Source of the DNA: a virus
DNA length: 49,480 bases
Virus record (IMG/VR): IMGVR_UViG_3300021387_000130
Location: 1-49,480 of that record
Reading direction: 5' to 3' (one strand)
Shown: piece by piece, positions 1 through 49,480 of the stretch
Position numbering within the stretch: the first letter of the stretch is position 1
Layout: each line of letters begins with the position of its first letter
Program-made: the position numbers and the translations under genes
The notes under the pieces: model-generated
What the model was told of the DNA's origin: nothing
Databases searched by the model: none
What the model saw: only the letters and a program-made list of their open reading frames with translations

Positions 1-25
1 GTTTTTACGATACAATATCTCGCAC
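1..25. repeat. Terminal direct repeat, identical to 49456-49480. Interpreted as the assembly overlap of a circular or circularly permuted genome.
   Basis: gtttttacgatacaatatctcgcac occurs at both ends of the window. Gene order is continuous across the junction. Confidence 0.9.
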
Positions 26-38
26 ATATTGCATCCAC

Positions 39-1415
39 TTATATTATATCATATCCTAACTTTTTGTAAACAGATTCTCTCTTTTTTGCCCAACCTTTAT
101 ACATGCCGAAATCGTCAATAAAATCTATTACTATCCCCCGCTCTTTTCCTTCTGCTTTGCGACCCACCCTGCCAGAAGCCTGTTGTATTCGTGTCGGATC
201 TTTTTCAGGAGTGGCGAATACAACATACTTAAGATTCGGACAGTCGAGTCCTTCAGCGGCAAGTTGATATGTACAAAACACAGCATCCAATTCACAATTA
301 TTCAGCTTTCCTAATGCATCCTTGCGTTCCTCTTTTGCCGCCTTGCTGTGCCCCATAGATGACAAGCATCTGCTCTTCTTGGAATATGCTCTGTCCAAAC
401 GATCCAGATATTCTACCCTGTTTGCGAGAACAAGGATTGGTGAGTGTAGCTCCTCTATCGTCTCAAGCACAACCTTGAAACGTTTTTCGTTATGCACCAG
501 ATCATCCACAAGCCCTGCATAGTTTATTGTTCCATCTCCCGATAATGCCATATCCATGTCCGGCATATAATTAGTGTAAACAAGCTTAACTCTTACTTCA
601 CACGTTGTCTGTGAAACTTCAGCACGGGATACCTCGTGAATTATGCCGCCTAACAATGCAAACATACTTTTTTCGAGCCCATCTGCTCTTTTCGGTGTAG
701 CTGTTATTCCAAACTTGTATCTGCAGGAAAGATTGCTCAATACCTTGTAAAACTGCATGACCTTTGTCGGAGAGCCGATTGCTTTATGACATTCATCAAC
801 AATAATCACATCCCATGCATTCTTGTATTGAGTTAAATCAAGCTTGCACATCGTCTGTATTGTGGCGAAAGTTATTCCTGATCCTATATTAACTTTACCC
901 CCTGTGATCGTTCCATATAGGCTTGCAGAACAGTTAAGCACCGATTTAGCTCTGCCCAAGCTTTGATTGAGTAAATCCTGCGTATGCGTCAGCCACAGCG
1001 TCTTTCTGCCTAAGACAGACACAATCTCCAGTGCTGTCTGGGTTTTCCCTGCTCCACATGGCATCACGATAACCCCATTTTTCTGTTTCAGTGCCGCTCT
1101 TACAGCTTCTTCCTGATATGAATACATTTCTATGCCGGAAAAATACCTGACACTTTCATTATCGGTAAAGAGGCTGTAAAATCTGCTTTCAGGAAACTGT
1201 TTTCGAAGTTCATCGACACATCCGAATGGAATAATCAGGTCATTGCCATCCTTCTCATACAAGTAAATATGTTCCGGGATATTTCCGCACCACAGTCCCA
1301 TTCTTTGTTTTTTGTAATATTCAGGATTATCAAGCACCAGATTACTTTTGCACCATTCATTCAACTCTTTGCTTGCCTGTCTTGCGTATATCTTTGCTCC
1401 AACTTCAAAGTGCAT
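39..1415 (-). CDS. Superfamily-2 DNA helicase (DEAD/DEAH-box, Rad25/SNF2-like)
   Basis: Contains Walker A MPCGAGKTQTA, a DECH box, TATP and motif VI QQASGRVGR. The start is set at MHFEV, behind GAAGGTGG; the ORF track extends to 1433. Confidence 0.85.
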   Translation of the reverse strand: MHFEVGAKIYARQASKELNEWCKSNLVLDNPEYYKKQRMGLWCGNIPEHIYLYEKDGNDLIIPFGCVDELRKQFPESRFYSLFTDNESVRYFSGIEMYSYQEEAVRAALKQKNGVIVMPCGAGKTQTALEIVSVLGRKTLWLTHTQDLLNQSLGRAKSVLNCSASLYGTITGGKVNIGSGITFATIQTMCKLDLTQYKNAWDVIIVDECHKAIGSPTKVMQFYKVLSNLSCRYKFGITATPKRADGLEKSMFALLGGIIHEVSRAEVSQTTCEVRVKLVYTNYMPDMDMALSGDGTINYAGLVDDLVHNEKRFKVVLETIEELHSPILVLANRVEYLDRLDRAYSKKSRCLSSMGHSKAAKEERKDALGKLNNCELDAVFCTYQLAAEGLDCPNLKYVVFATPEKDPTRIQQASGRVGRKAEGKERGIVIDFIDDFGMYKGWAKKRESVYKKLGYDII

Positions 1416-1755
1416 CCAGATCCACCTTCCCATCCCTTTTCAGTCTGCTGTATTCTACAACTTTTATCTTGCGTCTGTACTGAATAAAAATAAGTGGCTC
1501 ACCATTCCCGCAGGCTATCCATTTTTCAAAAGCCATAACCTGATTTTCCTCCAACCTTCCAAGAGGGAAAAACCTGCTTTTTTCGTCCTGTGTCTTGCAT
1601 TCTACAGCAATCGCAAAACCATCCTTAACTGCAATGATGTCAAACGGCTGTGCGCCTCTTGAGTCAGGTGAAAGAAAATGCACCCATGCGCCCAGTTCCG
1701 AAAGCTTTTTTACCACCTGTTTTTCGAATGCTGTTCCTAGTTTTTTATTGTTCAT
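1405..1755 (-). CDS. Holliday-junction resolvase-like PD-(D/E)xK nuclease (Hjc type)
   Basis: Shows the Hjc-like pattern GTAFEKQVVKKLSELG...FDIIAVKDG...AVECKT (D...ExK). It sits in the recombination module. Confidence 0.6.
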   Translation of the reverse strand: MNNKKLGTAFEKQVVKKLSELGAWVHFLSPDSRGAQPFDIIAVKDGFAIAVECKTQDEKSRFFPLGRLEENQVMAFEKWIACGNGEPLIFIQYRRKIKVVEYSRLKRDGKVDLDAL

Positions 1756-1772
1756 GATCGCTCCTTAAGTCA

Positions 1773-1804
1773 GAAAAAGCAGTCTGGCACTATGACCAGA
1801 CTGC
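1773..1804 (-). terminator. Rho-independent terminator (minus strand)
   Basis: A 9-bp stem GCAGUCUGG/CCAGACUGC with an 8-nt loop is followed by UUUUU on the minus strand. Confidence 0.55.
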
Positions 1805-1818
1805 CATGCGTCTTTGTC

Positions 1819-2289
1819 TTATTCAAAATCAGGCAGATCACCCATGTCGCTTTCGCTTAACTGCATAAAGCCTTTATCATCAACTGTTGCTCCGTTCGCT
1901 TCCTTCCAAGGCGGCAGATCATCCTGCTTGTTCGCCGGGATGAAATAATGCAACTTTGCTGTTTGATTTCCGTTGTACTCATCATGTCTGATCTGACAAG
2001 CGCCAACCTTACCTATCCAATTCTTCATGTTGAAATCACCTTCAGGAATATCCTTGAAGCTGTCAAAGAACTGTGTCAGCATTCTGTTGGTAATCTCCGG
2101 CCGATCATCAAGAAATGTAATATAGTGGTACAAAGTCTGTGACTGACCTGATACATCAAACTGCAGGGCAAGCATATCATTTCCACTGTGCTTGGACATC
2201 GCCTTTTCCGCACTCTTAATGCGGATACGATATCTACCCTCCGGGATAACATCAAACTTTCTTTCTTCTCTCTTAAATTCCCAAGCCAT
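1819..2289 (-). CDS. DUF669-family phage protein
   Basis: FDVIPEGRYRIRIKSAEKAMSKHSGNDMLALQFDVSG matches the DUF669 signature. It has the usual position next to a Sak4-like ATPase. Confidence 0.6.
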   Translation of the reverse strand: MAWEFKREERKFDVIPEGRYRIRIKSAEKAMSKHSGNDMLALQFDVSGQSQTLYHYITFLDDRPEITNRMLTQFFDSFKDIPEGDFNMKNWIGKVGACQIRHDEYNGNQTAKLHYFIPANKQDDLPPWKEANGATVDDKGFMQLSESDMGDLPDFE

Positions 2290-2291
2290 TG

Positions 2292-2441
2292 TTATTCTTC
2301 CTCCTTAATCTTTCGTGCTGTCACGTTGGTTTCCTCATCGCCGCATTCAAGGCAGATATTGCAAAAGTTCAGCGCATCCGTAATCTCGTTGAACACGAAT
2401 TTTGTAAATCCATTGACCTGTATCACTCTCACTTCCCACAT
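2292..2441 (-). CDS. Small Cys-containing protein (49 aa), below the ORF-track size cutoff
   Basis: The ATG overlaps the upstream TAA (TAATG), with AGGAGGG 9 nt upstream. Translation: MWEVRVIQVNGFTKFVFNEITDALNFCNICLECGDEETNVTARKIKEEE. Confidence 0.4.
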   Translation of the reverse strand: MWEVRVIQVNGFTKFVFNEITDALNFCNICLECGDEETNVTARKIKEEE

Positions 2442-3187
2442 TACTGTTCGCCCTCCTTAAATTTTACGAAGTCCTCAATCTTACAAGCCTTACGGCTATC
2501 AATCTGGTTCTTGGCATAAATATTTTGCGTAGCCTCAAGCAGGATGCCGTGCTGACCATCCTTGTTAACAAATATCTTTCCTACCACATCGCAGAGCCCG
2601 CAGATGTTGTCTACAATCTTCGCACTGCATTTAGGATAAAGCCTGCTGTACTGCGATCCGTCAGGTGATGTAAACTGCTCTACGGTCTCCCATGCTGTCC
2701 AGACTATATTCACTCCAAGAGCTTTCATCTGCCTCAGGCTGTTAACAAGTTTAAACTGCATATACTGGTAGTCAGCCATTGCAGGAACGCCCTTGTTTTT
2801 GCCCTTCGAACCAAGATCACTCAGGATGCATCTTTCCAGTTCAGAAATATTGTCAACCGCAATCGTCCTGATATTTGCCGCCTTAAGCTGTCCTGCCTGA
2901 GCCATTTCCGTGAGGTCATTCATGACTGATGTCCAAGCATCAAACGTATTGATGTTGTCCACCTGCTTAATAAACACCCTGCTCGTGTCTTTTACAACCT
3001 CTTTTTTGGCAAGAGTCTTCATAATTGTTCTATCTACATCGAGCACTAATGTATTGCCTTCGGATGCCTCTGCAATCAGTCCGATTGCAGTGCTCTTGCC
3101 AACCCCCGGTGGGCAGTAAAGCAATGCAGTATAACAACTGTCTGCCTGCAATGCATCATCAAATTTACGGATTTCCATAATCACCAT
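2441..3187 (-). CDS. AAA_24 / Sak4-like RecA-type ATPase
   Basis: Walker A LLYCPPGVGKST is followed by TLVLDVDRT. The start is uncertain: 3187 or 3178, against 3253 in the track. Confidence 0.7.
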   Translation of the reverse strand: MVIMEIRKFDDALQADSCYTALLYCPPGVGKSTAIGLIAEASEGNTLVLDVDRTIMKTLAKKEVVKDTSRVFIKQVDNINTFDAWTSVMNDLTEMAQAGQLKAANIRTIAVDNISELERCILSDLGSKGKNKGVPAMADYQYMQFKLVNSLRQMKALGVNIVWTAWETVEQFTSPDGSQYSRLYPKCSAKIVDNICGLCDVVGKIFVNKDGQHGILLEATQNIYAKNQIDSRKACKIEDFVKFKEGEQ

Positions 3188-3941
3188 CCCTTCTTGCAAA
3201 TTCCACATATTCCTGATTTGGGTCATAGTGTAAGCATATCGAAGCATACTCACATATCCTGCCCCAGTGTCTACAGTATGCAGTGTTCCGGTAGAAATGA
3301 TCTGTAGAGTTCATTTCCTGAGCCATGTGTTCAAGAGCTTCGGAAAACTCCTGCACCTCCGCATCCGTGCGAGTAATAAGCATGACTCTGATTTTCGCTT
3401 CCGTATCTTCGTCATACCATTCCACCATTCTATTAAAGAACTCCTCATCCGACTCGTTTTTCTTCTGCCTGATTGTGGGCTTCCTGCAGACAGTGTAATA
3501 AATTTCTCTTACCCCGGTCATCAGCATATACGCTAATATCTGTTCATCCCACTGCAGATTGTATTCATATTCCTCAGTAATGTCAGAGCTTGTTGTCTTG
3601 TGTTCCACAAGCCTCCCATCCTCTGCTATTCCATCAAGCCTGCCCACCAGTTCGTCCCCAGTGCAAAGCTTGTAAGATTTCCATTCTTCACAAGCTCTGA
3701 CTCTGAATTTTGGATAGACATATTTTTGATATGCCGTTGCCATGGCAAGCTCTTTGGAATAGTTTCCATCATAAGCTGAAAGATTGCCATCTTTGTACAG
3801 TGTTTCAAGGATATCATGATACCGCAATCCTGTCTGAAGCGCATCCGCACTCTGTACTGGCTCCAAGCCCTCCACATACTTCAGCTCGTAAGCTCTGCGG
3901 CATGCCTTAAACAGCTTAATCCGGCTTATGCTGAATCTCAT
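3165..3941 (-). CDS. PD-(D/E)xK exonuclease, Cas4/RecB-like with a 4-Cys cluster
   Basis: Contains RLDGIAEDGRLVEHKTT (D...EhK). An N-terminal Cys (FKACRRAY) plus C-terminal CRHWGRICEYASIC resemble Cas4 Fe-S ligands. Confidence 0.7.
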   Translation of the reverse strand: MRFSISRIKLFKACRRAYELKYVEGLEPVQSADALQTGLRYHDILETLYKDGNLSAYDGNYSKELAMATAYQKYVYPKFRVRACEEWKSYKLCTGDELVGRLDGIAEDGRLVEHKTTSSDITEEYEYNLQWDEQILAYMLMTGVREIYYTVCRKPTIRQKKNESDEEFFNRMVEWYDEDTEAKIRVMLITRTDAEVQEFSEALEHMAQEMNSTDHFYRNTAYCRHWGRICEYASICLHYDPNQEYVEFARRDGDYGNP

Positions 3942-4204
3942 TTAGAGTCCTCCATGTCTTCACCAATGATTTCTTTTATCGCCTTAGTGAAAAGCTCCTC
4001 AATCTTGCTTTCATCAGCGATAACAATCTCTGGAAAAAGCTCTCTTAAGTACATATCGAATACCAGAAGGTCATCGTCATCGCCCTTCTCTTTTATGGTC
4101 TTGCGGATTTCTCGGCTGATAATGGAAAGCTCAGCACATATCTCACCGAGACTGCCCTTTATATTTGTTGCACAATTCCCATCGTTACATAATACGTTGA
4201 TCAT
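3938..4204 (-). CDS. Hypothetical protein
   Basis: 88-aa ORF, translationally coupled to its neighbours. No recognisable motif. Confidence 0.4.
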   Translation of the reverse strand: MINVLCNDGNCATNIKGSLGEICAELSIISREIRKTIKEKGDDDDLLVFDMYLRELFPEIVIADESKIEELFTKAIKEIIGEDMEDSK

Positions 4205-4380
4205 TTTTCCCCTCCGATTACCATTTCAATCTTCACTCTGGTTACCCGACTTGGCGTCTGGGTATCCGTCTCAATTGAATTAATCGTTTGCAAAGAGACT
4301 CCGCATCTCTTTGCAAGCTCTGCCTGCGAGATGCGCTCTTTTGCACGATAAATTACCATGCGTTCGCTAAGTTCCGACAT
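4201..4380 (-). CDS. XRE-family helix-turn-helix regulator
   Basis: Contains the HTH ISQAELAKRCGVSLQTINSIE. The start at MSELS follows GAGGAGGTGA. Confidence 0.7.
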   Translation of the reverse strand: MSELSERMVIYRAKERISQAELAKRCGVSLQTINSIETDTQTPSRVTRVKIEMVIGGEK

Positions 4381-4394
4381 TGTTTCACCTCCTC

Positions 4395-4757
4395 TCATTC
4401 GCACATGACTGCAACATTGCGGCCACCGTCTTTTTTGCAGATTATGACCATATTGGCTATAATTCTGTTTATATCATCATCAGACAGGTCTGTTGTTTCA
4501 CCTGCCTGATTGTGATTAGCAAAAACAAGATTGCCCACAAGCATTGGCTCTCCATTCGGGCCAATCGCACTGACAATCGGCTGTTCCCTCCACATCCCTA
4601 TATCATCACAAAAGATGTCATATGACTGTCCGCCTATCTTACGAACTGCGATGTCGAACGGATCGGCATCCAATTCCCGGTAGAAGTCATCGAGGCTCTC
4701 ACACTGAGCCTCTCTGACCTTCTTGTTTCTGACATCGAGCACCAGAACTCGTGCCAT
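4395..4757 (-). CDS. DUF3846-like protein (family associated with anti-restriction regions)
   Basis: VLVLDVRNKKVRE...LDDFYRELDADPFDIAV...DIFCDDIGMW...GNLVF resembles DUF3846. It is the first gene after promoter 4811-4839. Confidence 0.4.
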   Translation of the reverse strand: MARVLVLDVRNKKVREAQCESLDDFYRELDADPFDIAVRKIGGQSYDIFCDDIGMWREQPIVSAIGPNGEPMLVGNLVFANHNQAGETTDLSDDDINRIIANMVIICKKDGGRNVAVMCE

Positions 4758-4810
4758 TTATTCATCCTCCTTATCTTGGGCTCTTGCTTCATTTCGTGGT
4801 TTCTGTGTAT

Positions 4811-4839
4811 ACTATAGCACACTCCATAAAGCATGTCAA
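4811..4839 (-). promoter_or_regulatory. Sigma-A/sigma-70-type promoter, member of an 8-copy family
   Basis: Minus strand reads TTGACA-17 nt-TATAGT, with an A/T-rich stretch (AAAATATATA) upstream of the -35. Confidence 0.7.
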
Positions 4840-4845
4840 TATATA

Positions 4846-4985
4846 TTTTTATATATTTTTATTTTTCTTTTTATTCTACAAAAGAATATAAAGAAATAGT
4901 GTAGGATAAAGATGCATTTAGGAAAAGTCTCCTATAGAGTGGTCTCTATAGAAAAGTTTACCGAAATGTATGATAATCCTACACT
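4846..4985. repeat. Element A: AT-rich tract plus an 88-bp quasi-palindrome (core 4898-4985). An inverted copy lies at 27975-28108.
   Basis: The core is agtgtaggat...atcctacact, centred on CTATAGAG-tggt-CTCTATAG. Its arms are distinguishable (alpha ataaagat/gtctc, beta attatcat/ctttt) and occur in the opposite order in element B. Confidence 0.8.
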
Positions 4986-4992
4986 GTAAAAC

Positions 4993-5024
4993 CAAAAAAA
5001 AGATAGCGGATTACTCCGCTATCT
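4993..5024 (-). terminator. Rho-independent terminator (minus strand)
   Basis: A 10-bp stem AGAUAGCGGA/UCCGCUAUCU with a 4-nt loop is followed by UUUUUUUU. It overlaps the stop codon of 5011..5355. Confidence 0.8.
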
Positions 5025-5355
5025 TTCTCATAACGCCGTCATAAAGTTTTGGATTAATCACCTTCAGCGTAGACATAAGCTCATCCATGATGTCCCACAT
5101 ATCCCATGCATTTCTGCCTTTGATCGCTTGTGAAAATTCGGTCTCACCTCCGTATTCAACAACGCTGTCATTATAGGGAATACTTGGAGCCGCAGAAAAA
5201 GAATACGTTGGCTCTGCTTCCTGATCATTATTATCACCGAACAAGTGCTGTTGAATGATATAGAACGCCGCAAGCTTCATACATGTGTTAGCATTCGGAT
5301 TTCTCACGCCCTCGCATTCAGCAATGGCTTCCTGCAAGTCCTTCTCTGTAATCAC
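5011..5355 (-). CDS. Hypothetical protein (accessory cluster)
   Basis: 114-aa ORF with no recognised domain. Confidence 0.45.
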   Translation of the reverse strand: MITEKDLQEAIAECEGVRNPNANTCMKLAAFYIIQQHLFGDNNDQEAEPTYSFSAAPSIPYNDSVVEYGGETEFSQAIKGRNAWDMWDIMDELMSTLKVINPKLYDGVMRKIAE

Positions 5356-5370
5356 AAGAAGCCACCTCCA

Positions 5371-5781
5371 TTACATTTCCTGCATCAATTCACGCATCTT
5401 GCGCTTGATCTGTTCGTTCGGCGCGTCTTCCATAAGCTCTTCAAGATCCATGCGGAAATTGTTTTCAGCCATGGAATATCCGCGCTCCCGAGAGTAGCGT
5501 CCCATATTATCTCTGCGTACGTTCCCACCACGACCACGCGCATAGGAACCACCACGGTTACCTCTTCCGCCGCCTTCTTCAGCGTAGGAAGTCATCGGAT
5601 AGTACGCCATACTGTACTCGCCATACTCATCTTCCATCATCTCATCTGCTTTCATGAGGTTTTTCTTCAGATGAGCAAGTGTATCGGCATACTGAACTTC
5701 CTGCATAGACAGGTTGCCACGCTCTGCTTTCTTCTCAAGGCTCTTAAGCTCGTCACAGACATACTCATATAACTTATGCAT
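5371..5781 (-). CDS. Hypothetical coiled-coil / RGG-rich protein
   Basis: The start at MHKLYEY follows AAGGAGG. There is a central GGGRGNRGGSYARGRGGN low-complexity tract. Confidence 0.45.
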   Translation of the reverse strand: MHKLYEYVCDELKSLEKKAERGNLSMQEVQYADTLAHLKKNLMKADEMMEDEYGEYSMAYYPMTSYAEEGGGRGNRGGSYARGRGGNVRRDNMGRYSRERGYSMAENNFRMDLEELMEDAPNEQIKRKMRELMQEM

Positions 5782-5798
5782 CGCCTTTACCTCCTTTC

Positions 5799-6254
5799 TC
5801 AAGCGGTACGATCTACGGTCAACGAAGCGTTTCTCCGTACAAATATTGACGGAGTAGGTGTTACGCTTGCATCATCCTCTGTGGCGTCCACATAGGCGGC
5901 AGATATGGATACACAGCATCCACACGGAACCGTAATCGTAGCGGATGTATGAATATGCCATACATCCTCTGCCGCCGCAGGAGTCACAATCGCAACACTA
6001 TCAGGAATTGCTACACCATTCAGTGTGATGGCGAGAGCGATCGGTGTGATCGCCCCACCTTCCGGAATGGCGACATTCGCCTGAAGATCAACTTCGTATC
6101 TCGCAAATCTGTTTGATGTGTTGCCCTTCAAAGTAAGAACTCCAGTTGTAATAGGGATGACGCATCCCTTATTACACGGAATAGATACAATGTTGAACGG
6201 AATCGTATTGTTTAACGCAACATTCTGATCCGTGCTTGTAATATACTTTGCCAT
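5799..6254 (-). CDS. Beta-rich Cys-containing protein of unknown function
   Basis: 151 aa with Cys motifs IPCNKGC and VPCGCC. The composition resembles small jelly-roll fibre or exosporium-type subunits, but this is only a resemblance. Confidence 0.4.
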   Translation of the reverse strand: MAKYITSTDQNVALNNTIPFNIVSIPCNKGCVIPITTGVLTLKGNTSNRFARYEVDLQANVAIPEGGAITPIALAITLNGVAIPDSVAIVTPAAAEDVWHIHTSATITVPCGCCVSISAAYVDATEDDASVTPTPSIFVRRNASLTVDRTA

Positions 6255-6269
6255 GGCGCATCACCTCAT

Positions 6270-6691
6270 TCAGTTCACGAAACCGTTACCGCCGCATCCA
6301 CAGCCACACTGATTCTGACCGCACGTGAAGATCGGAGTGCGACCATACACAGGTGTAGTCGGGACAGGGCAGGAGTTCAGGCGGTTATACAGCGCATCAA
6401 CTTCGTTGGCAAAGCCCTGAGAAATAAAGGCATTCTGTGCCGTCTGAGACTCACGAAGAGCCGCCATATTGAGCTGATTCTGGAGTCCGACATTTTCTCT
6501 CTGAGCCGCCGCAAGCTGACCTTTAACACCGTCAAGCTCAAGAGCGCACAGCTTGTCGAGGATTGCCTGAGTGCCACGGTTCTGAGCATCGATGATGTCT
6601 CTCGTGTTCTGCATGGACTGAGTTCTGTCCGCGCAGTTCTCCGTGGCTATTGTGTACTTCAGATCAGCCGTGCCGAGTCTGTTTTCACAGC
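6270..6691 (-). CDS. Exon 2 of the intron-split Gly-rich membrane-protein gene
   Basis: The frame is open 26 codons upstream of the track's Met (..CENRLGTADLKYTIATENCADRTQS-MQNT..) with no start codon or RBS of its own. The boundary is good to about 3 nt. Confidence 0.6.
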
Positions 6692-7629
6692 CATTTTGTT
6701 ATCGTATAGGCTCTTTATCCTATACTTCTTATGGTTTCCCATAAGTTCAGACTATATCTTCACCCTCTCATAAAGAGTAGGGGTCGGGCACTCGTGTCGG
6801 GATTATTGGTAGTCGTCCTCACCCATTAGTCGTTGAGCCTTCCGTGGTACTTTCATCGACATTCCCACGGCTTGGGTGCTGATTGCCATGCATATTTTTA
6901 TGTTTATATTGTTTCTGAGGTTCTACAAAACAGATTTTTCCGTTTGGAGTCTTCCCTTTTTTGCTCCATGTAAGAATATTGCTATAAGAGATACCTAACT
7001 TCTCTTTCGCTTCTTTAATGGAATTATATGTAGTGTCGCCTATCGTTACTTTTCGCCTTTTCTGACCGTTTGTTTTTTCTGCAATATTAGGATCGCTCAT
7101 AGGATTAGAATCCTTCATTCGCTTTCTTTGGTTTTCAGACTTCATTACATTCTTTTCAGAATATTGATTTCTTAACTCGTCTGTCCACCAAGATTTCACT
7201 CCACCAGTTCCACCTTCGTAGATATTGCAGACACATTGTCCTATTTCTTTAAGTTCGTGTACTCTTATATATTCATAATCAAATGCATCTTGTTCATTTT
7301 CAAAATATTTGATTATTCTGCTTTCACAATCAAATCTTCTAACCATATCGTTAAAAAATCTGTTATGCTTTCGTACTTTGTAACGATTATTGCAACCTTT
7401 TCCTACGTAAATTATTTCTCCTGTTTCTTTAATGAACCATTCATAAACATAAAACATATTTACACCTCCGCATTGTTTTTATATATTATAACACAAAATC
7501 AATGCGAAAACAATATGTTTAGGTTTCCAGCAATTCACCCGATTGCCAGTGCGGATTACGCCGCACAACTGCCTACTGTGTATTTTGTAAATACAAGACT
7601 ATCTTTGGCTTTTTTGATAATCTTCTTTA
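6692..7629 (-). mobile_element. Group I intron carrying a GIY-YIG homing endonuclease ORF
   Basis: Minus-strand RNA hallmarks:
- AAGAUAUAGUC (6750-6760, J8/7-P7) with partner GACUA (6810-6814).
- P8 CCCUACUC/GAGAGGG.
- Hairpin CUUAUGG-GAAA-CCAUAAG (6728-6745).
- Hairpin GUAUAGG/CCUAUAC (6704-6725).
- A terminal G.
- Guide GGCAGUU (7567-7573), which pairs with the exon-1 end GACUGCU including a U-G wobble.
- CACAG (7576-7580), which pairs with exon-2 CUGUG. Confidence 0.7.
6819..7457 (-). CDS. GIY-YIG homing endonuclease (intron-encoded)
   Basis: N-terminal YVYEWFIKETGEIIYVGKG...NRY...R...N...E is the GIY-YIG module. NUMOD3-like repeats and a C-terminal HTH (YNSIKEAKEKLGISYSNILTW) follow. Confidence 0.85.
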   Translation of the reverse strand: MFYVYEWFIKETGEIIYVGKGCNNRYKVRKHNRFFNDMVRRFDCESRIIKYFENEQDAFDYEYIRVHELKEIGQCVCNIYEGGTGGVKSWWTDELRNQYSEKNVMKSENQRKRMKDSNPMSDPNIAEKTNGQKRRKVTIGDTTYNSIKEAKEKLGISYSNILTWSKKGKTPNGKICFVEPQKQYKHKNMHGNQHPSRGNVDESTTEGSTTNG

Positions 7630-8134
7630 AGCAGTCAGCAAACTGAGAACCAAGCTGATTAAAGCCCTGAGTCATAGCTGTCTGCCCTGCAAAGGCTGTC
7701 TGCATATTTGCCATCTGACGAGCATTTGCGGCAGTTTCAGCATTTGCAAACCCGGAATTGACTGTTGCATTAACCCCTGCAAAACCATTGCAAAGACTCT
7801 GCTGTACACCACCAAAACCATTGCAAAGCTGTGTAGAGATGTCACCAATGCTGTCTCTGATAGAGGTAACATTCGTGTTCATCATCTGGTCACGGAATCC
7901 ATCATTAATCTGATTGCTCTGGTTCATCCACGGATAAAGGACAGCACCATCTGCGGCAAAGTTTCCAACGCCGCCTCCAAAGCCTCCCCAACCGTTGTTG
8001 CCGATGAGAAGGAAAAGAAGCAAAACCCACCAACCGTCTGCACCGAAGCCGCTTCCGAAACCGTTGCCTGAGCCACCATACATGGGGGCAACTGGCATCA
8101 CCATTCCGTTTCCGCTTTCATCTGTAAGAGCCAT
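7630..8134 (-). CDS. Exon 1 of the intron-split Gly-rich membrane-protein gene (YjcZ-like N-terminal TM segment)
   Basis: GSGFGADGWWVLLLFLLIGNNGWGGFGGG resembles tiny YjcZ-type Gly-rich TM peptides. NGF/SGF repeats follow. The track ORF's last about 25 codons (to 7556) are read-through into the intron. Confidence 0.6.
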
Positions 8135-8236
8135 AGTTTTTCCTTTCTACCCATAACTATTTTGGGTGAGCGGCTACTCTCATACGAGTAGTCGGTTAAT
8201 AGTTTATCTCAAAGCCCTGCGCACTGACTCTGTGAC

Positions 8237-8431
8237 CTATACACCAAGCATTTTCTGCAGGGCTTTTGCCTGCTGAACAGCTTGATCATACTGTTGCTGT
8301 GTGATTTTCCCTGAATTTAACAACTGCTGAACCTGTTGCTGTGGATTACCATGAAAGGATTGTTTGAACTGCTGAAACCTTTGTAACAGGCTATTCTGGT
8401 TACCCATCATGTCATACAGCGGATTGCTCAT
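8237..8431 (-). CDS. Gln-rich small protein
   Basis: 64 aa and very Q-rich. It ends in TAG. Confidence 0.45.
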   Translation of the reverse strand: MSNPLYDMMGNQNSLLQRFQQFKQSFHGNPQQQVQQLLNSGKITQQQYDQAVQQAKALQKMLGV

Positions 8432-8834
8432 CTGTTGTTCCTCCCTTCACAATAGCGGAAATCTGCTCCCGGATTTGTTTCTCAAAAGCCGCAAGCTCTT
8501 CTCTGGTCACAAAATCTTTCTGAGCCTGTGGGTTTATTGCCTGACTTTGCTGTGCAGGCTGAACGGCATCCCTGATCTTGTAATCCAACACTTTCATGCT
8601 AGGCATCCCACTTGCATCTGCGGATTTGAGATAGATCACCTGATTTTCGCTGTCCCAAAGCTGAACAGTTGTGTTTGGCGCAACGAGATAAGATTTTGCT
8701 CCTGCCTCACCCTGCACCCAGATGATGCCATTTTGCTGTGGCTGAGATGCTCCCGACATCTGTGTCGGAGACATCTGCTGATATGATGGATAATACGGTT
8801 GGTATCCTACTGGAAAATTGTACGCCATGCTCAC
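8412..8834 (-). CDS. Hypothetical protein with a Q/P/Y-rich N-terminus
   Basis: 140 aa. The N-terminus is low-complexity YQPYYPSYQQMSPTQ, followed by a conserved-looking core IIWVQGEAGAKSYLVAPNTTVQLWD. Confidence 0.45.
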   Translation of the reverse strand: MSMAYNFPVGYQPYYPSYQQMSPTQMSGASQPQQNGIIWVQGEAGAKSYLVAPNTTVQLWDSENQVIYLKSADASGMPSMKVLDYKIRDAVQPAQQSQAINPQAQKDFVTREELAAFEKQIREQISAIVKGGTTDEQSAV

Positions 8835-9211
8835 TCATCCTTTCTGTACCATACATAGACTGGGATTTCCTGACTGCTATTCCAAGAGTCGTAAAGGTCA
8901 CCATTCACAACAGTGGCAACGTGCCCTCCGAAGCCTAGGACAAATGTTCCGTGAGGATTATCTTCCGCAAAGTTTTCCGCAGTGTAGCACTCAGGGCAAG
9001 TATTTGGTATCGCCCTGCGATAAAAGCCATTCTGCCGAAGCACGGAACCCCATACGCTGTCAGAGCTCGGCATATCACCCATGTAATAGCCGTTGGTAAC
9101 AATCAGCATATAGGCTGTTTCCCAGTCAATTTTCAGAGCTTTTGCTACGGCACGGACAGCGCAATCACCTACTGTTCGCCCGGTCGGATTTGGATTGTAT
9201 TTGATATACAT
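8831..9211 (-). CDS. Putative papain-like/C39-like cysteine peptidase-fold protein
   Basis: YNPNPTGRTVGDCAVRAVAKAL (candidate catalytic Cys) and GGHVATVV (candidate His). The start at MYIKY follows GAGGTGG. Confidence 0.4.
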   Translation of the reverse strand: MYIKYNPNPTGRTVGDCAVRAVAKALKIDWETAYMLIVTNGYYMGDMPSSDSVWGSVLRQNGFYRRAIPNTCPECYTAENFAEDNPHGTFVLGFGGHVATVVNGDLYDSWNSSQEIPVYVWYRKDE

Positions 9212-9285
9212 ATTGCCACCTCGCACAATAATCATATCGTCACAGGTGGCAATGAACCATGAAGCCAGTATGTAATTTATAGGCA

Positions 9286-9311
9286 ATAAAAAAGCACCCT
9301 TGCGAGTGCTT
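9286..9311 (-). terminator. Probable rho-independent terminator (minus strand)
   Basis: A 7-bp stem AAGCACU/GGUGCUU with a 6-nt loop runs into UUUUUU. Confidence 0.45.
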
Positions 9312-9417
9312 AATCTTTGAAAGCCCCTACAACGGCTTTATTTGCCGTTTTAAGGGACTTTATTTTCAAAGTTGATAATTTATATGTCTATGCGCATTGC
9401 GCTTGGAATTTGAGCGC

Positions 9418-9606
9418 TCAGCGTTGCTGTGAGATCAATCCTAGCATTTGTAAAGCTTCCTCAAAGCCTTTTGCTTTCAGATACCACTCTCTGTTGCCTT
9501 CGGTATCTGCCGCATCCCGGCAAAGCAGGGCAATATGTTTGAGTTCCTTTAACCTGTCACGAGCTTTGAAGACCTCTGCTTCTTCCAGTATATATTGCTT
9601 ACGCAT
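9418..9606 (-). CDS. Hypothetical protein
   Basis: The start at MRKQYILEE follows GAGGAGAGG. Confidence 0.4.
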   Translation of the reverse strand: MRKQYILEEAEVFKARDRLKELKHIALLCRDAADTEGNREWYLKAKGFEEALQMLGLISQQR

Positions 9607-9621
9607 CCATCCTCTCCTCAC

Positions 9622-9831
9622 TCACACATATTCTGCTGTTTCTAAATCCACGTCAAGCTCGGATGCTCCCATGAGCTCTCCGTTGCCTGCATTCCACTGG
9701 TCAATCCAATCTGCGAAAAATTGTTCCGGGTCTGTTATCACAATGTTTCCAAACTTATTAACCTTAACTGCGTCAGTCTCCATGCCTATAACATTCATGG
9801 AGATACTCAGTTTTGCATATCCGCTTATCAT
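9622..9831 (-). CDS. Hypothetical protein
   Basis: The start at MISGYAKL follows GGGGGTGA. The longer track ORF overlaps the next gene. Confidence 0.4.
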   Translation of the reverse strand: MISGYAKLSISMNVIGMETDAVKVNKFGNIVITDPEQFFADWIDQWNAGNGELMGASELDVDLETAEYV

Positions 9832-9838
9832 CACGCTA

Positions 9839-9991
9839 TCACCCCCTTTGTTCCCGGATTTCGTACCAAAAGTCCTCGTTTTCTTCATCCAATTCGGTTG
9901 CCACTCTATAGGCATCCTCTTCAGTCAGATAGCCACTGTAAATAGTGGAAACCCCACCTGTTGTCATGCTTCTCTCAACAATTTCATACAT
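9839..9991 (-). CDS. Small acidic protein (50 aa), below the ORF-track cutoff
   Basis: GAAGGAGGT lies 7 nt upstream of the ATG. Translation: MYEIVERSMTTGGVSTIYSGYLTEEDAYRVATELDEENEDFWYEIREQRG. Confidence 0.5.
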   Translation of the reverse strand: MYEIVERSMTTGGVSTIYSGYLTEEDAYRVATELDEENEDFWYEIREQRG

Positions 9992-10427
9992 ATCGTCCTA
10001 CCTCCTTCAGCTGTATTCTGCAGGCGTTTGCCCAACGCCTTGCACCACTATAATGTTTCGCCGCCTCAGCCTTGAAAAAGCTAATGCGTTCATTTGCCTC
10101 TGCCACAGAGCTTGCATGATCTTCTGCAGTGATCACGTCTTCAGGAGCGGCTGTTTCACCGATTTCCGCTCTAAGACGGCAGAAGAATTCTACCTGCTCC
10201 ACCGAAGTATTGTATGCCCGGAAATCAATGTAATCCGGATCGCTTTCCAAGGCATATTTTCGCTCCAGTTGCGGAACAGCTCTTTTTGCCATCTGCTCGT
10301 CAATAAAACCTTCCTTAACGAGCGTCCCATTGATATATACTCCGTATCCGTTTTCTGTTCTTCTGATCTCTGTCATCATGTAATCCTTTCTGCCATCGTA
10401 ACCTCCGTGGTTGGGAACATCAATCAT
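9984..10427 (-). CDS. Hypothetical protein
   Basis: 147-aa ORF whose ATG is coupled to the upstream stop (ATGATTGA). Confidence 0.45.
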   Translation of the reverse strand: MIDVPNHGGYDGRKDYMMTEIRRTENGYGVYINGTLVKEGFIDEQMAKRAVPQLERKYALESDPDYIDFRAYNTSVEQVEFFCRLRAEIGETAAPEDVITAEDHASSVAEANERISFFKAEAAKHYSGARRWANACRIQLKEVGRYV

Positions 10428-10587
10428 TTTCGCAATCTGGCTGTATTTCTATTTTGATTTCTTCAACTCCATCAATTCTCAGTACATCGTCGATTGTTTT
10501 ATACAGATTTTCATAGCGCACTATCTTGTAAATAAACCATCGTCTTCTTCCTAAACTGTATAAAATTTGATACCATTCAGAAATCAT
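10420..10587 (-). CDS. Small protein (55 aa), below the ORF-track cutoff
   Basis: AAGGAGG lies 7 nt upstream of the ATG. Translation: MISEWYQILYSLGRRRWFIYKIVRYENLYKTIDDVLRIDGVEEIKIEIQPDCEND. Confidence 0.5.
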   Translation of the reverse strand: MISEWYQILYSLGRRRWFIYKIVRYENLYKTIDDVLRIDGVEEIKIEIQPDCEND

Positions 10588-10634
10588 ATACTGCCTCCTT
10601 CTGCCCGGTTTACCCGCCGGGCTCGGGAATTTTT

Positions 10635-11075
10635 TTATTTTTCAATAACCGCCTTACCGTATTTTTCGATATACTTTGGTGCCCATTTCTTACCTTTTTC
10701 AGTGAGTCCGATATAAGTTGTGATCTTCTTTCCGGTTCCATCCTTTCCAAAAGACTTTTCATAAACTTTCTTCCAAAGGAAGCCCTCGGCTACAAGTTCA
10801 TCTCTAACTTTCCTTGCATTATCATCTGCAAGAATACTTGCCTCTGAAGTAACTACCCAATTAAAACTCTTTCTGTATTCTTCCCAAGTCCAAAGACCAT
10901 GGCTTTCCTTGAACCCTTCTCTTACCTTCTGCTCGCCTGCCTCGATAAAGAGATCCATATCCTGCTCAAATTCGGGAAAGAAATGCGTGCTTTTCTTGTT
11001 CTCAAGTTCCCCAATATAGTAAAGGAAAATCTGAACCTTTAAACTTGCTCCATGTATCTTCTTAACTGTTGTCAT
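10635..11075 (-). CDS. Hypothetical protein, possibly with a C-terminal winged helix
   Basis: The GFLWKKV...GKKITTYIGLTEKGKKW segment resembles PadR/MarR-type wHTH wings. It is the first gene after promoter 11123-11151. Confidence 0.35.
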   Translation of the reverse strand: MTTVKKIHGASLKVQIFLYYIGELENKKSTHFFPEFEQDMDLFIEAGEQKVREGFKESHGLWTWEEYRKSFNWVVTSEASILADDNARKVRDELVAEGFLWKKVYEKSFGKDGTGKKITTYIGLTEKGKKWAPKYIEKYGKAVIEK

Positions 11076-11122
11076 TTCTTTGTCCTCCTTTGTGGGATCA
11101 GGTTTTCTTTGTTTCTATAAAC

Positions 11123-11151
11123 AGTATAGCGCATCCCGTTCAATATGTCAA
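11123..11151 (-). promoter_or_regulatory. Sigma-A-type promoter (family member)
   Basis: Minus strand reads AAAATATATTGACA-17 nt-TATACT, with GCGC immediately before the -10. Confidence 0.7.
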
Positions 11152-11192
11152 TATATTTTTATAAAAAAACAACAAAAAAATATGCCACCGGA

Positions 11193-11408
11193 TTATTCCA
11201 GTGGCATATGCCTGAACAATATGTTTTGCCGCTTGTATACAATATTACTGATCTGCCTGACTGACATATCAAACTCTTCTGCCAGACGTTCATATGTCAG
11301 CCCATCAACAAGTCTGCGCTTAAGGATTGCCCTGTCTCGCTCTGCATTCCTGCCTACAATCCACTCATCAATCAGGATACAAATTTCGGTTCTTGACCAG
11401 TCTTTCAT
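11193..11408 (-). CDS. Sigma-70 region-4-like HTH protein (possible late-gene activator)
   Basis: LTYERLAEEFDMSVRQISNIVYK is a sigma region-4 type HTH. The protein is 71 aa. Confidence 0.5.
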   Translation of the reverse strand: MKDWSRTEICILIDEWIVGRNAERDRAILKRRLVDGLTYERLAEEFDMSVRQISNIVYKRQNILFRHMPLE

Positions 11409-11525
11409 CCCTTCTTACTCTTGTGCCAGTTCTTAATCCTGCCAGTACCTCCGCACATGTTGCAAGAGATATAACCGGAGTTGCCCCCGGTTTTTCTCTT
11501 TCTTGATTTGGTTGTTGTTTTAACC

Positions 11526-11792
11526 CTAGTTCTGACTCTCTGTTTCGCCATAATAATCTCCACCTATAAAGGTATTCGAGCCATTATCTGCGTCCTGTGA
11601 TACATCCTGATACGTTTCTGTAGTGGTGACTACTTCTTCAAATTGCGACTCATAAAATATCCATCCTGCGTTTGTTCCTACGAGAAGAACGACAAGCAGG
11701 ATGCTCAGTATCCACAGCCTCTTGTTCGTCCTCTCAAGCCTTGCCATATCGCCCTCATGGACGATATAAGGAACGTTGATTTTCTCTTCCAT
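11526..11792 (-). CDS. Small membrane protein
   Basis: The start at MEEKINV follows AAGGAGG. The TM helix is LWILSILLVVLLVGTNAGWIF. The gene ends in TAG. Confidence 0.5.
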   Translation of the reverse strand: MEEKINVPYIVHEGDMARLERTNKRLWILSILLVVLLVGTNAGWIFYESQFEEVVTTTETYQDVSQDADNGSNTFIGGDYYGETESQN

Positions 11793-11835
11793 TGCTTTCC
11801 TCCTTATGGGATACAAGGTTTATATTTACTCCTTA

Positions 11836-11864
11836 AATATACCATAAGTTGCTGTATATGTCAA
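11836..11864 (-). promoter_or_regulatory. Sigma-A-type promoter (family member)
   Basis: Minus strand reads TTTTTATTGACA-17 nt-TATATT. Confidence 0.65.
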
Positions 11865-11872
11865 TAAAAACC

Positions 11873-13222
11873 TTAAACGGCTTGGATATAAGCAGATGAA
11901 ACAAAGCCGTAATATTTACCTGCGATTCTGATGTAATACCAAGGTTTGCCATTCTTGGCTGTGACCTTATCGCACACATCTACAAGATTGCCATAAGCAA
12001 GCACAGGATATGATTTGATGTTAGGATACTCAGTTCCTGCCCAAGTCCGCACATTGAGATAATCCGCAGTAACTCTGCTGACCCACTGCGGCTCTTTGCT
12101 AAGCTCAGTATCGGCAGACTGCTGTTCAGGCTCAGGCTTTTCCACAGGCTTATCGGCAATGCTTCCTTCCGCATATTTTGGAGCCGCATAGCCCCTGATA
12201 TAACCCCATCCAACAGGAATGTGGCGTTTTCTTACTGCGTTACCATAGTTGCCTTCAATGACAGTAATGATATTGCCGGATGCTCCATGGGAAATGCTTT
12301 CCACTATGCCGATATGATCTGCATACCCATCATTCGGCTGAGTTACATCATCCCAATTGTAAGTGATGATATAGCCGGGCTTCGGAATGATATTTCCGTT
12401 TTCAATCCAGATGCCCTTTGCTTTGAAAATCTTAATGTGTTCCTCTACGCCGCATTCCACGTTACCAATCAAGCTCACTGCGCCTGCCTTGATAAATGCC
12501 GCTGAGATGGTAGTATCGCACCAAGCTACGCCATACGGAACTCTGTATCCCCTCGGATAGCCGTACTTTTCACCATAAGCATTGTAAATATCGATGATCT
12601 GCTTGTATTTGCCGTTAGACTCGGAAAAGCCAACCCAAGAGTCCATGATGCCTATGATGTCCTCTGCAGTGACATTGGTATCACTGGAGCTTGCCATCAT
12701 TTCATCATAAATTGCTTTGCCATAGCTGTATCTGATGCTTTGCACATAAGCGCTCTGGTCTGCAGGCATCTCAAACTTCATGAGCACAGCATTTGATGCG
12801 ACCATGATATCTTTTGTGGAAATAAGCGTGTTCAACACCGACTTATAATCGGTAGCAAGCTCACTAATCAGAAATTCAAGCTGTGCATTCAAGTCTCCGA
12901 TAGAAACACCTGCTTTTTTGCAGTAATCATACAATCTATGTTTTCTGCTTGGGCTTGTCCACTGAGCTAAGCCGTATCCGTACTGCTTAGCCATAGGGCG
13001 CAGAAATTCTGCTTCTGAGATTGTGCCGTTATCCACGGCTTCTGTGTAAGAAGCATCCGTATATACTTTTCCGATCTGTCTATATCTGTTTAAGCACAAG
13101 ATTTCCACACGATTTGCGATTAACCCGGATTCGGCCTGCAGATTGCCCATCAGCCCTGCCGCTCCCTGAGGCGTAAGCCCTGCGCCAGTCAGAAAATCCC
13201 ATATCACTTTTACGTCAGACAT
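11873..13222 (-). CDS. Endolysin: lysozyme-like N-terminal domain + CHAP + SH3
   Basis: LTPQGAAGLMGNLQAESGL is a phage tail-lysozyme-type motif. The CHAP domain is marked by Cys (VAWCDTTISAAF) and His (ADHIGIV). The C-terminus has SH3-like YLNVRTWAG...WYYIRIAGKYYGFV. Confidence 0.8.
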   Translation of the reverse strand: MSDVKVIWDFLTGAGLTPQGAAGLMGNLQAESGLIANRVEILCLNRYRQIGKVYTDASYTEAVDNGTISEAEFLRPMAKQYGYGLAQWTSPSRKHRLYDYCKKAGVSIGDLNAQLEFLISELATDYKSVLNTLISTKDIMVASNAVLMKFEMPADQSAYVQSIRYSYGKAIYDEMMASSSDTNVTAEDIIGIMDSWVGFSESNGKYKQIIDIYNAYGEKYGYPRGYRVPYGVAWCDTTISAAFIKAGAVSLIGNVECGVEEHIKIFKAKGIWIENGNIIPKPGYIITYNWDDVTQPNDGYADHIGIVESISHGASGNIITVIEGNYGNAVRKRHIPVGWGYIRGYAAPKYAEGSIADKPVEKPEPEQQSADTELSKEPQWVSRVTADYLNVRTWAGTEYPNIKSYPVLAYGNLVDVCDKVTAKNGKPWYYIRIAGKYYGFVSSAYIQAV

Positions 13223-13224
13223 CT

Positions 13225-13491
13225 TTACTCCTCCTGCCCTAACTGCTTAACAATCTGGTTAACTCCTGTAGACGCAAGCCCAGATGCAATTCCAACAGCG
13301 ATTGCATTGATCAAATCTTTTGCAGGAAAATCAGGCATAACACGCATCCCCACAGCCCCCAGAACTCCCCCGGCTACACCAACGATAACCGGGATAAACT
13401 TGTCGGGAATTGCCTCTGCCGCCTTACATCCCATGCCAATCAGATATGTGATTGCGATGATTGCCGGAACTGTTGCAATTAAACTATCCAT
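13225..13491 (-). CDS. Holin
   Basis: 88 aa with three hydrophobic segments and a charged C-terminus. It lies immediately upstream of the endolysin. Confidence 0.7.
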   Translation of the reverse strand: MDSLIATVPAIIAITYLIGMGCKAAEAIPDKFIPVIVGVAGGVLGAVGMRVMPDFPAKDLINAIAVGIASGLASTGVNQIVKQLGQEE

Positions 13492-13501
13492 ATTCTTCCC
13501 T

Positions 13502-13753
13502 CTAATCCCTTGTGATCGATTTGATTTGTTCGTCCATCATTCCCTGACGTTTTTCAAGCTCGTATACACGCTCGACAATATTGTTATGCTTGGAGACTTC
13601 CTTCTCCAAGCATTCCAATCGATATGATATGAGCACAATATTGTCTTCGTGCTTTTTTTCGCTCTCTTCATGCTGATAATAGTTGTTAATCAGGCACACA
13701 ATCAAAGTGATCACTCCTGATACAACGCCAGTAACAATGGCTGTATAGTCCAT
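13502..13753 (-). CDS. Lysis-associated membrane/coiled-coil protein (XhlA-like architecture)
   Basis: N-terminal TM AIVTGVVSGVITLIVCLI plus a coiled coil. The gene ends in TAG. Confidence 0.45.
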   Translation of the reverse strand: MDYTAIVTGVVSGVITLIVCLINNYYQHEESEKKHEDNIVLISYRLECLEKEVSKHNNIVERVYELEKRQGMMDEQIKSITRD

Positions 13754-13755
13754 GT

Positions 13756-14514
13756 TTACAATGACCTCTCGTTAATGATAGCGTTGACGCCTCTCTTTTT
13801 CAAGAGATTAACCTGCGCCTGCGCCTCCTGCATGGTACGATATGTTTTCTCAAGCAGTACCCGATAGAATTTTTCATCGTTCTCTACAACAGCTTTGAAC
13901 CCTTTGTCACCGATGATCTTCACCTGTCTATCGGAGTTTGTCTTGCGCTCAAATGCACCAAGCTGAACTCTGTATACGGTTATCTTTTTCGGCCTGAGAA
14001 CACTGCCGACTTTTTGCGAACCATATACCGTACTGCCGATCCACTTCTTGAATACTGCATTTTCGCCGGAGCCGTTGCAATAAGCGTGTCCGGTATCGAA
14101 CCACTCATTATCGCCTAAATACATATTGGTATGGTTCATGCTATAATAAGTGACAATATCTCCGAGCTTAATCGTACCATCCTTCAAGCACTGATTAACA
14201 GTCTTTTTGCCTTTAATCGGAACGAGAATGTAATGGTTCAGCATTTCCTCTTTGACAGCTTTAGTTTTGAATACCACATCGCCTCCCCTTTTGCCGTAAA
14301 AACCCCCGACAAAACCGGAAAGCACATCAGCTTCGATTAACGCCCAGATCACGCCCCTTGCACAGTTCGTTCTGCGCAGTGGCTTTTTCTCTGCCTGATC
14401 AAAGGTATCTGCTATTTTGAGCTTGTTCGTGTATGTCCACTTTTTACCGCCCTTAATATCAGCCACGACATCGGCATTCAATCGCTTTGCCGTCTGCACT
14501 GCATTGCTGACCAT
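13756..14514 (-). CDS. Cell-wall hydrolase-like protein with a C-terminal SPOR domain
   Basis: Candidate NlpC/P60-like Cys (RRTNCARGV) and His (MNHTNMY). The C-terminal YRVQLGAFERKTNSDRQV...GFKAVV...YRVLL is a SPOR repeat. Confidence 0.55.
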   Translation of the reverse strand: MVSNAVQTAKRLNADVVADIKGGKKWTYTNKLKIADTFDQAEKKPLRRTNCARGVIWALIEADVLSGFVGGFYGKRGGDVVFKTKAVKEEMLNHYILVPIKGKKTVNQCLKDGTIKLGDIVTYYSMNHTNMYLGDNEWFDTGHAYCNGSGENAVFKKWIGSTVYGSQKVGSVLRPKKITVYRVQLGAFERKTNSDRQVKIIGDKGFKAVVENDEKFYRVLLEKTYRTMQEAQAQVNLLKKRGVNAIINERSL

Positions 14515-14610
14515 ACTGCTTCTCCTTCCGTTTTAATTGAGTTAAAATTGAGTTAAACTCGAACTCCAACTCGATTATATTACATTGCCGATCAATCGTC
14601 CATATCATTT

Positions 14611-14632
14611 TTACTGCACTAAACTCCAACTT
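14611..14632. repeat. Left copy of a perfect 22-bp inverted repeat (partner 15468-15489)
   Basis: ttactgcactaaactccaactt is the exact reverse complement of 15468-15489. It abuts the TAG stop of 14633..15160. Confidence 0.95.
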
Positions 14633-15160
14633 CTATCGTATCCCTTTAAACGCTTTCATTATATTTTGAGCGTGATCGTCCATACACATATCCTCAGAAA
14701 TTTGTGTATTGACAAATATTTTATTATTAGTCGCTAATTCAGTCTGAATTAAAACATCCTGTTTTCTGCGGTATCCATCTTCAACACTAATGATAATTCT
14801 TTTATGCCAGTCAGCCTGGAACCTAGTCTGCATTCGCAGAATATTTCTGCCTAACTCATACATACAAATAGGCTGATCGCTCACTCCTGACGAAAAATAC
14901 ATCGAAAAGATATCGCATTTTTCTAGCATGTCATATTCCCACTTAATCTGCTGACGCGATGCCGATTTATCATTAATTGGGAAATTGTCACGGCGGGGAT
15001 TAAATAGGACAAGTGAGTCATTGACTACACTATAATCATTCTTAACAGTATCAATTACATATTTCTGCCAATCGGGGCAGTTCGTTATTCCTCCAGCCAA
15101 GAAGACGGTGACATCTTTATCATATGGATTGTAATGTTCTGGTGCTGTTATTACTCGCAC
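14633..15160 (-). CDS. Nucleoside 2-deoxyribosyltransferase-like protein (moron in the tail/lysis junction)
   Basis: VFLAGGITNCPDWQ...LFNPRR...QIKWEYDMLEKCD...MYELG matches the Nuc_deoxyrib_tr-like fold signature. It has a GTG start 6 nt after AGGAGG. Confidence 0.5.
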   Translation of the reverse strand: MRVITAPEHYNPYDKDVTVFLAGGITNCPDWQKYVIDTVKNDYSVVNDSLVLFNPRRDNFPINDKSASRQQIKWEYDMLEKCDIFSMYFSSGVSDQPICMYELGRNILRMQTRFQADWHKRIIISVEDGYRRKQDVLIQTELATNNKIFVNTQISEDMCMDDHAQNIMKAFKGIR

Positions 15161-15172
15161 AAATTCCTCCTA

Positions 15173-15793
15173 TTAGTTAGCCACAACATTCACTGTTACC
15201 ACTCTGACTACAGCAGCAAAATTGTCAACAGCATTCGAAGTCGCACGATAAACATTAAAATATATATTCTGATAGTTACCTGTTGCGCCAGAACAAAAAG
15301 CGAATGGAATCACAGCCGAAGAATTACTGGTATAAGCAATGAATATGGCCACAATATATTCGTTCGAAGGTATTGTGCTTTTATCCACGGCTTGAGCACC
15401 TCTCGTGCCGGGAGTTCCGGCAGAAAATGATATATTATCAAACCTTATATTACGCATTGTCAGTTTTAAGTTGGAGTTTAGTGCAGTAATCTGGTCTTGC
15501 AACACCTTGCCCTGCGATGCATCAAGCACCTTCCCCGCCGCTGATGTGGTAACGTTATTTATGATATCTGACTTGGGCACAAGGTCATCGTCAACGGAGT
15601 CCTGCAGTGCGTCAAGTGTAGCTTTCAGAGTGCGATTACTGCCTCCTAAAGAAGAAAGATTATACTGTTCAATGATTGCTTTGGCAAGCTTGGTATAATC
15701 AATCTTCTCCGTATCATTGCCATTATCCACAGGCAGAAAGTCTCCAAGCCCTAATGCCGTACTTCTTTCATTTAGCTCATGTATCTGCTTCAT
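15173..15793 (-). CDS. Tail fibre / receptor-binding-like protein
   Basis: It follows Tal. The N-terminal helical part ends ..QDQITALNSNL and is followed by a beta-rich C-terminal domain. The function is inferred from position. Confidence 0.4.
   Translation of the reverse strand: MKQIHELNERSTALGLGDFLPVDNGNDTEKIDYTKLAKAIIEQYNLSSLGGSNRTLKATLDALQDSVDDDLVPKSDIINNVTTSAAGKVLDASQGKVLQDQITALNSNLKLTMRNIRFDNISFSAGTPGTRGAQAVDKSTIPSNEYIVAIFIAYTSNSSAVIPFAFCSGATGNYQNIYFNVYRATSNAVDNFAAVVRVVTVNVVAN
15468..15489. repeat. Right copy of the perfect 22-bp inverted repeat, inside the fibre-like gene
   Basis: aagttggagtttagtgcagtaa. On the coding strand it encodes ITALNSNL, at the junction of the helical and beta-rich parts. 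Confidence 0.95.
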
Positions 15794-15796
15794 GCA

Positions 15797-15994
15797 TCAA
15801 TCCTCCATGCTCTGTGCGGCATATTCCATCAGCTCATCGATTTTGGTTTTGATTTCCGCATCGGTAACAACCCGGTCAAACCTGTTGTTATCGCTGATGA
15901 TCTTTCCTGTATTTTCATCAACCACGCTGTACGATGCGCTGAGCCTCTTTCCGATAGCATCGTTCCATACTGTAACAGATGTAATCACGTTCAT
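15797..15994 (-). CDS. Hypothetical small structural-module protein
   Basis: 65-aa ORF coupled to the Tal stop. Confidence 0.4.
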   Translation of the reverse strand: MNVITSVTVWNDAIGKRLSASYSVVDENTGKIISDNNRFDRVVTDAEIKTKIDELMEYAAQSMED

Positions 15995-18900
15995 GCTCCA
16001 ATTCTCCTTTCATTGTTTATATCTTCAATGTGTTGCAATCCGATTTCGCCGTAATTTGTCATTCCTTTATCTTCCGACTCATCTAACATCATATTGTAGT
16101 CCTTGAAGCGTAACTGGTCAAAGTCTTTCTGCTTCGCCTTAAGCTCCCATCCAAAAGAAAGTCCGGGAGTTCCGGTAACCACAAAATATCCGGGCTTACG
16201 CTCAGAGACATAGCATTTACCGTCTCCGTATACCTGCAGAAAAATCTGATAGCTATCTAGCGTTACCGTTTCGGCAAAAACAGGATCAACGAAAATTCGG
16301 CAGGTTTCATCTTTTCCAATAATACCTTCGCCAATATCGCCGAACATCGGAGACGGCGTTTCGTAGCAGTACAAGAGCCGTGTGCCATAATCTTTAGTGC
16401 TGACCGCCCTAGGCTTTCCTCCATGAGCAGTTACGGATGTAGTAGCAATCAGGTTCTTGCAATGAATGTTTCCGCCCACAAATAACTCTGATGCCATATT
16501 AACAGGAGTACCAAAACCAACACGCCCATTATCCGTACCGTGAACAGTCATAACCTGTCTGGTTACAGTTTGGCTTGTAGGGCTCGAAGCCATTGCAATT
16601 CTGAAGTCTGAGCCGTTATTTATTATCAAGTCAAGGCACGCCACATACATACCGACATAAGTTTCCCATGAATCGTCATCGGCATGATAATACGTTGGAG
16701 AATAATTGCGTGTAGTAATCCATCCTGCAGTGGGATTAATGTCATAACCAGATGCGGCACTTTTTGTCTTTGCTTCGGTATCCTCAAACCTGAGGTACGA
16801 AGCATCCATCTCAATTTTCCGTGTGTTGCTCTGACTGGTTACTTTTGTGCCAGTAATAGTAGAAGCAGAAATTGCAGATGCTGTAATATCTCCAGAATAC
16901 TGCCCATTTGTTGCTTCCATTGAACCATCAGTCAAAATTTTAAACCGATTATTCGCACTTACAACGCCATTAATGTTGATTTTACTGGCATTAATATTAA
17001 TCGATTCTGCTGATTGATTGATCGAAGATATAACCTCACTTTTTCCGACTTTCTGGGATACAGTGCTGTTTATTCCTGCGGCAGTTATTTGAATTTGCGT
17101 ATTTGCATAACTCTTTGCGTTATCCTCTGCATTGGTTGATGCTGTAGTAATTTCAGTCCTGATACTACTTGCAGTCTGCGTAATCTCCGAATGAGCATAA
17201 TCCTTAGCATTGGTTTCCGCATTGGTTGATGCTGTAGTGATCTCAGTTCTTAGCTGTGTTGCCGTTTGACTGACAAGAGAACGTGCTTCGTCATCGTTGA
17301 TTTTCCTGCCTACCTCTGCACGGATTTCTGTGTCAGTCATTTCCAGAGAAGCAAAGCGATTCTCTGTGTAGCCCTGCTGATAAAGCTCTGTTTCCAGAGT
17401 GATCGTTTCAGTCTTTGATACGAAATACAGCGGATCGCCGTCCTGATCACTAATAACATCTCCAGTATGATCAACCCAGTATTCGGGCTCACCAATGACT
17501 GCCATTTCACACACGACAGTCATTCCGTACTTTGCAGTATTGGTATCAACGCTGACGCTCTTTCCGGTGCCGATAAAATTCTTATCGGCATAATCTTCAC
17601 GCTTTATGTACCATTTAAACTGCGAGTCAAGATATTCGTCTGTTGCCTCAACCCCTGATTTATACACGACAGCATTAAAAGTGGCTACACTTCCGTTTTT
17701 GGTGTACGGAGTCTGGAGCAATATATTGCCGCTTGTAATAGATGATACTTCCTGCTTTGTCGCATAGGAACCCGCAACACTCGCCATGATATCGCCCTGA
17801 GTGACAGTTATAGTCGTTCTTAATGCAGACTCTATGTCATCAGCGTAATTTTTAGCATTGTTATATGCAGTATCAGCATACGTCTGAGCGTTATGCTCCA
17901 CTCTTGCAAGGTCAGCTTGTGTAACTTCACCCTCTTCGCCGGGTTCGATGCTTATGCTGATTTCTCCGGTTTCAAGGTTCCAGTAATTTCTACCCTGACG
18001 ATCTGAGATAATTCCTGCTTTAAGCAGGTTAGCATTGAGCGTTCCGGTATCAATAAAGTCAGCATTCAGATGCCCGTCAATTGTCCATGCATTGGTATAT
18101 GGCCCGTCAAATCCATTCCGGCTGAAGCCTATACCATTCATGTTGATGCGAAGCACATTGGTTGCAGTGGATTTATCGTCAGTATCCATCCAGTAGGCTT
18201 CGTTTGGCTGACCATCAGCGTTGGTGCCTATCACGAAATGACCGCCTGCACCACCTTTAATGAGCTCTGTTGCCGCATCGATTGCCGCCTGCATAACCGA
18301 AGCGGAAACGGCAAACCTTCTCACTGCAGAAAGTGTTGCCGCCTTGATTGTCGCTGACAGTGTAGTCCTCGGCGTTCCAAGCTCCATCCTTGTATATCGC
18401 TCAGCCAATGCATCGTATACAACCTTAACCACCTTTGCAGTGCGGTTAACGTTGAGCTTGGGATGAATGATCGTTACCGTATCGCACAATGCCACTCTTT
18501 GCAGTTCTGCAATAGATTTATATTCTTCTGTCTGCCACAGGGCAACAAAGTTTACCTTGATATTTTCGTTAGCTTCCCAAGGCGCACCATTATTCAGCCT
18601 GCGCAATGCTTCTGCCCTAAGCTGAGTAACTGTCGGTGCGGTATCCCACACTTCAGTCAGGTCAAGCGGAACAATCACAAGCTCTTCTCCGGGCTGTACT
18701 GCGCCGCCTGCTACATATCCTTCGGGCAGATAAACCGAAGTGTTGTCTTCGCTGTTACGCCAATAGGGAGCCACAGCATTATATACCTCGGACTCGTCAT
18801 ATTCCTGTGTGAACTCGCTCAGATTTTTACCATAGCGAATGGTTACGCCGCTGTTGGTTCCCCTGTTCTGATAAAGCTTAACCGTCCATTTATCCCACTC

Positions 18901-19398
18901 ATATTCGCCACCACCATACACATCAAGGATTGAACCTTGACTGCCTCCAAGCAGTTCTCTGATTGATGACGGCACAACAACAGTGAATGTTGCTACTGTA
19001 CTTTTGTCAGTCCAGAAACTGAAGGGATTATCGCTGATATTATTGGTCTTAAACCCTGCAAGGGCTTGCACAACGGTCTGCGCTCTATAAGGCTTGACAA
19101 TAATGTTGCCAAGCCTATAACTAATATGATGCGCATAAAACGTGACAAGCCCATTGAGCGGCGCTGAATGACGATAAATAATAAACGGCTGAATATCCTT
19201 CCGGTCATCATGGATGGTACCGATAATTCGCCCCTCAACGAGTTGTGAGAAATGCTTCCCATCCACAGGGTACTGGAATTCGCATTCATAGATGCCGTTC
19301 CGTTCTTCAGTAACTATGCATTTTGTTGCCTCTGCAAGCCTGCCAAGACCGTTTGTATCAAAGCTAACTTCGGCGCTATCGTATAAAATAGGTATCAT
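15991..19398 (-). CDS. Tail-associated lysin/tip protein (Tal; phage minor structural protein N-terminal family)
   Basis: MIPILYDSAEVSFDTNGLGRLAEATKCIVTEERNGIYECEFQYP is the typical prophage tail endopeptidase/Tal N-terminus. The protein is 1135 aa and contains a 90-bp internal duplication near 17128-17250. Confidence 0.7.
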   Translation of the reverse strand: MIPILYDSAEVSFDTNGLGRLAEATKCIVTEERNGIYECEFQYPVDGKHFSQLVEGRIIGTIHDDRKDIQPFIIYRHSAPLNGLVTFYAHHISYRLGNIIVKPYRAQTVVQALAGFKTNNISDNPFSFWTDKSTVATFTVVVPSSIRELLGGSQGSILDVYGGGEYEWDKWTVKLYQNRGTNSGVTIRYGKNLSEFTQEYDESEVYNAVAPYWRNSEDNTSVYLPEGYVAGGAVQPGEELVIVPLDLTEVWDTAPTVTQLRAEALRRLNNGAPWEANENIKVNFVALWQTEEYKSIAELQRVALCDTVTIIHPKLNVNRTAKVVKVVYDALAERYTRMELGTPRTTLSATIKAATLSAVRRFAVSASVMQAAIDAATELIKGGAGGHFVIGTNADGQPNEAYWMDTDDKSTATNVLRINMNGIGFSRNGFDGPYTNAWTIDGHLNADFIDTGTLNANLLKAGIISDRQGRNYWNLETGEISISIEPGEEGEVTQADLARVEHNAQTYADTAYNNAKNYADDIESALRTTITVTQGDIMASVAGSYATKQEVSSITSGNILLQTPYTKNGSVATFNAVVYKSGVEATDEYLDSQFKWYIKREDYADKNFIGTGKSVSVDTNTAKYGMTVVCEMAVIGEPEYWVDHTGDVISDQDGDPLYFVSKTETITLETELYQQGYTENRFASLEMTDTEIRAEVGRKINDDEARSLVSQTATQLRTEITTASTNAETNAKDYAHSEITQTASSIRTEITTASTNAEDNAKSYANTQIQITAAGINSTVSQKVGKSEVISSINQSAESININASKININGVVSANNRFKILTDGSMEATNGQYSGDITASAISASTITGTKVTSQSNTRKIEMDASYLRFEDTEAKTKSAASGYDINPTAGWITTRNYSPTYYHADDDSWETYVGMYVACLDLIINNGSDFRIAMASSPTSQTVTRQVMTVHGTDNGRVGFGTPVNMASELFVGGNIHCKNLIATTSVTAHGGKPRAVSTKDYGTRLLYCYETPSPMFGDIGEGIIGKDETCRIFVDPVFAETVTLDSYQIFLQVYGDGKCYVSERKPGYFVVTGTPGLSFGWELKAKQKDFDQLRFKDYNMMLDESEDKGMTNYGEIGLQHIEDINNERRIGA

Positions 19399-20099
19399 AG
19401 TTCATACCACCTCGGCGTGATATCGATTCTCGTTATCCCTGAGCCTAAAACAACATTATTATTTCCGGGCTTCAAAACTGGAAATGTTAATCCGGTAACC
19501 TGCACATATGCATTCTTGGATGTAGCCCCTTTATATGCCTCCATGATATCACAGTCAATATCAGTATAGGAGTCTGCTTCTGTGATTGTTACCGTGATAT
19601 TTCCGATGCCGAAGGAACCAGTTCCGTATACCCTGAGAAGTGGCTTCGCTTCCTGCAATGTGGGATTAGATACAACACCAGTCTCGGTCAAGCTAGTCAC
19701 ACTTTCGCCACTGACAAGAAACCTTTGTGGCTTTCGTGAGAACTCAATCACTGCTTTTGCCATGCTCCTGTCCGGCGTGAACTCAGGAACAATATCTCTG
19801 GATATATACGCCATGTAAAATTCATTCGGCTTAATGTCATCTGAAAGCCTTGCATACCCGATTATAGAGGACATATAAGAGCGAAAAGCGGTCATATTCG
19901 CCTCTGCATTTTCATGGATGATCACATCATAGGTATGCGAAACATTATTTCGATACCCCTGCGATGTGATCAACGCCCCGTTTCTGCCTGGAATATTTGA
20001 GGCTATATATTCATGCTTTGTGCTGTTGTCGATCTGCCGAAAAAAGCATTCTGCTCCAAAAGTGGATAACGCTCTTCCCGCAAAAGTCACGTTACTCAT
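19395..20099 (-). CDS. Distal tail protein (Dit)
   Basis: It lies between the tape measure and Tal. The MSNVTFAGR start overlaps the TMP stop (ATGA). The sequence looks like the phage tail family. Confidence 0.6.
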   Translation of the reverse strand: MSNVTFAGRALSTFGAECFFRQIDNSTKHEYIASNIPGRNGALITSQGYRNNVSHTYDVIIHENAEANMTAFRSYMSSIIGYARLSDDIKPNEFYMAYISRDIVPEFTPDRSMAKAVIEFSRKPQRFLVSGESVTSLTETGVVSNPTLQEAKPLLRVYGTGSFGIGNITVTITEADSYTDIDCDIMEAYKGATSKNAYVQVTGLTFPVLKPGNNNVVLGSGITRIDITPRWYEL

Positions 20100-22633
20100 A
20101 CATAAGCCGCCTTTCTCTGGGACTCCCAACGCAGGAATACATCCTGCACCTTTTCGGCGATTTCTTCCGCATCCTGCCCCGGCTGAGTATACAGATTGAT
20201 AGTTACGTTGTTCGTGTTATTATTGGTATCTCTTGCGGCTTCACGGATGTCTCGCATCAGATTTTCATGACCATATACGATTTCTCCGCCGGGTCTATCG
20301 CCAAACCCATACGGCCCCATTATCGTTGGCTTAGTAAACATATAAGGATTGTCATAAGCCTTTGCAAACCAATCAGTCACCGGAACCCAAGTCACGCCAA
20401 AGCCAGTAGGAATACTGCCAATAACCGGAATGTCAGTCCATCTCGTTACTGAGATTTTGGGAAGCTTGATAACGATGTTGGAAAAATCAAACAAGCCTGC
20501 AAAGAATGTTCCTACATCGAAAAATGCGCCTTTAATCGCTTCCCAGATTGATGTGCCAAGCTCTGCCCAATCAATCTCCTTGATTGCAGTAACAACTTCA
20601 TCAAACTTACCTTTGAACCAACCGCTTATCCCTGTTACTGTATCACCGAATGCACCAGTGATCCAAGCCCACACATCAGCACCAACCTGCGCCCAGTCAA
20701 TCTCTTTGATTGCCGTAACAGCCTGATTAAAATGTATTGTTGCCCAGTTGCCAAGAGCTTCAAAGATGCCAAGCAGAGTCGTCCAGACATATTCACCGAC
20801 TGCCGCCCAATCAATTTCCTTGATTGCAGTGATTGCCAGATTAAATGTCGTGGTTGCCCATGTGCCGATTGTTGAGAATGCCGCAACAATGAAATCCCAT
20901 ATGGTTGTGCCTACAGCCGCCCAGTCAATTTCTTCTATCGCAGTCACAGCCGCCTCAAAGGTTTCCTTTGCCCATGTTGCGATTGTCGCAAAAGCGGCGA
21001 TAATGAAGTTCCAGATAGTTGTACCAAGTCCTGCCCAGTCAATCTTTCCTATGGCAACCTTCGCCGCCTCGAATTTTGTTTTTGCCCAGATCAAAAGGTT
21101 ATTAAATGCAGATGTGATGAAATTCCAGATAGCAGTGCCAAGTCCTGCCCAGTCGATCTCTGAGATTGCAGTCCAGATATCACCAAATAGCGCCGTAAAG
21201 AACTCAATAGCGGCACTAAATGCGCTTTTGATGAACTCCCAGATTGCAGTACCTAAGCCCGCCCAGTCAATGTTCTCAATCGCACCCTTAACGCCTTCTT
21301 CGTCACCTTCGCCACCGCCGAACAGACTTTTGAACCACGAAACCACGGCAGAAAATGCGCTCTGAATTGAGCTCCATACGTTATGCCCCACTTCTGCCCA
21401 GTCAATAGACTTTATTGTTTCAGCGGCATTGTTAAACAAGTCAGTAAACCAACTGACCAATCCCGCAAAAGCTCCAGTAATTCTGTTCAGCACTTCTGTG
21501 CCGACGGCTTGCCAGTCAACTTTCGATGCTTCTTCTTTAATCTTGTTATACACGCTAATGATGACCTGCGGCACTTCGTTAATTACTGTAGCCACGAGTG
21601 TCCACGCAGACTCTAGCAATTTCGGGGCAAGGTCTGCAATGATACCCGGCAGTTTCTCAATAATGATCGGCACAATCTCTTTGATTGCGACACCGATATT
21701 CTGCAGGATGCCCCCGATAATTGGAACAATGTTACCAATATATGTTCCCGCAGTCTCTACCAAATCTCCGACAGCAGTCTTGGTTTCTTCGCTTCCTCTA
21801 CCAAAGGCAATAGTCAGGTTATCCCAAGCGGCTCCAACAGCACTTAAAGAACCTTGAATAGTTCCATCAGCCTCATGCATCGTTGTTCCGGTAATGCCCA
21901 TTTCAGTCTGGACAACATGAATAGCCTCAACGATGTCGGAATAGCTCGAAATATCGTACTTGTACCCGGAAATTTCTTCCGCCTTGTCAAGCAATTGTTG
22001 CATACCTTCTTTTGTGCCCGCGAAACCAAGAGCCAGATTATCAAGCATCGTAAAGTTGCCACGACTGAAACCCCTGTATGCATCCTGCACAGACTGCATA
22101 TTGGTGCCCATCTTGTTGACGTTATCCGACATATCCGTGATGGACATATCCATCAGGTCAGCCGCTTTTTCCTGATCACCCCCAAGGGAATTAATCAAAG
22201 CCGCCGCCGACTGAATAGATGTCTCCATGTATGCATTTGCGCTTATTCCTGCAGTCTTGAAGGCTTTTTCGGAGTTTTTCAGGACAGTTGACTCTGCCTT
22301 TTTCAGCTTATCATATTCGCTTTGAGCTTCGGAAACACTCTTTCCTACGCTTTTCGCATATTCCTCAAGACTCATGCCGCCTGTGCCGAAAAGCGTTTCT
22401 ACACCACCGACCAACTGCTCATAGTTTCCGTAACTATCTACGGCTTTCTTTGCAAGCACACCAACAGCGGCACCTGCGGCACCAACCCCTGTGGCTACGC
22501 CTTTCGCCGCAGTGCCGAAAGCCCCTTTTAATTTCTCACCTAGTCCTTTTCCCTCAGACTCGGCTTCTTCAACACCTTTCTCATATTCGCTCTTGTCCAA
22601 GGTGATCTTGGCAACGAGATTAAATAAATCCAT
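20096..22633 (-). CDS. Tape measure protein
   Basis: 845 aa, helical and Ala/Gly-rich, with internal repeats. It follows the chaperone pair. Confidence 0.85.
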   Translation of the reverse strand: MDLFNLVAKITLDKSEYEKGVEEAESEGKGLGEKLKGAFGTAAKGVATGVGAAGAAVGVLAKKAVDSYGNYEQLVGGVETLFGTGGMSLEEYAKSVGKSVSEAQSEYDKLKKAESTVLKNSEKAFKTAGISANAYMETSIQSAAALINSLGGDQEKAADLMDMSITDMSDNVNKMGTNMQSVQDAYRGFSRGNFTMLDNLALGFAGTKEGMQQLLDKAEEISGYKYDISSYSDIVEAIHVVQTEMGITGTTMHEADGTIQGSLSAVGAAWDNLTIAFGRGSEETKTAVGDLVETAGTYIGNIVPIIGGILQNIGVAIKEIVPIIIEKLPGIIADLAPKLLESAWTLVATVINEVPQVIISVYNKIKEEASKVDWQAVGTEVLNRITGAFAGLVSWFTDLFNNAAETIKSIDWAEVGHNVWSSIQSAFSAVVSWFKSLFGGGEGDEEGVKGAIENIDWAGLGTAIWEFIKSAFSAAIEFFTALFGDIWTAISEIDWAGLGTAIWNFITSAFNNLLIWAKTKFEAAKVAIGKIDWAGLGTTIWNFIIAAFATIATWAKETFEAAVTAIEEIDWAAVGTTIWDFIVAAFSTIGTWATTTFNLAITAIKEIDWAAVGEYVWTTLLGIFEALGNWATIHFNQAVTAIKEIDWAQVGADVWAWITGAFGDTVTGISGWFKGKFDEVVTAIKEIDWAELGTSIWEAIKGAFFDVGTFFAGLFDFSNIVIKLPKISVTRWTDIPVIGSIPTGFGVTWVPVTDWFAKAYDNPYMFTKPTIMGPYGFGDRPGGEIVYGHENLMRDIREAARDTNNNTNNVTINLYTQPGQDAEEIAEKVQDVFLRWESQRKAAYV
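20490..21520 (-). repeat. About 9 tandem coding repeats of about 37 aa within the tape measure gene
   Basis: The recurring unit is (I/V)DWAxxGTxIWxFIxxAFxxxxxW. Boundaries are approximate. Confidence 0.7.
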
Positions 22634-22824
22634 TACTTACCTCCAAGCTTATTGCGTATGCCATCGATGATCTCCTCCGAAGTACGTTTATCTTCGGGCT
22701 TGAAGATATCAGCATACCTCTGCGCATTACGCCCCAATAGGCTTGCCTTTAAAGCATCAGTAACATAAATGCGGTATGCGTACTCACGCTGAATCTCTTC
22801 ATTGCGTGCCATCACATACCGCAC
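22633..22824 (-). CDS. Tail assembly chaperone, distal ORF (possible frameshift extension)
   Basis: It is in the -1 frame relative to 22833..23192, and that frame is open across the junction. No canonical slippery heptamer was recognised. Confidence 0.4.
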   Translation of the reverse strand: MRYVMARNEEIQREYAYRIYVTDALKASLLGRNAQRYADIFKPEDKRTSEEIIDGIRNKLGGK

Positions 22825-22832
22825 AAAGCTTT

Positions 22833-23192
22833 TTATCTTCCGCTGTCCTCTGTATTCTCCGTAGCAGAGCCAGAAGATGTGTGTTCCTCGTTCTGACCCT
22901 GCAAGGAAAAAACCTGCTGAAGTTGCGGATCATTCATAATTTCAAGCACATCGCTTGCCAATGTGATAGCATTGAACCTGACTTTATCAGGGCTCTGCCT
23001 GTGCATTGCCGCAACAATCTCGATTGCTGATTTTTTGTGGTTTCTCAGAATTTCGGCAACGGCAAAGATGACGGGCTTTCCGCTTCTAAAAATGCTGACG
23101 ATTTTCTGATCTGTCATGATTTCTGAAGCAGGTTCAATAATGTCAGCCAGTAAATCAAGAGCATCCTCATTTTCAAAATCCGACAGCCTCAT
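22833..23192 (-). CDS. Tail assembly chaperone
   Basis: Acidic 119-aa protein between the major tail and tape measure genes. Confidence 0.55.
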   Translation of the reverse strand: MRLSDFENEDALDLLADIIEPASEIMTDQKIVSIFRSGKPVIFAVAEILRNHKKSAIEIVAAMHRQSPDKVRFNAITLASDVLEIMNDPQLQQVFSLQGQNEEHTSSGSATENTEDSGR

Positions 23193-23209
23193 TGTTCATC
23201 CCTCCTCAA

Positions 23210-23773
23210 TTAAGCATCCATGCTGTAAAATACCATCGGCACAACATCCTGTGCGTTAATAGACACATGACCAGTCAGTGTAAAGGAAATCTGACCTTTA
23301 CCATTTTTCGTGGTCTGCAGACTGAACCCTTCCGTAGACAGCGCATTTTTGAGCTGAATAGCAACAAGTCCACCATCAGCCCTGTCGCCTACCCACCAAA
23401 CATCAGCAAAGTCAGTCTGTGCTAAATCTCTTCTTGGAACAATCATGGATGTATTCGTTCCGTCAATATCAGCGGCACCAAGAGCCATCTTAATCAAATC
23501 AGGAGATGTACCCAGTGCAGTACCAGAAATTGAGCAGTCCCAACCATCAAGATGCTTCAGTTCTTTTGTGTTATTGGGCGCATTGTCCACATCCTCGCCA
23601 AAGTCAGAATAAGTCGGTACACAAGATGCAGTAATGCCGCCAGTGGTTGCTGTGATAATGTCAGCATCTGCGGGAGCCGCAGGGCTTGCCGGGTTAAATG
23701 TTTTCAAGAGTACGCCTGCGTCCAACTGCAGGCCATTAAATGTATCTGTAGGAATAACCGTAAATCTTCCCAT
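23210..23773 (-). CDS. Major tail protein
   Basis: The start at MGRFTVIPTDTF follows AAAGGAG. The call rests on position and on sequence typical of siphovirus tail-tube proteins. Confidence 0.6.
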   Translation of the reverse strand: MGRFTVIPTDTFNGLQLDAGVLLKTFNPASPAAPADADIITATTGGITASCVPTYSDFGEDVDNAPNNTKELKHLDGWDCSISGTALGTSPDLIKMALGAADIDGTNTSMIVPRRDLAQTDFADVWWVGDRADGGLVAIQLKNALSTEGFSLQTTKNGKGQISFTLTGHVSINAQDVVPMVFYSMDA

Positions 23774-23787
23774 GATCTTTCTCCTTT

Positions 23788-24156
23788 TCAATATGCTGTC
23801 AGGAACTCCGCATTCAGGTTAATCAATATACGCCTGATTGCGTCATCTTCATCTGCGACTCTCTGTGCAAACGGCGTCCCCTGAGTAATCCATAGATACC
23901 CGCCATCCACTGTCTGAATACAGTATCCGGTACTGCCTACCTCTTCAGCTATTTCATCAGCTTTCTTCGATATTTCAGCCCAAGATAACGAATGATACCA
24001 CAAAGAGCCAGTCAGCAATAAAACATCGTCCATCCTCCCGGTAGCCACATCATAAGTGATGTATGGCATCTGAGCGTCATCAGGAACGGTATTTTGATCG
24101 TAAGCAGTCAGTCCGAAACTTGACCAAAAAGCGTGTATTGCCTGCGCCTTATCCAT
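23788..24156 (-). CDS. Putative tail completion/terminator protein
   Basis: Called from its position immediately upstream of the major tail protein. Confidence 0.35.
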   Translation of the reverse strand: MDKAQAIHAFWSSFGLTAYDQNTVPDDAQMPYITYDVATGRMDDVLLLTGSLWYHSLSWAEISKKADEIAEEVGSTGYCIQTVDGGYLWITQGTPFAQRVADEDDAIRRILINLNAEFLTAY

Positions 24157-24505
24157 TCGGCAACCTCCATTCTTCTGCAGTCACCTGCCGCATGTCAAGC
24201 GTTGCGCTTTTTGGTGTATACAAGTCATCGCCATCTGATGTCACACGGAACAGCTTTCCATCTCTTTCTCTCTTGAATACCTCGTGATATTCAAGAGTAA
24301 TGCCTCGCCCGGTTGTGACTGTGTACAAGCTTGTCACTCCCTCTGCTTCTGCACGCCTTGCTTCGATGGAAGTATTAAAAACAATGGCCGCAGAAAAGTT
24401 AAAGTCACTTTCGACCCAAACTTCCGTGCGACCACCATATCCGTCTGGAACGCTCTGTTTGTTCAGCATTATGCAATTTTCCATTGCGTCACTCAGTAAA
24501 CTCAT
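24149..24505 (-). CDS. Putative head-tail adaptor/head closure protein
   Basis: The start at MSLLSD follows GGAGGAAAAT and overlaps the upstream stop (ATGA). The sequence looks like an SPP1 gp16-type adaptor. Confidence 0.45.
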   Translation of the reverse strand: MSLLSDAMENCIMLNKQSVPDGYGGRTEVWVESDFNFSAAIVFNTSIEARRAEAEGVTSLYTVTTGRGITLEYHEVFKRERDGKLFRVTSDGDDLYTPKSATLDMRQVTAEEWRLPNG

Positions 24506-24948
24506 ATTTTCCTCCATCTGTTCAAGCGTGATGCAAAAGTCCCCTGCCAAGTACCTGTGAGCGATGTTCCATCACTCGCTCCTCCGCCTGACTTACTGTA
24601 TGAATACCCTCCGAAGCTTTCGCTCTGATAAGGACTCATCAGCTGACTGTCAATACCGCCGTACTTATCTTGCCAATCCTGAATTTCTCCTGCAAGAGCA
24701 ATGACTGCGGGAGGAACAGCCATTGCCCAAACAGAACCCTCAAAAGTTTCGTCAACCAGAGTCTCGTCATACGGATATACATGAACTCCATCATTGAACA
24801 CACTGCCAATTATCCGGTAGTACTGCCCCTCTTTTAAAGGGATAGTATCCGCAAGCCTGCCATCGCTCAATGTGAAAGTACCATAGTATTTTGGCATACT
24901 TCGATCAAACCAATTCCTGATCTCCTGACAAATCTCCGTTAACATCAT
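24502..24948 (-). CDS. Putative head-tail connector protein
   Basis: Called from its position after the capsid genes. The N-terminus is gp6-like (EICQEIRNWF). Confidence 0.45.
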   Translation of the reverse strand: MMLTEICQEIRNWFDRSMPKYYGTFTLSDGRLADTIPLKEGQYYRIIGSVFNDGVHVYPYDETLVDETFEGSVWAMAVPPAVIALAGEIQDWQDKYGGIDSQLMSPYQSESFGGYSYSKSGGGASDGTSLTGTWQGTFASRLNRWRKI

Positions 24949-25135
24949 CTTTTGCTACCTCAATCTTGACCTTTTCGATAAGTGGCTTGCCCCGCCTGTT
25001 TTTGTCAGAGGCAAGCTCACCGATCCTCTTCTTACTCGGACGATATCCGGCACGGGGATATTCATCCCCTATGCCGTATACATGATTTTTGTCCTGCAGG
25101 TCTGTAAATCTCACGATTACTTTATACATGATCAC
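24905..25135 (-). CDS. Hypothetical small head-module protein
   Basis: 76-aa ORF directly after the major capsid gene. Confidence 0.4.
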   Translation of the reverse strand: MIMYKVIVRFTDLQDKNHVYGIGDEYPRAGYRPSKKRIGELASDKNRRGKPLIEKVKIEVAKDDVNGDLSGDQELV

Positions 25136-26217
25136 ACTCCATCATCCGTTTCTATTGCAGTAGCAATGAACAGGCTTGTCGGATTGTAAAGCACAGGCAT
25201 AAACAGGGCGCTTGCCTTAGTCCACAGAACAGCAGGATCTGTCTCTGCCCACTGAGTGATGTATACAAACGGCGATACCGTGCTCTGGGATACGTTCAGG
25301 AACTGAGCAACATCGGCTTCCGGCGAGTCACCCCACAGACCTACGCCAAGTCTGCCGCCCTGATTTCCTGCAAAGAATGTGACTTTATCCTTCGGGAAAT
25401 AACGAGCTGTAGTGATGGACGGTCTGCCGTCAGCACCGATTGCGGCGCTTGCGCCATAAGTCAGGTCATTTGTGATGATCTGATTGATGCCGAAGTTTTC
25501 AGACAGATAGTTCTCCAGTTCGCCGTTGCTGATAACGGCACCTACACCTGCTGAACCTCTGATTGCAATCTGAATAGCCGCATTGTTTTTCAGCCTGCTG
25601 ATAATCTTTCGGGATGTCACCATGCCGGAAATGATCGCACCCTGATCTGCGGCATCGCTCACAATCTTTTCAAGCTGACTGGGAATATCTGCGGCGGCAT
25701 CTGCGCCAAAGTCAAGGGTCAGGTTTTTATTCCCTGCAGGTACACCATAGTCAACAGTCAGGTTAAGATTGTTCTCGTGAATAGTTACCTGCCCAGTGGC
25801 AAGCAGTTCATTCTTTGCAACTTTCGTTCTGGTGACAACCTGTTCTGCCAGTCTCACTCCGTCATTAATGACGTAGTCATACATGGCTTCATCGCCCTGC
25901 ACGCCGCTTCTGAGAAGCGCACGCATACGCTCGGACTGGTTAATCTTAACCTTGATAAGCCCCTTCTCGATATTGTGAGTATCGATCGGAATACGGAACG
26001 TTGTCTGAGACTCAGTATCAAAACCATGGAACTGAGCCATCACCGGAATCTGGTACTCAGATGCGATGCTCTCCCACTCAGCCACAAGATTGGGGGTCTT
26101 CTGATCACCAAAAAGCATATCAACAGGATCGCCGGGTCTGGTAATCTGGAACGGAACGTCAAGCCAGTCTGTTCTCGGCACAAAGCCAAGGATATTATTT
26201 TCCCACTTAATCGGCAT
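25132..26217 (-). CDS. Major capsid protein (E-family-like)
   Basis: 361 aa, positioned after the scaffold and decoration-like genes. The sequence resembles lambda gpE-type capsid proteins. Confidence 0.7.
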   Translation of the reverse strand: MPIKWENNILGFVPRTDWLDVPFQITRPGDPVDMLFGDQKTPNLVAEWESIASEYQIPVMAQFHGFDTESQTTFRIPIDTHNIEKGLIKVKINQSERMRALLRSGVQGDEAMYDYVINDGVRLAEQVVTRTKVAKNELLATGQVTIHENNLNLTVDYGVPAGNKNLTLDFGADAAADIPSQLEKIVSDAADQGAIISGMVTSRKIISRLKNNAAIQIAIRGSAGVGAVISNGELENYLSENFGINQIITNDLTYGASAAIGADGRPSITTARYFPKDKVTFFAGNQGGRLGVGLWGDSPEADVAQFLNVSQSTVSPFVYITQWAETDPAVLWTKASALFMPVLYNPTSLFIATAIETDDGV

Positions 26218-26220
26218 TAA

Positions 26221-26754
26221 TTATTCCCCCTCTCCGCTGAAATCAGGTCTTACAACTTCGGGAACCGCACTTACAAAGGTAAAGCCTTTTGCCGTAAGCG
26301 CTGTCTTTGCCGCAGAAGCAATCTTCTTTCCGTCATAGCTGTAATAGGTCTTGCCATCACCTGCAGTAGTGTCAGTCGTAAGAGTGTATACATAGTTCGG
26401 AGAAGAACCGCTTCTCTCATACAACCCAAGCTCTTTCGGATTACCGCCAGTCGGTACAGTTGCAGAGCTGTAGGTATCTACTGCTTCCGGAAGCCTGTCC
26501 TCATATACAACACCCTTCAGCACAACAGAACCCGGCATATTTCCTGAAGTCACATCCACATCCTCGTAGACAATGCCCTCTGCCGTTGAACCGTTTGCAG
26601 GGAATACTGTACCCATTTTTACATATTTCTTTTCGCCAACCGTTGTGGCGAGAGACTGCGGGATTTCTCTTGTCTTTCTTTCACATTCCTCATGTGCAAG
26701 GAACCATCCCGGGGCATAAACCTTGCCCTGCTCTACAGAACCAATGAAACTCAT
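26221..26754 (-). CDS. Putative head decoration/capsid-associated protein
   Basis: Called from its position between the scaffold and capsid genes. The protein is Gly/Thr/Val-rich. Confidence 0.35.
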   Translation of the reverse strand: MSFIGSVEQGKVYAPGWFLAHEECERKTREIPQSLATTVGEKKYVKMGTVFPANGSTAEGIVYEDVDVTSGNMPGSVVLKGVVYEDRLPEAVDTYSSATVPTGGNPKELGLYERSGSSPNYVYTLTTDTTAGDGKTYYSYDGKKIASAAKTALTAKGFTFVSAVPEVVRPDFSGEGE

Positions 26755-27345
26755 TTAGTTCTCTCCTTTCCTTCCGTAAATTGACTCATAGTGTTTCTGT
26801 GCAACAATAGCCGCTCTACTAGGCGTCCTGCCACCGCCTGAGCTACCCTCAGGAGGCGTATTCGTGTCTGCGCCCTTCACACCTTCAGTCACAATAAAGT
26901 CTTTCCATTCTTCTTTTGCTTCTTTTTCCAGAGCATCGGCATTTTTGATGTTTCCATCCTTATCAAGCTCGATTGTGTCAAACTTGCTGACCCGGATGAT
27001 TGTACCGATTCTCTTCTCTGACACTCCTGCCTTTTTCAGCAATTCGGCGTATGCGTCTTTCTTCTTGCGCATAAGCTCTCTCGCATCCACATCGGCCTTG
27101 TAGTCATCGTACTCTTTCCGCAAATCCTCATACTGTTTCTTATAAGGGTTTTCGCCATTCTGTTCTGCCGCTTTTTTCAGGTCATCCAGTTCCTTCTGGA
27201 CAGCAGGCAGAGCATCATGTGCCTCTTTGTATTTATCTCGCTCTTCCTTCAGCGCATTTACAGTATCGGTATGTGCTTCGATGATCTCATCAATCTTTTC
27301 CGCTTCAACCCCCAGAGCGGATAGAAATTTTCTTGTCAGTGCGAT
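26755..27345 (-). CDS. Scaffolding protein with no canonical start codon (candidate ATC 27345 or CTG 27339)
   Basis: The coiled-coil frame ..LTRKFLSALGVEAEKIDEIIEAHTDTVNALKEERDKY.. is open from 27348. There is no ATG, GTG or TTG before the TTG at 27123. The N-terminus looks like a typical scaffold start (M-x-RKFL..LG). Confidence 0.6.
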   Translation of the reverse strand: MALTRKFLSALGVEAEKIDEIIEAHTDTVNALKEERDKYKEAHDALPAVQKELDDLKKAAEQNGENPYKKQYEDLRKEYDDYKADVDARELMRKKKDAYAELLKKAGVSEKRIGTIIRVSKFDTIELDKDGNIKNADALEKEAKEEWKDFIVTEGVKGADTNTPPEGSSGGGRTPSRAAIVAQKHYESIYGRKGEN

Positions 27346-27875
27346 AAGTCATCACTCCCTTCTTCATATCGCCATACATAACCACCTGCTGTTTTACTCC
27401 ATCCGGTCAAACAATTATTGATTGCCGTTCGTGAAATTCCAGTCAGGTTACTTGCATATACAATACTTTTATACTCAGCAATTTTTTTGCCATTTACTTT
27501 ATATTGGCTAATATGCTTTCCTTTGCTGTATTCAACATTGTATTGCCGAGAACACCATTCAAGATTTTCCACATGATTATTTAAAGAATTTTCGTCCTTA
27601 TGATTTACTTCCGGATAATCATTTAGATTTTGTATAAAAGCTTTTGCAACGAGTCGATGTACAGATTCATGATGAATATTTCCCTCATTATCTGTAAGGA
27701 TCACAAATTCATATTGTGGCTGTCCTTTATATCCTCTTTTGCCTTTTTTAAGCTTTTTCCCTCTCCTATGCTGTTCCCATGCGCCATGTACGGTTTTTGG
27801 AAGTGAAAATACTTCGCCTTCGTCACTCACAAGATACCGCCCTTCGTATCCCGGAATTTCCTTCCAGAGTGCCAT
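27336..27875 (-). CDS. HNH homing endonuclease (NUMOD4 + HNH + C-terminal HTH)
   Basis: WKEIPGYEGRYLVSDEGEVFSL is a NUMOD4 motif. VNHKDENSLNNHVENLEWC is the HNH motif. The C-terminus has SIVYASNLTGISRTAINNCL. Confidence 0.85.
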   Translation of the reverse strand: MALWKEIPGYEGRYLVSDEGEVFSLPKTVHGAWEQHRRGKKLKKGKRGYKGQPQYEFVILTDNEGNIHHESVHRLVAKAFIQNLNDYPEVNHKDENSLNNHVENLEWCSRQYNVEYSKGKHISQYKVNGKKIAEYKSIVYASNLTGISRTAINNCLTGWSKTAGGYVWRYEEGSDDLSH

Positions 27876-27974
27876 ATATATCTCCTCTTCTTCGGTGACA
27901 GTTCTTCGTCATTAGATACCATAAATGTAACATATTCATATCTCTTTTTCAAGCTTTAAATTTTCTGACAATTT

Positions 27975-28108
27975 AGTGTAGTATTATCATGCATTTAGGA
28001 AAACTTTTCTATAGAAAAACTCTCTATAGAGACTTTCCTATAATGTATCTTTATACTACATTTTTTCATGCAGAAAATAAAGAAAAATAAAAGAAATATA
28101 AAGAATAT
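27975..28108. repeat. Element B: 87-bp quasi-palindrome (27975-28061) plus AT-rich tract; inverted copy of element A
   Basis: The core is agtgtagtat...atactacat, with two TCTATAGA octamers (28008-28015 and 28023-28030). Its reverse complement aligns to 4846-4985 at roughly 85 percent identity in the core, by eye. Confidence 0.8.
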
Positions 28109-28140
28109 TAAAAAAGCCTGTTAGTCACTTCTAACAGGCT
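28109..28140 (-). terminator. Rho-independent terminator (minus strand)
   Basis: A 10-bp stem AGCCUGUUAG/CUAACAGGCU with a 6-nt loop is followed by UUUUUU. Confidence 0.75.
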
Positions 28141-28188
28141 TCATTTTTGCATCATCATATATTGTTTTAAATTGTATGGAATTGTGTC

Positions 28189-28557
28189 TCAGGCGTTTTC
28201 CAGACTTTCTTTGACAAGGTTTCTGTATTCCTCAGTATGCTGTGTTGCCGCCTTGGTTAAAAACCTTGCAGGTCTTATTCCTCTTGATGTGCCAAGCTCC
28301 TGATATGGAGCGTATTCCACATCAGTACCAATAGCCACAAAATCTTCGCCCTGAGCATGACCAATGCTGTTCATCATAGTTCCGGTGTCAACACGTCCTT
28401 CCCTGATGATTACATCCATGGCATGACCAACAGCACTTTCGCCTATTGCGTCCAATGATCTGTCAATGGCATTCTTCAAAGCGTCAAGCACCTCAGGGGC
28501 GTTTGACTCCAGTGTGATTTTTGCACCAAGTCCTTTACTGACAACTTTTGTACTCAT
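28189..28557 (-). CDS. HK97 gp10-family protein
   Basis: VDTGTMMNSIGH...VAIGTDVEYAPYQELGTS...PARFLTKA matches the gp10-family signature. Confidence 0.6.
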   Translation of the reverse strand: MSTKVVSKGLGAKITLESNAPEVLDALKNAIDRSLDAIGESAVGHAMDVIIREGRVDTGTMMNSIGHAQGEDFVAIGTDVEYAPYQELGTSRGIRPARFLTKAATQHTEEYRNLVKESLENA

Positions 28558-29507
28558 CCAAAACTCACCTTTATCTTTCCCTGCAGATGCTCCGGGAGTA
28601 TTGATTTAAAGCCTACTGGGATATTCTTCCTGCCGCATCTGCAGTTGTAAATATTGTTCGGACTTGCTCCAAGACTGGTATCGCCCGGATACATAAGCTT
28701 TTCTCCGTTTACAATAAATGGCTCGTCAATAGGGATTGCTTTCTGAACATCGCCGTAATCAATTCCTGCCTGAATATGCCAGTCTCTGGTGCGATGATCG
28801 CCTATGGTAACCCAACACTTTTTCAGGATTACACCTTTTTTCTCTGCCGCTTTTGCCGAGTCATCCTTAGCCTTGTTTTCAACAGTGGTTACAATAGTTC
28901 TTGCTGATCTGATTGCGCTCTTGTAATTCATGTTCTCCACATTCATAAGACGCAATGCCATCTTCTTAACACTTTCTCCCTGATAAATACCCTGCAAGAT
29001 TTCGGCGTTAATCATTTTCATATTCCAAGGGATATCTTTCTTTGGGTCTAGTATTTTTCTCGGCAGAAAAAAGTGATCGTCATGCAAGACAAGATTTTGG
29101 ATTGCCCTCTGATTCGCCATCTCAAAAGAAATCTTATGGCTCATTCCTGCTTCAATATCCTTTGCGCTGTAATTGTAATTCAACATATAGATATCCGGGA
29201 TTTGGTCATTGATATAAGCAGTGGCAATCTTATTCACATTATGGATATCCATTGCCGCCTGCTCTTTCATGGCAGTCCAGTGCTTGCCCATGGCAATTTT
29301 GCCTTTGCGCCATTTTTTATATTCGCTCTGAGACATCAGCCCTCTGGAAACAAGCTCTCTTTTCTTTTCATCCGCTTTATTGAATTTCTCGAAATACTCT
29401 TTGTGCTTCTCGGATAGCTCTTTGCCTGCACGTTTGTAAACCTTAGAAAGATGACGCTCCATCTCCTTCAGCTTCCTGTCCGTTTCCTTCCTCGCCAGAT
29501 CCGGCAT
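28554..29507 (-). CDS. Head morphogenesis protein (SPP1 gp7 / Mu F family)
   Basis: It follows the portal. The C-terminal NIYNCRCGRKNIP is the MuF-type CRC motif. Confidence 0.7.
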   Translation of the reverse strand: MPDLARKETDRKLKEMERHLSKVYKRAGKELSEKHKEYFEKFNKADEKKRELVSRGLMSQSEYKKWRKGKIAMGKHWTAMKEQAAMDIHNVNKIATAYINDQIPDIYMLNYNYSAKDIEAGMSHKISFEMANQRAIQNLVLHDDHFFLPRKILDPKKDIPWNMKMINAEILQGIYQGESVKKMALRLMNVENMNYKSAIRSARTIVTTVENKAKDDSAKAAEKKGVILKKCWVTIGDHRTRDWHIQAGIDYGDVQKAIPIDEPFIVNGEKLMYPGDTSLGASPNNIYNCRCGRKNIPVGFKSILPEHLQGKIKVSFG

Positions 29508-30840
29508 TTACATCACCATACCTTCCCGCCTCATCAGCAACAAGCTCCTTCATGACTTCTTCCGTCTTATCTCCATCGCCAAGCAGTTCAAGGATTTTTT
29601 GCGTAATATAGTCAGTGGAAAGATACTGCGAAGACTGTAACAGCAGTTCTATGCTTTCCTGAGCATTAACGATAACAGAGCGTGTATAACTGGGCTCATC
29701 ATCAATCCCTGCAAGCTCAAGTATCCCGGAAATAAAGTCGGTCACGCAATACTCAAACATATCAGTCTTATTGTTCAGTGGTTCATACGCCGCCTTGATC
29801 TGTGTGGCAGTTACTGCGCCCCCGGCAATCTCTTTCGTGTCAAGAGCCATAAAATCGTCATAGAGGTCTGAACGCAGTCTGTCAAGCAATGCCTCCCTGC
29901 TTGCATAGGGCACATCCAAAGTGTGGCTTTCTGCCCTTGCTCCGTCATCATCAACGACAGCCGCCTTGACGGTTTTCATGCGCTGAACAAATTTGACTAG
30001 GTCTATGTCATCCATGCCGCCTGCATTCTGGATTGTCCAGTAAATCTGCGAAGCATCATCAAGGTCATTGGCAAAGCCACTCTTTATTAGGTCATAAGCG
30101 TCAATCGCTTCACGGATGCCAACAAGCTCGCTCTGCTTCTGCTGATTTGCCCAGAGCGGGATGATCGGGAAGCTCGGATAGTTTTCACCATCATAGATTT
30201 CCACACCATCTGAAAGCGTAAAACGGATTTTCAGTTTGTATGGACGTTTAGGCCGTATTTCAACTTCTTGACCGCTTCTCCAGATGTAATTTGTGTATCC
30301 GTCAATCTCGTACAAAGTAGCCCTGAGCGGCTTAACCGGGTCAATCTGCCAGAACCTGACTCCTGCTTTTAATGCGCCATCTTCTTCGTCCCACAGCGGA
30401 GCAAACTCTTTCAGCCGGAATGTTTCCAGATGGTCGTAATTCCAGAAACCGAAGGAAACTTTATCCACAAGCGCATAATGTGCAAGCTGTTGGACTTTCG
30501 TGTCAAAGTCCTTGCCCAGTTTTTCAGGCGTGCTCTTCTCGTTCCAACTTACACCATTGCCAAGCAGGTATTGCACCTGCTGAGTGACGAACCTGTTGAA
30601 AAAGCTCGAAGTAATTTTATAATTTGCGCTGTAATTATCCGGTACAGACTCTCCTGAGATGGTATAGAGCAACTTCCGGTATTCACTGATTGTGACATTC
30701 TGCTTGCAGTCATATGCTTCTGCAGTGATTGCCATCTCGTATTCGTCAGATGCCTTGTGAGTAGAAATAAAGCTTCGAACAAACTCCGATCTGAGCTTCT
30801 CGTCCTCACCGACTGCCAATAAGTCTTGATAAGTAATCAA
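29443..30840 (-). CDS. Portal protein (SPP1 gp6-like)
   Basis: 465 aa, immediately after terL, with an acidic C-terminal tail. Confidence 0.75.
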   Translation of the reverse strand: MITYQDLLAVGEDEKLRSEFVRSFISTHKASDEYEMAITAEAYDCKQNVTISEYRKLLYTISGESVPDNYSANYKITSSFFNRFVTQQVQYLLGNGVSWNEKSTPEKLGKDFDTKVQQLAHYALVDKVSFGFWNYDHLETFRLKEFAPLWDEEDGALKAGVRFWQIDPVKPLRATLYEIDGYTNYIWRSGQEVEIRPKRPYKLKIRFTLSDGVEIYDGENYPSFPIIPLWANQQKQSELVGIREAIDAYDLIKSGFANDLDDASQIYWTIQNAGGMDDIDLVKFVQRMKTVKAAVVDDDGARAESHTLDVPYASREALLDRLRSDLYDDFMALDTKEIAGGAVTATQIKAAYEPLNNKTDMFEYCVTDFISGILELAGIDDEPSYTRSVIVNAQESIELLLQSSQYLSTDYITQKILELLGDGDKTEEVMKELVADEAGRYGDVNAGSGEEGNGQEAEGDGASSF

Positions 30841-32134
30841 TGTTTTCTATACCATCCTTTCTTATCGCTTTTTTAATTACGTGTTTTGTCTTTACAAAAT
30901 ATCTCATGGCATCCATAAGATGATCATTTTCTTTTACAGGTCGATCATCCAAAGTGTCTTTATCCCAGACATAACCTGCCGCTTCTTCCTGCCAGTTTTT
31001 GCAATTCATGCAGATTTTAATATAGCTGTTATCCAATGCGTTAGCCGTCTCTCTAATGCCATCTAGCACAGCATTATCAGCTTTGATTACCTTGTATCTA
31101 TGATTTCTTTTTCGTAGCAGGGCGATAAACGAAGCGGCAGACGGGTCAATAATAGTTTCGATTTTTTGATCTGGCGCAATGTCCATCAGCCATGCATCCA
31201 AATCCTGTGCATATTGTTCGTCAGTCTTTTGGATTCCTTCGTTGCGCCCGCTGTAATAATACTCACGAACAGCATACCATGTTCTGCCTATTTTCGCAAA
31301 CAAAAGGGCGGCGAAAGCGTTCATGGTTCCATAATCCACGCTCAGACAATACGCTTCCGGTTCTCCGTCAGGATACGGACATATTGCCTTCTCATACATA
31401 GGGAAGATCAAACCCTCTGCAATACACCTTTCGCCGTCAATATCCCGGCGATACCACACAGAGCCTACGATGTATTGACTTTTGATTTCTTCAAGTCTCT
31501 GCGGCGTTATAGCGAGGTTGTCAGCAATGGTAAAATGTTGATATTGATAACCGCCTTTGTATTTATCGACATAAGCATCTATATAATTCTTATAAATGCT
31601 GTGACCGGGATTGCATGGATTCAAATCCCACAGGATCAGCGGCTTCTCTGCGGCAACCTGACGACCAAAAGCGACTTTTATAAAAGAGGTTCGAGAATCT
31701 TCACAGTCGTAATGCTCGTTAATTTCCGTAGCTATCCACATTCCGTACGAGTTACCAAGGATCCGTTTATAACTGTCTGACTTTGCCGCACCTGTGAAAA
31801 TAACGATCTTCTCACCTGTCTGCGTGTAAATATATAATGCTTCGTTATCCTTGAATTTCCCCCATTTACAACGACCACGGAAAAGGTTTTCAAGCCCAAA
31901 GCCGTTGCATACTCCAATGTTCAGTTTGGCATTACCGATTGTCGAACCGGATGCTAAATGTATTTTGTCTGGGCAGGTTTCCAGATACATTGCCGCAATA
32001 ATGCAGTTATCTATTGTTTTGCCTGAACGAATAGCACCCTCCGCAACATTCATTTTGTTGCGAAGGGCGTTCTTAATATAGGTTTTATGTTTTTGAGAAA
32101 AAGGTTTCCATTCAATCGTTTGTTTTTTATTCAT
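30806..32134 (-). CDS. terL: Terminase large subunit
   Basis: Walker A GAIRSGKT, a PBSX/Terminase_3-like organisation and a C-terminal nuclease region (DHLMDAMRY). Confidence 0.85.
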   Translation of the reverse strand: MNKKQTIEWKPFSQKHKTYIKNALRNKMNVAEGAIRSGKTIDNCIIAAMYLETCPDKIHLASGSTIGNAKLNIGVCNGFGLENLFRGRCKWGKFKDNEALYIYTQTGEKIVIFTGAAKSDSYKRILGNSYGMWIATEINEHYDCEDSRTSFIKVAFGRQVAAEKPLILWDLNPCNPGHSIYKNYIDAYVDKYKGGYQYQHFTIADNLAITPQRLEEIKSQYIVGSVWYRRDIDGERCIAEGLIFPMYEKAICPYPDGEPEAYCLSVDYGTMNAFAALLFAKIGRTWYAVREYYYSGRNEGIQKTDEQYAQDLDAWLMDIAPDQKIETIIDPSAASFIALLRKRNHRYKVIKADNAVLDGIRETANALDNSYIKICMNCKNWQEEAAGYVWDKDTLDDRPVKENDHLMDAMRYFVKTKHVIKKAIRKDGIENIDYLSRLIGSR

Positions 32135-32468
32135 CTTTCAACATCTCCGCAAGACCCGAAAGATCTTCAACCTCAGTAATGGTCTGTTCAACTTTATCAG
32201 TTTGTCCAAGCCAATTCTTGCCAAGAAAAATAGCCATTGCTACATTATGCTCTGCCATCTTAAACTGCCATCTGCGCAGGCTGATTTTACCCGCCGAAGA
32301 ATGTTTTTTAAATGCCTCCGCAAAACTCATTTTCAGCTCTCGTTTACACCATCTTTCAATGGTGTCTTCGGAGCAACTAAAAAATGATGCGATTTCAGAC
32401 AATGTGCATTGCAAACCACATAATTTTTTGAAATTATCAAAATCAATTTCAATTCTTGGTCTCGCCAT
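32127..32468 (-). CDS. terS: Terminase small subunit
   Basis: 113 aa with an N-terminal HTH (CTLSEIASFFSCSEDTIERW). It lies directly upstream of terL. Confidence 0.6.
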   Translation of the reverse strand: MARPRIEIDFDNFKKLCGLQCTLSEIASFFSCSEDTIERWCKRELKMSFAEAFKKHSSAGKISLRRWQFKMAEHNVAMAIFLGKNWLGQTDKVEQTITEVEDLSGLAEMLKDE

Positions 32469-32616
32469 ATTTATACCGCCTATATTCTGAAAGCTCCTTT
32501 TTCAAGCGCAAAAGATATTTATTATAATCACGTTTTAAAGTTTTACTTTCTGTCCGTTTTAATGCATCTTCGACTCGATTAATCTCAGTTATTTGATTTA
32601 ATTCGGCTTTATCCAT
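32449..32616 (-). CDS. Small coiled-coil protein (55 aa), below the ORF-track cutoff
   Basis: GGAG lies 8 nt upstream of the ATG. Translation: MDKAELNQITEINRVEDALKRTESKTLKRDYNKYLLRLKKELSEYRRYKYGETKN. Confidence 0.4.
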   Translation of the reverse strand: MDKAELNQITEINRVEDALKRTESKTLKRDYNKYLLRLKKELSEYRRYKYGETKN

Positions 32617-32621
32617 AGATT

Positions 32622-33941
32622 TTACTCCAATACATCAGCAAATCCATCTTTTGTTTTTCCTATAATTCCAGAATATCCCGGCATAAATGTCTTGCTTTCG
32701 TCATAAATATATACGATATCGCCGTTTTCATCAAGACCATTTGGCTTCATAACTCCACCAAACATAACAAATGGATTTTGTCCTGCCCTTGGATTATTCC
32801 AAAGATAATGCAGATAATCTTTCATGGTTGAATTATAAAATCTTGCTCTTTTCTCACTTGAATTTGTATTAAACCCTTCAGCCTTATTGAACATGATTTT
32901 ATCAAGATAATGCATATCACTCTCGATTTCGCTCCAATGCACAACGCCGTTTCTCCGGCATAATTGCAATGCATAAGAAAAATTCCCTCTGGAGTAATTA
33001 TAATCAGGATTTAAACCACAGCAACAGCCATTTGCGCAGAGCTCTTTAAAATGCGCATCAGAGACGTAAAATCTCATACCGAACTTATCACAAAGCTCTT
33101 TCATTTCATACATGTATCGCTCTTTTATTTTGCGATTAAGCCGGAGATACCCACTGCCTCTTGAATGCTTCTTATAAAAGTCCACAATGTCAAAGCCACA
33201 GCATTCACTTAAAACGTTATAATGTTCTCTTGCGTTATTTATCGATCGGGCTTCAAGACAAAAGAACTCCGTTGTTACTGCATCCGCACCTGCATCATGA
33301 GCGGCAACAATCAGATCCTTATAATCTTTCGAGGAAACGCCAATAATAAACGGTCTGAGCCGCAATGTTGCGCCGCCCTTGTTTAATGTTGTGTATTCAT
33401 GTATGGCATTAATCCGCTCCTGCGGAGAAGGAACTCCGACTTCGATCTTCTTCGCTTTTTCTGCATCAAGAGTAATGATACTGAATTTTACATTCCAATT
33501 ATCCTGTCCTCTGAACAGCTCTCGATACCGTTCATCATGAACCCACCAAGTACTTTTTGTGGAAAAACAAATTGGATAATTAATTTCCTTGAAAAACTTC
33601 AACAATTCAAGTGTAACGCCGTACTTTCGTTCAAATTCATCAAACTGATCCGAAAGCCCGCCCCATTGAAAAACTTTTCTTGCACGAACATAATCACCAA
33701 ACTGACTGCTGTCAGGATCAGTAAAAATGGCTTTTACTTTTTCCGGGTTTACACTCTTTACAACCTTTGCAAGATAATCATCTTTTGAACTGCCAATCCC
33801 ACGCTGATACTGTGAGAAGCAATATACACAGCCGAAAGAGCAGTTGCTGTATGTATCAAAGGTCATTGGCATTGTACAGTCTGCGATTTCTCCAGACCAA
33901 CGTGGACTGCCATAATTTTGCTTTAGTTTTTTATCGCTCAT
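32622..33941 (-). CDS. Radical SAM enzyme, spore-photoproduct-lyase/DNA-photolyase-like (COG1533-like)
   Basis: Carries the CxxxCxxC motif NCSFGCVYCF near the N-terminus and a second Cys cluster CANGCCCG. The protein is 439 aa. Confidence 0.65.
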   Translation of the reverse strand: MSDKKLKQNYGSPRWSGEIADCTMPMTFDTYSNCSFGCVYCFSQYQRGIGSSKDDYLAKVVKSVNPEKVKAIFTDPDSSQFGDYVRARKVFQWGGLSDQFDEFERKYGVTLELLKFFKEINYPICFSTKSTWWVHDERYRELFRGQDNWNVKFSIITLDAEKAKKIEVGVPSPQERINAIHEYTTLNKGGATLRLRPFIIGVSSKDYKDLIVAAHDAGADAVTTEFFCLEARSINNAREHYNVLSECCGFDIVDFYKKHSRGSGYLRLNRKIKERYMYEMKELCDKFGMRFYVSDAHFKELCANGCCCGLNPDYNYSRGNFSYALQLCRRNGVVHWSEIESDMHYLDKIMFNKAEGFNTNSSEKRARFYNSTMKDYLHYLWNNPRAGQNPFVMFGGVMKPNGLDENGDIVYIYDESKTFMPGYSGIIGKTKDGFADVLE

Positions 33942-34711
33942 ATTATTTGAATAACTCCACTGTAATCAGGCTTTACTTTCACATAACGGCTGTATTCTGC
34001 GCAAAGCCTATCGAGATCGTTTCTTATTGCATCTGTTTGATACGTTTCAAACAATCCGCCTTTGTAATTTCTGTTTGGCTTTTTGCTTGTTGCGATATCA
34101 TTTTTTCTTATCGTCAATCCTCCAGAAGATATGATTCTCAGCTGAATCTCATAATCTTCAACAGTACGATACGTTTCGTTATAATATGTTTTCTTGTCAA
34201 TTATATGACCGACTAATCCTCCCTGAAATAGCTTGTTTACGCTAAACTCTCCATCCACAGAAAGCCTAGTCTTTGCAAACATTGCATTTCCAGTGGGAGA
34301 ACAGCCCCATATAACGCTTCCAATCTGTTCCGTTTCGGAGAAAGACTTTATTACATCCTCTTCAAAAACCTTCTTGTCGTATATCTTTCTTGATGTTGCC
34401 TTTGTCTGACCTTTTTCCGCAAACAGCTTCATTTTTGTAAAGCTCAGCACATCATCATCAAGCATACACACCCAGTCTCCGACAGAGTACCCATCGTACC
34501 GAAGAACGTTATTCCTGTTTACGGAGCAACCCTTTCCTTCAACAAGAACAAAGTTTATCTCAGGATGAAGCACTTTATATGCTTCGCAATCGTTTCTGTC
34601 TTGCAGAAAAACAGTAATGTCGCTCCTTTCAATTCCAAGCTCAAGAAGCGTTCTTATCGTGACGCATTCCGGGCGATGATAACTTATGATCGCATAATTT
34701 ATTTTCTTCAT
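33938..34711 (-). CDS. GT-A-fold glycosyltransferase-like protein
   Basis: N-terminal YAIISYHRPE is a Rossmann-like strand. A DxD-type motif occurs in CMLDDDVLSF. Confidence 0.45.
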   Translation of the reverse strand: MKKINYAIISYHRPECVTIRTLLELGIERSDITVFLQDRNDCEAYKVLHPEINFVLVEGKGCSVNRNNVLRYDGYSVGDWVCMLDDDVLSFTKMKLFAEKGQTKATSRKIYDKKVFEEDVIKSFSETEQIGSVIWGCSPTGNAMFAKTRLSVDGEFSVNKLFQGGLVGHIIDKKTYYNETYRTVEDYEIQLRIISSGGLTIRKNDIATSKKPNRNYKGGLFETYQTDAIRNDLDRLCAEYSRYVKVKPDYSGVIQII

Positions 34712-35436
34712 GATTCTTCCGCCGCTTTAATGTCGCTTGCGATATAGATCACTTTCAGCTTCTCTTCCTGCGGAACTCCGAGCAGGTCTTTCACGATCTT
34801 TTCTTCTTCGTCATTCCGATAGATGATGATGACGCGCCTTGTCACCAATTCAGCGGCATGCTTCGCATACGCCGCCAAATCCTCTTTTGCGGCTTCTTTA
34901 GGAATATACGGAGGAGTTTCCGCCTGACCGCCAAAAACGCCTTGTTGCCCATTATACGGACTTACAGGCACATATTCGCCGCTGTCTGCCTGCTCAACAG
35001 GACGAACTGCTTCCGCCTGCGGAGTGTACTGAGGGATTTCAGGCGAATCATCGATCTGAAGCTCAAGAATTTCCGCTTCATTAAAACCAAAATCAGTCAT
35101 ATCTAAGCCCGGAAGATCACCAATTTCTTCTACAAGAAGCTCAATATCCCAATCACTTTCATTGGTTTTATTATCTGCAATTCTAAATGCTTTTACCTGT
35201 TCCTCCGTAAGATCATCAGCCATAACCACAGGCACAACAGTCATTCCCAAGAGCTTTGCCGCCGCAAGTCTGCCATGCCCGACAATAATCTCCATATTCT
35301 TGTCCAGTACAAGCGGCTGACGAAAACCAAATTCCTTAATGCTGTTCGCAATCGCCTTTACCTGATCTTCAGGATGCTTTTTCGCATTCTTTTTATAAGC
35401 CTTGATTTCACTTATTTTTACCTGTTTTACGTCCAT
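34708..35436 (-). CDS. ParB/Srx N-terminal-domain protein with an uncharacterised C-terminal half
   Basis: KISEIKAYKKNAKKHPEDQV...GFRQPLVL...IVGHGRLAAAKLLG is a ParB-like nuclease/NTPase domain. Confidence 0.65.
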   Translation of the reverse strand: MDVKQVKISEIKAYKKNAKKHPEDQVKAIANSIKEFGFRQPLVLDKNMEIIVGHGRLAAAKLLGMTVVPVVMADDLTEEQVKAFRIADNKTNESDWDIELLVEEIGDLPGLDMTDFGFNEAEILELQIDDSPEIPQYTPQAEAVRPVEQADSGEYVPVSPYNGQQGVFGGQAETPPYIPKEAAKEDLAAYAKHAAELVTRRVIIIYRNDEEEKIVKDLLGVPQEEKLKVIYIASDIKAAEES

Positions 35437-35488
35437 TTAATACTCCTTAAAAATAGTTTATTTATAGAAACAAATATTTTACGTGTAA

Positions 35489-35517
35489 ATAATACCATGT
35501 ATAAATAATTTACGCAA
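35489..35517 (-). promoter_or_regulatory. Candidate promoter of a different class
   Basis: Minus strand reads TTGCGT-17 nt-TATTAT, between terminator 35549-35571 and the ParB-like gene. Confidence 0.4.
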
Positions 35518-35548
35518 TGAAAACAGCTTAAAAAGAGCAGATCTGCAT

Positions 35549-35571
35549 GAAAAAACCGCCCCTGAGGGCGG
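35549..35571 (-). terminator. Rho-independent terminator (minus strand)
   Basis: Stem CCGCCC/GGGCGG with a 4-nt loop is followed by UUUUUU. Confidence 0.7.
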
Positions 35572-35582
35572 ATTATTATCAG

Positions 35583-35861
35583 TTATGCCGTAAGCATATG
35601 CCAGATACGCTTTTCCTGATCCCGGTTATCAGGGATATAATAATCGTATCCGTCAGCCGCATCAGAGAAGCGATTGACTGTCATGAGCCATTTGCCATCC
35701 GGGAGGCTGATCTCCATTGCCACAGCATTGTCGAGTTTAAGACTGCCAGTGAACATTGTGCGAATATAATGCTCGAGCCCCTGCCGAGTCCATGTTTTGC
35801 TGTTAAGCATATGCCCTACAGCCAGATCATAAAGCTGAGTTGAAATTTCACGGATTGTCAT
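35583..35861 (-). CDS. Hypothetical protein
   Basis: 92-aa ORF with an upstream AGGAGG-like RBS (CAGGAGGTTTCTTATG). Confidence 0.45.
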   Translation of the reverse strand: MTIREISTQLYDLAVGHMLNSKTWTRQGLEHYIRTMFTGSLKLDNAVAMEISLPDGKWLMTVNRFSDAADGYDYYIPDNRDQEKRIWHMLTA

Positions 35862-35903
35862 AAGAAACCTCCTGTGCCCTCGTAACCTCCGGGGCGGGCT
35901 GGT

Positions 35904-36164
35904 TTATTCAAAAAACGAAAATATTTCGTCCAGATCAAACGGTTTCACTTCTTTCACTTGCGCCTCTTGCTCAATTAAGCGATCAATTCGCCTTTGCTCA
36001 TCTTGATGCTGAACCTTCGCCGGGGTTACACAGTACGTCCAGCAATTAGAATATTCCACATCGTATTCATGCCCCCGGTATTCATAAGTTATCGTAGTAG
36101 AGTACTTGTCTCTAATCGTGAATAATTTTTTTGCCACCATAATTGTATCTCTTTCCCTTGCCAT
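35904..36164 (-). CDS. Hypothetical protein
   Basis: 86-aa ORF preceded by the conserved leader GAACCCATAAGGAGGTCAAGG. Confidence 0.45.
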   Translation of the reverse strand: MARERDTIMVAKKLFTIRDKYSTTITYEYRGHEYDVEYSNCWTYCVTPAKVQHQDEQRRIDRLIEQEAQVKEVKPFDLDEIFSFFE

Positions 36165-36395
36165 TTCCTTGACCTCCTTATGGGTTCTTCGTAGCTATTT
36201 GTGTTTTAGTATCAGGGAACACCGTCTACGGCTCTTTAATACGTTTCGTCGTCCTGCATCCTGTGATGGACAGCGCATCCACCAAACTCAGTTCGCGCCC
36301 TTTCGGTAAACCTTCGCCCGGTCGGTGCTTTTCAACTCGACCGCTTGTACCTTGTATCCACGTCCCCGGTTCTTTCTTCGGGTGTTCCTTTCCTT
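36165..36395 (-). ncRNA. Structured G+C-rich 5' leader or candidate cis-regulatory/non-coding RNA of unknown class
   Basis: About 230 nt lie between promoter 36402-36430 and the RBS at about 36175, and contain no credible ORF. Long-range helix: GGAACACC (36381-36388) pairs with GGUGUUCC (36216-36223). Internal hairpin: CGGUCG/CGACCG (36319-36343). Sister promoters have leaders of only 33-37 nt. Confidence 0.35.
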
Positions 36396-36401
36396 GACTA
36401 T

Positions 36402-36430
36402 AATATAGCGCACCTTCATATATATGTCAA
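36402..36430 (-). promoter_or_regulatory. Sigma-A-type promoter (family member)
   Basis: Minus strand reads AAAAAATATATTGACA-17 nt-TATATT, with GCGC before the -10. Confidence 0.7.
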
Positions 36431-36451
36431 TATATTTTTTTAATTTTAAGC

Positions 36452-36480
36452 AAAAAAAATAAGGGCTCCCGCCCTTATTT
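36452..36480 (-). terminator. Rho-independent terminator (minus strand)
   Basis: Stem AUAAGGGC/GCCCUUAU with loop GGGA is followed by UUUUUUU. Confidence 0.8.
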
Positions 36481-36657
36481 TTCAATCCTGTCGAGCTCGT
36501 AATCTCTGAGCTCCTTCTCCGTCAGTTCTCTGCCGTAATACAGGATGTCATAGTATTTGCCGCTCCTGTCCGGTTCATACTCGATCAGCCCCTTCAGCGG
36601 CTGACATCCAATCGAGAACCCTCTCATCCTCATTCCGTATGCGTATAACTTTGTCAT
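36475..36657 (-). CDS. Hypothetical small protein
   Basis: 60 aa. The motif YGMRMRGFSIGCQP recalls small proteins of Firmicutes mobile elements, but no family could be assigned. Confidence 0.4.
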   Translation of the reverse strand: MTKLYAYGMRMRGFSIGCQPLKGLIEYEPDRSGKYYDILYYGRELTEKELRDYELDRIEK

Positions 36658-36660
36658 CTC

Positions 36661-37026
36661 TCAGCTCTCCTTTCTTTCCATCTGTTTAACCTGATCCATC
36701 GTAAAGAAGAATGCTACCTTCTTGTAAAAGCCCTTTGCTTTCATTTCAGCATCTTCTCCGGTTCCTTCTTTATCTGCATCAGCCTCTTCCTTCTTCTTAT
36801 CTTTTTTAGGCATCCAGATCTGGAACCTTGCCACCGCATGTTCGCCTTTTCTGACGATATATCCTTCACGCTTCCATGCGTCGAAGGTTTTGATTTCTTC
36901 CGGCATCATCATCTCACGTTCACCGTCCTCATCATTGAACGTGATTGATGTTCCTTCAATGCCTTTGATCACTCCCTGCTCCATCAGGAAGACTCTGTTT
37001 CTAAAAATAATTTCTGCGTTTGTCAT
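36661..37026 (-). CDS. ArdC-N-terminal-like (DUF1738-like) ssDNA-binding-domain protein
   Basis: KTFDAWKREGYIVRKGEHAVARFQIW and FYKKVAFFFTMDQV resemble the ArdC N-domain motifs. The start at MTNAEII follows the CCCAAGGAGGTCAAG leader. Confidence 0.45.
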   Translation of the reverse strand: MTNAEIIFRNRVFLMEQGVIKGIEGTSITFNDEDGEREMMMPEEIKTFDAWKREGYIVRKGEHAVARFQIWMPKKDKKKEEADADKEGTGEDAEMKAKGFYKKVAFFFTMDQVKQMERKES

Positions 37027-37065
37027 GATCTTGACCTCCTTGGGTTCCTTATTTGTTCTGCCATT

Positions 37066-37094
37066 ACTATAGCTCATTTGATTATATATGTCAA
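37066..37094 (-). promoter_or_regulatory. Sigma-A-type promoter (family member)
   Basis: Minus strand reads TTTTTATTGACA-17 nt-TATAGT. Confidence 0.65.
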
Positions 37095-37116
37095 TAAAAA
37101 CTTTAAATTTACAAGC

Positions 37117-37146
37117 ATAAAAATGAGCGGTTATACGATACCGCTC
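37117..37146 (-). terminator. Rho-independent terminator (minus strand)
   Basis: A 7-bp stem GAGCGGU/ACCGCUC is followed by AUUUUUAU. Confidence 0.6.
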
Positions 37147-37194
37147 GAAACGTCTGTGTGGTAGGAGGTGAATGAAGAAGCAGAACCCTGATGC

Positions 37195-37611
37195 TCATGT
37201 TCCGGTACTACCGAAGCCATTGTTTCCACGTTCAGTCTCATCCATTGTATAAACGACATGGGGAATTGGGGTAATAATCGGAAGAATAACAAGCTGTGAT
37301 ATCTTGTCACCCTTCTCAACCATCATATCACATTTTCCGTGATTATACAACTTAATTATAATCGAACCTGTGTAGCCGGAATCAATCACTCCTTCGCTCA
37401 GCAAGCTGTACTTTACATTTAAGCCGCTCTTGCTTTTGAGCATACCAACATATCCTTCTGGTATCTCTATATGCACTCCAGTGTCGATTACAGCCGCTTC
37501 ACCTGCCTTTATAATAACTTCTATAGTGCTTCTCAAATCAAGCCCTGCATCGTCCTTGTGGGCTCTCTCAGGCATATATGCGCCAACGTCAAGCACAATA
37601 TTGATATTCAT
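37195..37611 (-). CDS. dut: dUTP diphosphatase
   Basis: Trimeric dUTPase motifs are present: DAGLDLRS, IDSGYTGSI, GDKISQLV and C-terminal RGNNGFGSTG. Confidence 0.9.
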   Translation of the reverse strand: MNINIVLDVGAYMPERAHKDDAGLDLRSTIEVIIKAGEAAVIDTGVHIEIPEGYVGMLKSKSGLNVKYSLLSEGVIDSGYTGSIIIKLYNHGKCDMMVEKGDKISQLVILPIITPIPHVVYTMDETERGNNGFGSTGT

Positions 37612-38150
37612 TGCCGCCCTCCGTTCACATCCAGATTTATCAACGAACCAGTTGCGCCAATCTGCTTTTGGTATTTGCCGGAATACGGATTTTCCACACG
37701 CTCTCCTGTCTTTGCAAACACAAGCTGAGCTACCCTTGTTCCTGCAGTCAGTTCTATGGCATATCGCCCTGCATTGTAAAGCTCCAAGGTGATCTGCCCT
37801 TCAAAGCCCGGATCGACCCATCCCGCATTCTGCACAAAAAGCCCCAACCTACCGATAGATGATCTGCCCTCTACAAATGCTGTCAGGTTACTTGGCAGTT
37901 TAATATACTCCATCGTTGTTGCCAGAACAAAATCCCCGGGAGCAATTGTGAATTTGTCCGCAACGATATCCGTATACTTAGCTCCTTCTGAAAATCTGAT
38001 GACTGGTTCGAAAGAATGTGAAAGCATACAGAATGTGTTGCCGATTCTGACATCCACGCTTGCAGGCTCTATTTGACTCTCTTCCATCGGCGAAATACAA
38101 AGCTCGCCTGTTTCAATCAACTTCTTGATTTCTCCATCTGATAAAATCAT
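37608..38150 (-). CDS. dcd: dCTP deaminase
   Basis: MILSDGEIKKLI..., VDVRIGN, GRSSIGRLGLFVQNAGWVDPGFEGQITLELYN. Confidence 0.9.
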   Translation of the reverse strand: MILSDGEIKKLIETGELCISPMEESQIEPASVDVRIGNTFCMLSHSFEPVIRFSEGAKYTDIVADKFTIAPGDFVLATTMEYIKLPSNLTAFVEGRSSIGRLGLFVQNAGWVDPGFEGQITLELYNAGRYAIELTAGTRVAQLVFAKTGERVENPYSGKYQKQIGATGSLINLDVNGGRQ

Positions 38151-38476
38151 GCGTTCAGTGTCTCCTCTTTTTTCCAGACAAACTGTATTCCTGTTTTATC
38201 CTTAAGCTCTTTTTGCAAAGCAGGAAAGTCAACATTCGGGTCAGCCAATGACATCAGCCTGTTGCAAAACTGCGTGACAATCCTGTTAACCCTTTTTGGC
38301 ATATAACCGTAAAGGTCATATACCGCAAGCCCCATGCAGGTAGTATAGATTTCCACCGTTCTATCATCAACCCTGTCCTGCCGATCTTCTATTGCTTTGC
38401 TGTATTTCTGTTCAAACGACCTTTGTTTCTTTATCTCTCGTTCAATGCGCCTTCGCTCCTGCCTGCTTTTCCCCAT
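38147..38476 (-). CDS. Hypothetical protein with a basic N-terminus
   Basis: The ATG overlaps the upstream TGA. No domain was recognised. Confidence 0.4.
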   Translation of the reverse strand: MGKSRQERRRIEREIKKQRSFEQKYSKAIEDRQDRVDDRTVEIYTTCMGLAVYDLYGYMPKRVNRIVTQFCNRLMSLADPNVDFPALQKELKDKTGIQFVWKKEETLNA

Positions 38477-38763
38477 CACTCATCCCTCGCATTCATGATT
38501 ATCGTTGCTACACAAAATCCTGCAGATGCTCCAAGAAATAATCCCAACAGAAACCACATATCTGCATTACTCCTCCTCTTAAGCTTTATTTTCGGCGGTA
38601 TCATTCCATAAATCTCAGCAACAGAGTCAAGCACACCACCTATCCAATCATTCTCTCTCCCGGTACTTGTGACATACTCGTACAACTCGTGCCCGCTTTC
38701 ACATCCTGCCATCTCAAGCAATCTGTTCATTGCATCTTTTTTGCTTATCAGAGTGTCTTTCAT
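38476..38763 (-). CDS. Membrane-anchored protein with a degenerate DLIS-type N-terminus
   Basis: The start MKDTLISKKDAMNRL is coupled to the upstream stop by ATGA. The C-terminal TM is MWFLLGLFLGASAGFCVATIIM. Confidence 0.45.
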   Translation of the reverse strand: MKDTLISKKDAMNRLLEMAGCESGHELYEYVTSTGRENDWIGGVLDSVAEIYGMIPPKIKLKRRSNADMWFLLGLFLGASAGFCVATIIMNARDE

Positions 38764-39113
38764 CCTTGTTTGTCCTCCATGTAAGCTCCACATTCCGGGC
38801 AAAATCTCGACTGTGTATTCTGTCGTTTGCCGCACCTACTGCACATCAGCGGAAACATGGAACCCTCTACGCTTATAATCCAATTTCCTGACTCGCAATC
38901 AGATTTGGGAAACCTGCCGCCGCCCAAAGAGGTATCCTTTATAACATGCTTATTGATCAATTTATGCATATGATCATATGATGTCTTTGCGGCTGTTTCG
39001 CCTTCGTGATAGCAGACAAAGGCCCCGTCCTCTCGCAAGCTTGTAATTCTGCCTAACTCGTATTTTTCACCGTTACGATAGATTATATATTCACCCTCGC
39101 AAAACCCATTCAT
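38760..39113 (-). CDS. Zinc-ribbon protein
   Basis: C-terminal CSRCGKRQNTQSRFCPECG. Confidence 0.45.
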   Translation of the reverse strand: MNGFCEGEYIIYRNGEKYELGRITSLREDGAFVCYHEGETAAKTSYDHMHKLINKHVIKDTSLGGGRFPKSDCESGNWIISVEGSMFPLMCSRCGKRQNTQSRFCPECGAYMEDKQG

Positions 39114-39417
39114 CCTGTCCACCTCGCATATCTGCTCCGCAGTGCGGGCAGAAGCTCCATTTTTTCTGAGAAGCTTTGCCGCCTATAAATTGAAATGGCG
39201 CGCCATAGCCGCACATATTACATGAGTACGAAAAGTCAGCATCGCCATGAACGTAAGTATTCCACTTCCCCTTCTTCCTCTTCACAAACTCAACCTCTCT
39301 GCCATGCTTTGTGTGGAACATAATTCTGTCTGTGTGGTCAAAATCAACATCCATTATGCCATCCCACTGCTCTTCTGTAATCGGGCTATTAAGTGTTAAA
39401 GTCAGTTCGTCCTGCAT
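39091..39417 (-). CDS. Zinc-ribbon protein
   Basis: CNMCGYG...FCPHCGADM. The start at MQDELTL follows GAGAGGTGA. Confidence 0.45.
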   Translation of the reverse strand: MQDELTLTLNSPITEEQWDGIMDVDFDHTDRIMFHTKHGREVEFVKRKKGKWNTYVHGDADFSYSCNMCGYGAPFQFIGGKASQKKWSFCPHCGADMRGGQDEWVLRG

Positions 39418-39691
39418 CCCGTTCACCTCTCCTGTCTCTTTCTGCAATCAACAGCTCTCGCCACCTGATCCAACCCATCATATCAATCTGCGGATCACCA
39501 CAAAGCGGTGCAGTCGCTAGAAAATCACAATCATCAATAAGGACAGTTAAGCCCTTATCTGATATTTCCGGCAGATGAGGTATTACGATGCTACGTATAA
39601 GGCTAGGCATGTATGACTGCCTGCCTTGGCAGTATCGTATTGCACAGATAGCAAGTATGCTGAAATCTTCCTGAGCAAGATTTTTAATCAT
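39389..39691 (-). CDS. Conserved phage protein of unknown function
   Basis: The AICAIRYCQGRQSYMPS motif is common in phage early regions. The start is coupled by ATGA. Confidence 0.4.
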   Translation of the reverse strand: MIKNLAQEDFSILAICAIRYCQGRQSYMPSLIRSIVIPHLPEISDKGLTVLIDDCDFLATAPLCGDPQIDMMGWIRWRELLIAERDRRGERDAGRTDFNT

Positions 39692-39861
39692 TTCTGCGCT
39701 TCTTTCTGCACGTCCACAGCATAAGTTTCTTGTTTCGTGTATCCCATCCACTGTGACGTGCAACTCTCAATCCAATCTGAATGCTGTGTTTTAAACTTTT
39801 CTGACAGCGTATATTCATCTGGAAGGTGGAAAGAGACTGTTGTCTTGGTTGTGATCATCAT
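39688..39861 (-). CDS. Hypothetical small protein (57 aa)
   Basis: The start at MMITTK follows GGAAGGAG. Confidence 0.4.
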   Translation of the reverse strand: MMITTKTTVSFHLPDEYTLSEKFKTQHSDWIESCTSQWMGYTKQETYAVDVQKEAQK

Positions 39862-40283
39862 GGTTGCACTCCTTCCTTGTATGGTTCCGGAAGTTGCATC
39901 CATGCTGTAATCTTTAATGGGTCTAATGCCGCATCAAAAATACAATCATACCATGTGCCCCGACCATAGTTAACCGGAATAATTCTCGTTTCTTCTCCAT
40001 CAACATATGTAACAAGAATATCAGTATTTTCTTCTGGCGACCTCTCACTGCACGGAATCCACCGTTGCTGTGTCTCTGCTTTACCACGCTCATAAGCCGC
40101 TTTCCACAGCTTGTCAGAGTATTCGCTCATGTCTAGCTGTGCGGATGGCAGGTTTTTTATGATGTCTATTGCATCCCACTTCCCGTCTACATATCCATCG
40201 TGGTATAAATCAGTGTAGTCATTGTCCTGATCCTGAGACAAGGACTCAATGGCTTTTTTCCTGCTGATTAAATCACTCATCAT
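39858..40283 (-). CDS. DLIS...LPSAQ-module protein with a DUF551-like C-terminal domain
   Basis: MMSDLISRKKAIESL...NLPSAQLD, then RWIPCSERSPEENTDILV...ITAWMQLPEPYK (DUF551-like). Confidence 0.55.
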   Translation of the reverse strand: MMSDLISRKKAIESLSQDQDNDYTDLYHDGYVDGKWDAIDIIKNLPSAQLDMSEYSDKLWKAAYERGKAETQQRWIPCSERSPEENTDILVTYVDGEETRIIPVNYGRGTWYDCIFDAALDPLKITAWMQLPEPYKEGVQP

Positions 40284-40554
40284 CTTCGCTCCAATCAATA
40301 TGTTGCCCACATATCATGCAATAGCATTGCCCCGTTGTTACGTCCGCATTACACTGCGGACAATGCGGGAATACCGCAAATCTGTTTTTTACATACCTAT
40401 CTTCCGCAACCCACTTTGGAGGTTTTGCCTCCTGCTGTGCGGATGGCAACTGCATCAACCACATCTCAATCCACTTAATATCAAGTTGTGCATCTTTTGG
40501 AATCATGGTGCGAATATCTTCAATCGCCGCCTGTCTGCTGATTAAATCATTCAT
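40273..40554 (-). CDS. DLISRQAAI...LPSAQ-module protein with a C-terminal zinc ribbon
   Basis: MNDLISRQAAIEDI...QLPSAQQE, then CPQCNADV...CYCMICG. Confidence 0.55.
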   Translation of the reverse strand: MNDLISRQAAIEDIRTMIPKDAQLDIKWIEMWLMQLPSAQQEAKPPKWVAEDRYVKNRFAVFPHCPQCNADVTTGQCYCMICGQHIDWSEDDE

Positions 40555-40559
40555 CCTGT

Positions 40560-41267
40560 TTACCCCCATTGTTCAGCCATAGCCTTTGCTATGCCGGAGA
40601 AAGTTTTGCTCCTAGCTTTTGCACGTTCAGCTTGACCGCCTTTGATGTTTCTCATTCCTTCGCACCAACCAATCTTTTTCCCCTTACCTTTCTCACCTTG
40701 CAAAATGTACATTGGCGGTGGAGGCGGTAAGAAGCTACTTCTTTCAAGCTGTGGAAGTCCTTTGAGCCATAGACACGTTCTCTTTTCGTAGTAATTTTCA
40801 GCATCATCCTCACTTTCTGCGAAAAAGTAAGGGTGAATAATCTGGTCTGGCTTTCTGTATGAAGAGTTCATAAAGCCGACCGGATTTTCTACTGCGATAC
40901 GGTCACAGTCAGCTAGGGCAAATCGCATGAAGAAAACAGCGGCTCTTGCTCTTTCTTCCCACCTGGCTATGACCTTCTCTGCCGTACAACACTTCAAAGA
41001 GTATTGCCTTGTGGCTACGTTACTTAAATAGGTGCAAGGCGGATGTGCAATTATTAAATCCCATCTGTCTGTCTGTCTGTCTGTCTTGCCATTCTGCAAT
41101 GTAAACTCACAATGTCCGTTTAACAATGGCAATACATCTCCCAATATATGCCACTCAGGATGTCCACCCGAGCATTCTTGAATATCACAGCTGTACGCTT
41201 CGTGTCCACGCTCTCTGAATGCCGTGCAGACCCTTTGCGATTCTTCGCAAGCAATTAAAACTCTCAT
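40560..41267 (-). CDS. Orphan DNA (cytosine-5) methyltransferase-like protein
   Basis: MRVLIACEESQRVCTAFRERGHEAYSCD...WDLIIAHPPCTYLS...IAVENP resembles the short phage-type cytosine methyltransferase family (PC catalytic motif, ENP). Confidence 0.55.
   Translation of the reverse strand: MRVLIACEESQRVCTAFRERGHEAYSCDIQECSGGHPEWHILGDVLPLLNGHCEFTLQNGKTDRQTDRWDLIIAHPPCTYLSNVATRQYSLKCCTAEKVIARWEERARAAVFFMRFALADCDRIAVENPVGFMNSSYRKPDQIIHPYFFAESEDDAENYYEKRTCLWLKGLPQLERSSFLPPPPPMYILQGEKGKGKKIGWCEGMRNIKGGQAERAKARSKTFSGIAKAMAEQWG
41064..41086 (-). repeat. Tetranucleotide microsatellite (AGAC)5.75 on the coding strand, inside the methyltransferase-like gene
   Basis: The plus strand reads tctgtctgtctgtctgtctgtct. 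It encodes KTDRQTDR upstream of the HPPC motif. Confidence 0.95.
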
Positions 41268-41338
41268 TTTGCCACATCCTTTGTATTTTCAAGCGCATCA
41301 ATCGCCGCCTGTCTGTAAATCAGATCGTTTTTTTGCAT
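41264..41338 (-). pseudogene. Truncated 24-aa copy of the DLI-RQAAI module abutting the methyltransferase start
   Basis: Translation is MQKNDLIYRQAAIDALENTKDVAK. Its TGA overlaps the methyltransferase ATG. Confidence 0.45.
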
Positions 41339-41625
41339 ATCACAAACCCCTGCCTCTCCATTAACTCTAAAGCTACACCATGCCATGCCATAAAATTGTA
41401 TAGTGTATTCTCCGACATTATTTTTGCAAAATCTTCTGCGGTTACTGGCTCATACTGCGGCTGTGCGGATGGCAACGCATTTATTACTTCCAATGCTTTA
41501 TTGCTATTAATTATTTTTATTTCCCTTGTATCTTCTGAAAGATACTCTCCAAATTCGAACCAATACGAAAAGCTAATCCCTTTCAGCTTATCAATTGCCG
41601 CCTGCCTGTCAATCAAGTCTTTCAT
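41320..41625 (-). CDS. DLIDRQAAI...LPSAQP-module protein
   Basis: MKDLIDRQAAIDKL...NALPSAQPQ, with an unrelated C-terminal part. Confidence 0.55.
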   Translation of the reverse strand: MKDLIDRQAAIDKLKGISFSYWFEFGEYLSEDTREIKIINSNKALEVINALPSAQPQYEPVTAEDFAKIMSENTLYNFMAWHGVALELMERQGFVICKKTI

Positions 41626-41869
41626 CAGCTCTCCTCTCTGCCCAATGTGTATTTAATTTGTCCATGATGCGGGAATACTCACCATCTGTTAACACATTGT
41701 CAATCCACATCTTCAACATTGCATTGGCGCAATCTGTATAACCAATTTCTTGCGGTTCCGGCTGTGCGGAGGGTAAAGCATGAATGTTTGAAGCAACTGG
41801 ATACACGCCTGACTTCCATCCTTTATCTAGCAGTTTAATAACATCATCTTCATATATTGCTCGTCTCAT
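41609..41869 (-). CDS. LPSAQP-module protein (variant N-terminus)
   Basis: ..NIHALPSAQPEPQE.., followed by a variable C-terminus. Confidence 0.5.
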   Translation of the reverse strand: MRRAIYEDDVIKLLDKGWKSGVYPVASNIHALPSAQPEPQEIGYTDCANAMLKMWIDNVLTDGEYSRIMDKLNTHWAERRADERLD

Positions 41870-42249
41870 CCCCTAGTATCTCCCTTCCATGGTTCTGGCA
41901 GAGGCATCCATGCAACTGCTTCTGTACCTATCTCATACCCACTATCCAGATAACTTCCATCGTCCGTATAAAATTCGTCATACTGAACACTTTCATGCCC
42001 ACGGACGCTAACGCTTACTAATATCCGCTGTCCGTCATCTGGCAGTTTGCAATCGAGAATGCCGTCCCACTCGGGATGCTCTTCTTTTTCTTCTTCCGTC
42101 AGCGGTCTTGTTATAAACCGGATCCACCGCTGTTCGTGTTGTACAGATGGCAAGGCTTCAATCACATGAAATGCTTGGTCTGTCTCTGCTGTACCATTGA
42201 TGCTATTCAATGCCTCTAGTGCCGCTTGTCTGCTAATCAAGTCATCCAT
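41866..42249 (-). CDS. DLISRQAAL...LPSVQ-module protein with a DUF551-like C-terminal domain
   Basis: MDDLISRQAALEAL...EALPSVQHE, then RWIRFITRPLTEEE...AVAWMPLPEPWK. Confidence 0.55.
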   Translation of the reverse strand: MDDLISRQAALEALNSINGTAETDQAFHVIEALPSVQHEQRWIRFITRPLTEEEKEEHPEWDGILDCKLPDDGQRILVSVSVRGHESVQYDEFYTDDGSYLDSGYEIGTEAVAWMPLPEPWKGDTRG

Positions 42250-42538
42250 TGTCTTTCCTTTCTGCATAGTTGCAATAGCCATCCTCAAATACGTCTATCC
42301 CTGTTTCATGCCACAAGAAACATCTTCCCTTATCTGCATACCAATGTTCGCAGTATTTGCAATCCTTGCACCTTATGATTTCTGGCTATGCGGATGGCTG
42401 ATTCCTCACCGCTTCCTCGCACAGATGCATACCAGTCATAACGATTCCTGCTCTGTGTGTATCATCCATCATCTGCATGCCCTGTCGTATCTTTTCGATA
42501 TGTTTCAGTACCGCCTGTCTGCTGATTAAATCAGCCAT
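42242..42538 (-). pseudogene. DLISRQAV...PSA(TAG)PE-module gene interrupted by an in-frame amber codon at 42386-42388
   Basis: MADLISRQAVLKHI...NQPSA-TAG-PEIIRCKDCKYCEHW...CNYAERKDNG. The TAG replaces the CAG (Gln) of the LPSAQPE motif conserved in the paralogues. Confidence 0.55.
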
Positions 42539-42707
42539 TTTGTTTTACCCCTCCTCCTATCATCACATAATTCAGCGTTTTGCAACTATGGCATTTCATT
42601 TCGAAAGCAGGCATCGCCTGTTTTTCCGGCCACACGCCTATCATTTTCCCTAGCTTGTGACCGCAGTTCCCACATCTCACCCATTCATTATCTCTTCTTG
42701 CTGTCAT
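42531..42707 (-). CDS. Small zinc-ribbon protein (58 aa), below the ORF-track cutoff
   Basis: AAGGAGG lies 8 nt upstream of the ATG. Translation: MTARRDNEWVRCGNCGHKLGKMIGVWPEKQAMPAFEMKCHSCKTLNYVMIGGGVKQNG. Confidence 0.55.
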   Translation of the reverse strand: MTARRDNEWVRCGNCGHKLGKMIGVWPEKQAMPAFEMKCHSCKTLNYVMIGGGVKQNG

Positions 42708-43527
42708 TTTCCAACGCCTCCTTTACATAATCCCTACCATTGTCTACAACCTTCGCAGTTGTAAGATAGACTGCGTTTCTTCCAAATAGCTGTTCGGCTG
42801 TTTTTCTTAGCTGTTCCTCTGTTGAGCCATAAGCAATCGCTCTGCCATAACCGCTTCTGTACTTGCCCCCCGGCACCCTGCTGTACCAATCAAAACCGAT
42901 TACTCGGAAAAAGGCTGTATGTGTCAGAGGAAAGCTAATCCGCTTTAAATCTATTGGCTGTGTTGCGTCCTTGACCTTGACCACCATCATGTCACAGCCT
43001 TTTTCGTCAGAATAAGTCTGGCAAGTGTATAGGTTAAATCTGTATCCCTGCTGTTCCATCTCAATGATGACTCCAAGGATACTCTGCCCTGCTTTGATAA
43101 TGTCACTGCTTTCAATCCTGCAGGCAACCGTCATGTCGCAATAGACATCGATCACCTTGGATTTGATTGGCCTCATGCTCATGTCGAGCATTGAGTTTGG
43201 TACATTTTTCAGTGCAAGCGGAACTATCGGAGCGAACCCCTGCACATTATTCTGAAATGTGAATCTCTTCCGCTCCCCGGTTCTGGACATCTTAAAGATG
43301 CCTCTCATGCTGTCAACTGTGGGCTGATAGCCTCCTGCCATCAGCTTCAGAGCTTCGTCAAAGGACTTGACTCCCTCAAATTTTCCAAGCGGCTGTTTTG
43401 TCTTGTCTTCAAATGCGGAACTGGTGATCTTTCTGGTTCTGCTTTTCTCTACCACTTCTATTGCGCTGTCGAAGCGCTCGATGTGGAAAGCTCTATCCAA
43501 TGCTTTTTTGTTTAAAATTGTACTCAT
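42688..43527 (-). CDS. Unknown protein paired with the AAA+ ATPase
   Basis: The start at MSTILNKK follows GGAGGGA. It has an alpha/beta-like core (VIDVYCDMTVACRIES) without a DxSxS MIDAS motif. Confidence 0.45.
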   Translation of the reverse strand: MSTILNKKALDRAFHIERFDSAIEVVEKSRTRKITSSAFEDKTKQPLGKFEGVKSFDEALKLMAGGYQPTVDSMRGIFKMSRTGERKRFTFQNNVQGFAPIVPLALKNVPNSMLDMSMRPIKSKVIDVYCDMTVACRIESSDIIKAGQSILGVIIEMEQQGYRFNLYTCQTYSDEKGCDMMVVKVKDATQPIDLKRISFPLTHTAFFRVIGFDWYSRVPGGKYRSGYGRAIAYGSTEEQLRKTAEQLFGRNAVYLTTAKVVDNGRDYVKEALENDSKKR

Positions 43528-43576
43528 GGTATCCCTCCATAGGCAAGTTGTAGGCAAGTTATTTATTCCTGTCACT

Positions 43577-43605
43577 ATTGTATCGCAACCGCCATTATAT
43601 GTCAA
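43577..43605 (-). promoter_or_regulatory. Sigma-A-type promoter (family member)
   Basis: Minus strand reads AAAATATATTGACA-17 nt-TACAAT. Confidence 0.65.
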
Positions 43606-43633
43606 TATATTTTAGAAACATAATCAGCAGGAT

Positions 43634-44890
43634 TTACATCCTGCTAATGATGTTTCTCAGGGCTCTTTTATATTTACTGTCAAGAATAATACCGTTGCAG
43701 ATGATGTTCAGGTCATCCTTTTCCAAGCCCTTGACCAAGCAAGTTTCCAGAGCCTCTTCAATATCCAAAATCTGAAGCATCTTGGCAAGCCTTCCGATTG
43801 CCCGGTAGCTTACGATAACCTGCTGTCCTGCCTTGTGAGCGGCGTTGCGGAACTCTCTACAGAACTGTGCAAGCTCGTGATCACCTGCAATCGAGTTTTC
43901 GATGGCTTCGGAATAGCCAATCTTCACGATTGCGAAGCGATCAAGGGAAGCGGCGTCAAGCTGATTGCGCCCTACATATTCGTAAGACGCTCCCTGTCCC
44001 ACTGTGTTACCTGCGGCGATTACCCGAAAATCGGAATGCGCTTCTCTGTATCCGATCGGTGCAGGGAAATCAAAGTACCTGTTTGCGATTGCCGCATTCA
44101 GGATCACTAGAACCTCGGGAATAGAAGCATCCATCTCGTCAAGCATGAATACCCCACCCTGCGTGAATGCTTTGTAAAACTGGGTTTCCTGATAGTTCCC
44201 CATGGCATCTGTGAAGCCTGTGAGCTTGTATTCCTGCGTGACGGCATTCGTGAAATAAAACTTCAGTCCAAGCGCTTCCGCAACCTGCTTACACAGGACA
44301 TTCTTACCGGAACCTGCGGGGCCAGTCAGGAAAACTGGTTCATTATTGCTGACAAACTTCAGCACGGTTTCAAACTTCTCATGCTGAATGCCCTGCATTG
44401 GAACCTTTTTACCATCGACCACCGTGATGATCTTCCGTTCGATGGTTCCATATTCCTCTTTGATGAATTCCCGAACCTTGTCCTCGACCTGCCCCATGAT
44501 CTCGGATTCGATTTTTTCAGCCTGCGTTTTGGAAATCAGCTGAATGACTGCCTGTTCGAGTATTCCCATAGAATACTGAACCTGCTTTTCTGTAACTTGC
44601 GACTGAGGCTCCGGCTCTGCCGCCTGCTGAGGCTCTGCCGCCCCTTTTACTTCACACATACACTCGAAAAAAGAGCATTTATCGTACGCAGTGTTTGCGG
44701 CGTAATCCCGGATATAATCTTTTAATGTTTTAACATCGCCCCGCAAAGCTTCAAGAGCTTCTAAAGCCAAATTAATATTACTTGTCGGGTTCTCTTCACT
44801 CCCAGATCTGAGAGCATATCCGGTCTGCATGTTATAGAACCGGATAATCATTTTAGCCGCGGCCTTTTCGTTTTCACTATAATGTTTCAT
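43634..44890 (-). CDS. AAA+ ATPase (AAA_5; MoxR/CbbQ/CobS-like) with a 170-aa unknown N-terminal region
   Basis: Walker A FLTGPAGSGKN and Walker B VFMLDEMD. The start at MKHYSEN follows the CCCAAGGAGGTCAAAC leader. Confidence 0.7.
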   Translation of the reverse strand: MKHYSENEKAAAKMIIRFYNMQTGYALRSGSEENPTSNINLALEALEALRGDVKTLKDYIRDYAANTAYDKCSFFECMCEVKGAAEPQQAAEPEPQSQVTEKQVQYSMGILEQAVIQLISKTQAEKIESEIMGQVEDKVREFIKEEYGTIERKIITVVDGKKVPMQGIQHEKFETVLKFVSNNEPVFLTGPAGSGKNVLCKQVAEALGLKFYFTNAVTQEYKLTGFTDAMGNYQETQFYKAFTQGGVFMLDEMDASIPEVLVILNAAIANRYFDFPAPIGYREAHSDFRVIAAGNTVGQGASYEYVGRNQLDAASLDRFAIVKIGYSEAIENSIAGDHELAQFCREFRNAAHKAGQQVIVSYRAIGRLAKMLQILDIEEALETCLVKGLEKDDLNIICNGIILDSKYKRALRNIISRM

Positions 44891-44933
44891 GTTTGACCTC
44901 CTTGGGTTCAAGTTAATTTCTTCATCTGTAAAC

Positions 44934-44962
44934 AATATAGCGCTTACTAATAATTATGTCAA
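44934..44962 (-). promoter_or_regulatory. Sigma-A-type promoter (family member)
   Basis: Minus strand reads AAAAAATATATTGACA-17 nt-TATATT, with GCGC before the -10. Confidence 0.7.
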
Positions 44963-44971
44963 TATATTTTT

Positions 44972-45373
44972 TCAAAATCTTTCATTCCAATATCTTACAG
45001 CTGTTTCTCTGGAGGGAAAGTCAGGCGTAATACAATATGAATTATAACAACTTCCCATGCAAAGCACCTTCCACTGCTTGCTGTGTCCTATAGTGCTTAT
45101 CTCGTATATTACAGCATTGCTCCCACAAAAAGGACACTTCTTAAGCCTGTCCAGTTCCTTTTTGACAGTTATATCCTCATCAATCTTGCTTTTCCGTGAG
45201 TTGGCATATCCAAAAGCAAGTATCCACAGGCAACACAAGATTGTCGCAAGTAATGCCGGGATGAAAAATGCATCAATCAAGCATCCTGATACTACCGCAA
45301 GAAAAACTGCGGCATAAGTTATTGCGATTAACACTTTGTCATGAGTCGTTTTTGTGTTCCATTTTGCCATCAT
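44972..45373 (-). CDS. Membrane-anchored Lar-family (restriction alleviation-like) zinc-ribbon protein
   Basis: Two N-terminal TM helices are followed by LKKCPFCGSNAV...CMGSCYNSYC...ETAVRYWNERF, a Lar-family pattern. The start at MMAKW follows CAGGAGGGG. Confidence 0.5.
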   Translation of the reverse strand: MMAKWNTKTTHDKVLIAITYAAVFLAVVSGCLIDAFFIPALLATILCCLWILAFGYANSRKSKIDEDITVKKELDRLKKCPFCGSNAVIYEISTIGHSKQWKVLCMGSCYNSYCITPDFPSRETAVRYWNERF

Positions 45374-45395
45374 TTCTTTCCCCTCCTGCCATAAA

Positions 45396-47681
45396 TCAAT
45401 CAATAAAGTCACTGAACTTATACTGTTTTGGCTCATTATGGGCAATAATTCGTATGTTTTTGTAGAAAATCCCAGAACTATTTCTGCCTTTTTCCGGTAA
45501 TTTCTTGCTGATTTCCGAGAAAAACTTCTTGGAGCTCATCTCATACTCGTTGTTTTCTTTCGCCCATCTAATATATGTCCTAAACAATTCTGTTGCAGGA
45601 ACTCTTTCGTCACAGTCATAATCAATCTCGATGCATTGCTCCAAGAACCCCGCAAGCAAATCCATTTCCTGCTTATATTCCTTAACTGCATCTGTGACGC
45701 ACTGCGGCTCTTCTATGCCGTATTTTCTCCATTTTATGCATCCCTCAACTGCCCACTTAAGTATCTGTGGGAATTCCTTTTTGAGTTTCTGTTTAAGATT
45801 TTTATCCACCTTTTCCTTCGGAATATTAACCTCAAACGGAATAAGCTTAATTCGCCTCCATATACCCAAATCAGTTCCTCTGATTACTGGTTTGTGGTTT
45901 GTGGCAATCCAGATTTTAAACTCGGGTGTGTACTCAAACTCATCACCATAGAGAAACCTACAAGTGACTTTTGAGCCACCTGTTAACTGTTTCAATAATC
46001 CCTCATTCAGTCTTACACCTTCTGTCGGTTCTTCACTGGTCACAAACCTTGCACCCTTCAGTCTGGCAACATCAGAATTTGCGCTGTCACTTCCCCACTT
46101 TTTCATCATGATCGTTTCCGGCTGAGTGTTTGCAGAATACCCTCCAAGTAAATCAGCCATTGTATCCAGAAAAGTTGATTTACCGTTGTTGCCTATACCA
46201 TAAAGAAAATAAGCGCACTGCTCAGCGGTACTGCCTGTCAGGGAATAGCCCACACAGCGCTGAATGTATTCCTGCAGTTTTGCATCGCCATTCGTCACAT
46301 CCTGCAGAAATGAAAGCCATAGCTCAGGTTGTTTTCCCGAAGTATCATAATCAGCATTGCACATCTTAGTCATCAGAAAATTGCTGTCGTGTGGGATTAA
46401 CTCACCGTTTCGCAGATTGACTATGCCGTTCTTGCAGTTTATATAATCCACATAAGAGTCAAGCTCATCCTGCATGATTGGTATTCCCGGAAGATGCTGA
46501 CACTCTTTGATCATCGCTTCCTTACCTTTGGAGCTCGCTGTCTTAATCGACCATTTTAAAAGGTCTACTTGAGTTTTTTCATCCTCTTCCATGATCGCTT
46601 CTTTTTTGATGTCATCACATATCATATCAGCAAGCTTTTTGACTTCGCCGGAGTTGTCAGCTTCCCAAACTTTACCATCCCAGAAAAACCATTTCTTGCG
46701 ATTGTAGGAATATCGAATGATCGTTCCGAACCTGTCCTGCAGTCTGTGAGCGTTTCCGGTATCGGTCATGTCATAGCGCTTCTTCTGTTCAACTCCTACC
46801 TTCCCATCACCGAAAAGAGCGAACGCCAATTCCTTATCATCGTCATAACGTTTCGGCTCGTATACATCAACACAATTAATGCAAGCTTTGCTTATGGTTA
46901 TCGCTCCATAAGTTGTTTCTCCTCTTTTCTGATCCCATTTCGGACGCATCAATCCGCTCGTTCGAAATATCCTGTCCATCTGCGCTTCATTGCGCTGTGT
47001 CCAAAAGGCAAGCTGATTACATAAAGCGAGATCGGCCTCAGACTGCGAAGAATATACGCCCTGCCAGTTTCCCTGATACAACATATTAAAAAGATACCCA
47101 CTTTTACAGGTTCTGGCTTTATCAATCACCTCCTGATCGTCCATATTGACAACTTCTACCCGCTGTCTGTTAACAACCTTCTGGCTATCTGAACTCAGAT
47201 ACTTTTCATGCAGTGGTTTAATACGTTCAGTGCATTCTTCAATAGTAAGATAGTTAGGATTGTACACATTGCCTGTGCAAATAAAGTACCTGCCGGAGCT
47301 GTACATCTCAACGTTTCCTCTGCGTCTTGCTCCCTTTGGAAGCTCTCCCCTGCAGATAATGTGGATGCCGTTGCCGCTCTTGGAATACTCTGCATAGCTC
47401 TGGAGTGTATCCACAAATTCATCGCAGAAATCAAGATCATCGGAGCAATGATCAAGATCAACTCCAAAGTATCCATTGGCAAACATGAAACCCACACCAT
47501 CAAAGTGATATTTATCGCAAGCCTCCACAGCCTGTTCAAAGCTTGCCCAAGTGCTTGAGTCATTTGACTTTGCACTTCGCCCGGTATATGGGTTTTTGGG
47601 TATTTTATCCGCTCCGCTCCAACATACCCACTGAGGAACATCTTGTAATTCCTTAGGGATATTTTCAATTCTTGTGACCAT
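45396..47681 (-). CDS. Bifunctional primase-polymerase / D5-type SF3 helicase
   Basis: The N-terminal prim-pol domain has GVGFMFANGYFGVDLDHC. The C-terminal P4/D5 helicase has Walker A YGIGNNGKST. The start is at MVTRIEN. Confidence 0.85.
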   Translation of the reverse strand: MVTRIENIPKELQDVPQWVCWSGADKIPKNPYTGRSAKSNDSSTWASFEQAVEACDKYHFDGVGFMFANGYFGVDLDHCSDDLDFCDEFVDTLQSYAEYSKSGNGIHIICRGELPKGARRRGNVEMYSSGRYFICTGNVYNPNYLTIEECTERIKPLHEKYLSSDSQKVVNRQRVEVVNMDDQEVIDKARTCKSGYLFNMLYQGNWQGVYSSQSEADLALCNQLAFWTQRNEAQMDRIFRTSGLMRPKWDQKRGETTYGAITISKACINCVDVYEPKRYDDDKELAFALFGDGKVGVEQKKRYDMTDTGNAHRLQDRFGTIIRYSYNRKKWFFWDGKVWEADNSGEVKKLADMICDDIKKEAIMEEDEKTQVDLLKWSIKTASSKGKEAMIKECQHLPGIPIMQDELDSYVDYINCKNGIVNLRNGELIPHDSNFLMTKMCNADYDTSGKQPELWLSFLQDVTNGDAKLQEYIQRCVGYSLTGSTAEQCAYFLYGIGNNGKSTFLDTMADLLGGYSANTQPETIMMKKWGSDSANSDVARLKGARFVTSEEPTEGVRLNEGLLKQLTGGSKVTCRFLYGDEFEYTPEFKIWIATNHKPVIRGTDLGIWRRIKLIPFEVNIPKEKVDKNLKQKLKKEFPQILKWAVEGCIKWRKYGIEEPQCVTDAVKEYKQEMDLLAGFLEQCIEIDYDCDERVPATELFRTYIRWAKENNEYEMSSKKFFSEISKKLPEKGRNSSGIFYKNIRIIAHNEPKQYKFSDFID

Positions 47682-47835
47682 TTTGCACCCTCTTGATTTC
47701 TTCATCAGAAATGAACCACCTGTTACTCACATCATATTTTACTGCCTTTAATTTTCCAGTTTTAATCCATTCTCTTACTGTTCTTACTTTGATACCAAGC
47801 AGTTCGCTTGTCTGCCTTACGCTGTAATAACTCAT
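47665..47835 (-). CDS. Excisionase/MerR-type HTH DNA-binding protein (56 aa), below the ORF-track cutoff
   Basis: AAGGAGGG lies 6 nt upstream of the ATG. Translation: MSYYSVRQTSELLGIKVRTVREWIKTGKLKAVKYDVSNRWFISDEEIKRVQNGHKN. Confidence 0.6.
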   Translation of the reverse strand: MSYYSVRQTSELLGIKVRTVREWIKTGKLKAVKYDVSNRWFISDEEIKRVQNGHKN

Positions 47836-48061
47836 TAAATCCCTCCTTAAAATTTATCCATCATGTATTTTATTAACGCTTCTGATCTTCCGCTTCCGAG
47901 CTTCATGTCTACAAGCTCATCGAACGCTTTTTTCTTGTAAGCACGATACTCACTTCCGTTCCACTTTAATATTATATTTGTGCCGGAATCAGTAACAAAA
48001 TCTATATTCTTTTGCTCTTTTAAATTGCCTTTATTTATATTTCAGACCCCCTTTCTTATCA

Positions 48062-48090
48062 ATGATACTATATATGTAAATATATGTCAA
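48062..48090 (-). promoter_or_regulatory. Sigma-A-type promoter (family member, weaker -10)
   Basis: Minus strand reads TAATATATTGACA-17 nt-TATCAT. The -35 overlaps the stop codon of the helicase remnant. Confidence 0.5.
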
Positions 48091-48239
48091 TATATTACTG
48101 TATAACCAAGCTTTTTGTAATACCCCTTGCGCTTCTTTGCCCATCCGTTATACATCCCAAAGTCATCGATGAAATCGATTACTGTTCCAAATTCTTTGCC
48201 CTCTGCTTTTCGCCCAACTCTTCCTGCTGACTGAGCCAT
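48087..48239 (-). pseudogene. Displaced remnant of a helicase 3' end (50 codons, from motif VI to the stop)
   Basis: MAQSAGRVGRKAEGKEFGTVIDFIDDFGMYNGWAKKRKGYYKKLGYTVIY aligns with the C-terminus of 39..1415 (QQASGRVGRKAEGKERGIVIDFIDDFGMYKGWAKKRESVYKKLGYDII). By eye, identity is roughly 80 percent at the amino-acid level and about 70 percent at the nucleotide level. Confidence 0.8.
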
Positions 48240-48676
48240 CAATCATTTATCGGTTCTTCATCATCGAGTATCCTTGCTATATTATCAGCATTCATAAATG
48301 CTCTCATTATCGGAGTTGGCTTTTTTCTACATTTATCCATATTCCACTTTGCAGGTTTTATCATTGAAACACCGTCTTCTTCAATCATTAAAACTCCACT
48401 ATGCTCCATACCACACAAATACAAATATCCTATTGTTTGACATAAAAGATTTCGTGGACAAGCAACATATCCATATTCAAAGTTTTCCTGATTTAATCCA
48501 TTACCAGATTTCAAATCCCCAATACTTGATTTTATTTCTATGCCATAAACCCCATCTTGCGTTCCTAAATCAATGCGCCCTTTGCCAACCTTTAGTTCAG
48601 GCACAAATGGAATATCCTTAAAAACTTTCATTAAACCATTGGAATAATATCGTTGAAAATCACTCCTTATAATCAT
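48239..48676 (-). CDS. MmcB-like PD-(D/E)xK nuclease-fold protein
   Basis: GRIDLGTQDGVYGIEIKSSIGDL gives the D...ExK pattern. The start at MIIRSDF follows AAAGGAG. Confidence 0.5.
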   Translation of the reverse strand: MIIRSDFQRYYSNGLMKVFKDIPFVPELKVGKGRIDLGTQDGVYGIEIKSSIGDLKSGNGLNQENFEYGYVACPRNLLCQTIGYLYLCGMEHSGVLMIEEDGVSMIKPAKWNMDKCRKKPTPIMRAFMNADNIARILDDEEPIND

Positions 48677-48678
48677 CC

Positions 48679-49380
48679 TTAACTCCTTTCTGCATATTGC
48701 CATTTTTGCTTTTTTAATGTTCCGTTACAGTGTCGTATTATTGTTGACCTATTAAGACCAGTATCTTCACAAGCCGCTTTTATTGATGGATAAACAACGC
48801 CTGTCTGCATATTTTCAACAGGATGATATTTTGCTTCGCTTGCTTTTTGAATAGAATATTCAGATGGTTTCCTTCCCTTTAATTTTTGAGATGCTTTTGC
48901 TCTCGCCTCTGGAGAATGCATAGCATTGTTTCCATTAGCAAAAGACTTTTTTTGAGCAATACTCATGTTGTGTTTCTCTTTTTCCGTTCTTTTTCGCTCT
49001 TTTTGGAATACAGATATTTTCTTTTTTGCTTCTTCAGACATTATCTTACCAAGATTGGCTTGTCTTAATTTTCCTTTTGTTTCTTCAGAGCAAATTTTGT
49101 TATCGATACCGCCTAAAGAAATATTATATCCATATTTACGATCGGCAGAATTATATTTTTGTATTAATTCTTTTTCCATTTTGGATGCTTCATCAATAGT
49201 TAATCCTTCTGCCACTATTTCATGAATAATATTATTCCATCCATATTTTTTAATCGCATTTTTCATATATGGATTTCTATAATTGCCACCATTTGAACCC
49301 CAACGCAATTTTGGTTTCCAACTTGTAACTCCAATATATTTTTTCCCATTAGGGAAAGTATGAATATAAACACTATACAT
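48679..49380 (-). CDS. GIY-YIG homing endonuclease (free-standing) with NUMOD3 repeats and a C-terminal HTH
   Basis: YSVYIHTFPNGKKYIGVTS...R...N...E...YNISLGG, then SEETKGKLRQANLGK / SEEAKKKIS. No Shine-Dalgarno sequence was seen upstream. Confidence 0.85.
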   Translation of the reverse strand: MYSVYIHTFPNGKKYIGVTSWKPKLRWGSNGGNYRNPYMKNAIKKYGWNNIIHEIVAEGLTIDEASKMEKELIQKYNSADRKYGYNISLGGIDNKICSEETKGKLRQANLGKIMSEEAKKKISVFQKERKRTEKEKHNMSIAQKKSFANGNNAMHSPEARAKASQKLKGRKPSEYSIQKASEAKYHPVENMQTGVVYPSIKAACEDTGLNRSTIIRHCNGTLKKQKWQYAERS

Positions 49381-49389
49381 ATTTTTATT

Positions 49390-49436
49390 AATAAAAATCC
49401 CTGTTAAAAGATAGTGCGAGTATCTCCTAACAGGGA
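49390..49436 (-). terminator. Hairpin/terminator after the helicase gene (across the circular junction)
   Basis: A 9-bp stem UCCCUGUUA/UAACAGGGA with a 21-nt loop is followed by UUUUUAUU. A second 10-bp inverted repeat, gatgcaatat (49443-49452) / atattgcatc (26-35), spans the junction. Confidence 0.45.
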
Positions 49437-49455
49437 CTTATAGATGCAATATGAA

Positions 49456-49480
49456 GTTTTTACGATACAATATCTCGCAC
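49456..49480. repeat. Terminal direct repeat (copy of 1-25)
   Basis: Identical 25-mer at both ends of the window. Confidence 0.9.

Follow-up and report, generated by a model that had tools for sequence, protein, structure and literature searches.

Two short open reading frames (ORFs) on the minus strand of a 49,480-nt viral sequence (IMG/VR record IMGVR_UViG_3300021387_000130, analysed at its full length and called the window below), at 7556..8134 and 6270..6614, raise the question of whether they are two small genes with an endonuclease gene between them or the pieces of a single interrupted gene. Gene callers report two "hypothetical proteins" and an unannotated endonuclease here, whereas a preliminary description of the locus had proposed one host gene split by a group I intron that carries a GIY-YIG endonuclease. 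The evidence presented below makes it very probable that the locus is one late phage gene carrying a mobile group I intron, probably of subgroup IA, in the second Cys codon of a CCC-E-N-R motif, with a GIY-YIG-type endonuclease inside the intron. The predicted features are collected in Table 1.

Table 1. Predicted features of the interrupted gene and its intron (window positions, in the order in which the minus strand is read).
Feature	Position	Strand	Details
Exon 1	7630..8134	-	codons 1-168 and first base of Cys169; basis: ORF, PHROG 16490 match, homologue alignment
Group I intron, 938 nt	6692..7629	-	5' splice site after U7630, terminal G at 6692
Two P1-loop hairpins	7580..7624	-	7624-7616/7603-7595 and 7594-7589/7585-7580
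P10 guide CACAG	7576..7580	-	pairs with exon-2 CUGUG 6690-6686
Internal guide / P1 3' strand	7567..7575	-	GGCAGUU 7573-7567 with exon-1 end GACUGCU 7636-7630
P2 hairpin	7549..7566	-	GUGCGG/CCGCAC, loop CGUAAU; 6/6 pairs with compensatory changes
5' strands of P3, P4, P5, P5a	7511..7542	-	P3 7542-7536, P4 7532-7527, P5 7523-7522, P5a 7518-7511
SD-burying hairpin	7465..7510	-	UUUUCGCAUUG 7510-7500 / CAAUGCGGAGG 7475-7465
Homing endonuclease ORF, 212 aa	6819..7457	-	in P5a loop; last 79 nt (6897-6819) double as ribozyme core
3' strands of P5a, P5, P4; P6, P6a	6838..6897	-	P5a 6897-6890, P5 6887-6886, P4 6882-6877; Rfam alignment
P6	6875-6874/6839-6838	-	pairs invariant
P6a	6870-6865/6847-6842	-	5/6 pairs compensatory
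P7 5' strand GACUA	6827..6831	-	pairs with UAGUC 6754-6750
P7.1	6798..6825	-	UGGG 6825-6822/CCCG 6801-6798; 3/4 pairs compensatory
P3 3' strand, P8, J8/7, P7 3' strand	6750..6790	-	P3 6790-6784, P8 6782-6775/6769-6763, P7 6754-6750
P9, GAAA tetraloop	6745-6739/6734-6728	-	compensatory pairs
P9.1	6725-6719/6710-6704	-	compensatory pairs
3' tail GAUAACAAAAU and terminal G 6692	within 6692..6745	-	G kept in all copies
Exon 2	6270..6691	-	last two bases of Cys169 through stop; basis: PHROG 16490 match, homologue continuity

The upstream ORF reads ..QLGSQFADC and then runs for 24 more codons to a UAA at 7558-7556, while the downstream frame is open for 25 codons (CENRLGTADLKYTIATENCADRTQS) ahead of its first Met (6614), for which no Shine-Dalgarno sequence was found. 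Joining 7630 to 6691 produces a minus-strand ORF of 927 nt and 308 codons, with the predicted spliced RNA reading ...GACUGCU|GCUGUGAA, and restores FADCCCENRLG, a stretch that is invariant across the junction in 15 aligned uninterrupted homologues. Such homologues are abundant: thousands span the junction, all of the 120 best database matches (286-317 aa) and all 35 GTDB loci of the host gene are uninterrupted, and the two exons align with uninterrupted proteins end to end at 85-89% identity and free of frameshifts. The matches of exons 1 and 2 to PHROG 16490 (positions 5-130 and 140-283, respectively) are collinear, and intronless alleles exist at the nucleotide level as well, reading GACTG(C/T)T|GCTGTGA at the site (around GACTGCTGCTGTGA in L003 and L001). 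These comparisons, including the search for intron-less homologues across the junction that the preliminary description had called for, bear out its claim that the two ORFs are halves of one interrupted gene, a phage late gene whose predicted product is a single-pass membrane protein of about 308 aa.

The invariant CCC junction and the intronless DNA also set the intron boundaries. The junction favored earlier, 7630|6691, is exactly right by the CCC of the homologues. Its in-frame alternative, 7633|6691, was rejected, as it yields CC where every homologue has CCC. Sliding of the junction is impossible because the first and last bases of the intron differ from the neighboring exon bases.

PHROG 16490, whose function label is "unknown", is the sole family match of the spliced protein; searches against NCBIfam (E<=0.1) and Pfam (E<=10) returned zero matches, and the host protein together with six of its neighbors had no meaningful match in either collection. 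This bears out the earlier view that the host gene has no assigned function and falls outside the classical intron targets, but the "YjcZ-like" label given to its product finds no support in any HMM. The part specified by exon 1 has a Gly-rich N-terminus and a single predicted transmembrane helix, and includes the first half of an extended helical region; a structure model of an 88%-identical stand-in (P0007; pLDDT 41) contains only a transmembrane helix and long helices. The host gene family is part of a conserved module located downstream of the lysis genes, and comprises 1131 clusters at 50% identity.

Whether the 938-nt insert has the anatomy of a group I ribozyme was assessed by covariation across 11 orthologous introns, using 79 pairs in 14 helices (P1-P10). 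Overall 96.9% of the cells in this alignment are paired; sliding the partner strand lowers this to 33-40%. Changes on both sides are seen in 30 pairs, compared to at most 9 in the slid controls; the observed values were reached in 0 of 500 shuffles. Compensatory changes occur in P4, P5 and P5a, where the Rfam alignment of an ORF-less orthologue (L052) concurs, whereas P3, P6 and P7 are invariant, hence uninformative for covariation, yet fully paired. In the window copy all core helices are intact, with unpaired cells confined to the outermost P5a pairs. The strands of P8 are CCCUACUC/GAGAGGG, J8/7 is UGAAGAUA, the segment AAGAUAUAGUC occupies 6760-6750, and the 3' end, ...AAU(U)G|GCUG, is conserved in all copies. 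All sequence elements listed in the preliminary description are present where it had placed them, with one reassignment of role: the GACUA at 6814-6810 that it had paired with the 3' strand of P7 is specific to the window copy, while the conserved 5' strand of P7 lies at 6831-6827, is invariant in 11 of 11 copies and is the same strand that Rfam aligns to P7. An extra helix between P7 and P3' is typical of subgroup IA. Here P7.1 is supported, and a search for P7.2/P7.1a returned only an invariant GG..CC in the P7.1 loop; the intron is probably of subgroup IA (IA2-like).

A search of the window against Rfam at the gathering threshold gave zero hits, the cut-off for RF00028 (Intron_gpI) being 50 bits. 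In E-value mode RF00028 was the sole Rfam hit in the window, at 39.7 bits (E 1e-6) and aligned over the full length of the model (positions 1-253). The cmsearch proposed in the preliminary description therefore recovers the expected family, but below its cut-off. This shortfall arises because an ORF in L5a interrupts the core: with about 640 nt of coding sequence in this loop, the model misaligns P1-P5 onto the ORF. Orthologues that lack an ORF at the identical site score 73 (L052) and 71 bits (L074), and two more distant copies (L033 and L036) score 62 and 60 bits. Together with the homologue alignment and the intronless alleles, covariation and these ORF-less scores uphold the earlier assignment of group I class, splice sites, guide, P10, P8, P9 and terminal G. 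The element is thus a group I intron, and its anatomy predicts that it is self-splicing.

The pairings with the exons vary in step with them. The splice-site wobble of P1, U7630-G7573, is present in 11 of 11 copies, and exon position -5 covaries with the guide (C-G in 3 copies, G-C in 8). One P10 pair (alignment columns 76/372) tracks the exon-2 codon, TGT or TGC: it is A-U in 7 copies, G-C in 3 and G-U in 1. In the minimum-free-energy fold two additional P1 pairs reach into the intron, and the region 7640-7545 folds at -28.5 kcal/mol (z -3.7). The L1 hairpins are a peripheral extension of variable length, with equivalents of different sequence in relatives; they were assessed by single-sequence folding and left out of the pair counting, their register differing among copies in the MAFFT alignment. 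Given this anatomy, the transcribed intron would fold into P1-P9.1, and an external guanosine would attack after U7630, positioned in P1 by the guide GGCAGUU. The 3'-OH of exon 1 would then attack after G6692, with exon 2 aligned by P10, and ligation would yield an mRNA for the full-length membrane protein.

The ORF within the intron is predicted to encode a GIY-YIG catalytic domain of divergent sequence, with a NUMOD1/HTH DNA-binding region after it. It matches PHROG 314 "homing endonuclease" (E 3.7e-9), and its NUMOD1 score is 18.8 bits against a cut-off of 22.8. The window protein itself has no PF01541 match in Pfam at E<=1. Among 24 relatives, Pfam finds PF01541 in 3, NUMOD1 in 14 and I-TevI_DNA-bd in 3; the three PF01541-matching relatives are 47-87% identical to the window protein (best E 3.5e-6), and a precomputed PF01541 annotation exists for P0192 and P0212. 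All 25 family members compared have Y5, Y17 (in YVGKG), R25, H31, E62 and N78, the likely equivalents of I-TevI Y6, Y17, R27, H31, E75 and N90. Sequence searches of the PDB, with the single sequence or a profile, returned nothing relevant. The AF2 model (pLDDT 71) is confident at residues 1-71 and 120-180, and its top Foldseek matches in the PDB are the PD-T4-3 GIY-YIG nuclease (prob 0.98) and the I-TevI catalytic domain 1ln0 (prob 0.92, TM 0.58 on target); I-HmuI and the I-TevI DNA-binding domain also appear, all with weak E-values (0.09-0.7). The GIY-YIG identity proposed earlier thus holds by way of PF01541-matching relatives, invariant catalytic residues and a weak structural match, although not through a PF01541 match of its own, and the ORF probably encodes a divergent GIY-YIG endonuclease.

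Upstream of this ORF, a hairpin (-17.8 kcal/mol, z -4.2) sequesters the endonuclease Shine-Dalgarno sequence GGAGG (7469-7465), and its loop contains an extended -10-like element, TGTTATAAT (7493-7485). Most endonuclease-bearing relatives have a like arrangement in which the stem sequences differ and TATAAT is conserved. A promoter scan did not list TGTTATAAT because it has no -35 match, and we therefore only infer a promoter here. In T4, the ribosome-binding site of I-TevI is sequestered in a hairpin (PMC3073962). By analogy, translation of the endonuclease would probably be restrained on full-length pre-mRNA by the hairpin and freed on transcripts initiated from the -10-like element in its loop, giving the hairpin a putative regulatory role in endonuclease expression.

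How widely this site is used was apparent from viral and metagenome contigs, well over 100 of which are occupied at the identical codon, in host genes that are 25-60% identical. Each of the 54 complete metagenome copies would splice to C|CC; they range from 321 to 1296 nt, and 6 of the 54 are ORF-less. The window intron and that of L008 share 97.4% identity, compared to 56-78% for the exons around them, and no long co-conversion tract is visible in this comparison, the identical flank measuring no more than about 17 nt on the upstream side of the junction. Uninterrupted and occupied alleles are both seen at one exact site, and this presence/absence polymorphism together with the pattern of identity shows, at the level of sequence comparison, that homing has occurred. 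During mixed infection the endonuclease would presumably cleave alleles lacking the intron, close to the CCC-coding site, and repair of the cut allele would copy the intron in. The element itself is of an ordinary kind; what is previously unreported in open-access text is its insertion in the invariant CCC-E-N-R-coding site, which is widely used in gut and rumen phages. A search of open-access text found no report of an intron in the PHROG 16490 family or in Butyrivibrio virus Ceridwen. Annotation errors like the one in the window must affect at least 100 contigs from phages of the gut and rumen. Homing endonucleases act on sequences that are not free to drift, so the position of the insertion marks the CCC-E-N-R motif as a probably critical part of this large phage protein family. 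The dozens of variants at one site, both ORF-less and with three endonuclease sizes, also offer a natural setting for work on how endonucleases are gained and lost and on the overlap of ORF and core.

One of the closest known counterparts is the T4 td/I-TevI system, a group IA2 intron with a GIY-YIG endonuclease. Both are group I introns in a phage protein-coding gene, have an extra helix between P7 and P3' and encode, in a peripheral loop, a GIY-YIG nuclease with a NUMOD/HTH DNA-binding region; in both, a hairpin occludes the ribosome-binding site (PMC3073962) and the 3' end of the ORF enters the core helices ("core creep"). On the other hand, the ORF lies in the P5a loop here and in P6 in td, and it overlaps the core by about 79 nt (P5a' through the 5' strand of P7.1) compared to about 20 nt in td. 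The host gene encodes an uncharacterised membrane protein rather than a nucleotide-metabolism enzyme, and the endonuclease, unlike I-TevI, is under the Pfam GIY-YIG cut-off through divergence.

By blastn, the nearest relatives of the intron are phage introns of Gram-positive hosts: C. perfringens CPQ4, phiCP13O and phiCP34O (tape-measure region), Lactobacillus JCL1032, S. thermophilus phages and Staphylococcus K/Twort-like phages. The similarity covers the 3' core at about 6889-6683 (P4' to P9.1; 74-88% nucleotide identity), with J8/7-P7 GAAGAUAUAGUC and a GAAA-capped P9 in common. In contrast, blastn shows no similarity to them in the 5' third (P1-P2 and the L1 hairpins), in the endonuclease or at the insertion site, and the genes that they interrupt are not PHROG 16490 but tape-measure, helicase, lysin or terminase-region genes.

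Two other explanations of the locus have to be considered. One holds that 7556-8134 and 6270-6614 are independent small genes with a free-standing endonuclease gene between them and no splicing, as the presence of three separate ORFs in the ORF list would suggest. GIY-YIG genes commonly occur as free-standing units between the genes of phages (PMC10448857), and L011 has a broken copy of the endonuclease family outside the host gene. However, exon 2 would then lack a start codon and ribosome-binding site at what is a conserved N-terminal part of its sequence, with the conserved CENRLGTADLKY... region lying upstream of its first Met, whereas homologues are single ORFs across this point. It would also leave unexplained a spacer that folds as a group I ribozyme covarying with both exons, and 321-385-nt copies at the identical site that contain no ORF at all. 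We regard this explanation as scarcely credible.

The other accepts the intron and views the window copy as decayed, with the ribozyme and/or the endonuclease inactive and the host gene reduced to a pseudogene or to a truncated exon-1 product only. Homing elements often degenerate once fixed (PMC13619312), and both the sub-threshold Rfam score and the missing Pfam GIY-YIG match of the endonuclease would fit this picture. Against it, the Rfam shortfall is explained by the ORF insertion and the core helices of this copy are all intact except for the outermost P5a pairs. The endonuclease ORF is full length with every invariant catalytic residue in place, and both exons are intact, free of frameshifts and 85-89% identical to uninterrupted homologues. 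A 97%-identical intron in an otherwise very different allele also implies that the element was active recently. Decay is therefore very unlikely, and an intact mobile intron within one late phage gene remains the preferred reading.

Within this intact intron, the exon-1 frame stays open across the P1 loop and guide and stops in the P2 loop, 8-31 codons in; in td, by comparison, the in-frame stop immediately follows the 5' splice site. In 56 of 58 variants the stop codon keeps its position in the P2 loop. The read-through tail has a K-rich and then F/L-rich pattern, but we rejected its conservation as independent evidence of a functional peptide, since this pattern mirrors the L1 hairpin arms, which are A-rich and U-rich. 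L1 varies in length, and 11 of the 12 different lengths seen preserve the frame. One speculative and rather improbable interpretation is that the first 62-86 nt of the introns in this family are under translational constraint, which is not described for phage group I introns: unspliced mRNA might yield a shortened membrane isoform (the N-terminal half with a tail encoded by the intron), or termination at L2 might gate P1 formation. The intron would in that case govern the proportions of two protein products or tie splicing to translation, and would not be phenotypically silent. The frame-preserving 5' segment offers a route to a direct test of coordination between translation and splicing.

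Comparison with homologues shows that the two ORFs on either side of the endonuclease ORF are halves of one gene. On the minus strand, the upstream ORF starts at 8134 after a plausible ribosome-binding site, reads ...QLGSQFADC and then runs 24 codons to a UAA at 7558-7556; the middle ORF (7457-6819) has 212 codons; and the downstream frame is open from 6700 to its end at 6270, with its first Met not before 6614. The upstream ORF matches positions 5-130, and the downstream frame positions 140-283, of PHROG 16490 (286 positions, unknown function). Conceptual splicing at 7630|6691 yields a 308-aa protein, and the best 120 of 8000 scored protein-search matches are all uninterrupted (286-317 aa, identity up to 88%). 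Over the junction, an alignment of 16 sequences shows little or no variation in FADCCCENRLGxADLKYTxATENCADR. The gene is likewise uninterrupted in Butyrivibrio virus Ceridwen and at 35 loci in GTDB genomes, all in rumen/gut Clostridia MAGs (Acutalibacteraceae, Oscillospiraceae, Lachnospiraceae, Ruminococcus). Intronless alleles read GACTG(C/T)T|GCTGTGA at the DNA level, and the junction cannot slide because the first and last intron bases differ from the adjoining exon bases. The alternative junction offered in the preliminary description, 7633|6691, is wrong since it deletes one Cys of the CCC.

The host family comprises 1131 clusters at 50% identity (E<=1e-3). No Pfam or NCBIfam family was found for the host protein, so the label "YjcZ-like" is unsupported. 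For an 88%-identical homologue, AF2 predicted long helices and a transmembrane helix around residues 35-46, but at pLDDT 41 the model could not serve for a fold search. The invariant CCC-E-N-R motif that the intron targets is probably important. In some distant family members (L023, a related locus, 1900-2385) the CCC motif occurs twice, as ..QAQCCCNTQKEI.. and 30 residues on as ..MAQC|CCDIKE..; there, the intron lies only in the second occurrence.

No Rfam family matched the window at the gathering threshold. In E-value mode, the group I intron model RF00028 was the sole match across the whole window, at 39.7 bits (E 1e-6), below the cut-off of 50. P7-P3'-P8-J8/7-P9 aligned well, and the 5' part was forced into coding sequence. 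Alignment with relatives places the ORF in the P5a loop, and this interruption accounts for the low score, as shown by two ORF-less relatives at the same codon, L052 (364 nt, 73 bits) and L074 (363 nt, 71 bits).

The secondary structure (table) was assigned by hand, and pairs were counted over an alignment of 11 distinct copies, each trimmed of its P5a loop and extended by 10 nt of exon 1 and 8 nt of exon 2. Across 14 helices and 79 pairs, 96.9% of positions are paired, compared to 33-40% in controls with the 3' strand shifted 1-3 columns; both sides change in 30 pairs, compared to at most 9 in these controls, and none of 500 shuffles matched the observed values. The most telling structural evidence is the covariation of guide and exon: exon GACUGCU is matched by guide GGCAGUU in 3 copies and exon GAGUGCU/CAGUGCU by guide GGCACUU/GGUACUU in 8, and ACAG or GCAG in the P10 guide tracks the UGU or UGC codon of exon 2. 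The 5' 96 nt alone fold into P1, two P1-loop hairpins and P2 (-28.5 kcal/mol, z -3.7). The motifs listed in the preliminary description were all located where it placed them, and its observation and interpretation were correct except in minor details. One of these is the P7 partner: the GACUA it chose, at 6814-6810, is confined to the window copy, whereas the strand conserved in all 11 copies is the GACUA at 6831-6827. Duplications within window positions 6783-6831 (minus strand) invite such misassignment (ACGACUA at 6833-6827 and 6816-6810; CCCGAC at 6801-6796 and 6788-6783); relatives have GGACGGAAACC in place of the second ACGACUA. Subgroup IA is suggested by the helix that separates P7 from P3', but no second helix of this type was demonstrable.

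Coordinates of intron, putative endonuclease-control and genome features (window positions unless a related locus is named)
Feature	Position	Strand	Remark
P1	7636-7630 / 7573-7567	minus	
P10	7580-7576 / 6690-6686	minus	
P2	7566-7561 / 7554-7549	minus	
P3	7542-7536 / 6790-6784	minus	
P4	7532-7527 / 6882-6877	minus	
P5	7523-7522 / 6887-6886	minus	
P5a	7518-7511 / 6897-6890	minus	
P6	6875-6874 / 6839-6838	minus	
P6a	6870-6865 / 6847-6842	minus	
P7	6831-6827 / 6754-6750	minus	
P7.1	6825-6822 / 6801-6798	minus	
P8	6782-6775 / 6769-6763	minus	
P9	6745-6739 / 6734-6728	minus	GAAA loop
P9.1	6725-6719 / 6710-6704	minus	
Terminal G	6692	minus	
Read-through segment	7629-7556	minus	equivalents in L111-L190, L006-L074
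TGTTATAAT	7493-7485	minus	in loop of Shine-Dalgarno hairpin
Endolysin	11873-13222	minus	
Syntenic block	window 5011-9286; L001 4889-8176; L110 (Ceridwen) 3914-6296	minus (window)	downstream of endolysin

IMG/VR, searched with both the J8/7-P7 motif and the endonuclease protein, yielded about 70 loci, with the same intron at the same codon in divergent members of the host family. The insertion point, between bases 1 and 2 of the second Cys codon, stays the same although these host genes are only 25-60% identical in amino acids to that of the window. A guide-P2-P3 pattern run against metagenomes added 85 stretches; the complete copies (321-1296 nt) splice to C|CC in 54 of 54 cases, 6 of them ORF-less, with endonucleases of 186-363 aa in the collection. 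Between the window and the related locus L008, the 938 nt of the intron show 97.4% identity and the flanking exons only 56-78%, a contrast that recent lateral transfer (homing) would produce. Introns known from outside the family, those of C. perfringens, Lactobacillus, S. thermophilus and Staphylococcus phages, resemble the window intron only in the 3' core (74-88% identical). Overall, this is a mobile group I intron, probably of IA type, with a probable GIY-YIG-type endonuclease; such elements are well known, but the site it occupies, in a phage gene family not yet characterised, is apparently new and is widely used.

Most group I introns have an in-frame stop directly after the 5' splice site (reviewed in PMC3073962), whereas in this family the exon-1 frame continues for 8-31 codons into the intron, ending in the P2 loop with a UAA or UAG. 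Before that stop it passes through the P1 loop and then the guide, whose translation is (A/T)-V-G-T/S. Splice site and guide lie 12 different distances apart among 58 distinct metagenome variants and 14 from IMG/VR; 11 of these P1-loop lengths, which span 11 to 80 nt, are congruent modulo 3 and keep the frame (11, 14, 26, 38, 50, 53, 56, 59, 68, 71 and 80 nt; the sole exception is 46 nt), and none of the variants examined uses a UAG close upstream of the guide as its terminating codon. RNA structure does not account for this rule, and translation must therefore be involved; the frame could position a terminating ribosome just before P3 or produce a truncated isoform. Family size and the frame rule lift the element somewhat above a routine intron call. 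In one related locus, L120 (Ga0247609_10047663), a 21-nt tandem duplication at the intron 5' end, read as KKIFNNL-KKIFNNA, extends the P1 loop to 80 nt with the exon-1 frame still kept.

The endonuclease ORF matches PHROG 314 "homing endonuclease" (3.7e-9) and, weakly, NUMOD1; it had no match to Pfam GIY-YIG, and PDB sequence searches were empty. Among 24 relatives (47-87% identity), PF01541 was detected in 3 (best E 3.5e-6), NUMOD1 in 14 and the I-TevI DNA-binding domain in 3. Y5, Y17, R25, H31, E62 and N78 are invariant across 25 members, and we take them, by equivalence to I-TevI, to be the GIY-YIG catalytic set. In an AF2 model (pLDDT 71), the N-terminal domain is folded with confidence as beta-beta-alpha-beta-alpha, and a helical DNA-binding region is also present. 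A fold search of the PDB with this model ranked highest the GIY-YIG nuclease PD-T4-3, the catalytic and DNA-binding domains of I-TevI, and I-HmuI, at E-values of only 0.09-0.7. We assign it with moderate confidence as a divergent I-TevI-like GIY-YIG enzyme. A frameshifted relative (74% identity), broken into two ORFs at L011 2489-3062 (IMGVR_UViG_3300031867_000367), sits not in a gene of the host family but among unrelated ones, and looks like a free-standing or transposed endonuclease in decay.

The final 79 nt of the ORF (6897-6819, minus strand) also form P5a', P4', P6, P6a and the 5' strands of P7 and P7.1, a far-reaching example of the "core creep" reported for the overlap of I-TevI with its ribozyme core (PMC3073962). 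The 30-residue tail encoded here is conserved family-wide (..NQxPSxGNxDxSTxEGSTTN) yet predicted to be disordered in the AF2 model, so its conservation probably reflects RNA rather than protein. Upstream, the Shine-Dalgarno GGAGG (7469-7465) is paired within an 11-bp hairpin (7510-7500/7475-7465; -17.8 kcal/mol, z -4.2), paralleling the ribosome-binding-site hairpin of T4 I-TevI (PMC3073962). Most endonuclease-bearing relatives repeat this layout with varying stem sequences and a conserved TATAAT. The loop element TGTTATAAT was not listed by a consensus promoter scan because it has no -35. The hairpin likely controls endonuclease expression.

Every gene in the window lies on the minus strand, and the genome is that of a siphovirus-type phage, encoding primase, helicase, large terminase, portal, major head protein, tape measure, tail protein and endolysin. 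The split gene is located downstream of the endolysin, within conserved genes without known function. A syntenic block of about 7 such genes (PHROGs 3754, 21718, 22984, 16490, 20016 and two more), none with a Pfam or NCBIfam family, is kept between rumen/gut metagenome phages and the cultured Butyrivibrio virus Ceridwen. In the replication region, a 433-aa ORF (43634-44935, minus strand) matches AAA-ATPase and clamp-loader families as well as PHROG 249 "porphyrin biosynthesis" (9e-59), a label that probably stems from a CobS/MoxR-like ATPase and not from metabolism.

Follow-up and report, generated by a model that had tools for sequence, protein, structure and literature searches.

A perfect 22-bp inverted repeat at a phage fibre gene is probably an orphan, one-head derivative of a tyrosine-recombinase fibre-head shufflon

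The inverted repeat in the window genome

What is the origin of a perfect inverted repeat that has one copy inside a phage fibre gene and the other at the stop codon of a neighbouring gene, and does it still act as a recombination site? This question was addressed for the window, i.e., the whole 49,480-nt stretch of IMG/VR record IMGVR_UViG_3300021387_000130 (positions 1-49,480). The two ends of the window share a 25-nt overlap, as expected of a complete circular assembly, and the genome appears to be complete and lytic-type. The locus is probably an orphan, one-head derivative of a tyrosine-recombinase fibre-head shufflon of the Rin kind, in which the two repeat arms represent crossover sites that are likely inert. 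In the family to which these sites belong, a short asymmetric site lying in frame (xLNSN) opens every head cassette, the cassettes occur in opposite orientations, and switching would join the constant N-terminal part of the fibre to a different head. In the window, the expression-site arm inside the fibre gene would be followed by a single head, a nucleoside 2-deoxyribosyltransferase-like (NDT-like) passenger gene would occupy the place of the second head, and the distal arm would have been left without its former head in a genome devoid of the recombinase.

The repeat was found as proposed in the preliminary description: positions 14611-14632 (plus strand) are the exact reverse complement of 15468-15489 (22/22; arm sequence TTACTGCACTAAACTCCAACTT), with 835 nt between the arms and 879 bp for the whole arm-to-arm unit. 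No other copy of the 22-mer was present in the window when up to three mismatches were allowed, and the second-longest perfect inverted match was 16 nt. No match of this kind was obtained in any of 100 dinucleotide shuffles, in line with the earlier claim that chance is essentially excluded. The genes around the repeat are all encoded on the minus strand. In the 206-aa fibre gene, codons 102-109 (I T A L N S N L) are formed by the expression-site arm (15468..15489, minus strand; sequence TTACTGCACTAAACTCCAACTT on that strand), which sits at the junction of the constant N-terminal part and the head and therefore lies inside the fibre-like gene as previously stated. The distal arm (14611..14632, plus strand), an identical 22 bp on the opposite strand, is non-coding and adjoins the NDT-like gene, ending one base ahead of its stop codon (14633-14635), so that the described abutment was also borne out. 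Translation of the distal arm inward gave only LNSNFYRIPLNAFIIF and a stop codon, and no head follows it.

A degenerate third arm-like copy, gttaaactcgaactccaactcg, was located at 14552..14573 (plus strand) in the same orientation as the distal arm; it is kept in two of the related loci (L003 and L111; L-numbers are labels of the fetched relative loci) within a 64-nt module after the arm. Just downstream of the distal arm and ahead of the SPOR/holin/lysin genes, a promoter-like site (TGGACG-17-TATAAT; 14574..14602, minus strand) was identified as a consensus match only, with no excess over shuffle expectation, and its region shared 89% identity with L111:2207-2270. The native junctions of the window are ...CAAGACCAGATTACTGCACTAAACTCCAACTTAAAACTGACAATGCG and ...GGGATACGATAGAAGTTGGAGTTTAGTGCAGTAAAAATGATATGG, and those of the inverted form would be ...CAAGACCAGATTACTGCACTAAACTCCAACTTCTATCGTATCCC and ...CGCATTGTCAGTTTTAAGTTGGAGTTTAGTGCAGTAAAAATGATATGG. 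For a relic that is not under selection, the full 22/22 match of the pair is somewhat unexpected.

The lower GC content of the arm-bracketed segment (0.38, compared with 0.435 for the genome), together with its perfect inverted repeat, might suggest that the arms are the terminal inverted repeats of a small transposable element carrying the head and the NDT-like gene, or a one-off rearrangement or assembly scar. This explanation is scarcely credible, given that no transposase and no target-site duplication were found (outer flanks ...GACCAGA and AAATGAT...), that the upstream arm forms part of a conserved reading frame, that three independent contigs are identical at the locus, that the outer half-arms are common to L003, and that the same arrangement occurs in many unrelated phages, while no copies of the 879-bp unit with flanking duplications were found elsewhere, the exact 22-mer having no match in IMG/VR. 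An IS/MITE-type element was rejected because of the missing transposase, the missing duplication, and the place of the upstream arm in the reading frame.

Fibre gene and NDT-like passenger gene

The gene for the fibre, or receptor-binding protein (15793..15173, minus strand; 206 aa), is located downstream of those for Dit, for the tail-tip protein Tal (1135 aa), and for a 65-aa product. Its constant N-terminal part (15490..15793, minus strand; aa 1-101, up to the arm) exhibited 96% amino acid and 90% nucleotide identity to that of L003, the closest relative. The sole Pfam match in the gene was Phage_fiber_rpt (aa 77-107), with the expression-site arm at its end. The constant part thus ends in an in-frame crossover site (the arm, codons 102-109), a feature of Rin-like shufflons. 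Fibre homology to L003 stops at codon 106/107, after ...CACTAAAC. The preliminary description had placed the repeat at the boundary between a helical N-terminal and a beta-rich C-terminal part; the homology stop indicates a domain boundary there, and the split into helix and strands was checked only weakly, by an AlphaFold2 model (helix 92-108, then strands) that is unreliable at pLDDT 37. The homology stop is therefore the better pointer to the domain boundary.

The exchangeable head comprises the C-terminal ~97 aa and the stop codon (15173..15467, minus strand; GC 0.39 vs 0.435 for the genome). Among 5.8 billion proteins no homologue of it other than itself was found, nor was there one in any fetched locus. 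The possibility that the heads of the window and L004 are diverged copies of one cassette was rejected, since similarity between them was undetectable.

The NDT-like gene (14633..15160, minus strand) encodes a 175-aa protein that, judged from its sequence, belongs to the nucleoside 2-deoxyribosyltransferase-like family Nuc_deoxyri_tr2 (PF15891; Pfam 1.2e-16; 61.4 bits against a gathering cut-off of 30), which justifies the label originally given to this putative moron. The closest solved structure was that of an uncharacterised protein (4mcj, 1.7e-7), in which an E lines up with the glutamate of the ...YELG... motif of the NDT-like protein. The gene takes the slot that is occupied in relatives by a second, oppositely oriented head, and its product shared 97% amino acid identity with that of the same-slot gene of L004-L010. 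Homologues of 70-82% identity were found in early-gene clusters without arms; as L003, further, has arms and no NDT-like gene, the idea that arm and gene travel together was rejected.

The same site in other phage loci

The same site was found in at least 15 unrelated gut-phage fibre loci, with the consensus WTAsTGmACTAAACTCCAAnWT, in frame as xLNSN. The preliminary description had held that a repeat without conservation in related genomes would be a recent rearrangement scar; when the locus was compared among relatives, the repeat proved to be widely conserved. In a logo built from 27 arms, the informative positions (-6..+15) coincided exactly with the 22 bp of the window, which matches all 22, although the invariance of the arm core is partly circular because the loci were partly ascertained by that core. 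The site is asymmetric: one half, ACTAAACTCCAA, is strongly conserved, and dyad symmetry is partial and confined to a short stretch (TTAGTG/CACTAA).

The loci bearing this site ranged from two-head inverters through three-arm loci and a four-head shufflon to decayed one-head forms. In L004-L010, the arms are complementary at 18/19 positions and the head and NDT-like gene are laid out as in the window, and in L003 the arms (19/22 complementary) surround one head; such single-head brackets were also represented by arms 1-2 of L111. The site was also present at the same gene position in L040, L058, L059, L113, L114, L117, L118, and L111. In-silico inversion of L040, L058, and L059 placed a second head of ~115 aa in frame behind the constant part, and L113, L114, L117, and L118 showed the same two-head layout; the second heads in two-head loci are encoded on the opposite strand. 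Moreover, four heads and as many arms were present in L051, where the gene for a tyrosine recombinase (328 aa) lies between the units and its stop codon adjoins arm C. A separate scan that used the recombinase alone, independently of the arm pattern, recovered L122-L125 (83-66% identity), in each of which the recombinase gene is flanked by three arms, all with an LNSN... head ORF after them.

Synonymous codons within the site were identical among the arms of one locus and different between loci (TCC-AAT, AGC-AAT, or AAT-AGT-AAT), which points to constraint at the DNA level. In addition, the same head stood in the expressed slot of one locus and in a silent one of another in three cases (expressed slot in L114, L004, and L024, and silent slot in L113, L117, and L051 as head 2b, respectively).

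These observations also bear on the proposal in the preliminary description that the arms pair in the polycistronic transcript, forming a 22-bp duplex that encloses 835 nt and serves as an RNase III or translation-control element. The duplex would be stable at -34.7 kcal/mol if both arms were co-transcribed, no terminator-like site lies between them on the transcribed (minus) strand, and one seemingly compensatory change distinguishes the window from L004 (GCA/TGC vs GAA/TTC); nevertheless, arms fit one DNA consensus whatever their partner arm, they are also found on cassettes that are silent and lack a promoter, downstream of the recombinase gene, and may number three or four in a locus, and those of the shufflon loci are all in frame with head ORFs, usable only after DNA inversion. 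No Rfam match was obtained. A function of the duplex in RNA is accordingly very improbable, and pairing is better regarded as a by-product of transcription through an inverted site pair.

Recombinase genes and genome content

The recombinases at related loci are of the Xer-like tyrosine type, and it is presumably such an enzyme that cuts these sites. Two observations tell against this pairing: in L004 the Xer-like gene (329 aa) is located 2.9 kb from the arms, and the sequenced flanks of the L040/L113 group hold a 380-aa integrase and no Xer-like enzyme. The preliminary reading as the relic of an invertible or exchangeable receptor-binding cassette, with sites placed as in Mu and P1, is well supported in that the same site brackets two-head invertible segments and multi-head shufflons in other phages, with the amendment that the enzyme is an Xer-like tyrosine recombinase and not a serine recombinase.

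No cognate Xer-like invertase was found to be encoded in the window: tblastn with either recombinase gave no match, none was detected by Pfam or PHROGs, and neither an integrase nor a resolvase was identified by Pfam and PHROGs in window ORFs of at least 175 aa. The recombination module of the window consists of a protein with an AAA_24 ATPase domain, a PD-(D/E)XK nuclease, and DUF669. No reverse transcriptase domain was present among the scanned ORFs; a diversity-generating retroelement was rejected on this ground and because the repeat is inverted rather than direct. Since the window has one head only, a headless distal arm, and no encoded recombinase, the repeat, left to this phage alone, is most likely inert, and the arm pair appears to be non-functional at present.

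Recombinase relatives of ~40% identity in GTDB (a Lachnospiraceae MAG, Mycoplasmopsis, Ureaplasma, Mitsuokella, and Clostridium tyrobutyricum) did not carry the arm core and were uninformative on the site. Two cultured phages, phiCp-D and TPELB_ph1, encode recombinase relatives (33-35%) between the tail and lysis genes; no convincing inverted repeats were found in their AT-rich sequences. The hosts of the siphophages of this family are probably gut Clostridia.

Chimeric arms and exchange with related phages

The window and L003 cease to be homologous within each of the two arms; the outer half of each arm is common to L003, which has no such cassette. In the distal arm, a chimera, the inner part (AAGTTGGAGTTTAGT) is that of L004 and the outer part (GCAGTAAAAATGATATGG...) that of L003 and L111. 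An otherwise unrelated temperate phage of the L004 type shared 95.7% nucleotide identity with the window across the NDT-like gene and the adjoining inner half of the distal arm; one boundary of the shared stretch falls inside the arm and the other at the ribosome-binding site of the NDT-like gene. The earlier suggestion that the repeat is a footprint of moron acquisition was thus supported at the first boundary and not at the second, which is off-arm. The window arms most likely mark the boundaries of an exchange of head and cargo with related phages.

These junctions raise the alternative that the orphan sites are used in trans, with the Xer-like recombinase of a lysogen's prophage acting on the infecting lytic phage in a natural form of recombinase-mediated cassette exchange. 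A double site-specific crossover would then swap the cassette with the prophage fibre locus, or inversion would turn off the head and the NDT-like gene, and intact arms would be selected because they allow the gain of new heads and of cargo such as the NDT-like gene. The pair is indeed intact (22/22) over exactly the informative positions, the temperate phage that shares the NDT-like gene and the inner half-arm encodes the recombinase, with the junction of the shared stretch inside the arm, single-head brackets recur (L003 and L111 arms 1-2), and L040, L113, and L117, which agree in constant part and downstream flank, hold three wholly different inter-arm segments. The same patterns would, however, be expected from ordinary homologous recombination between short stretches of conserved sequence, and the phage has its own recombination module; in addition, the second end of the NDT transfer lies away from the arms, no intermediates of exchange or inversion were observed, and the headless arms of relatives show decay at positions that are invariant elsewhere (L003 at +1, L111 arm 2 at +12). 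We consider use in trans unlikely on balance, but, if true, it would provide a site-specific route for the exchange of host range and accessory genes between virulent and temperate phages. The window element is probably a fossil, of little direct consequence for the biology of this phage unless the sites prove to be used in trans.

Search for inverted variants and further copies

No inverted variant was found at any locus. All three known contigs of the window phage were identical and in one orientation at the repeat locus, and no contigs beyond these three came up in exact look-ups of the 65-aa protein and the SPOR protein; all retrieved L004-type contigs and all three L040-type contigs likewise had a single orientation. 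A fibre with head 2 in the expressed position would prove inversion directly; a protein search for such a fibre gave only one 115-aa protein of the silent form. At least two in-frame alternative C-terminal cassettes were present in L040, L058, L059, L113, L114, L117, L118, L051, and L122-L125; they were absent from the window, where inversion yields only ...LNSNFYRIPLNAFIIF and a stop codon, antisense to the NDT-like gene. Further, blastn of positions 13500-16500 had no match among GenBank phages, the conserved outer flank had none in IMG/VR, a scan of IMG/VR for related loci with the SPOR protein returned nothing, and there were no matches with Rfam, ARAGORN, or PADLOC.

Comparison with known systems

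The invertible segments of phage Mu (G/Gin), P1 (C/Cin), e14 (Pin), and p15B (Min) resemble the present family in that inverted repeats lie at the constant/variable boundary of a tail-fibre gene and inversion exchanges the C-terminal receptor-binding part. As in Mu, the segment contains a co-oriented second gene (U/U' in Mu and the NDT-like gene here, by position only), although the latter is not a fibre chaperone and has its close homologues in early-gene clusters. Gin, Cin, Pin, and Min are serine invertases that act on 26-bp dyad sites with a 2-bp core and depend on a Fis-bound enhancer, whereas relatives of the window have an enzyme of the tyrosine recombinase type and an asymmetric site that bears no relation to the dyad sites. 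A serine-invertase switch was rejected, as there was no Resolvase-family match in the window and the site is not a 26-bp dyad of the hix/gix type.

In the shufflon of R64/IncI plasmids, the tyrosine recombinase Rci acts on asymmetric sites, of which only inverted ones recombine, and multiple segments provide alternative C-termini of the plasmid pilV adhesin. The family described here likewise combines a tyrosine recombinase and asymmetric sites with alternative adhesin C-termini, but it concerns a phage fibre instead of pilV, and its site has no sequence relationship to the sfx sites of R64. The R64 system is also mentioned in PMC9881135. In engineered recombinase-mediated cassette exchange with inverted lox/FRT sites, two identical inverted sites similarly permit no excision, only inversion or exchange between molecules; the proposed use of the window sites in trans would follow this logic. 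The lox/FRT system is an artificial one.

The gene organisation is that of Rin, the tyrosine-recombinase fibre-head shufflon of Bifidobacterium breve/longum prophages, which was reported in 2018 as the first of its kind in phages (Mavrich et al., 2018, PMC6109161); such shufflons were later noted in Eggerthella lenta prophages (PMC8778435). As in Rin, the receptor-binding protein at L051 and L122-L125 has a constant N-terminal part and several variable C-terminal cassettes in alternating orientation, each cassette is opened by a short asymmetric crossover site, and the gene for a XerD-like tyrosine invertase without an arm-type binding domain lies beside the cassettes. The loci point to a second tyrosine-recombinase fibre-head family, with a well-defined 19-22-bp in-frame site, of which no description was found in the literature searched. 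From this family, host range is predicted to be phase-variable in many uncultured gut phages; the family also offers an exact junction for the natural interchange of receptor-binding heads, useful in engineering, and the window shows that non-fibre passenger genes can ride in such segments. The family differs from Rin in the site (rix, TTCCCTAACCC, vs WTAsTGmACTAAACTCCAAnWT) and in the hosts, which are Actinobacteria for Rin and probably Clostridia here; the window itself differs further in having no invertase, one head, and a non-fibre passenger gene within the bracket.

Inverted repeat and gene neighborhood

The sequence TTACTGCACTAAACTCCAACTT at 14611-14632 recurred as its perfect reverse complement at 15468-15489, with 835 nt separating the two 22-nt arms. 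With up to three mismatches tolerated, these arms were the only copies in the window, and none of 100 dinucleotide-preserving shuffles yielded any match. The surrounding genes, all on the minus strand, formed a distal siphovirus tail module followed by a lysis module: Dit (20129..19395), a Tal-like tail-tip protein of 1135 aa (19398..15991), a 65-aa gene, the fibre (206 aa, 15793..15173; Pfam Phage_fiber_rpt at aa 77-107), a 175-aa Nuc_deoxyri_tr2 protein (nucleoside 2-deoxyribosyltransferase-like, NDT; 15160..14633), a 118-nt spacer, and then a SPOR-domain protein, an 83-aa protein, a holin, and a 449-aa endolysin. Within the fibre gene, the right arm corresponded to codons 102-109 (ITALNSNL), and the left arm ended one base short of the NDT stop codon; the preliminary description of a perfect 22-bp pair, lying in the fibre gene and at the NDT stop, was thus accurate. 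The Tal-like gene also contained two 69-nt direct repeats (17092-17250; 75% identical, 90 nt apart) encoding TEITTASTNAE.NAK.YA units.

Related loci and their inter-arm segments

Related phage loci retrieved for comparison are denoted by L-numbers. The closest relative, L003 (ENA ERZ12302820), had flanking DNA 90-94% identical to that of the window, a fibre of 305 aa, and no NDT gene. Within the upstream arm, homology between the two ended after ...TTACTGCACTAAAC; it was picked up again at the downstream arm. L003 had its own inverted pair (19/22 complementary), which extended from a second ALNSN motif to the same post-stop position and enclosed the last ~100 codons of the fibre. A temperate phage (L004-L010; nine contigs retrieved), otherwise unrelated to the window and differing from it in Tal, fibre N-terminal part, head, and lysis cassette, carried the same NDT gene (97% amino acid identity) immediately after its fibre gene, and an inverted pair (18/19) at positions matching the window's arms.

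Further loci (L040, L058, L059, L051, L024, L111, L113, L114, L117, and L118) came from two scans, one of IMG/VR with the arm core and one of JGI metagenomes with the distal arm plus its outer flank; single matches to the 16-mer core in the arm-core scan were mostly due to chance and were discarded. In L040, L058, and L059, the bracketed segment of 709 nt contained two heads, the exchangeable receptor-binding parts of the fibre, in opposite orientation, and in-silico inversion fused the constant part in frame, via ...LNS-, to the second head of ~115 aa. The same two-head build was found in L113, L114, L117, and L118. L111 had three arms, and L051 had four arms (+, -, +, -) and four heads, with a 328-aa tyrosine recombinase gene between the two units and the third arm abutting the recombinase stop codon. 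In L111, arm 2 was separated from the silent head by a stretch of ~120 nt (2275-2400) that had long complementary ends (ATCTGCGG...CCGCAGAT) and looks like a structured RNA, with no ARAGORN or Rfam match.

The silent heads of L113 and L117 were those expressed in L114 and L004, respectively. In L024, which is related to L051 and has its recombinase reduced to a 63-aa fragment, the expressed head was a homologue of the L051 silent head 2b. Further, the constant part and the downstream flank were common to L040, L113, and L117, and enclosed three wholly different inter-arm segments. Comparison of these loci indicates that heads shift between slots and between lineages. An RNA duplex between the arms, as previously suggested for the window, would be stable (-34.7 kcal/mol) and may form as a side effect, but it matched no Rfam family and leaves the silent cassettes, multi-arm loci, and in-frame inverted heads unexplained.

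Recombinase and site family

The recombinase of L004 (329 aa) was encoded 2.9 kb from the arms and was 41% identical to that of L051 (E = 1e-85). Both enzymes were Xer-like, matching the NCBIfam XerA/XerC/XerD models and the PDB structures of XerC-like, XerA, and XerD proteins. To escape circularity with the arm pattern, IMG/VR was also scanned with the recombinase alone. The closest relatives obtained (L122/L123 and L124, 83% identity; L125, 66%) again had the recombinase gene between arms, each arm being followed by an in-frame head ORF of ~100 aa starting with xLNSN. No arms were found near the distant relatives L126-L128 (38-39%) or those in GTDB genomes. Two cultured Clostridia phages, Clostridium phage phiCp-D (L181, MW478291, 21639-22616) and Terrisporobacter phage TPELB_ph1 (L182, PP197244, 17645-18640), encoded relatives in the 33-35% range, annotated as 'integrase'. 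In both genomes the gene lay exactly between the last tail gene and the holin, and neither showed convincing inverted sites; TPELB_ph1 had a separate large integrase at another place.

A logo built from 27 distinct arms carried information from -6 to +15 (WTAsTGmACTAAACTCCAAnWT), precisely the stretch of 22 bp that forms the window's repeat. That the central core is invariant stems in part from how the loci were found, but the partner arms and recombinase-ascertained loci are independent of the core. The peptide of the arms was identical across recombinase-bearing loci and was encoded by different codons (CTAAACTCCAAT, CTAAACAGCAAT, CTAAATAGTAAT), while within one locus all three or four arms shared identical codons. 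This codon-level concerted evolution is not accounted for by selection on the protein and is explicable by a need for DNA identity between recombining sites. Headless arms in relatives were substituted at otherwise invariant positions (L003 at +1, L111 arm 2 at +12), as would be expected if sites decay when unused. In the L003 fibre, the first ALNS motif (8300-8325, TTACTGCACTAAACAGCAGT) was similar to the AGC allele of the L122-L124 site (ACACTAAACAGCAAT), so that a single gene in the relatives may retain traces of sites belonging to more than one allele.

The window's distal arm proved chimeric: the inner 15 nt, together with the NDT gene, matched L004 (95.7% nucleotide identity, 556 aligned columns), and the outer 7 nt and the next ~50 nt matched L003, as well as L111 arm 2 (89% over 64 nt). 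The arm is therefore a junction at which modules of different origin were recombined. The same footprints would be left by ordinary homologous recombination at the short conserved arms, a process that the recombination module encoded by the phage could promote. About 50 nt past the distal arm and in the same orientation lay a degenerate third copy resembling the arm (core GAACTCCAAC; 14552-14573), with counterparts in L003 (about 8990-9010) and L111 (2255-2285). Together with the arm and a promoter-like stretch, it made up the 64-nt module that was 89% conserved between the window and L111; the third copy may serve as an accessory binding site or may be the start of a further cassette that decayed.

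The best-supported reading is that the related loci belong to a family undergoing conservative site-specific inversion between oppositely oriented LNSN sites, with a Xer-like tyrosine recombinase as the probable catalyst, by which a different receptor-binding head would be placed on a constant fibre shaft. The window would be an orphan, one-head derivative in which the NDT-like passenger gene took the place of the silent head, its arms now being chiefly a record of module exchange. The locus architectures, the family of sites, the position of the recombinase next to them, the concerted evolution of codons, and the chimeric junctions were demonstrated; we infer that the Xer-like enzyme acts on LNSN sites and that the window pair is inert.

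Gene content of the window

From the distal arm inward, the sequence encoded only LNSNFYRIPLNAFIIF and a stop, antisense of the NDT 3' end, and there was no second head. The genome appears complete because its first 25 nt (GTTTTTACGATACAATATCTCGCAC, 1-25) recurred at its end (49456-49480), which is consistent with a circular assembly of ~49.45 kb, and because sister contigs measured 48.7 and 49.3 kb. It was of lytic type, with genes for a helicase, D5-type primase, PD-(D/E)XK nuclease, AAA_24 ATPase domain protein, DNA modification, terminase, portal, and capsid protein. Three homing-endonuclease-like genes were scattered in it (6819-7457, PHROG homing endonuclease; 27336-27875, HNH/NUMOD; 48679-49380, GIY-YIG). 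No integrase, resolvase, or other recombinase was detected in the window using Pfam and PHROGs on every ORF of at least 175 aa and tblastn with the shufflon recombinases. With neither an invertase nor an alternative cassette, both of which define a shufflon, the element was classed as an orphan derivative with cargo and not as a shufflon member. The segment had the same orientation in all three known contigs of this phage. Use of the intact pair in trans in lysogens, by inversion or by whole-cassette exchange comparable to engineered cassette exchange with inverted sites, is considered unlikely; the window instance is most likely a fossil.

Two oppositely oriented copies of a non-coding element of ~130 nt (4857-4990 and 27975-28092) lay 23 kb from each other, with arms of 41 nt (90%) and 33 nt (79%). 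Each was itself a long imperfect palindrome (AGTGTAGGAT...TCTATAGAG and CTCTATAGA...ATCCTACACT) with promoter-like hexamers, and one adjoined an HNH homing-endonuclease gene. Possible roles are a repeated promoter/operator and an origin-like element.

Passenger gene

The 175-aa NDT protein matched PF15891 (61 bits) and the solved structure 4mcj, an uncharacterised protein, with the glutamate of its ...CMYELGR... motif aligned to E of 4mcj. More than 1600 homologues were found, and those at 70-82% identity were located among small early/accessory genes of other phages lacking arms, so its presence inside the fibre bracket of two unrelated phages is a secondary capture. The protein had no PADLOC or NCBIfam match, and nothing in the analysis tied it to fibre biology. 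A cluster elsewhere in the window (32622-35436, 37608-38150, and 40560-41267) encoded a radical-SAM-like protein, a TET-associated glycosyltransferase (TAGT), a ParB_N-domain protein, a dCTP deaminase-like protein, and a DNA methyltransferase-like PHROG. This suggests DNA hypermodification, which could bear on retention of a nucleoside-transferase-like gene.

Comparison with known systems

Tail-fibre genes are a recognised target of programmed inversions (PMC9881135), and no description of the LNSN-site family was found in the literature searched. The family is useful for the host-range biology of gut phages, and the LNSN junction offers a natural splice point for swapping heads. The nearest cultured relatives of the window Tal were from phages of Acutalibacteraceae, Ruminococcus, and Oscillospirales. 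Among described systems, the Rin shufflon of Bifidobacterium prophages is the closest; it was reported to have a XerD-like invertase, receptor-binding parts that are constant or variable, and rix sites of 11 bp (PMC6109161), and was afterwards noted in Eggerthella prophages (PMC8778435). The LNSN-site family differs from it in site sequence and probably in host.

Follow-up and report, generated by a model that had tools for sequence, protein, structure and literature searches.

Genes and signals at the locus

The window, that is the whole 49,480-nucleotide stretch of DNA analysed here, is a complete circular phage genome of ~49.5 kb with a 25-nt end overlap. Three of its minus-strand ORFs, encoding a ParB-like protein, a glycosyltransferase and a radical SAM enzyme, were found at exactly the coordinates given in a first-pass annotation of the sequence. 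The features of the locus and its surroundings are:

30806–32468, minus strand: terminase small subunit (32127–32468) and large subunit (30806–32134); phrog_309 and phrog_10250 / phrog_2
32449–32616, minus strand: conserved 55-aa K/R/E-rich ORF between the radical SAM gene and terS; blastp 7e-7, HMM 3.7e-9
32622–33941, minus strand: spore photoproduct lyase (SPL)-like radical SAM enzyme, 439 aa; C34xxxC38xxC41, AF2 and Foldseek
33938–34711, minus strand: TAGT-family GT-A glycosyltransferase, 257 aa; PF20691, phrog_842
34708–35436, minus strand: ParB-like accessory protein, 242 aa; Pfam ParB_N, phrog_620 (4e-51)
35443–35448, minus strand: ribosome-binding site AAGGAG of the ParB gene, 7 nt before the ATG
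35476–35505, minus strand: weak candidate for a sigma-70-like promoter serving the cassette and late operon; TTTATA-18-TAAAAT, 9/12 matches
35556–35571, minus strand: intrinsic terminator at the end of the early/middle transcription unit that lies upstream; stem of 6 G-C pairs, 4-nt loop, TTTTTT tail
37195–37611, minus strand: dUTPase; Pfam dUTPase 3e-31
37608–38150, minus strand: dCTP deaminase; Pfam DCD 4.5e-46

The first-pass annotation had described the three genes as translationally coupled, which was borne out by the ORF coordinates and by a 4-nt ATGA overlap at both the ParB/glycosyltransferase and the glycosyltransferase/radical SAM junction. A terminator placed at 35549–35571 was recovered at 35556–35571, whereas a promoter placed at 35489–35517 was reduced to the 9/12 consensus match at 35476–35505, which we regard as weak because such matches occur in this region at about twice the chance number. 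The terminase genes lie directly downstream, as they do in almost every related locus, so the cassette stands at the head of the packaging/late operon, and the trio lies between these signals and the terminase genes. In 18 related loci a homologous ORF of 56 aa occupies the equivalent place, and the 55-aa ORF may belong to either the cassette or the terminase module.

Both the dCTP deaminase and the dUTPase had been named before and were confirmed by Pfam. These enzymes supply dUMP/dTTP and exclude dU, and they are no source of hydroxymethyl groups. The reported cytosine-methyltransferase-like gene (40560–41267) stood in part: it matched phrog_757 'DNA methyltransferase' (1.2e-55) and carries PPCT and ENPVG motifs, but it had no Pfam or PDB support and no homologue in the other related loci (0/64).

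Properties of the three proteins

The first protein had been read as a ParB/Srx-domain protein with the motif GHGRLAAA, and it scored 36.1 bits against Pfam ParB_N (cutoff 26.3), with GHGR at residues 53–56. It consists of an N-terminal ParB/CTPase-fold domain (residues 1–95), a helical pair (98–127), a disordered linker (131–182) and a small C-terminal module, and lacks an HTH DNA-binding domain. In the AF2 model the N-domain had a pLDDT of ~90 and the linker one below 50, and the best Foldseek matches were M. xanthus ParB, Noc, and B. subtilis and C. crescentus ParB. In an alignment of homologues the CTD was conserved and the linker varied.

The second protein, earlier called GT-A-like with a DDD motif, scored 37.3 bits against PF20691 TAGT (cutoff 27.5) and matched phrog_842 'beta-glucosyl-HMC-alpha-glucosyltransferase' (9.4e-9). 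Its DDD (D85–87) is at least 90% conserved across 31 distinct homologues, among which an N-terminal I-x-S-Y-x-R motif is also conserved. It is predicted to be a DNA 5-hydroxymethyl-pyrimidine glycosyltransferase. Single-protein fusions of TAGT and radical SAM enzyme accounted for 12 of the 32 long homologues (including P0012, P0013 and P0121), and radical SAM fusions to GNAT, a P-loop nucleotide kinase and an FkbM methyltransferase were seen as well.

The radical SAM enzyme, with its C34-x3-C38-x2-C41 cluster motif, scored 21.1 bits against Pfam Radical_SAM, below the cutoff of 29.5. NCBIfam gave only partial matches to the COG1533-type PA0069/Rv2578c families, far below their cutoffs, and no PDB sequence matched at E<=10. 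The AF2 model (pLDDT 87.8, pTM 0.89) returned SPL structures as all of its top five PDB matches in Foldseek (E 1.6e-8 to 3e-7). Profile and fold searches did not reduce the enzyme to a plain photoproduct lyase. Its homologues numbered 2245, and those at E<=1e-30 fell into 173 clusters of 50% identity; the only cysteines conserved beyond the SAM cluster were C22, C307 and C308. A four-cysteine 'second cluster', CANGCCCG, thus did not hold up, as C302 and C306 are not conserved, and no obviously complete auxiliary Fe-S motif that could act as second-electron acceptor was found in the family.

SPL, a radical SAM enzyme that acts on DNA, works through an allylic radical at the thymine C5-methyl group. 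The best structural match was SplB (PDB 4FHC, 4FHG, 4K9R, 4RH0; E 1.6e-8, TM 0.44/0.54), and Y40 of the phage enzyme is conserved and matches Y96 of SPL. Unlike SPL, with which it shares 15% identity and no sequence-profile match, the phage enzyme is ~100 residues longer at the C-terminus, has F42 in place of Y98, has no conserved Cys after CxxxCxxC where C140 lies, and carries an invariant Cys-Cys pair that is foreign to the description of SPL. Its context is also one of modification and not of repair.

Conservation and exchange of partners in related loci

We compared the locus with 64 related loci, which form 31 lineages at 90% identity, and counted co-occurrence in the 55 with enough upstream sequence. 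A ParB gene stood beside the radical SAM gene in 53 of these by HMM and in the remaining two by tblastn, and TAGT was present in 33/55. The pairing was kept at 32% radical SAM identity (ParB HMM E 1.6e-24); at 29% identity, ParB-like motifs were visible by eye only, with no HMM match. A reverse search that started from ParB recovered the radical SAM cassettes again. The conserved unit is the pair of ParB and radical SAM enzyme, the latter being the most conserved gene of the cassette, and TAGT is one of several exchangeable partners.

The variable slot holds TAGT, a 5-hmdU DNA kinase with or without an amino-acid:DNA transferase (AADT), a GNAT, or nothing, and about one third of the modules have 5-hmdU kinase and AADT. 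The kinase belongs to PF18748 and is matched (up to 8.6e-12) by M6 gp54, an experimentally validated 5-hmdU-specific DNA kinase; the AADT scored 35.6 bits against PF18724, above the cutoff. Radical SAM enzymes of the kinase and TAGT types are up to 82% identical, and modules made up of just ParB and radical SAM enzyme occur in several lineages, through a clean ~705-nt deletion of TAGT alone and in the divergent L060 and L072. Since the radical SAM enzyme does not track its partner and persists in such minimal modules, the pattern fits action on a common unmodified substrate, not on divergent products.

The gene next after that of the radical SAM enzyme encodes a MetK-like SAM synthetase in at least 10 loci, which fits stoichiometric SAM consumption and suggests that SAM is not recycled as it is in SPL. 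Some relatives carry extra radical SAM enzymes, of SPASM type and a small paralogue that weakly matches PHROG 9252 'DNA repair photolyase'. Obligate gut anaerobes, in which O2-dependent dioxygenases cannot work, are the hosts indicated by taxonomic assignments and lysins (Lachnospiraceae, Eubacteriales, a goat-ileum bin, a ChW-domain lysin).

The cassette matters because its slot partners need a 5-hydroxymethyl-pyrimidine in DNA, yet neither a TET/JBP dioxygenase nor a ThyA-like hydroxymethylase was seen in the window or in the flanks of any locus. Neither TET_JBP, ThyA or ThyX nor 5-hmdU kinase or deazaguanine genes were found in the window, which is of the TAGT type and the sole complete genome scanned. 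As this genome is complete and circular, the negative result for TET/JBP, ThyA-like and 5-hmdU kinase genes covers all of it, and the corresponding first-pass claim (TET/JBP, 5-hmdU kinase, deazaguanine genes) was upheld. M6 gp58 (ThyA-like) had no tblastn match in 65 loci, and no 5-hydroxymethyl source was found in a full census within ~10 kb upstream of the kinase/AADT-type loci. A Pfam census of ORFs upstream of related loci likewise contained no ThyA-like hydroxymethylase and no TET/JBP dioxygenase recognisable by the Pfam TET_JBP model, which very divergent dioxygenases may escape. Full-text literature searching returned no published description of the cassette and no precedent for hydroxylation of DNA by a radical SAM enzyme, in line with the view that the chemistry would fall outside the known pathways. 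We know of no radical SAM enzyme that hydroxylates a DNA base.

Proposed chemistry and its alternatives

These data support, with refinements, the initial reading of a candidate novel DNA-modification module, and we consider it very probable that the trio is a DNA hypermodification cassette. For the chemistry we put at about even odds (roughly 0.5) a scheme in which a ParB-assisted, O2-independent radical SAM enzyme would make 5-hmU in DNA for glycosylation by TAGT. The radical SAM enzyme is proposed to be the core catalyst that hydroxylates (functionalises) the C5-methyl group of a DNA pyrimidine; we infer 5-hmU as its product purely from the neighbouring genes. Points against this scheme are the lack of an obviously complete Fe-S motif for the second electron, the lack of a known radical SAM hydroxylase for DNA bases, and the late tailoring role of gp53, a distant homologue from phage M6. 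The trio would be expressed late and act post-replicatively on DNA pyrimidines, with the ParB-like protein loading or activating the radical SAM enzyme on replicated phage DNA, much as ParB serves the ParB-dependent 5mYOX thymine dioxygenases. Reductive cleavage of SAM would yield a 5'-deoxyadenosyl radical that takes H from the C5-methyl group of a flipped-out thymine, giving an allylic thymine radical like that of SPL. Instead of being quenched, this radical would lose one more electron and be captured by water, possibly with involvement of the invariant Cys307-Cys308 or Cys22, to give 5-hydroxymethyluracil in DNA without O2. TAGT could then transfer a sugar from a nucleotide-sugar to the 5-hmU hydroxyl, and the resulting base-J-like glycosyl-5-hmU DNA, resistant to host nucleases, would be packaged by the terminase, whose genes follow directly downstream. 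Sister phages would process the same 5-hmU differently, with the 5-hmdU DNA kinase phosphorylating it and AADT attaching an amino acid. What this suggests, without proof, is a way of hydroxylating DNA bases and decorating them afterwards that needs no oxygen.

In kinetoplastids, base J is made on DNA by the hydroxylases JBP1/2 and then the glucosyltransferase JGT. The predicted phage product would likewise be a glycosylated 5-hmU formed by oxidation and glycosylation on DNA, although JBP is an O2-dependent dioxygenase with its own DNA-binding domain and the enzymes are unrelated in sequence. The logic of the cassette is only partly novel, for it follows that of the recently described phage cassettes built on ParB-dependent clade C1 5mYOX (TET/JBP-like) thymine dioxygenases (PMC13229309, PNAS 2026), with the radical SAM enzyme replacing the dioxygenase. 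Kinases, AADTs and glycosyltransferases are associated with those cassettes as well. There, too, a ParB with NBD, helix-helix, linker and CTD but no HTH, and with MxParB and CcParB as nearest structures, adjoins the base-functionalising enzyme (PMC13229309), and action is post-replicative, as proposed here. Unlike in those cassettes, the place of the Fe(II)/2OG dioxygenase is held by a non-homologous, O2-sensitive enzyme, the hosts are anaerobes and a SAM synthetase frequently joins the cassette; that the radical SAM enzyme depends on ParB would be the part carried over by analogy.

An alternative with a distinctly smaller chance is that the pair installs another group, on which glycosyltransferase, kinase or AADT act in place of 5-hmU, for example by thiolation or methylthiolation via the conserved cysteines or a 3-Cys cluster, or as a C-C or 5'-deoxyadenosyl adduct. 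C22, C307 and C308 do resemble sulfur-insertion/auxiliary-cluster radical SAM enzymes more than a simple hydroxylase, the minimal modules show that the product of the pair is self-sufficient, and hydroxylation lacks a precedent in the literature searched. Against this, the slot kinases are homologous to gp54, and 5-hydroxymethyl or phosphomethyl pyrimidines are also the substrates on which the AADT and TAGT families are defined; as one common product must serve three partner classes, a primary alcohol is the simplest.

Somewhat less likely still, the radical SAM enzyme could be a downstream tailoring or accessory enzyme, with the handle made by an unrecognised phage or host enzyme. Its model would be Pseudomonas phage M6 gp53, an SPL-like N-alpha-glycinyl-thymidine isomerase in a thymidine-hypermodification cluster (PMC8989533) and the only characterised DNA-modifying radical SAM enzyme named. 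It is a precedent for such an enzyme on modified DNA and a distant homologue (E 1.4e-12) that shares a Cys 12–14 residues before CxxxCxxC; moreover, the extra radical SAM enzymes of relatives look like tailoring enzymes, and many ORFs of the window lack a functional assignment. However, gp53 scored only 35.5 bits against the family HMM, compared with ~150–650 within the family, has no described ParB partner and performs a late step that depends on AADT, a PLP decarboxylase and a ThyA-like dUMP hydroxymethylase as partners, all absent from the window cassette (nor was TET/JBP found). The phage radical SAM enzyme is instead the invariant core, which persists with ParB when all tailoring genes are gone, and enzymes up to 82% identical serve glycosyl and kinase/aminoacyl modules, making recognition of such different adducts unlikely.

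We regard as improbable an anaerobic copy of the cytosine pathway, in which the product of 40560–41267 would make 5mC, the radical SAM enzyme 5hmC and TAGT its glycoside. The phrog_757 match and motifs would fit a 5mC substrate in the window phage, a bona fide C5 DNA methylase lies upstream in the related lineage L056/L062, and TAGT was defined in phage C5-MT/TET/glycosyltransferase clusters that make glucosyl-5hmC (PMC8256090; bioRxiv 10.1101/2023.12.21.572611), which share the PF20691 enzyme with its DxD-type motif and nearby ParB and terminase genes. Unlike those clusters, the cassette has neither TET/JBP nor a conserved C5-methyltransferase, and the frequent fusion of glycosyltransferase and radical SAM enzyme is not mentioned in those papers. 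Against the cytosine route, the methyltransferase-like gene lacks Pfam and PDB support as well as a counterpart in the 64 related loci, the thymidine-pathway enzymes of one third of the modules point elsewhere, and the 5mYOX subclass that the cassette mimics acts on T (PMC13229309).

Finally, that the genes are unrelated (SPL-type DNA repair, partition or packaging, and a host surface polymer) is very improbable: SPL is the best structural match, the small paralogue weakly resembles a photolyase and ParB genes are common beside terminases, but sequence-level SPL membership and equivalents of SPL's C140 and Y98 are missing, UV photoproducts are irrelevant in gut and rumen, and the ATGA overlaps, TAGT fusions, strict ParB coupling, DNA-specific kinase and AADT partners and adjoining SAM synthetase tie the genes together.

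Organization and variants of the ParB-radical SAM cassette

The first and last 25 nt of the window (positions 1-25 and 49456-49480) are identical, and this suffix-prefix overlap indicates a complete circular genome with ~49,455 bp of unique sequence. Nearly all of its genes are carried on the minus strand, including the three that the first-pass annotation had put forward as a DNA-modification module. All three ORFs were found at exactly the positions claimed for them:

34708-35436, minus strand, ParB-like protein, 242 aa
33938-34711, minus strand, glycosyltransferase of the TAGT family, 257 aa
32622-33941, minus strand, radical SAM enzyme (rSAM), 439 aa

The translational coupling suggested for the trio is evident from ATGA start/stop overlaps at both junctions, and AAGGAG is found ahead of the ParB gene, the first of the three. 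The terminator/promoter pair proposed for the same region held up in part: the terminator (35556-35571) is strong and ends the upstream unit, whereas the promoter is a weak consensus match only. Since the genes downstream are a conserved 55-aa ORF, terS, terL and the portal gene, in that order, the trio heads the packaging/late operon. The short ORF (32449-32616, minus strand) is K/R/E-rich, measures 55-56 aa and always lies between the rSAM gene and terS, with homologues in 18 related loci.

The rSAM belongs to a family without a name in any source, which comprises 2,245 matches in a 90%-clustered database and 1,299, 575 or 173 clusters of 50% identity at E<=1e-3, 1e-10 and 1e-30, respectively. 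No relatives were present in ~50,000 GenBank phage records, where the DNA search returned short ParB matches only. We collected 64 related loci (54 from IMG/VR, three MAG contigs and seven assemblies; 65 with the window), in which ORFs were called and clustered, clusters were identified with Pfam, and genes were recounted by tblastn and HMMs. Upstream sequence extended for 2.5 kb or more in 55 loci, whose rSAMs fall into 31 lineages at 90% identity; in 53 of these loci an HMM found ParB upstream of rSAM, and in the other two tblastn did. Co-occurrence of the trio, which had been named as a check on the module, therefore holds for ParB and rSAM in 55/55 loci and for TAGT in 33/55. The invariant core of the cassette is ParB followed by rSAM, a pair that is located directly upstream of the terminase genes and has a slot of variable content between its two genes.

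Contents of the variable slot
TAGT: the commonest, 33/55 loci
5-hmdU DNA kinase (HMUDK) homologue (PF18748), with or without an amino-acid:DNA transferase (AADT, PF18724): HMUDK in at least 12/55 and AADT in at least 11/55 loci
TAGT-like protein and SPASM-type rSAM
HAD/kinase-like protein, cytidylyltransferase and TAGT
GNAT
Empty: ParB-rSAM only

The slot kinases are matched at up to 8.6e-12 by gp54 of phage M6, a validated kinase. Pairs of rSAMs from kinase-type and TAGT-type modules share up to 82% identity, and rSAM identity does not track module type. ParB-rSAM-only modules are genuine: one lineage carries a clean ~705-nt deletion that takes out TAGT alone and leaves flanks that are ~96% identical, and no tailoring gene was found elsewhere in the 12-21 kb covered. 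TAGT and rSAM are fused in 12 of the 32 long homologues, and other fusions involve GNAT, a P-loop nucleotide kinase or an FkbM methyltransferase. In at least 10 loci a truncated MetK-like SAM synthetase (PF00438 N-domain) is encoded right after the rSAM gene (for example L011, 11323-12126; L067, 10084-10890; L070, 5694-6485).

The association extends to distant family members. Full-length ParB homologues with 39-43% identity also reside within rSAM cassettes; for an rSAM at 32% identity the upstream gene, which overlaps it, encodes a ParB built in the same way (HMM E 1.6e-24), and for one at 29% identity the upstream gene shows ParB-like motifs by eye, with no HMM match. A highly divergent ParB-rSAM pair with 32% rSAM identity was seen in locus L072 (Logan SRR12489247, 30 kb), a virus-like contig that also encodes an MCM helicase and a protein matching MtrA, which hints that the pair may also occur in archaeal viruses.

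Two further variations were observed. In loci L021/L022, L045, L046, L055 and L067, a HAD/phosphoheptose-isomerase-like and kinase-like protein (~357 aa) and then a cytidylyltransferase precede TAGT, and this sub-variant suggests that such modules make their own CDP- or NDP-activated donor for DNA glycosylation. Beside the cassette, 12 loci encode a second, shorter SPL-like rSAM paralogue of 278-290 aa (L001, 6549-7385; also L009, L011-L013, L021/22, L046, L049, L051 and L053) with the same Cys pattern (upstream Cys, CxxxCxxC, C-terminal Cys-Cys), which matches phrog_13321 and, weakly, phrog_9252 'DNA repair photolyase'.

Properties of the three proteins

The SAM-cluster motif of the rSAM, C34-SFG-C38-VY-C41, is 93-97% conserved among 58 diverse homologues. 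Pfam PF04055 scored 21.1 bits on the window protein, below the cutoff of 29.5, and matched 23/32 long homologues at E<=1e-3. The AF2 model (pLDDT 87.8) has a partial TIM-barrel radical SAM fold, and all 23 PDB structure matches at E<=1e-3 were radical SAM enzymes. The likeness to spore photoproduct lyase (SPL)/COG1533 noted earlier was recovered at the level of the nearest solved fold, as the best five Foldseek matches of this model were SPL entries (E 1.6e-8 to 3e-7, TM 0.41-0.54) with E values ~1000-fold better than that of the next enzyme. NCBIfam added partial matches to SplB-like PA0069 (56 bits vs a cutoff of 360) and Rv2578c (38.9 vs 430), but the likeness did not extend to a sequence-level SPL match, as two rSAM family profiles found none in the PDB at E<=1 or E<=10. 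Plain SPL was rejected on this result together with the gene context: the rSAM always occurs in ParB/TAGT/kinase/AADT cassettes ahead of the terminase genes, not in a DNA repair setting.

Conservation analysis of the homologues left C22, C307 and C308 as the only conserved Cys residues outside the SAM cluster. Because C302 and C306 are variable, CANGCCCG, which had been read as a second Fe-S cluster, is not a conserved four-Cys auxiliary motif and this claim was dropped. In SPL, C140 (G. thermodenitrificans numbering) is the catalytic H-atom donor and Tyr98 a relay in SAM regeneration. Between residues 42 and 227 of the rSAM conserved Cys are absent and, by motif register only and with no superposition, F42 is at the place of SPL Y98 and Y40 at that of Y96. 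C22, 12 residues ahead of the CxxxCxxC motif, appears to be in register with SPL S76 (where the functional C140A/S76C variant, entry 4RH0, carries its rescuing Cys) and with C111 of gp53, the phage M6 rSAM; we regard this as a lead, and C22, C307 and C308 may each have a role in the reaction. Orthology with gp53 was rejected, since the family HMM gave it 35.5 bits over the core region only, and a tblastn search of GenBank phages with the window rSAM did not recover M6, even at E<=10. Inteins are usually located in highly conserved DNA-metabolism enzymes; in 6/32 long homologues (e.g. P0124, P0139, P0140, P0153 and P0240 in alignment A1) the rSAM gene is split by inteins (Intein_splicing, LAGLIDADG, Hint).

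Pfam ParB_N scored above cutoff on the ParB-like protein. In the AF2 model and in alignment A4, built from 47 full-length homologues, the protein starts with a confident N-domain (1-95). A helical pair that is conserved ('DMTDFGFNEAEILEL') comes next, then a disordered linker that varies, and the C-terminal module is small and conserved; the stretch separating the N-domain from the C-terminal domain has no HTH. The best Foldseek matches were M. xanthus ParB, Noc, B. subtilis ParB and C. crescentus ParB, and the nearest relatives of the N-domain are fusions to N6/N4 DNA methyltransferases or DUF4417. From these comparisons the window ParB appears to be of the subtype that accompanies DNA-modifying enzymes. 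The features of a ParABS partition system were not seen: there is no parS-binding HTH, and no ParA-type ATPase was found among the window ORFs scanned.

The description of the middle gene as a GT-A-like glycosyltransferase with a DDD motif agreed with our results: D85-D86-D87 is at least 90% conserved in 31 distinct sequences, and PF20691 (TAGT) scored 37.3 bits against a gathering score of 27.5, the window protein covering model positions 4-204 of 205. Homologues fused to rSAM match TAGT at up to 1.4e-25. The activity predicted from this assignment is sugar transfer to a 5-hydroxymethyl-pyrimidine in DNA. TAGT was not accompanied by a TET_JBP, whether one looks at the whole window genome or at the flanking sequence of related loci, and a TAGT homologue search for TET-linked cousins gave 15 close matches only.

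A possible source of the 5-hydroxymethyl group

To our knowledge, all 5-hydroxymethyl-pyrimidine routes depend either on a ThyA-like hydroxymethylase that acts on nucleotides before replication or on an O2-dependent TET/JBP enzyme that acts on DNA after replication. The DNA substrates on which the TAGT, 5-hmdU kinase and AADT families have been characterised are 5-hydroxymethyl or phosphomethyl pyrimidines (PMC8989533, PMC8256090). TET_JBP, ThyA and ThyX were all missing from a Pfam scan of the complete genome that took in essentially all non-structural ORFs of at least 100 aa, so that the absence of TET/JBP reported earlier was upheld, as was that of the 5-hmdU kinase; a clade-2 AADT, a PLP decarboxylase and a dUMP hydroxymethylase were likewise not found in the window. 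M6 gp58, which is ThyA-like, had no tblastn match in any of the 65 loci, and the relatives with kinase and AADT showed neither a PLP enzyme nor a ThyA-like gene. When 49 distinct large ORFs lying upstream, drawn from ~447 kb, were surveyed, no 5-hydroxymethyl source was present among the best 25 of 36 Pfam families, the remaining 11 all having E above 2e-6, nor was one present in a second, fully listed census of kinase/AADT-type loci. These results cover one complete genome and flanks of up to 10 kb for the other loci, and the Pfam models could miss very divergent dioxygenases. A 291-aa protein of L017 in which a ThyX-like motif had been noticed by eye was discarded as a candidate, having no Pfam match and only noise against the PDB, and the glycosylated 5-hydroxycytosine pathway (PMC13326640) was set aside as a parallel, as it has ThyA homologues and no rSAM.

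The known systems closest to the cassette are the ParB-dependent clade C1 5mYOX cassettes (2026), in which an HTH-less ParB activates a thymine dioxygenase (5mYOX, a TET/JBP-like 5-methylpyrimidine dioxygenase) and which are linked to kinases, AADTs and glycosyltransferases (PMC13229309). The architectures match closely: in both, ParB comprises an NBD, a helix-helix part, a disordered linker and a CTD but no HTH; the window ParB, like 5mYOX-associated ParBs, has MxParB and CcParB as nearest structures; and both are linked to HMUDK, AADT and glycosyltransferase tailoring genes. Unlike the 5mYOX cassettes, ours had no detectable Fe(II)/2OG dioxygenase, and the rSAM stands in its place. Hypermodification of pyrimidines after replication, with ParB as an accessory, is already known, and the present cassette would belong to this kind of system. 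In the full-text literature searched we found no rSAM linked to 5mYOX-type cassettes or to DNA base hydroxylation; M6 gp53 (PMC8989533) is the one known case of an rSAM that modifies DNA.

Altogether, the cassette very probably serves DNA hypermodification. In the most parsimonious model, the rSAM, assisted by ParB, would remove a hydrogen atom from the methyl group of thymine, the two-electron oxidation would then be finished with water to give 5-hmU, and TAGT would glycosylate this product; we give this full mechanism a probability of about 0.5. SPL chemistry passes through a thymine C5-methyl allylic radical. Thymine as substrate and 5-hmU as product are what we infer, and the link between ParB and rSAM, from which ParB dependence is presumed, is one of co-occurrence and co-evolution only. 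It is a slightly less than even proposition that the rSAM is the first O2-independent DNA 5-methylpyrimidine (thymine) hydroxylase, that is, a ParB-activated, SAM-consuming anaerobic analogue of TET/JBP that would use water-derived oxygen to form 5-hmU on dsDNA and would found a large, modular family (>2000 sequences) of hypermodification pathways in phages of anaerobes, leading to glycosyl-, phospho- and aminoacyl-thymidines. That the cassette contains a new enzyme activity is held with similarly tentative confidence. Fe(II)/2OG dioxygenases require O2; where a host could be assigned to a locus it belonged to the Lachnospiraceae or Eubacteriales, one bin being of goat-ileum origin, and the lysin of one relative carries a clostridial ChW domain.

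Other radical chemistry, such as sulfur insertion, could supply the same partners and would suit the three conserved Cys, but what all three partner families (kinase, AADT and TAGT) indicate is a primary alcohol, and we consider this reading unlikely. Somewhat less probable again is that the rSAM is a tailoring enzyme in the style of M6 gp53, for which its invariance across differing tailoring sets and the existence of ParB-rSAM-only modules are unfavorable. We give little credence to a 5mC route through the cytosine-methyltransferase-like gene (40560-41267, minus strand, 235 aa). Its annotation was sustained by PHROG 757 'DNA methyltransferase' (1.2e-55) but not by any Pfam or PDB match; the protein has PPCT and ENPVG motifs and lacks the glycine-rich SAM motif I. 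As the gene is unique to the window among the 65 loci, it was rejected as a conserved cassette partner. Unrelated functions or plain SPL repair are contradicted by the fusions and gene context and appear highly improbable.

The ThyA-like and TET/JBP routes leave post-replicative 5-hydroxymethyl hypermodification in phages of strict anaerobes unexplained. If the ParB-assisted formation of 5-hmU by the rSAM is true, the radical SAM superfamily would gain a new type of chemistry, C-H hydroxylation of a DNA base, and a further aerobic/anaerobic enzyme pair would join examples such as HemF/HemN. The activator role of ParB would then reach beyond dioxygenases to an unrelated enzyme, which would suggest ParB as a general DNA-modification loader, and epigenetic sequencing chemistry could gain a TET-like DNA-oxidising reagent that needs neither O2 nor 2-oxoglutarate. 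Glycosylated or aminoacylated thymidines might in that case occur in many gut and rumen phage genomes, where they would influence restriction and CRISPR susceptibility, virome sequencing bias and phage engineering.

Other genes of the window

Several genes outside the cassette were recorded:

36661-37077, minus strand, ArdC-N-like domain protein, just under the Pfam cutoff
44972-45445, minus strand, Lar-like restriction-alleviation protein
14633-15160, minus strand, nucleoside 2-deoxyribosyltransferase-like protein (PF15891, 61 bits)
42688-44935, minus strand, DUF7192 protein and AAA_5 (MoxR-like) ATPase pair
48679-49380, minus strand, GIY-YIG homing-endonuclease-like gene
27336-27875, minus strand, HNH and NUMOD4/NUMOD1 homing-endonuclease-like gene, within the structural module
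6819-7457, minus strand, homing-endonuclease-like gene, weak NUMOD1 match

The ArdC-N-like and Lar-like proteins are candidates for further anti-restriction functions in this genome. The deoxyribosyltransferase-like gene lies between a tail-fibre-repeat gene and SPOR/lysin genes, an odd place for a nucleotide-metabolism fold, and the DUF7192-ATPase pair recurs in the early regions of relatives, including L015 and L067.

Follow-up and report, generated by a model that had tools for sequence, protein, structure and literature searches.

A row of small early phage genes combines a shared two-helix head with interchangeable tails, probably exchanged at two short coding blocks

Sequence comparison indicates that a row of small early genes in an uncultured gut or rumen phage is composed of a shared, predicted two-helix "head" joined to interchangeable "tails". 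We consider in-frame cassette shuffling at two short homology blocks (the N block and the C block), within mosaic early accessory genes, to be the probable explanation of this arrangement. It is phage mosaicism of a known kind, and we did not find its regular two-block form described. The window referred to throughout is the whole stretch of DNA that was analysed, 49,480 nucleotides in length (IMG/VR record IMGVR_UViG_3300021387_000130).

Results

The head-bearing array

An earlier note, made from the letters and open reading frames alone, had described at 38476-42538 a tandem array of small ORFs in which unrelated C-termini follow a common N-terminal module. Searching with a degenerate DNA pattern for D-L-I-x-R-x-x-A gave six sites, all on the minus strand between 40253 and 42532, compared with 0.10 sites expected by chance, and none of 100 shuffles reached six. 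We built a head HMM only from the heads of other phages, with the window excluded, and ran it against all 1,400 six-frame ORFs of the window. Seven matches were obtained, all within the array and none elsewhere in the window. These lie at 39858-42538 on the minus strand and comprise five full heads (starts at 41625, 42249, 40280/40283, 40554 and 42538; E 5e-15 to 5e-8), one 24-codon stub and one C-half. The tandem array was thus recovered over 39858-42538, but the copy placed at 38763 was not detected by the HMM. Shine-Dalgarno-like sequences were seen upstream of the starts.

42386..42538, minus strand: gene A head ORF, 50 aa, MADLISRQAV...NQPSA; HMM E 5e-8 (from the ORF list and sequence)
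42386-42388, minus strand: TAG stop of gene A, replacing the Q codon of the C block (PSA[Q]PE)
42242..42385, minus strand: in-frame continuation of gene A, a four-Cys tail, PEIIRCKDCKYCEHW...CNYAERKDNG
41866..42249, minus strand: gene B, head and DUF551 tail, 127 aa; head HMM E 6e-12
41609..41869, minus strand: gene C, diverged head without N block, C block intact (ALPSAQPE), tail ...YTDCANAMLKMW...
41320..41625, minus strand: gene D, head and tail of unassigned type, 101 aa; HMM E 5e-15
41264..41338, minus strand: stub E, 24 codons (MQKNDLIYRQAAIDALENTKDVAK), N block and then methyltransferase leader
40560..41267, minus strand: DNA methyltransferase (phrog_757, E 1.2e-55), a passenger cassette inside the array
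40273..40554, minus strand: gene F, head and small CxxC...CxxC tail, 93 aa
39858..40283, minus strand: gene G, head, C block, helix (DMSEYSDKLWKAAYERGKAE) and DUF551, 141 aa
39091..39447, minus strand: neighbouring small gene, RKKGKW zinc-ribbon tail of the family on a different, head-less N-terminus
38476..38763, minus strand: candidate decayed head followed by a C-terminal membrane anchor, 95 aa, with an ATG that overlaps the stop codon upstream (ATGA)

Across 51 related viral loci and the window the head HMM gave 157 matches, all on the coding strand, with a typical locus holding 2-7 tandem copies, and 13,763 representative protein clusters matched the model at E<=1e-3. Heads are approximately 45-65 aa long with a hypervariable middle, and a single protein may carry as many as five. 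The LPSAQP string that had been reported after the N-terminal motif is indeed present there, but it is a general inter-domain connector, since LPSAQPE also joins internal domains and does not only follow the first head.

Significant matches to a model free of window sequences, with E values down to 5e-15, argue that the module is real and not the compositional artefact against which the earlier note had proposed an HMM search. The genes are adjacent and co-oriented, as simple diverged local tandem duplicates would be, but the middles of the window's heads are mutually unrelated, and the closest relatives of the heads and tails lie in other phages on other partners. We therefore find local duplication, like an artefact of composition, hardly credible as an explanation.

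No model for the head was found in Pfam, NCBIfam or PHROGs, even with proteins of three to five heads, in which only the tails match, and a profile search of PDB sequences with the head gave chance-level matches only. In the GenBank phage collection, megablast found no match for the array region and tblastn none for a three-head protein. Gp51 of Ruminococcus phage phiRgPS_6, the sole full-length match to gene G, was considered as a head carrier and rejected, as the head is absent from it by HMM. No paper on the head family was found, and its motif strings had no match in the searched literature.

Tails of the individual genes

Several types of tail were seen, namely DUF551, zinc ribbons, the four-Cys CKDCK domain and others. 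The C-termini of the genes starting at 42249 and 40283, earlier called DUF551-like, both score above the Pfam cut-off of 22 bits (gene B, 23.2 bits; gene G, 37.4 bits, E 4.7e-9), and the Pfam model finds DUF551 (PF04448) in 13 of 118 family members. By this sequence measure, DUF551 membership holds for these two tails, and not for the head. Gene B is 98% identical in L066, a related locus that is described below.

Gene A had been reported as a head fused to a Cys-rich CKDCKYC domain. Both parts are present and in frame, but the TAG at 42386-42388 splits the ORF, and the four-Cys tail is not translated as part of gene A under table 11. Homologues of 97-98 aa are uninterrupted and have Q, E or H at the TAG position, the full-length ones being 73-81% identical, and the tail itself has relatives in at least 20 other loci. 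Comparison with the PDB showed a weak likeness of the tail to high-potential iron-sulfur proteins (E 0.04, all four Cys aligned), for which Pfam scans gave no support and which we retain as a lead only. A phage-wide reading of TAG as an amino acid was rejected: reading TAG as Q extends the ORF set from 45.6 to 49.9 kb (same strand), a smaller gain than with either other stop reassignment, and the TAG-ending ORFs gain nothing coherent. Since there is also no tRNA gene, gene A seems to have acquired its one TAG by a nonsense change.

In gene C, said to keep only the ALPSAQPE part, the HMM indeed matches the C half alone (E 1e-4). Its tail is 67-76% identical to tails in L052, L045, L022, L046 and L038, and sits on canonical heads in L045 and L022. 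Stub E, noted earlier as a truncated copy at 41338, correspondingly matches the N part only (E 1e-7); its TGA overlaps the ATG of the methyltransferase, and its start opens an intact 128-aa head gene in L066. Homologues of the methyltransferase were found within arrays in L049, L020, L052 and L047, and a stub plus leader precedes the methyltransferase in three phages (the window, L052 and L020).

The zinc ribbon proposed for 40273-40554 (gene F) is partly upheld: the CxxC...CxxC arrangement is present, but the match is only weak (E 0.03-0.06). This gene has the N block closest to the consensus (2 mismatches in 32). Residues 56-113 of the neighbouring gene at 39091..39447 gave tblastn matches to tails in many loci, with weak zinc-ribbon Pfam matches. 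The degenerate copy suggested at 38763 had no head-HMM match. In pairwise comparison it resembles a single head, and only weakly (that of L040, with 27% identity over 62 aa; hhalign probability 14%), and we regard it as a doubtful member.

Predicted structure of the module

Modelling of the module with AlphaFold, which had been proposed as a check, predicted a helical hairpin for the gene D head (pLDDT 80.8). The gene G model starts with a hairpin and, after a low-confidence linker (residues 48-51), continues into a helix and then a beta-rich domain (pLDDT 80-90); pLDDT falls below 50 at these linker residues, which lie in the LPSAQ linker, and the domains are predicted independently of each other. 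The models suggest that the head module is a helical hairpin followed by a flexible linker. Fold searches of the PDB and BFVD provided no functional lead: the head model matched generic helical hairpins only in the PDB (E >1), the gene G model had no match there, and its best matches in BFVD were named DUF551, none reaching E 0.001 (best 1.3e-3).

Diverse small proteins that have a conserved N-terminus and are encoded at a variable locus recall the internal proteins of T-even phages (PMC3012670), and the head could accordingly be viewed as a conserved N-terminal leader, with the motif at its end, speculatively, as a cleavage site. However, heads and LPSAQPE connectors are also internal and repeated in single proteins, a head of this length with a hypervariable middle is unlike a short leader, signal-peptide character is absent, and the genes sit among early replication and nucleotide-metabolism genes. 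A leader function is therefore very improbable.

Conservation of the N and C blocks at the DNA level

The two conserved motifs correspond to blocks of DNA that are always in frame, on the coding strand and in direct orientation. The N block (approximately 32-38 nt) begins at the ATG, and the C block (approximately 20 nt) encodes LPSAQPE.

42501..42532, minus strand: N block of gene A; consensus GATTTAATCAGCAGACAGGCGGCGATTGATGC
42212-42243, 41588-41619, 41295-41326, 40517-40548 and 40243-40274, minus strand: remaining N blocks
40131..40151, minus strand: C block of gene G; consensus TTGCCATCCGCACAGCCAGAA
42380-42400 (with the TAG), 42133-42153, 41756-41776, 41455-41475 and 40429-40449, minus strand: remaining C blocks

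Codon choice within the blocks departs strongly from the background. In the N block, Ser is AGC in 93% of cases (background 27%), Ile is ATT in 92% (42%), and Ala is GCG in 95% and 88% (33%). In the C block, from approximately 75 copies, Ser is TCC in 88% (12%), Pro is CCA in 80% (37%), and Ala is GCA in 96% (44%). Third-position information was 0.6-1.8 bits within the blocks (0.6-1.3 in the N block) compared with about 0.05 at adjacent positions that are kept as protein only, and for four- and six-fold degenerate residues it was approximately 1.1-1.8 bits in the blocks compared with 0.1-0.6 in other motifs of the same proteins. Adjacent conserved hydrophobic positions, on the other hand, are kept as protein only and not at synonymous sites, which suggests that the motifs are DNA blocks as much as protein motifs. 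The nucleotide-level conservation already remarked upon is thus much stronger than could be seen from one sequence, with synonymous sites frozen inside the two motifs only. Some other role of the blocks, in DNA or in RNA, could in principle also freeze synonymous sites. We rejected pairing of N with C blocks in RNA, and a hairpin within the blocks, as no hairpin or duplex of the blocks was found above chance (-12.9 kcal/mol compared with -12.6 +/- 3.1 kcal/mol for shuffled controls).

Conservation could also act on the protein, with the head serving as a docking or oligomerisation adaptor to one common partner and recombination arising as a side effect. The defined hairpin that is predicted for the head, the hydrophobic positions conserved as protein only, and the location that both motifs would have, side by side at the base of such a hairpin, are consistent with such a role. 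So are the 2-5 heads in proteins with repeats, as in multivalent binders, and the acidic nature of the heads (net charge -8.6 per 100 aa). Selection on the protein, however, does not explain near-invariant synonymous codons that are confined to two motifs, and the fold search found no structural relative of the head. We consider an adaptor as the primary cause a real possibility, though clearly the less likely one; an adaptor function can coexist with shuffling.

Within the window, block copies differ from the consensus at 2-9 positions (N) and 3-5 positions (C). Between random family members, the median length of an exactly shared run is 12 nt for the N block and 11 nt for the C block, which is in the lower range for homologous recombination. 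Instead of serving general homologous recombination, the blocks could be used by dedicated machinery, for example by a site-specific recombinase, a homing-type nuclease or a template-switching polymerase. The extreme conservation of sequences of about 20-32 nt across thousands of diverged genes, their strict orientation and the presence of several homing endonucleases in the phage would fit this. Against it, neither an integrase nor a site-specific recombinase was seen among the window proteins scanned, the two kinds of block have no common core or above-chance hairpin or duplex, and the divergence of the copies from the consensus is loose for a specific site. A dedicated system thus appears improbable. 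An integron- or shufflon-type arrangement in particular was rejected, with no recombinase among the proteins scanned and blocks that are direct, on one strand and without a hairpin.

Mosaicism and breakpoints at the blocks

A close relative of the array, L066, was identified by exact-protein look-up and compared with the window by blastn and junction alignments. The two are 97.9% identical over 42240-41291; the match breaks off where the N block of stub E ends, at its last base, and is regained with the opening bases of the gene G C block.

40152..41290, minus strand: window segment replaced by 132 nt in L066 (blastn and junction alignments)

Within this segment lie the methyltransferase with its leader, gene F, and the gene G head. 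The comparison of gene content among related phages that the earlier note had suggested thus revealed a replacement with one edge exactly at an N block and the other exactly at a C block.

In some other pairs, heads are 95-99% identical over the stretch that runs from the ATG to ...CAGCCAGAA, and neither flank is related. Block zones account for 3% of the sequence but hold 58% of the ends of HSPs of at least 100 nt. In the protein database, gene D has 19 homologues to the head only (79% identity), nine of which end at residue 57, and 15 to the tail only (80% identity). Each head and each tail has its nearest relatives in other phages, where these are joined to other partners. Single-linkage clustering over-merged Cys-rich and zinc-ribbon tails, and the count of cases with the same middle and a different tail is therefore a lower bound. 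No syntenic relatives were found via the neighbouring DUF7192 gene.

These sequence comparisons show breakpoints at the blocks and independent assortment of heads and tails. The earlier proposals of a shared module on unrelated C-termini and of cassette shuffling at homology tracts are both strengthened, the first by the independent HMM and this assortment, and the second by the frozen synonymous sites, the assortment and the replacement in L066. The evidence for exchange is all comparative.

Discussion

Proposed mechanism

If shuffling at the blocks is indeed the explanation, each gene would consist of a helical-hairpin head of about 45-65 aa, a flexible connector (LPSAQPE) and an interchangeable small tail, with the N and C blocks acting as short homology tracts. 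Recombination there could replace the stretch from an N block to a C block, a head, or that from a C block to the following N block, a tail, and could also move entire genes or an unrelated passenger like the methyltransferase. Unequal exchange could string several heads into one protein. Exchanges might occur in co-infection or with prophages, and since the junction would lie in a flexible linker, the chimeras could still fold.

The exchanges would be made by annealing-type homologous recombination, with a Sak4-like protein, exonuclease and SSB, or with host RecA. Candidates for such a machinery were found in the window by PHROGs match:

1405-1755, minus strand: Holliday-junction resolvase
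1819-2289, minus strand: SSB
2441-3253, minus strand: Sak4-like annealase
3165-3941, minus strand: exonuclease

The phage's own Sak4-type annealase, together with its exonuclease and SSB, would be the probable driver of the shuffling. The array proteins may act early in infection, in host takeover or anti-defence, with the head perhaps as a common handle and the variable tip and tail perhaps giving specificity.

A bolder proposal, which we offer only tentatively and hold to be rather unlikely, is that the blocks are more than a residue of recombination and are kept as standard in-frame connectors, in a modular, plug-and-play order (N block, variable hairpin, C block, tail), with which phages of Lachnospiraceae and relatives continually build new two-part proteins. 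In these, the hypervariable tip would recognise a target and the tail would act on it, for host takeover or anti-defence, and a particular annealase or nuclease might favour exchange at the connectors.

If shuffling at the blocks is correct, a very large family, with at least 13,763 protein clusters, would follow a simple rule of two fixed DNA connectors and in-frame domain exchange. Annotators could split such proteins into head and tail, and the rule would explain stubs and odd small ORFs in such phages, here the methyltransferase leader. The family would also offer a natural, laboratory-testable example of domain shuffling at coding-sequence connectors, and would point to many early phage proteins, as yet uncharacterised, with a possible action on the host.

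Comparison with known systems

In polymorphic toxins, the motifs VENN (CdiA) and PxxxxDPxGL (Rhs) mark off swappable C-terminal domains, and such motifs are also found in T-even tail-fibre adhesins. In these toxins and adhesins, a short in-frame motif before a variable C-terminal domain supplies the homology for its replacement. CdiA and Rhs are large secreted toxins with immunity genes, and tail-fibre adhesins are structural, whereas the proteins described here are small and presumably cytoplasmic and early, without immunity genes and with two types of junction.

The PeSL (promoter-early stem-loop) cassettes of T4-type phages, as described by Arbiol et al. (2010; PMC2839356), involve a short conserved element repeated among small non-essential early genes, and insertions, deletions and replacements between close relatives end in this element through recombination between the repeats. 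The difference between the window and L066, bounded by blocks, and the enrichment of HSP ends at blocks resemble this. However, PeSL in that account is an intergenic promoter and terminator hairpin that swaps whole genes, whereas the blocks described here are coding, in frame, without a hairpin and of two alternating kinds, and would swap domains as well as genes. A survey of phage proteins assembled from shuffled fragments provides the general setting (Smug et al., 2023; PMC10684548).

Lambdoid and P22-like phages encode, as Ea22 and EaA, early accessory proteins in which a common N-terminal part is joined to portable C-termini that include DUF551 (PF13935; PMC10834534). They share with the present array the mosaic, early accessory character and unrelated portable C-terminal domains, DUF551 among them. 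Membership of the array genes in the Ead/Ea22 and EaA families was nevertheless rejected, as PF13935 (Ead_Ea22) had no match in the window genes or in 118 relatives, and the head HMM scored -0.4 bits on the one EaA-like sequence compared, from phage ZX5. The present genes differ further in belonging to phages of Lachnospiraceae, and in having a single short, repeatable hairpin with both ends frozen at the DNA level.

The internal proteins of T-even phages are diverse small proteins that share only a conserved N-terminal sequence and are tied to phage-host conflict (PMC3012670). In them a capsid targeting sequence (CTS) serves as a short leader, present at the N-terminus only, which the prohead protease removes after packaging, whereas the module described here, which has no known link to the capsid, is predicted to be a folded hairpin and also occurs internally and in tandem.

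Genomic setting and composition of the array

The genes of the array share an N-terminal module, DLISRQAAI...LPSAQPE with a variable middle (the head), which is fused to interchangeable C-terminal parts (tails). The record that carries them is complete (49,480 bp, with direct terminal repeats), and its minus strand is the coding strand of all genes examined and alone holds ~45.6 kb of long open frames. The array lies in the early region of the phage. Upstream of it on the coding strand are genes for a D5-type primase-helicase, a Lar-domain protein, an AAA ATPase and a DUF7192 protein, and downstream those for a dCTP deaminase, a dUTPase and an ArdC-N-like protein. The Lar and ArdC-N-like flanking genes fit an anti-restriction theme in the early operon. 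Heads related to those of the window were also found in Lachnospiraceae prophage-like regions (the cultured Bilifractor porci; MAGs from goat and other guts), which makes a gut or rumen clostridial bacterium the probable host.

Features of the window
44972-45445, minus strand: protein ending in a Lar (restriction alleviation) domain, one flank of the array region
start at 42538, minus strand: gene A, head and four-Cys tail
41866-42249, minus strand: gene B
41609-41869, minus strand: gene C
41320-41625, minus strand: gene D
41264-41338, minus strand: stub E, start of a head and the methyltransferase leader
40560-41267, minus strand: methyltransferase gene
40273-40554, minus strand: gene F
39858-40283, minus strand: gene G, head and DUF551 tail
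39091-39447, minus strand: small array gene without a head
38760-39122, minus strand: small array gene without a head
36661-37077, minus strand: ArdC-N-like protein, other flank of the array region
1405-3941, minus strand: compact recombination module adjoining the helicase (Holliday-junction resolvase, SSB, Sak4-like annealase, PD-(D/E)XK-type exonuclease)

To avoid circularity, the head HMM was built from 60 heads that all came from other phages, and was searched against every six-frame ORF of the window. The tandem array of ORFs with a shared N-terminal module, as described in the earlier note, was recovered independently: five complete heads (E 5e-15 to 5e-8), the 24-codon stub E (E 1e-7) and, in the gene at 41609-41869, a match to the C half of the head alone (E 1e-4), in keeping with the description of this gene as retaining only the ALPSAQPE part. 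No further head was found among these ORFs. When the N-terminal motif was written as a degenerate DNA pattern, six matches were obtained, against 0.1 expected by chance; all lie on the minus strand, from 40253 to 42532. The DUF551-like C-termini proposed earlier were confirmed as DUF551 in two tails. The supposed degenerate copy at 38763 gave no match to the head HMM and showed only weak pairwise likeness to one head. One of the two small head-less genes carries the RKKGKW zinc-ribbon tail of the head family on a different N-terminal domain, indicating that family tails also join unrelated fronts.

The two motifs behave as DNA blocks

In ~80 copies drawn from 50 contigs, codon choice at the conserved residues was set against that elsewhere in the same genes. 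It was near-fixed in both the N block (32 nt), which begins at the ATG and codes for DLISRQAAI, and the C block (21 nt), which codes for LPSAQPE, as expected from the proposal that the motif is conserved at the nucleotide level.

Codon use at conserved residues, block versus background
N block, Ser AGC: 93% versus 27%
N block, first Ala GCG: 95% versus 33%
N block, second Ala GCG: 88% versus 33%
N block, Ile ATT: 92% versus 42%
C block, Ser TCC: 88% versus 12%
C block, Ala GCA: 96% versus 44%
C block, Gln CAG: 97% versus 65%
C block, Pro CCA: 80% versus 37%

Third codon bases carried 0.6-1.8 bits inside the two blocks, ATG..GATTTAATCAGCAGACAGGCGGCGATTGATGC and TTGCCATCCGCACAGCCAGAA, and ~0.05 bits everywhere else. 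Hydrophobic positions beside the blocks also had ~0.05 bits at the third base, although the second base reached 1.7-1.9 bits, reflecting strong protein conservation, and four-fold sites in FCPNCGA and WMPLPEP, further motifs conserved in these proteins, scored far lower, at 0.1-0.6 bits. Since the C block was not used in finding the loci, its conservation was not caused by the search. Second, internal connectors within a protein have the same nucleotides as the first. Our key result, as judged from nucleotide sequence, is that the two motifs are DNA blocks, whose frozen synonymous sites could reflect either selection for exchangeability or the mere footprint of constant exchange.

Breakpoints and independent assortment of middles and tails

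Gene pairs taken from different contigs or, in L028, from a single one were 95-99% identical in DNA between the ATG and the last base of ...CAGCCAGAA, and identity dropped to random on both sides of this stretch. Pairs sharing a head middle had tails in different clusters in 20 cases and in the same cluster in 7, with a clustering that over-merged tails. Block zones make up 3% of the sequence, or 24% of array spans, and contained 58% of the termini of HSPs with 88% identity and a length of 100 nt or more. Database relatives of gene D matched the head only (n=19, mean identity 79%, nine alignments ending at residue 57, the end of LPSAQP), the tail only (n=15, 80%) or the full length (n=71, average only 55%). 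By these alignments, middles and tails assort independently, and exchange is shown to occur at the two blocks, in frame. The suggestion that the motif supplies homology tracts for cassette shuffling is strongly supported, in that breakpoints between relatives fall on the N and C blocks.

A related viral contig, L066, was reached from gene D by way of a 99%-identical protein. Over window positions 42240-41291, which span genes B to D and the beginning of the stub, the two sequences are 97.9% identical. This identity stops at the last base of the N block of the stub (...GATGCGCTT) and restarts at the first bases of the gene G C block (TGCCATC...), from where it runs for 76 nt. The L066 counterpart of the stub is an intact 128-aa gene in which the head is followed by a DMSEYSDKLW... 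helix and a zinc ribbon. In the window, 1,139 nt stand in place of 132 nt of this head and hold the methyltransferase with its leader, gene F and a further head. Methyltransferase homologues (~50% identical) in two further loci, L052 and L020, are preceded by the same combination of N-block stub and leader, which argues that the methyltransferase travels as a cassette with the N block as its left arm. Downstream of the L066 array, a 765-aa gene and a 141-aa gene (L066:1725-4022) have no counterpart in the window, so that the mosaicism of the two phages extends past the array.

Another array (L049:959-2295) contains two neighbouring methyltransferase homologues. The first of these seems interrupted, as its alignment stops after residue 178 and a C-terminal piece of 18 aa is found farther along.

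A possible route of exchange

Exchange would take place by homologous or annealing-type recombination. Exact runs shared by random members had a median of 12 nt at the N block and 11 nt at the C block, compared with 3 nt in control stretches, and a run of 14 nt or more was shared by 43% of pairs at the N block and 27% at the C block. Shared runs of such length suit single-strand annealing proteins better than RecA, and the phage encodes a Sak4-like annealase, an exonuclease, an SSB and a resolvase. There was no sign of a site-specific system: no site-specific recombinase was present among the window ORFs scanned, and the N and C blocks have no common core, no hairpin and no N-C pairing.

Interruption of gene A

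The Cys-rich gene at 42538 does contain a head and a four-Cys domain in the same frame, but it is not the single ORF previously supposed, since a TAG follows after 50 codons. This TAG (42386-42388, minus strand) is exactly the Gln codon of the C block, PSA[Q]PE, which reads CAGCCATCCGCATAGCCAGAA compared with the consensus ...GCACAGCC..., and it divides the 98 codons of the gene between a 50-aa head and a tail that is left untranslated, in which the four-Cys domain continues in frame. Homologues (73-81% identical) are uninterrupted, 97-98 aa long, and have Q, E or H at this position. Phage-wide reassignment of TAG was rejected, given no tRNA gene and no general signal of TAG read-through. The simplest reading of the TAG is that a gene otherwise intact has recently acquired a nonsense mutation.

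The four-Cys CKDCK tail (42242-42385 in the window; common form CKDCKYW...C...FCSYAERR) has relatives in at least 20 loci. All four Cys align with cluster ligands of the high-potential iron-sulfur proteins 2hip and 1pih at an E of only 0.04, and single-sequence Pfam scans gave no support for this likeness. The tail may be a metal or Fe-S domain.

Predicted structure

AlphaFold, which the earlier note had proposed running on the module, predicted a two-helix hairpin (H7-24 and H31-50; pLDDT 80.8) for 65 aligned heads. In such a hairpin the two motifs would adjoin at the base and the hypervariable part would form the tip. The heads are acidic (-8.6 per 100 aa), and fold searches gave no functional lead. 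In the model of gene G, the hairpin is followed by a stretch of low confidence (residues 48-51, part of LPSAQ), then by a helix and a beta-rich DUF551 domain predicted with confidence; the pTM is 0.44, as expected for beads on a string. The low confidence at residues 48-51 suggests a flexible linker as the site of the junction, consistent with chimeras that can still fold.

Extent and predicted role of the family

A scan of viral contigs yielded 51 loci carrying the module. These loci and the window contain 157 head HMM matches, all on the coding strand, typically with 2-7 tandem copies per 10 kb. When 1.84 billion representative proteins were searched with a profile, 13,763 matched at E<=1e-3 and 2,474 at E<=1e-10. 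The best-scoring proteins have 2-5 heads in a row and end in a zinc ribbon or four-Cys domain; low-complexity linkers, among them THEERTETHAC and TQTNADSTQTN, connect the tandem heads (e.g. in P0001, P0004 and P0067). Some proteins open with a variant head, MRLIDADAL...APTI or APTV, suggesting that the head family extends past the DLISRQAAI form. Recognisable tails among 118 members included ~14 zinc ribbons and 13 DUF551 domains. No model in Pfam, NCBIfam or PHROGs covers the head, nearly all head proteins that are named in databases are called 'hypothetical protein', and a text search by motif strings found no mention of the head motifs in the paper library covered.

A role of the array proteins in host takeover or anti-defence, predicted from context, fits their position among early genes, their methyltransferase, Lar-like and ArdC-N-like neighbours, the small, metal-binding nature of the tails and the speed at which they are shuffled.

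Comparison with known systems

The feature is real and its principle is ordinary, namely phage mosaicism at conserved junctions. The form that the mosaicism takes is unusually regular, undescribed as far as we found, and concerns a very large protein family. Its logic is like that of PeSL-mediated modular shuffling in T4-type phages (PMC2839356); unlike the connectors described there, those of the window are coding and in frame, and shuffle domains. Ea22/EaA of lambdoid phages (PMC10834534) have a parallel architecture, with a shared N-terminal part and portable C-terminal domains including DUF551. In the EaA-like protein searched with the head HMM, homology to the head was not detectable. A looser analogy to the head is provided by the T4 capsid targeting sequence (PMC3012670).
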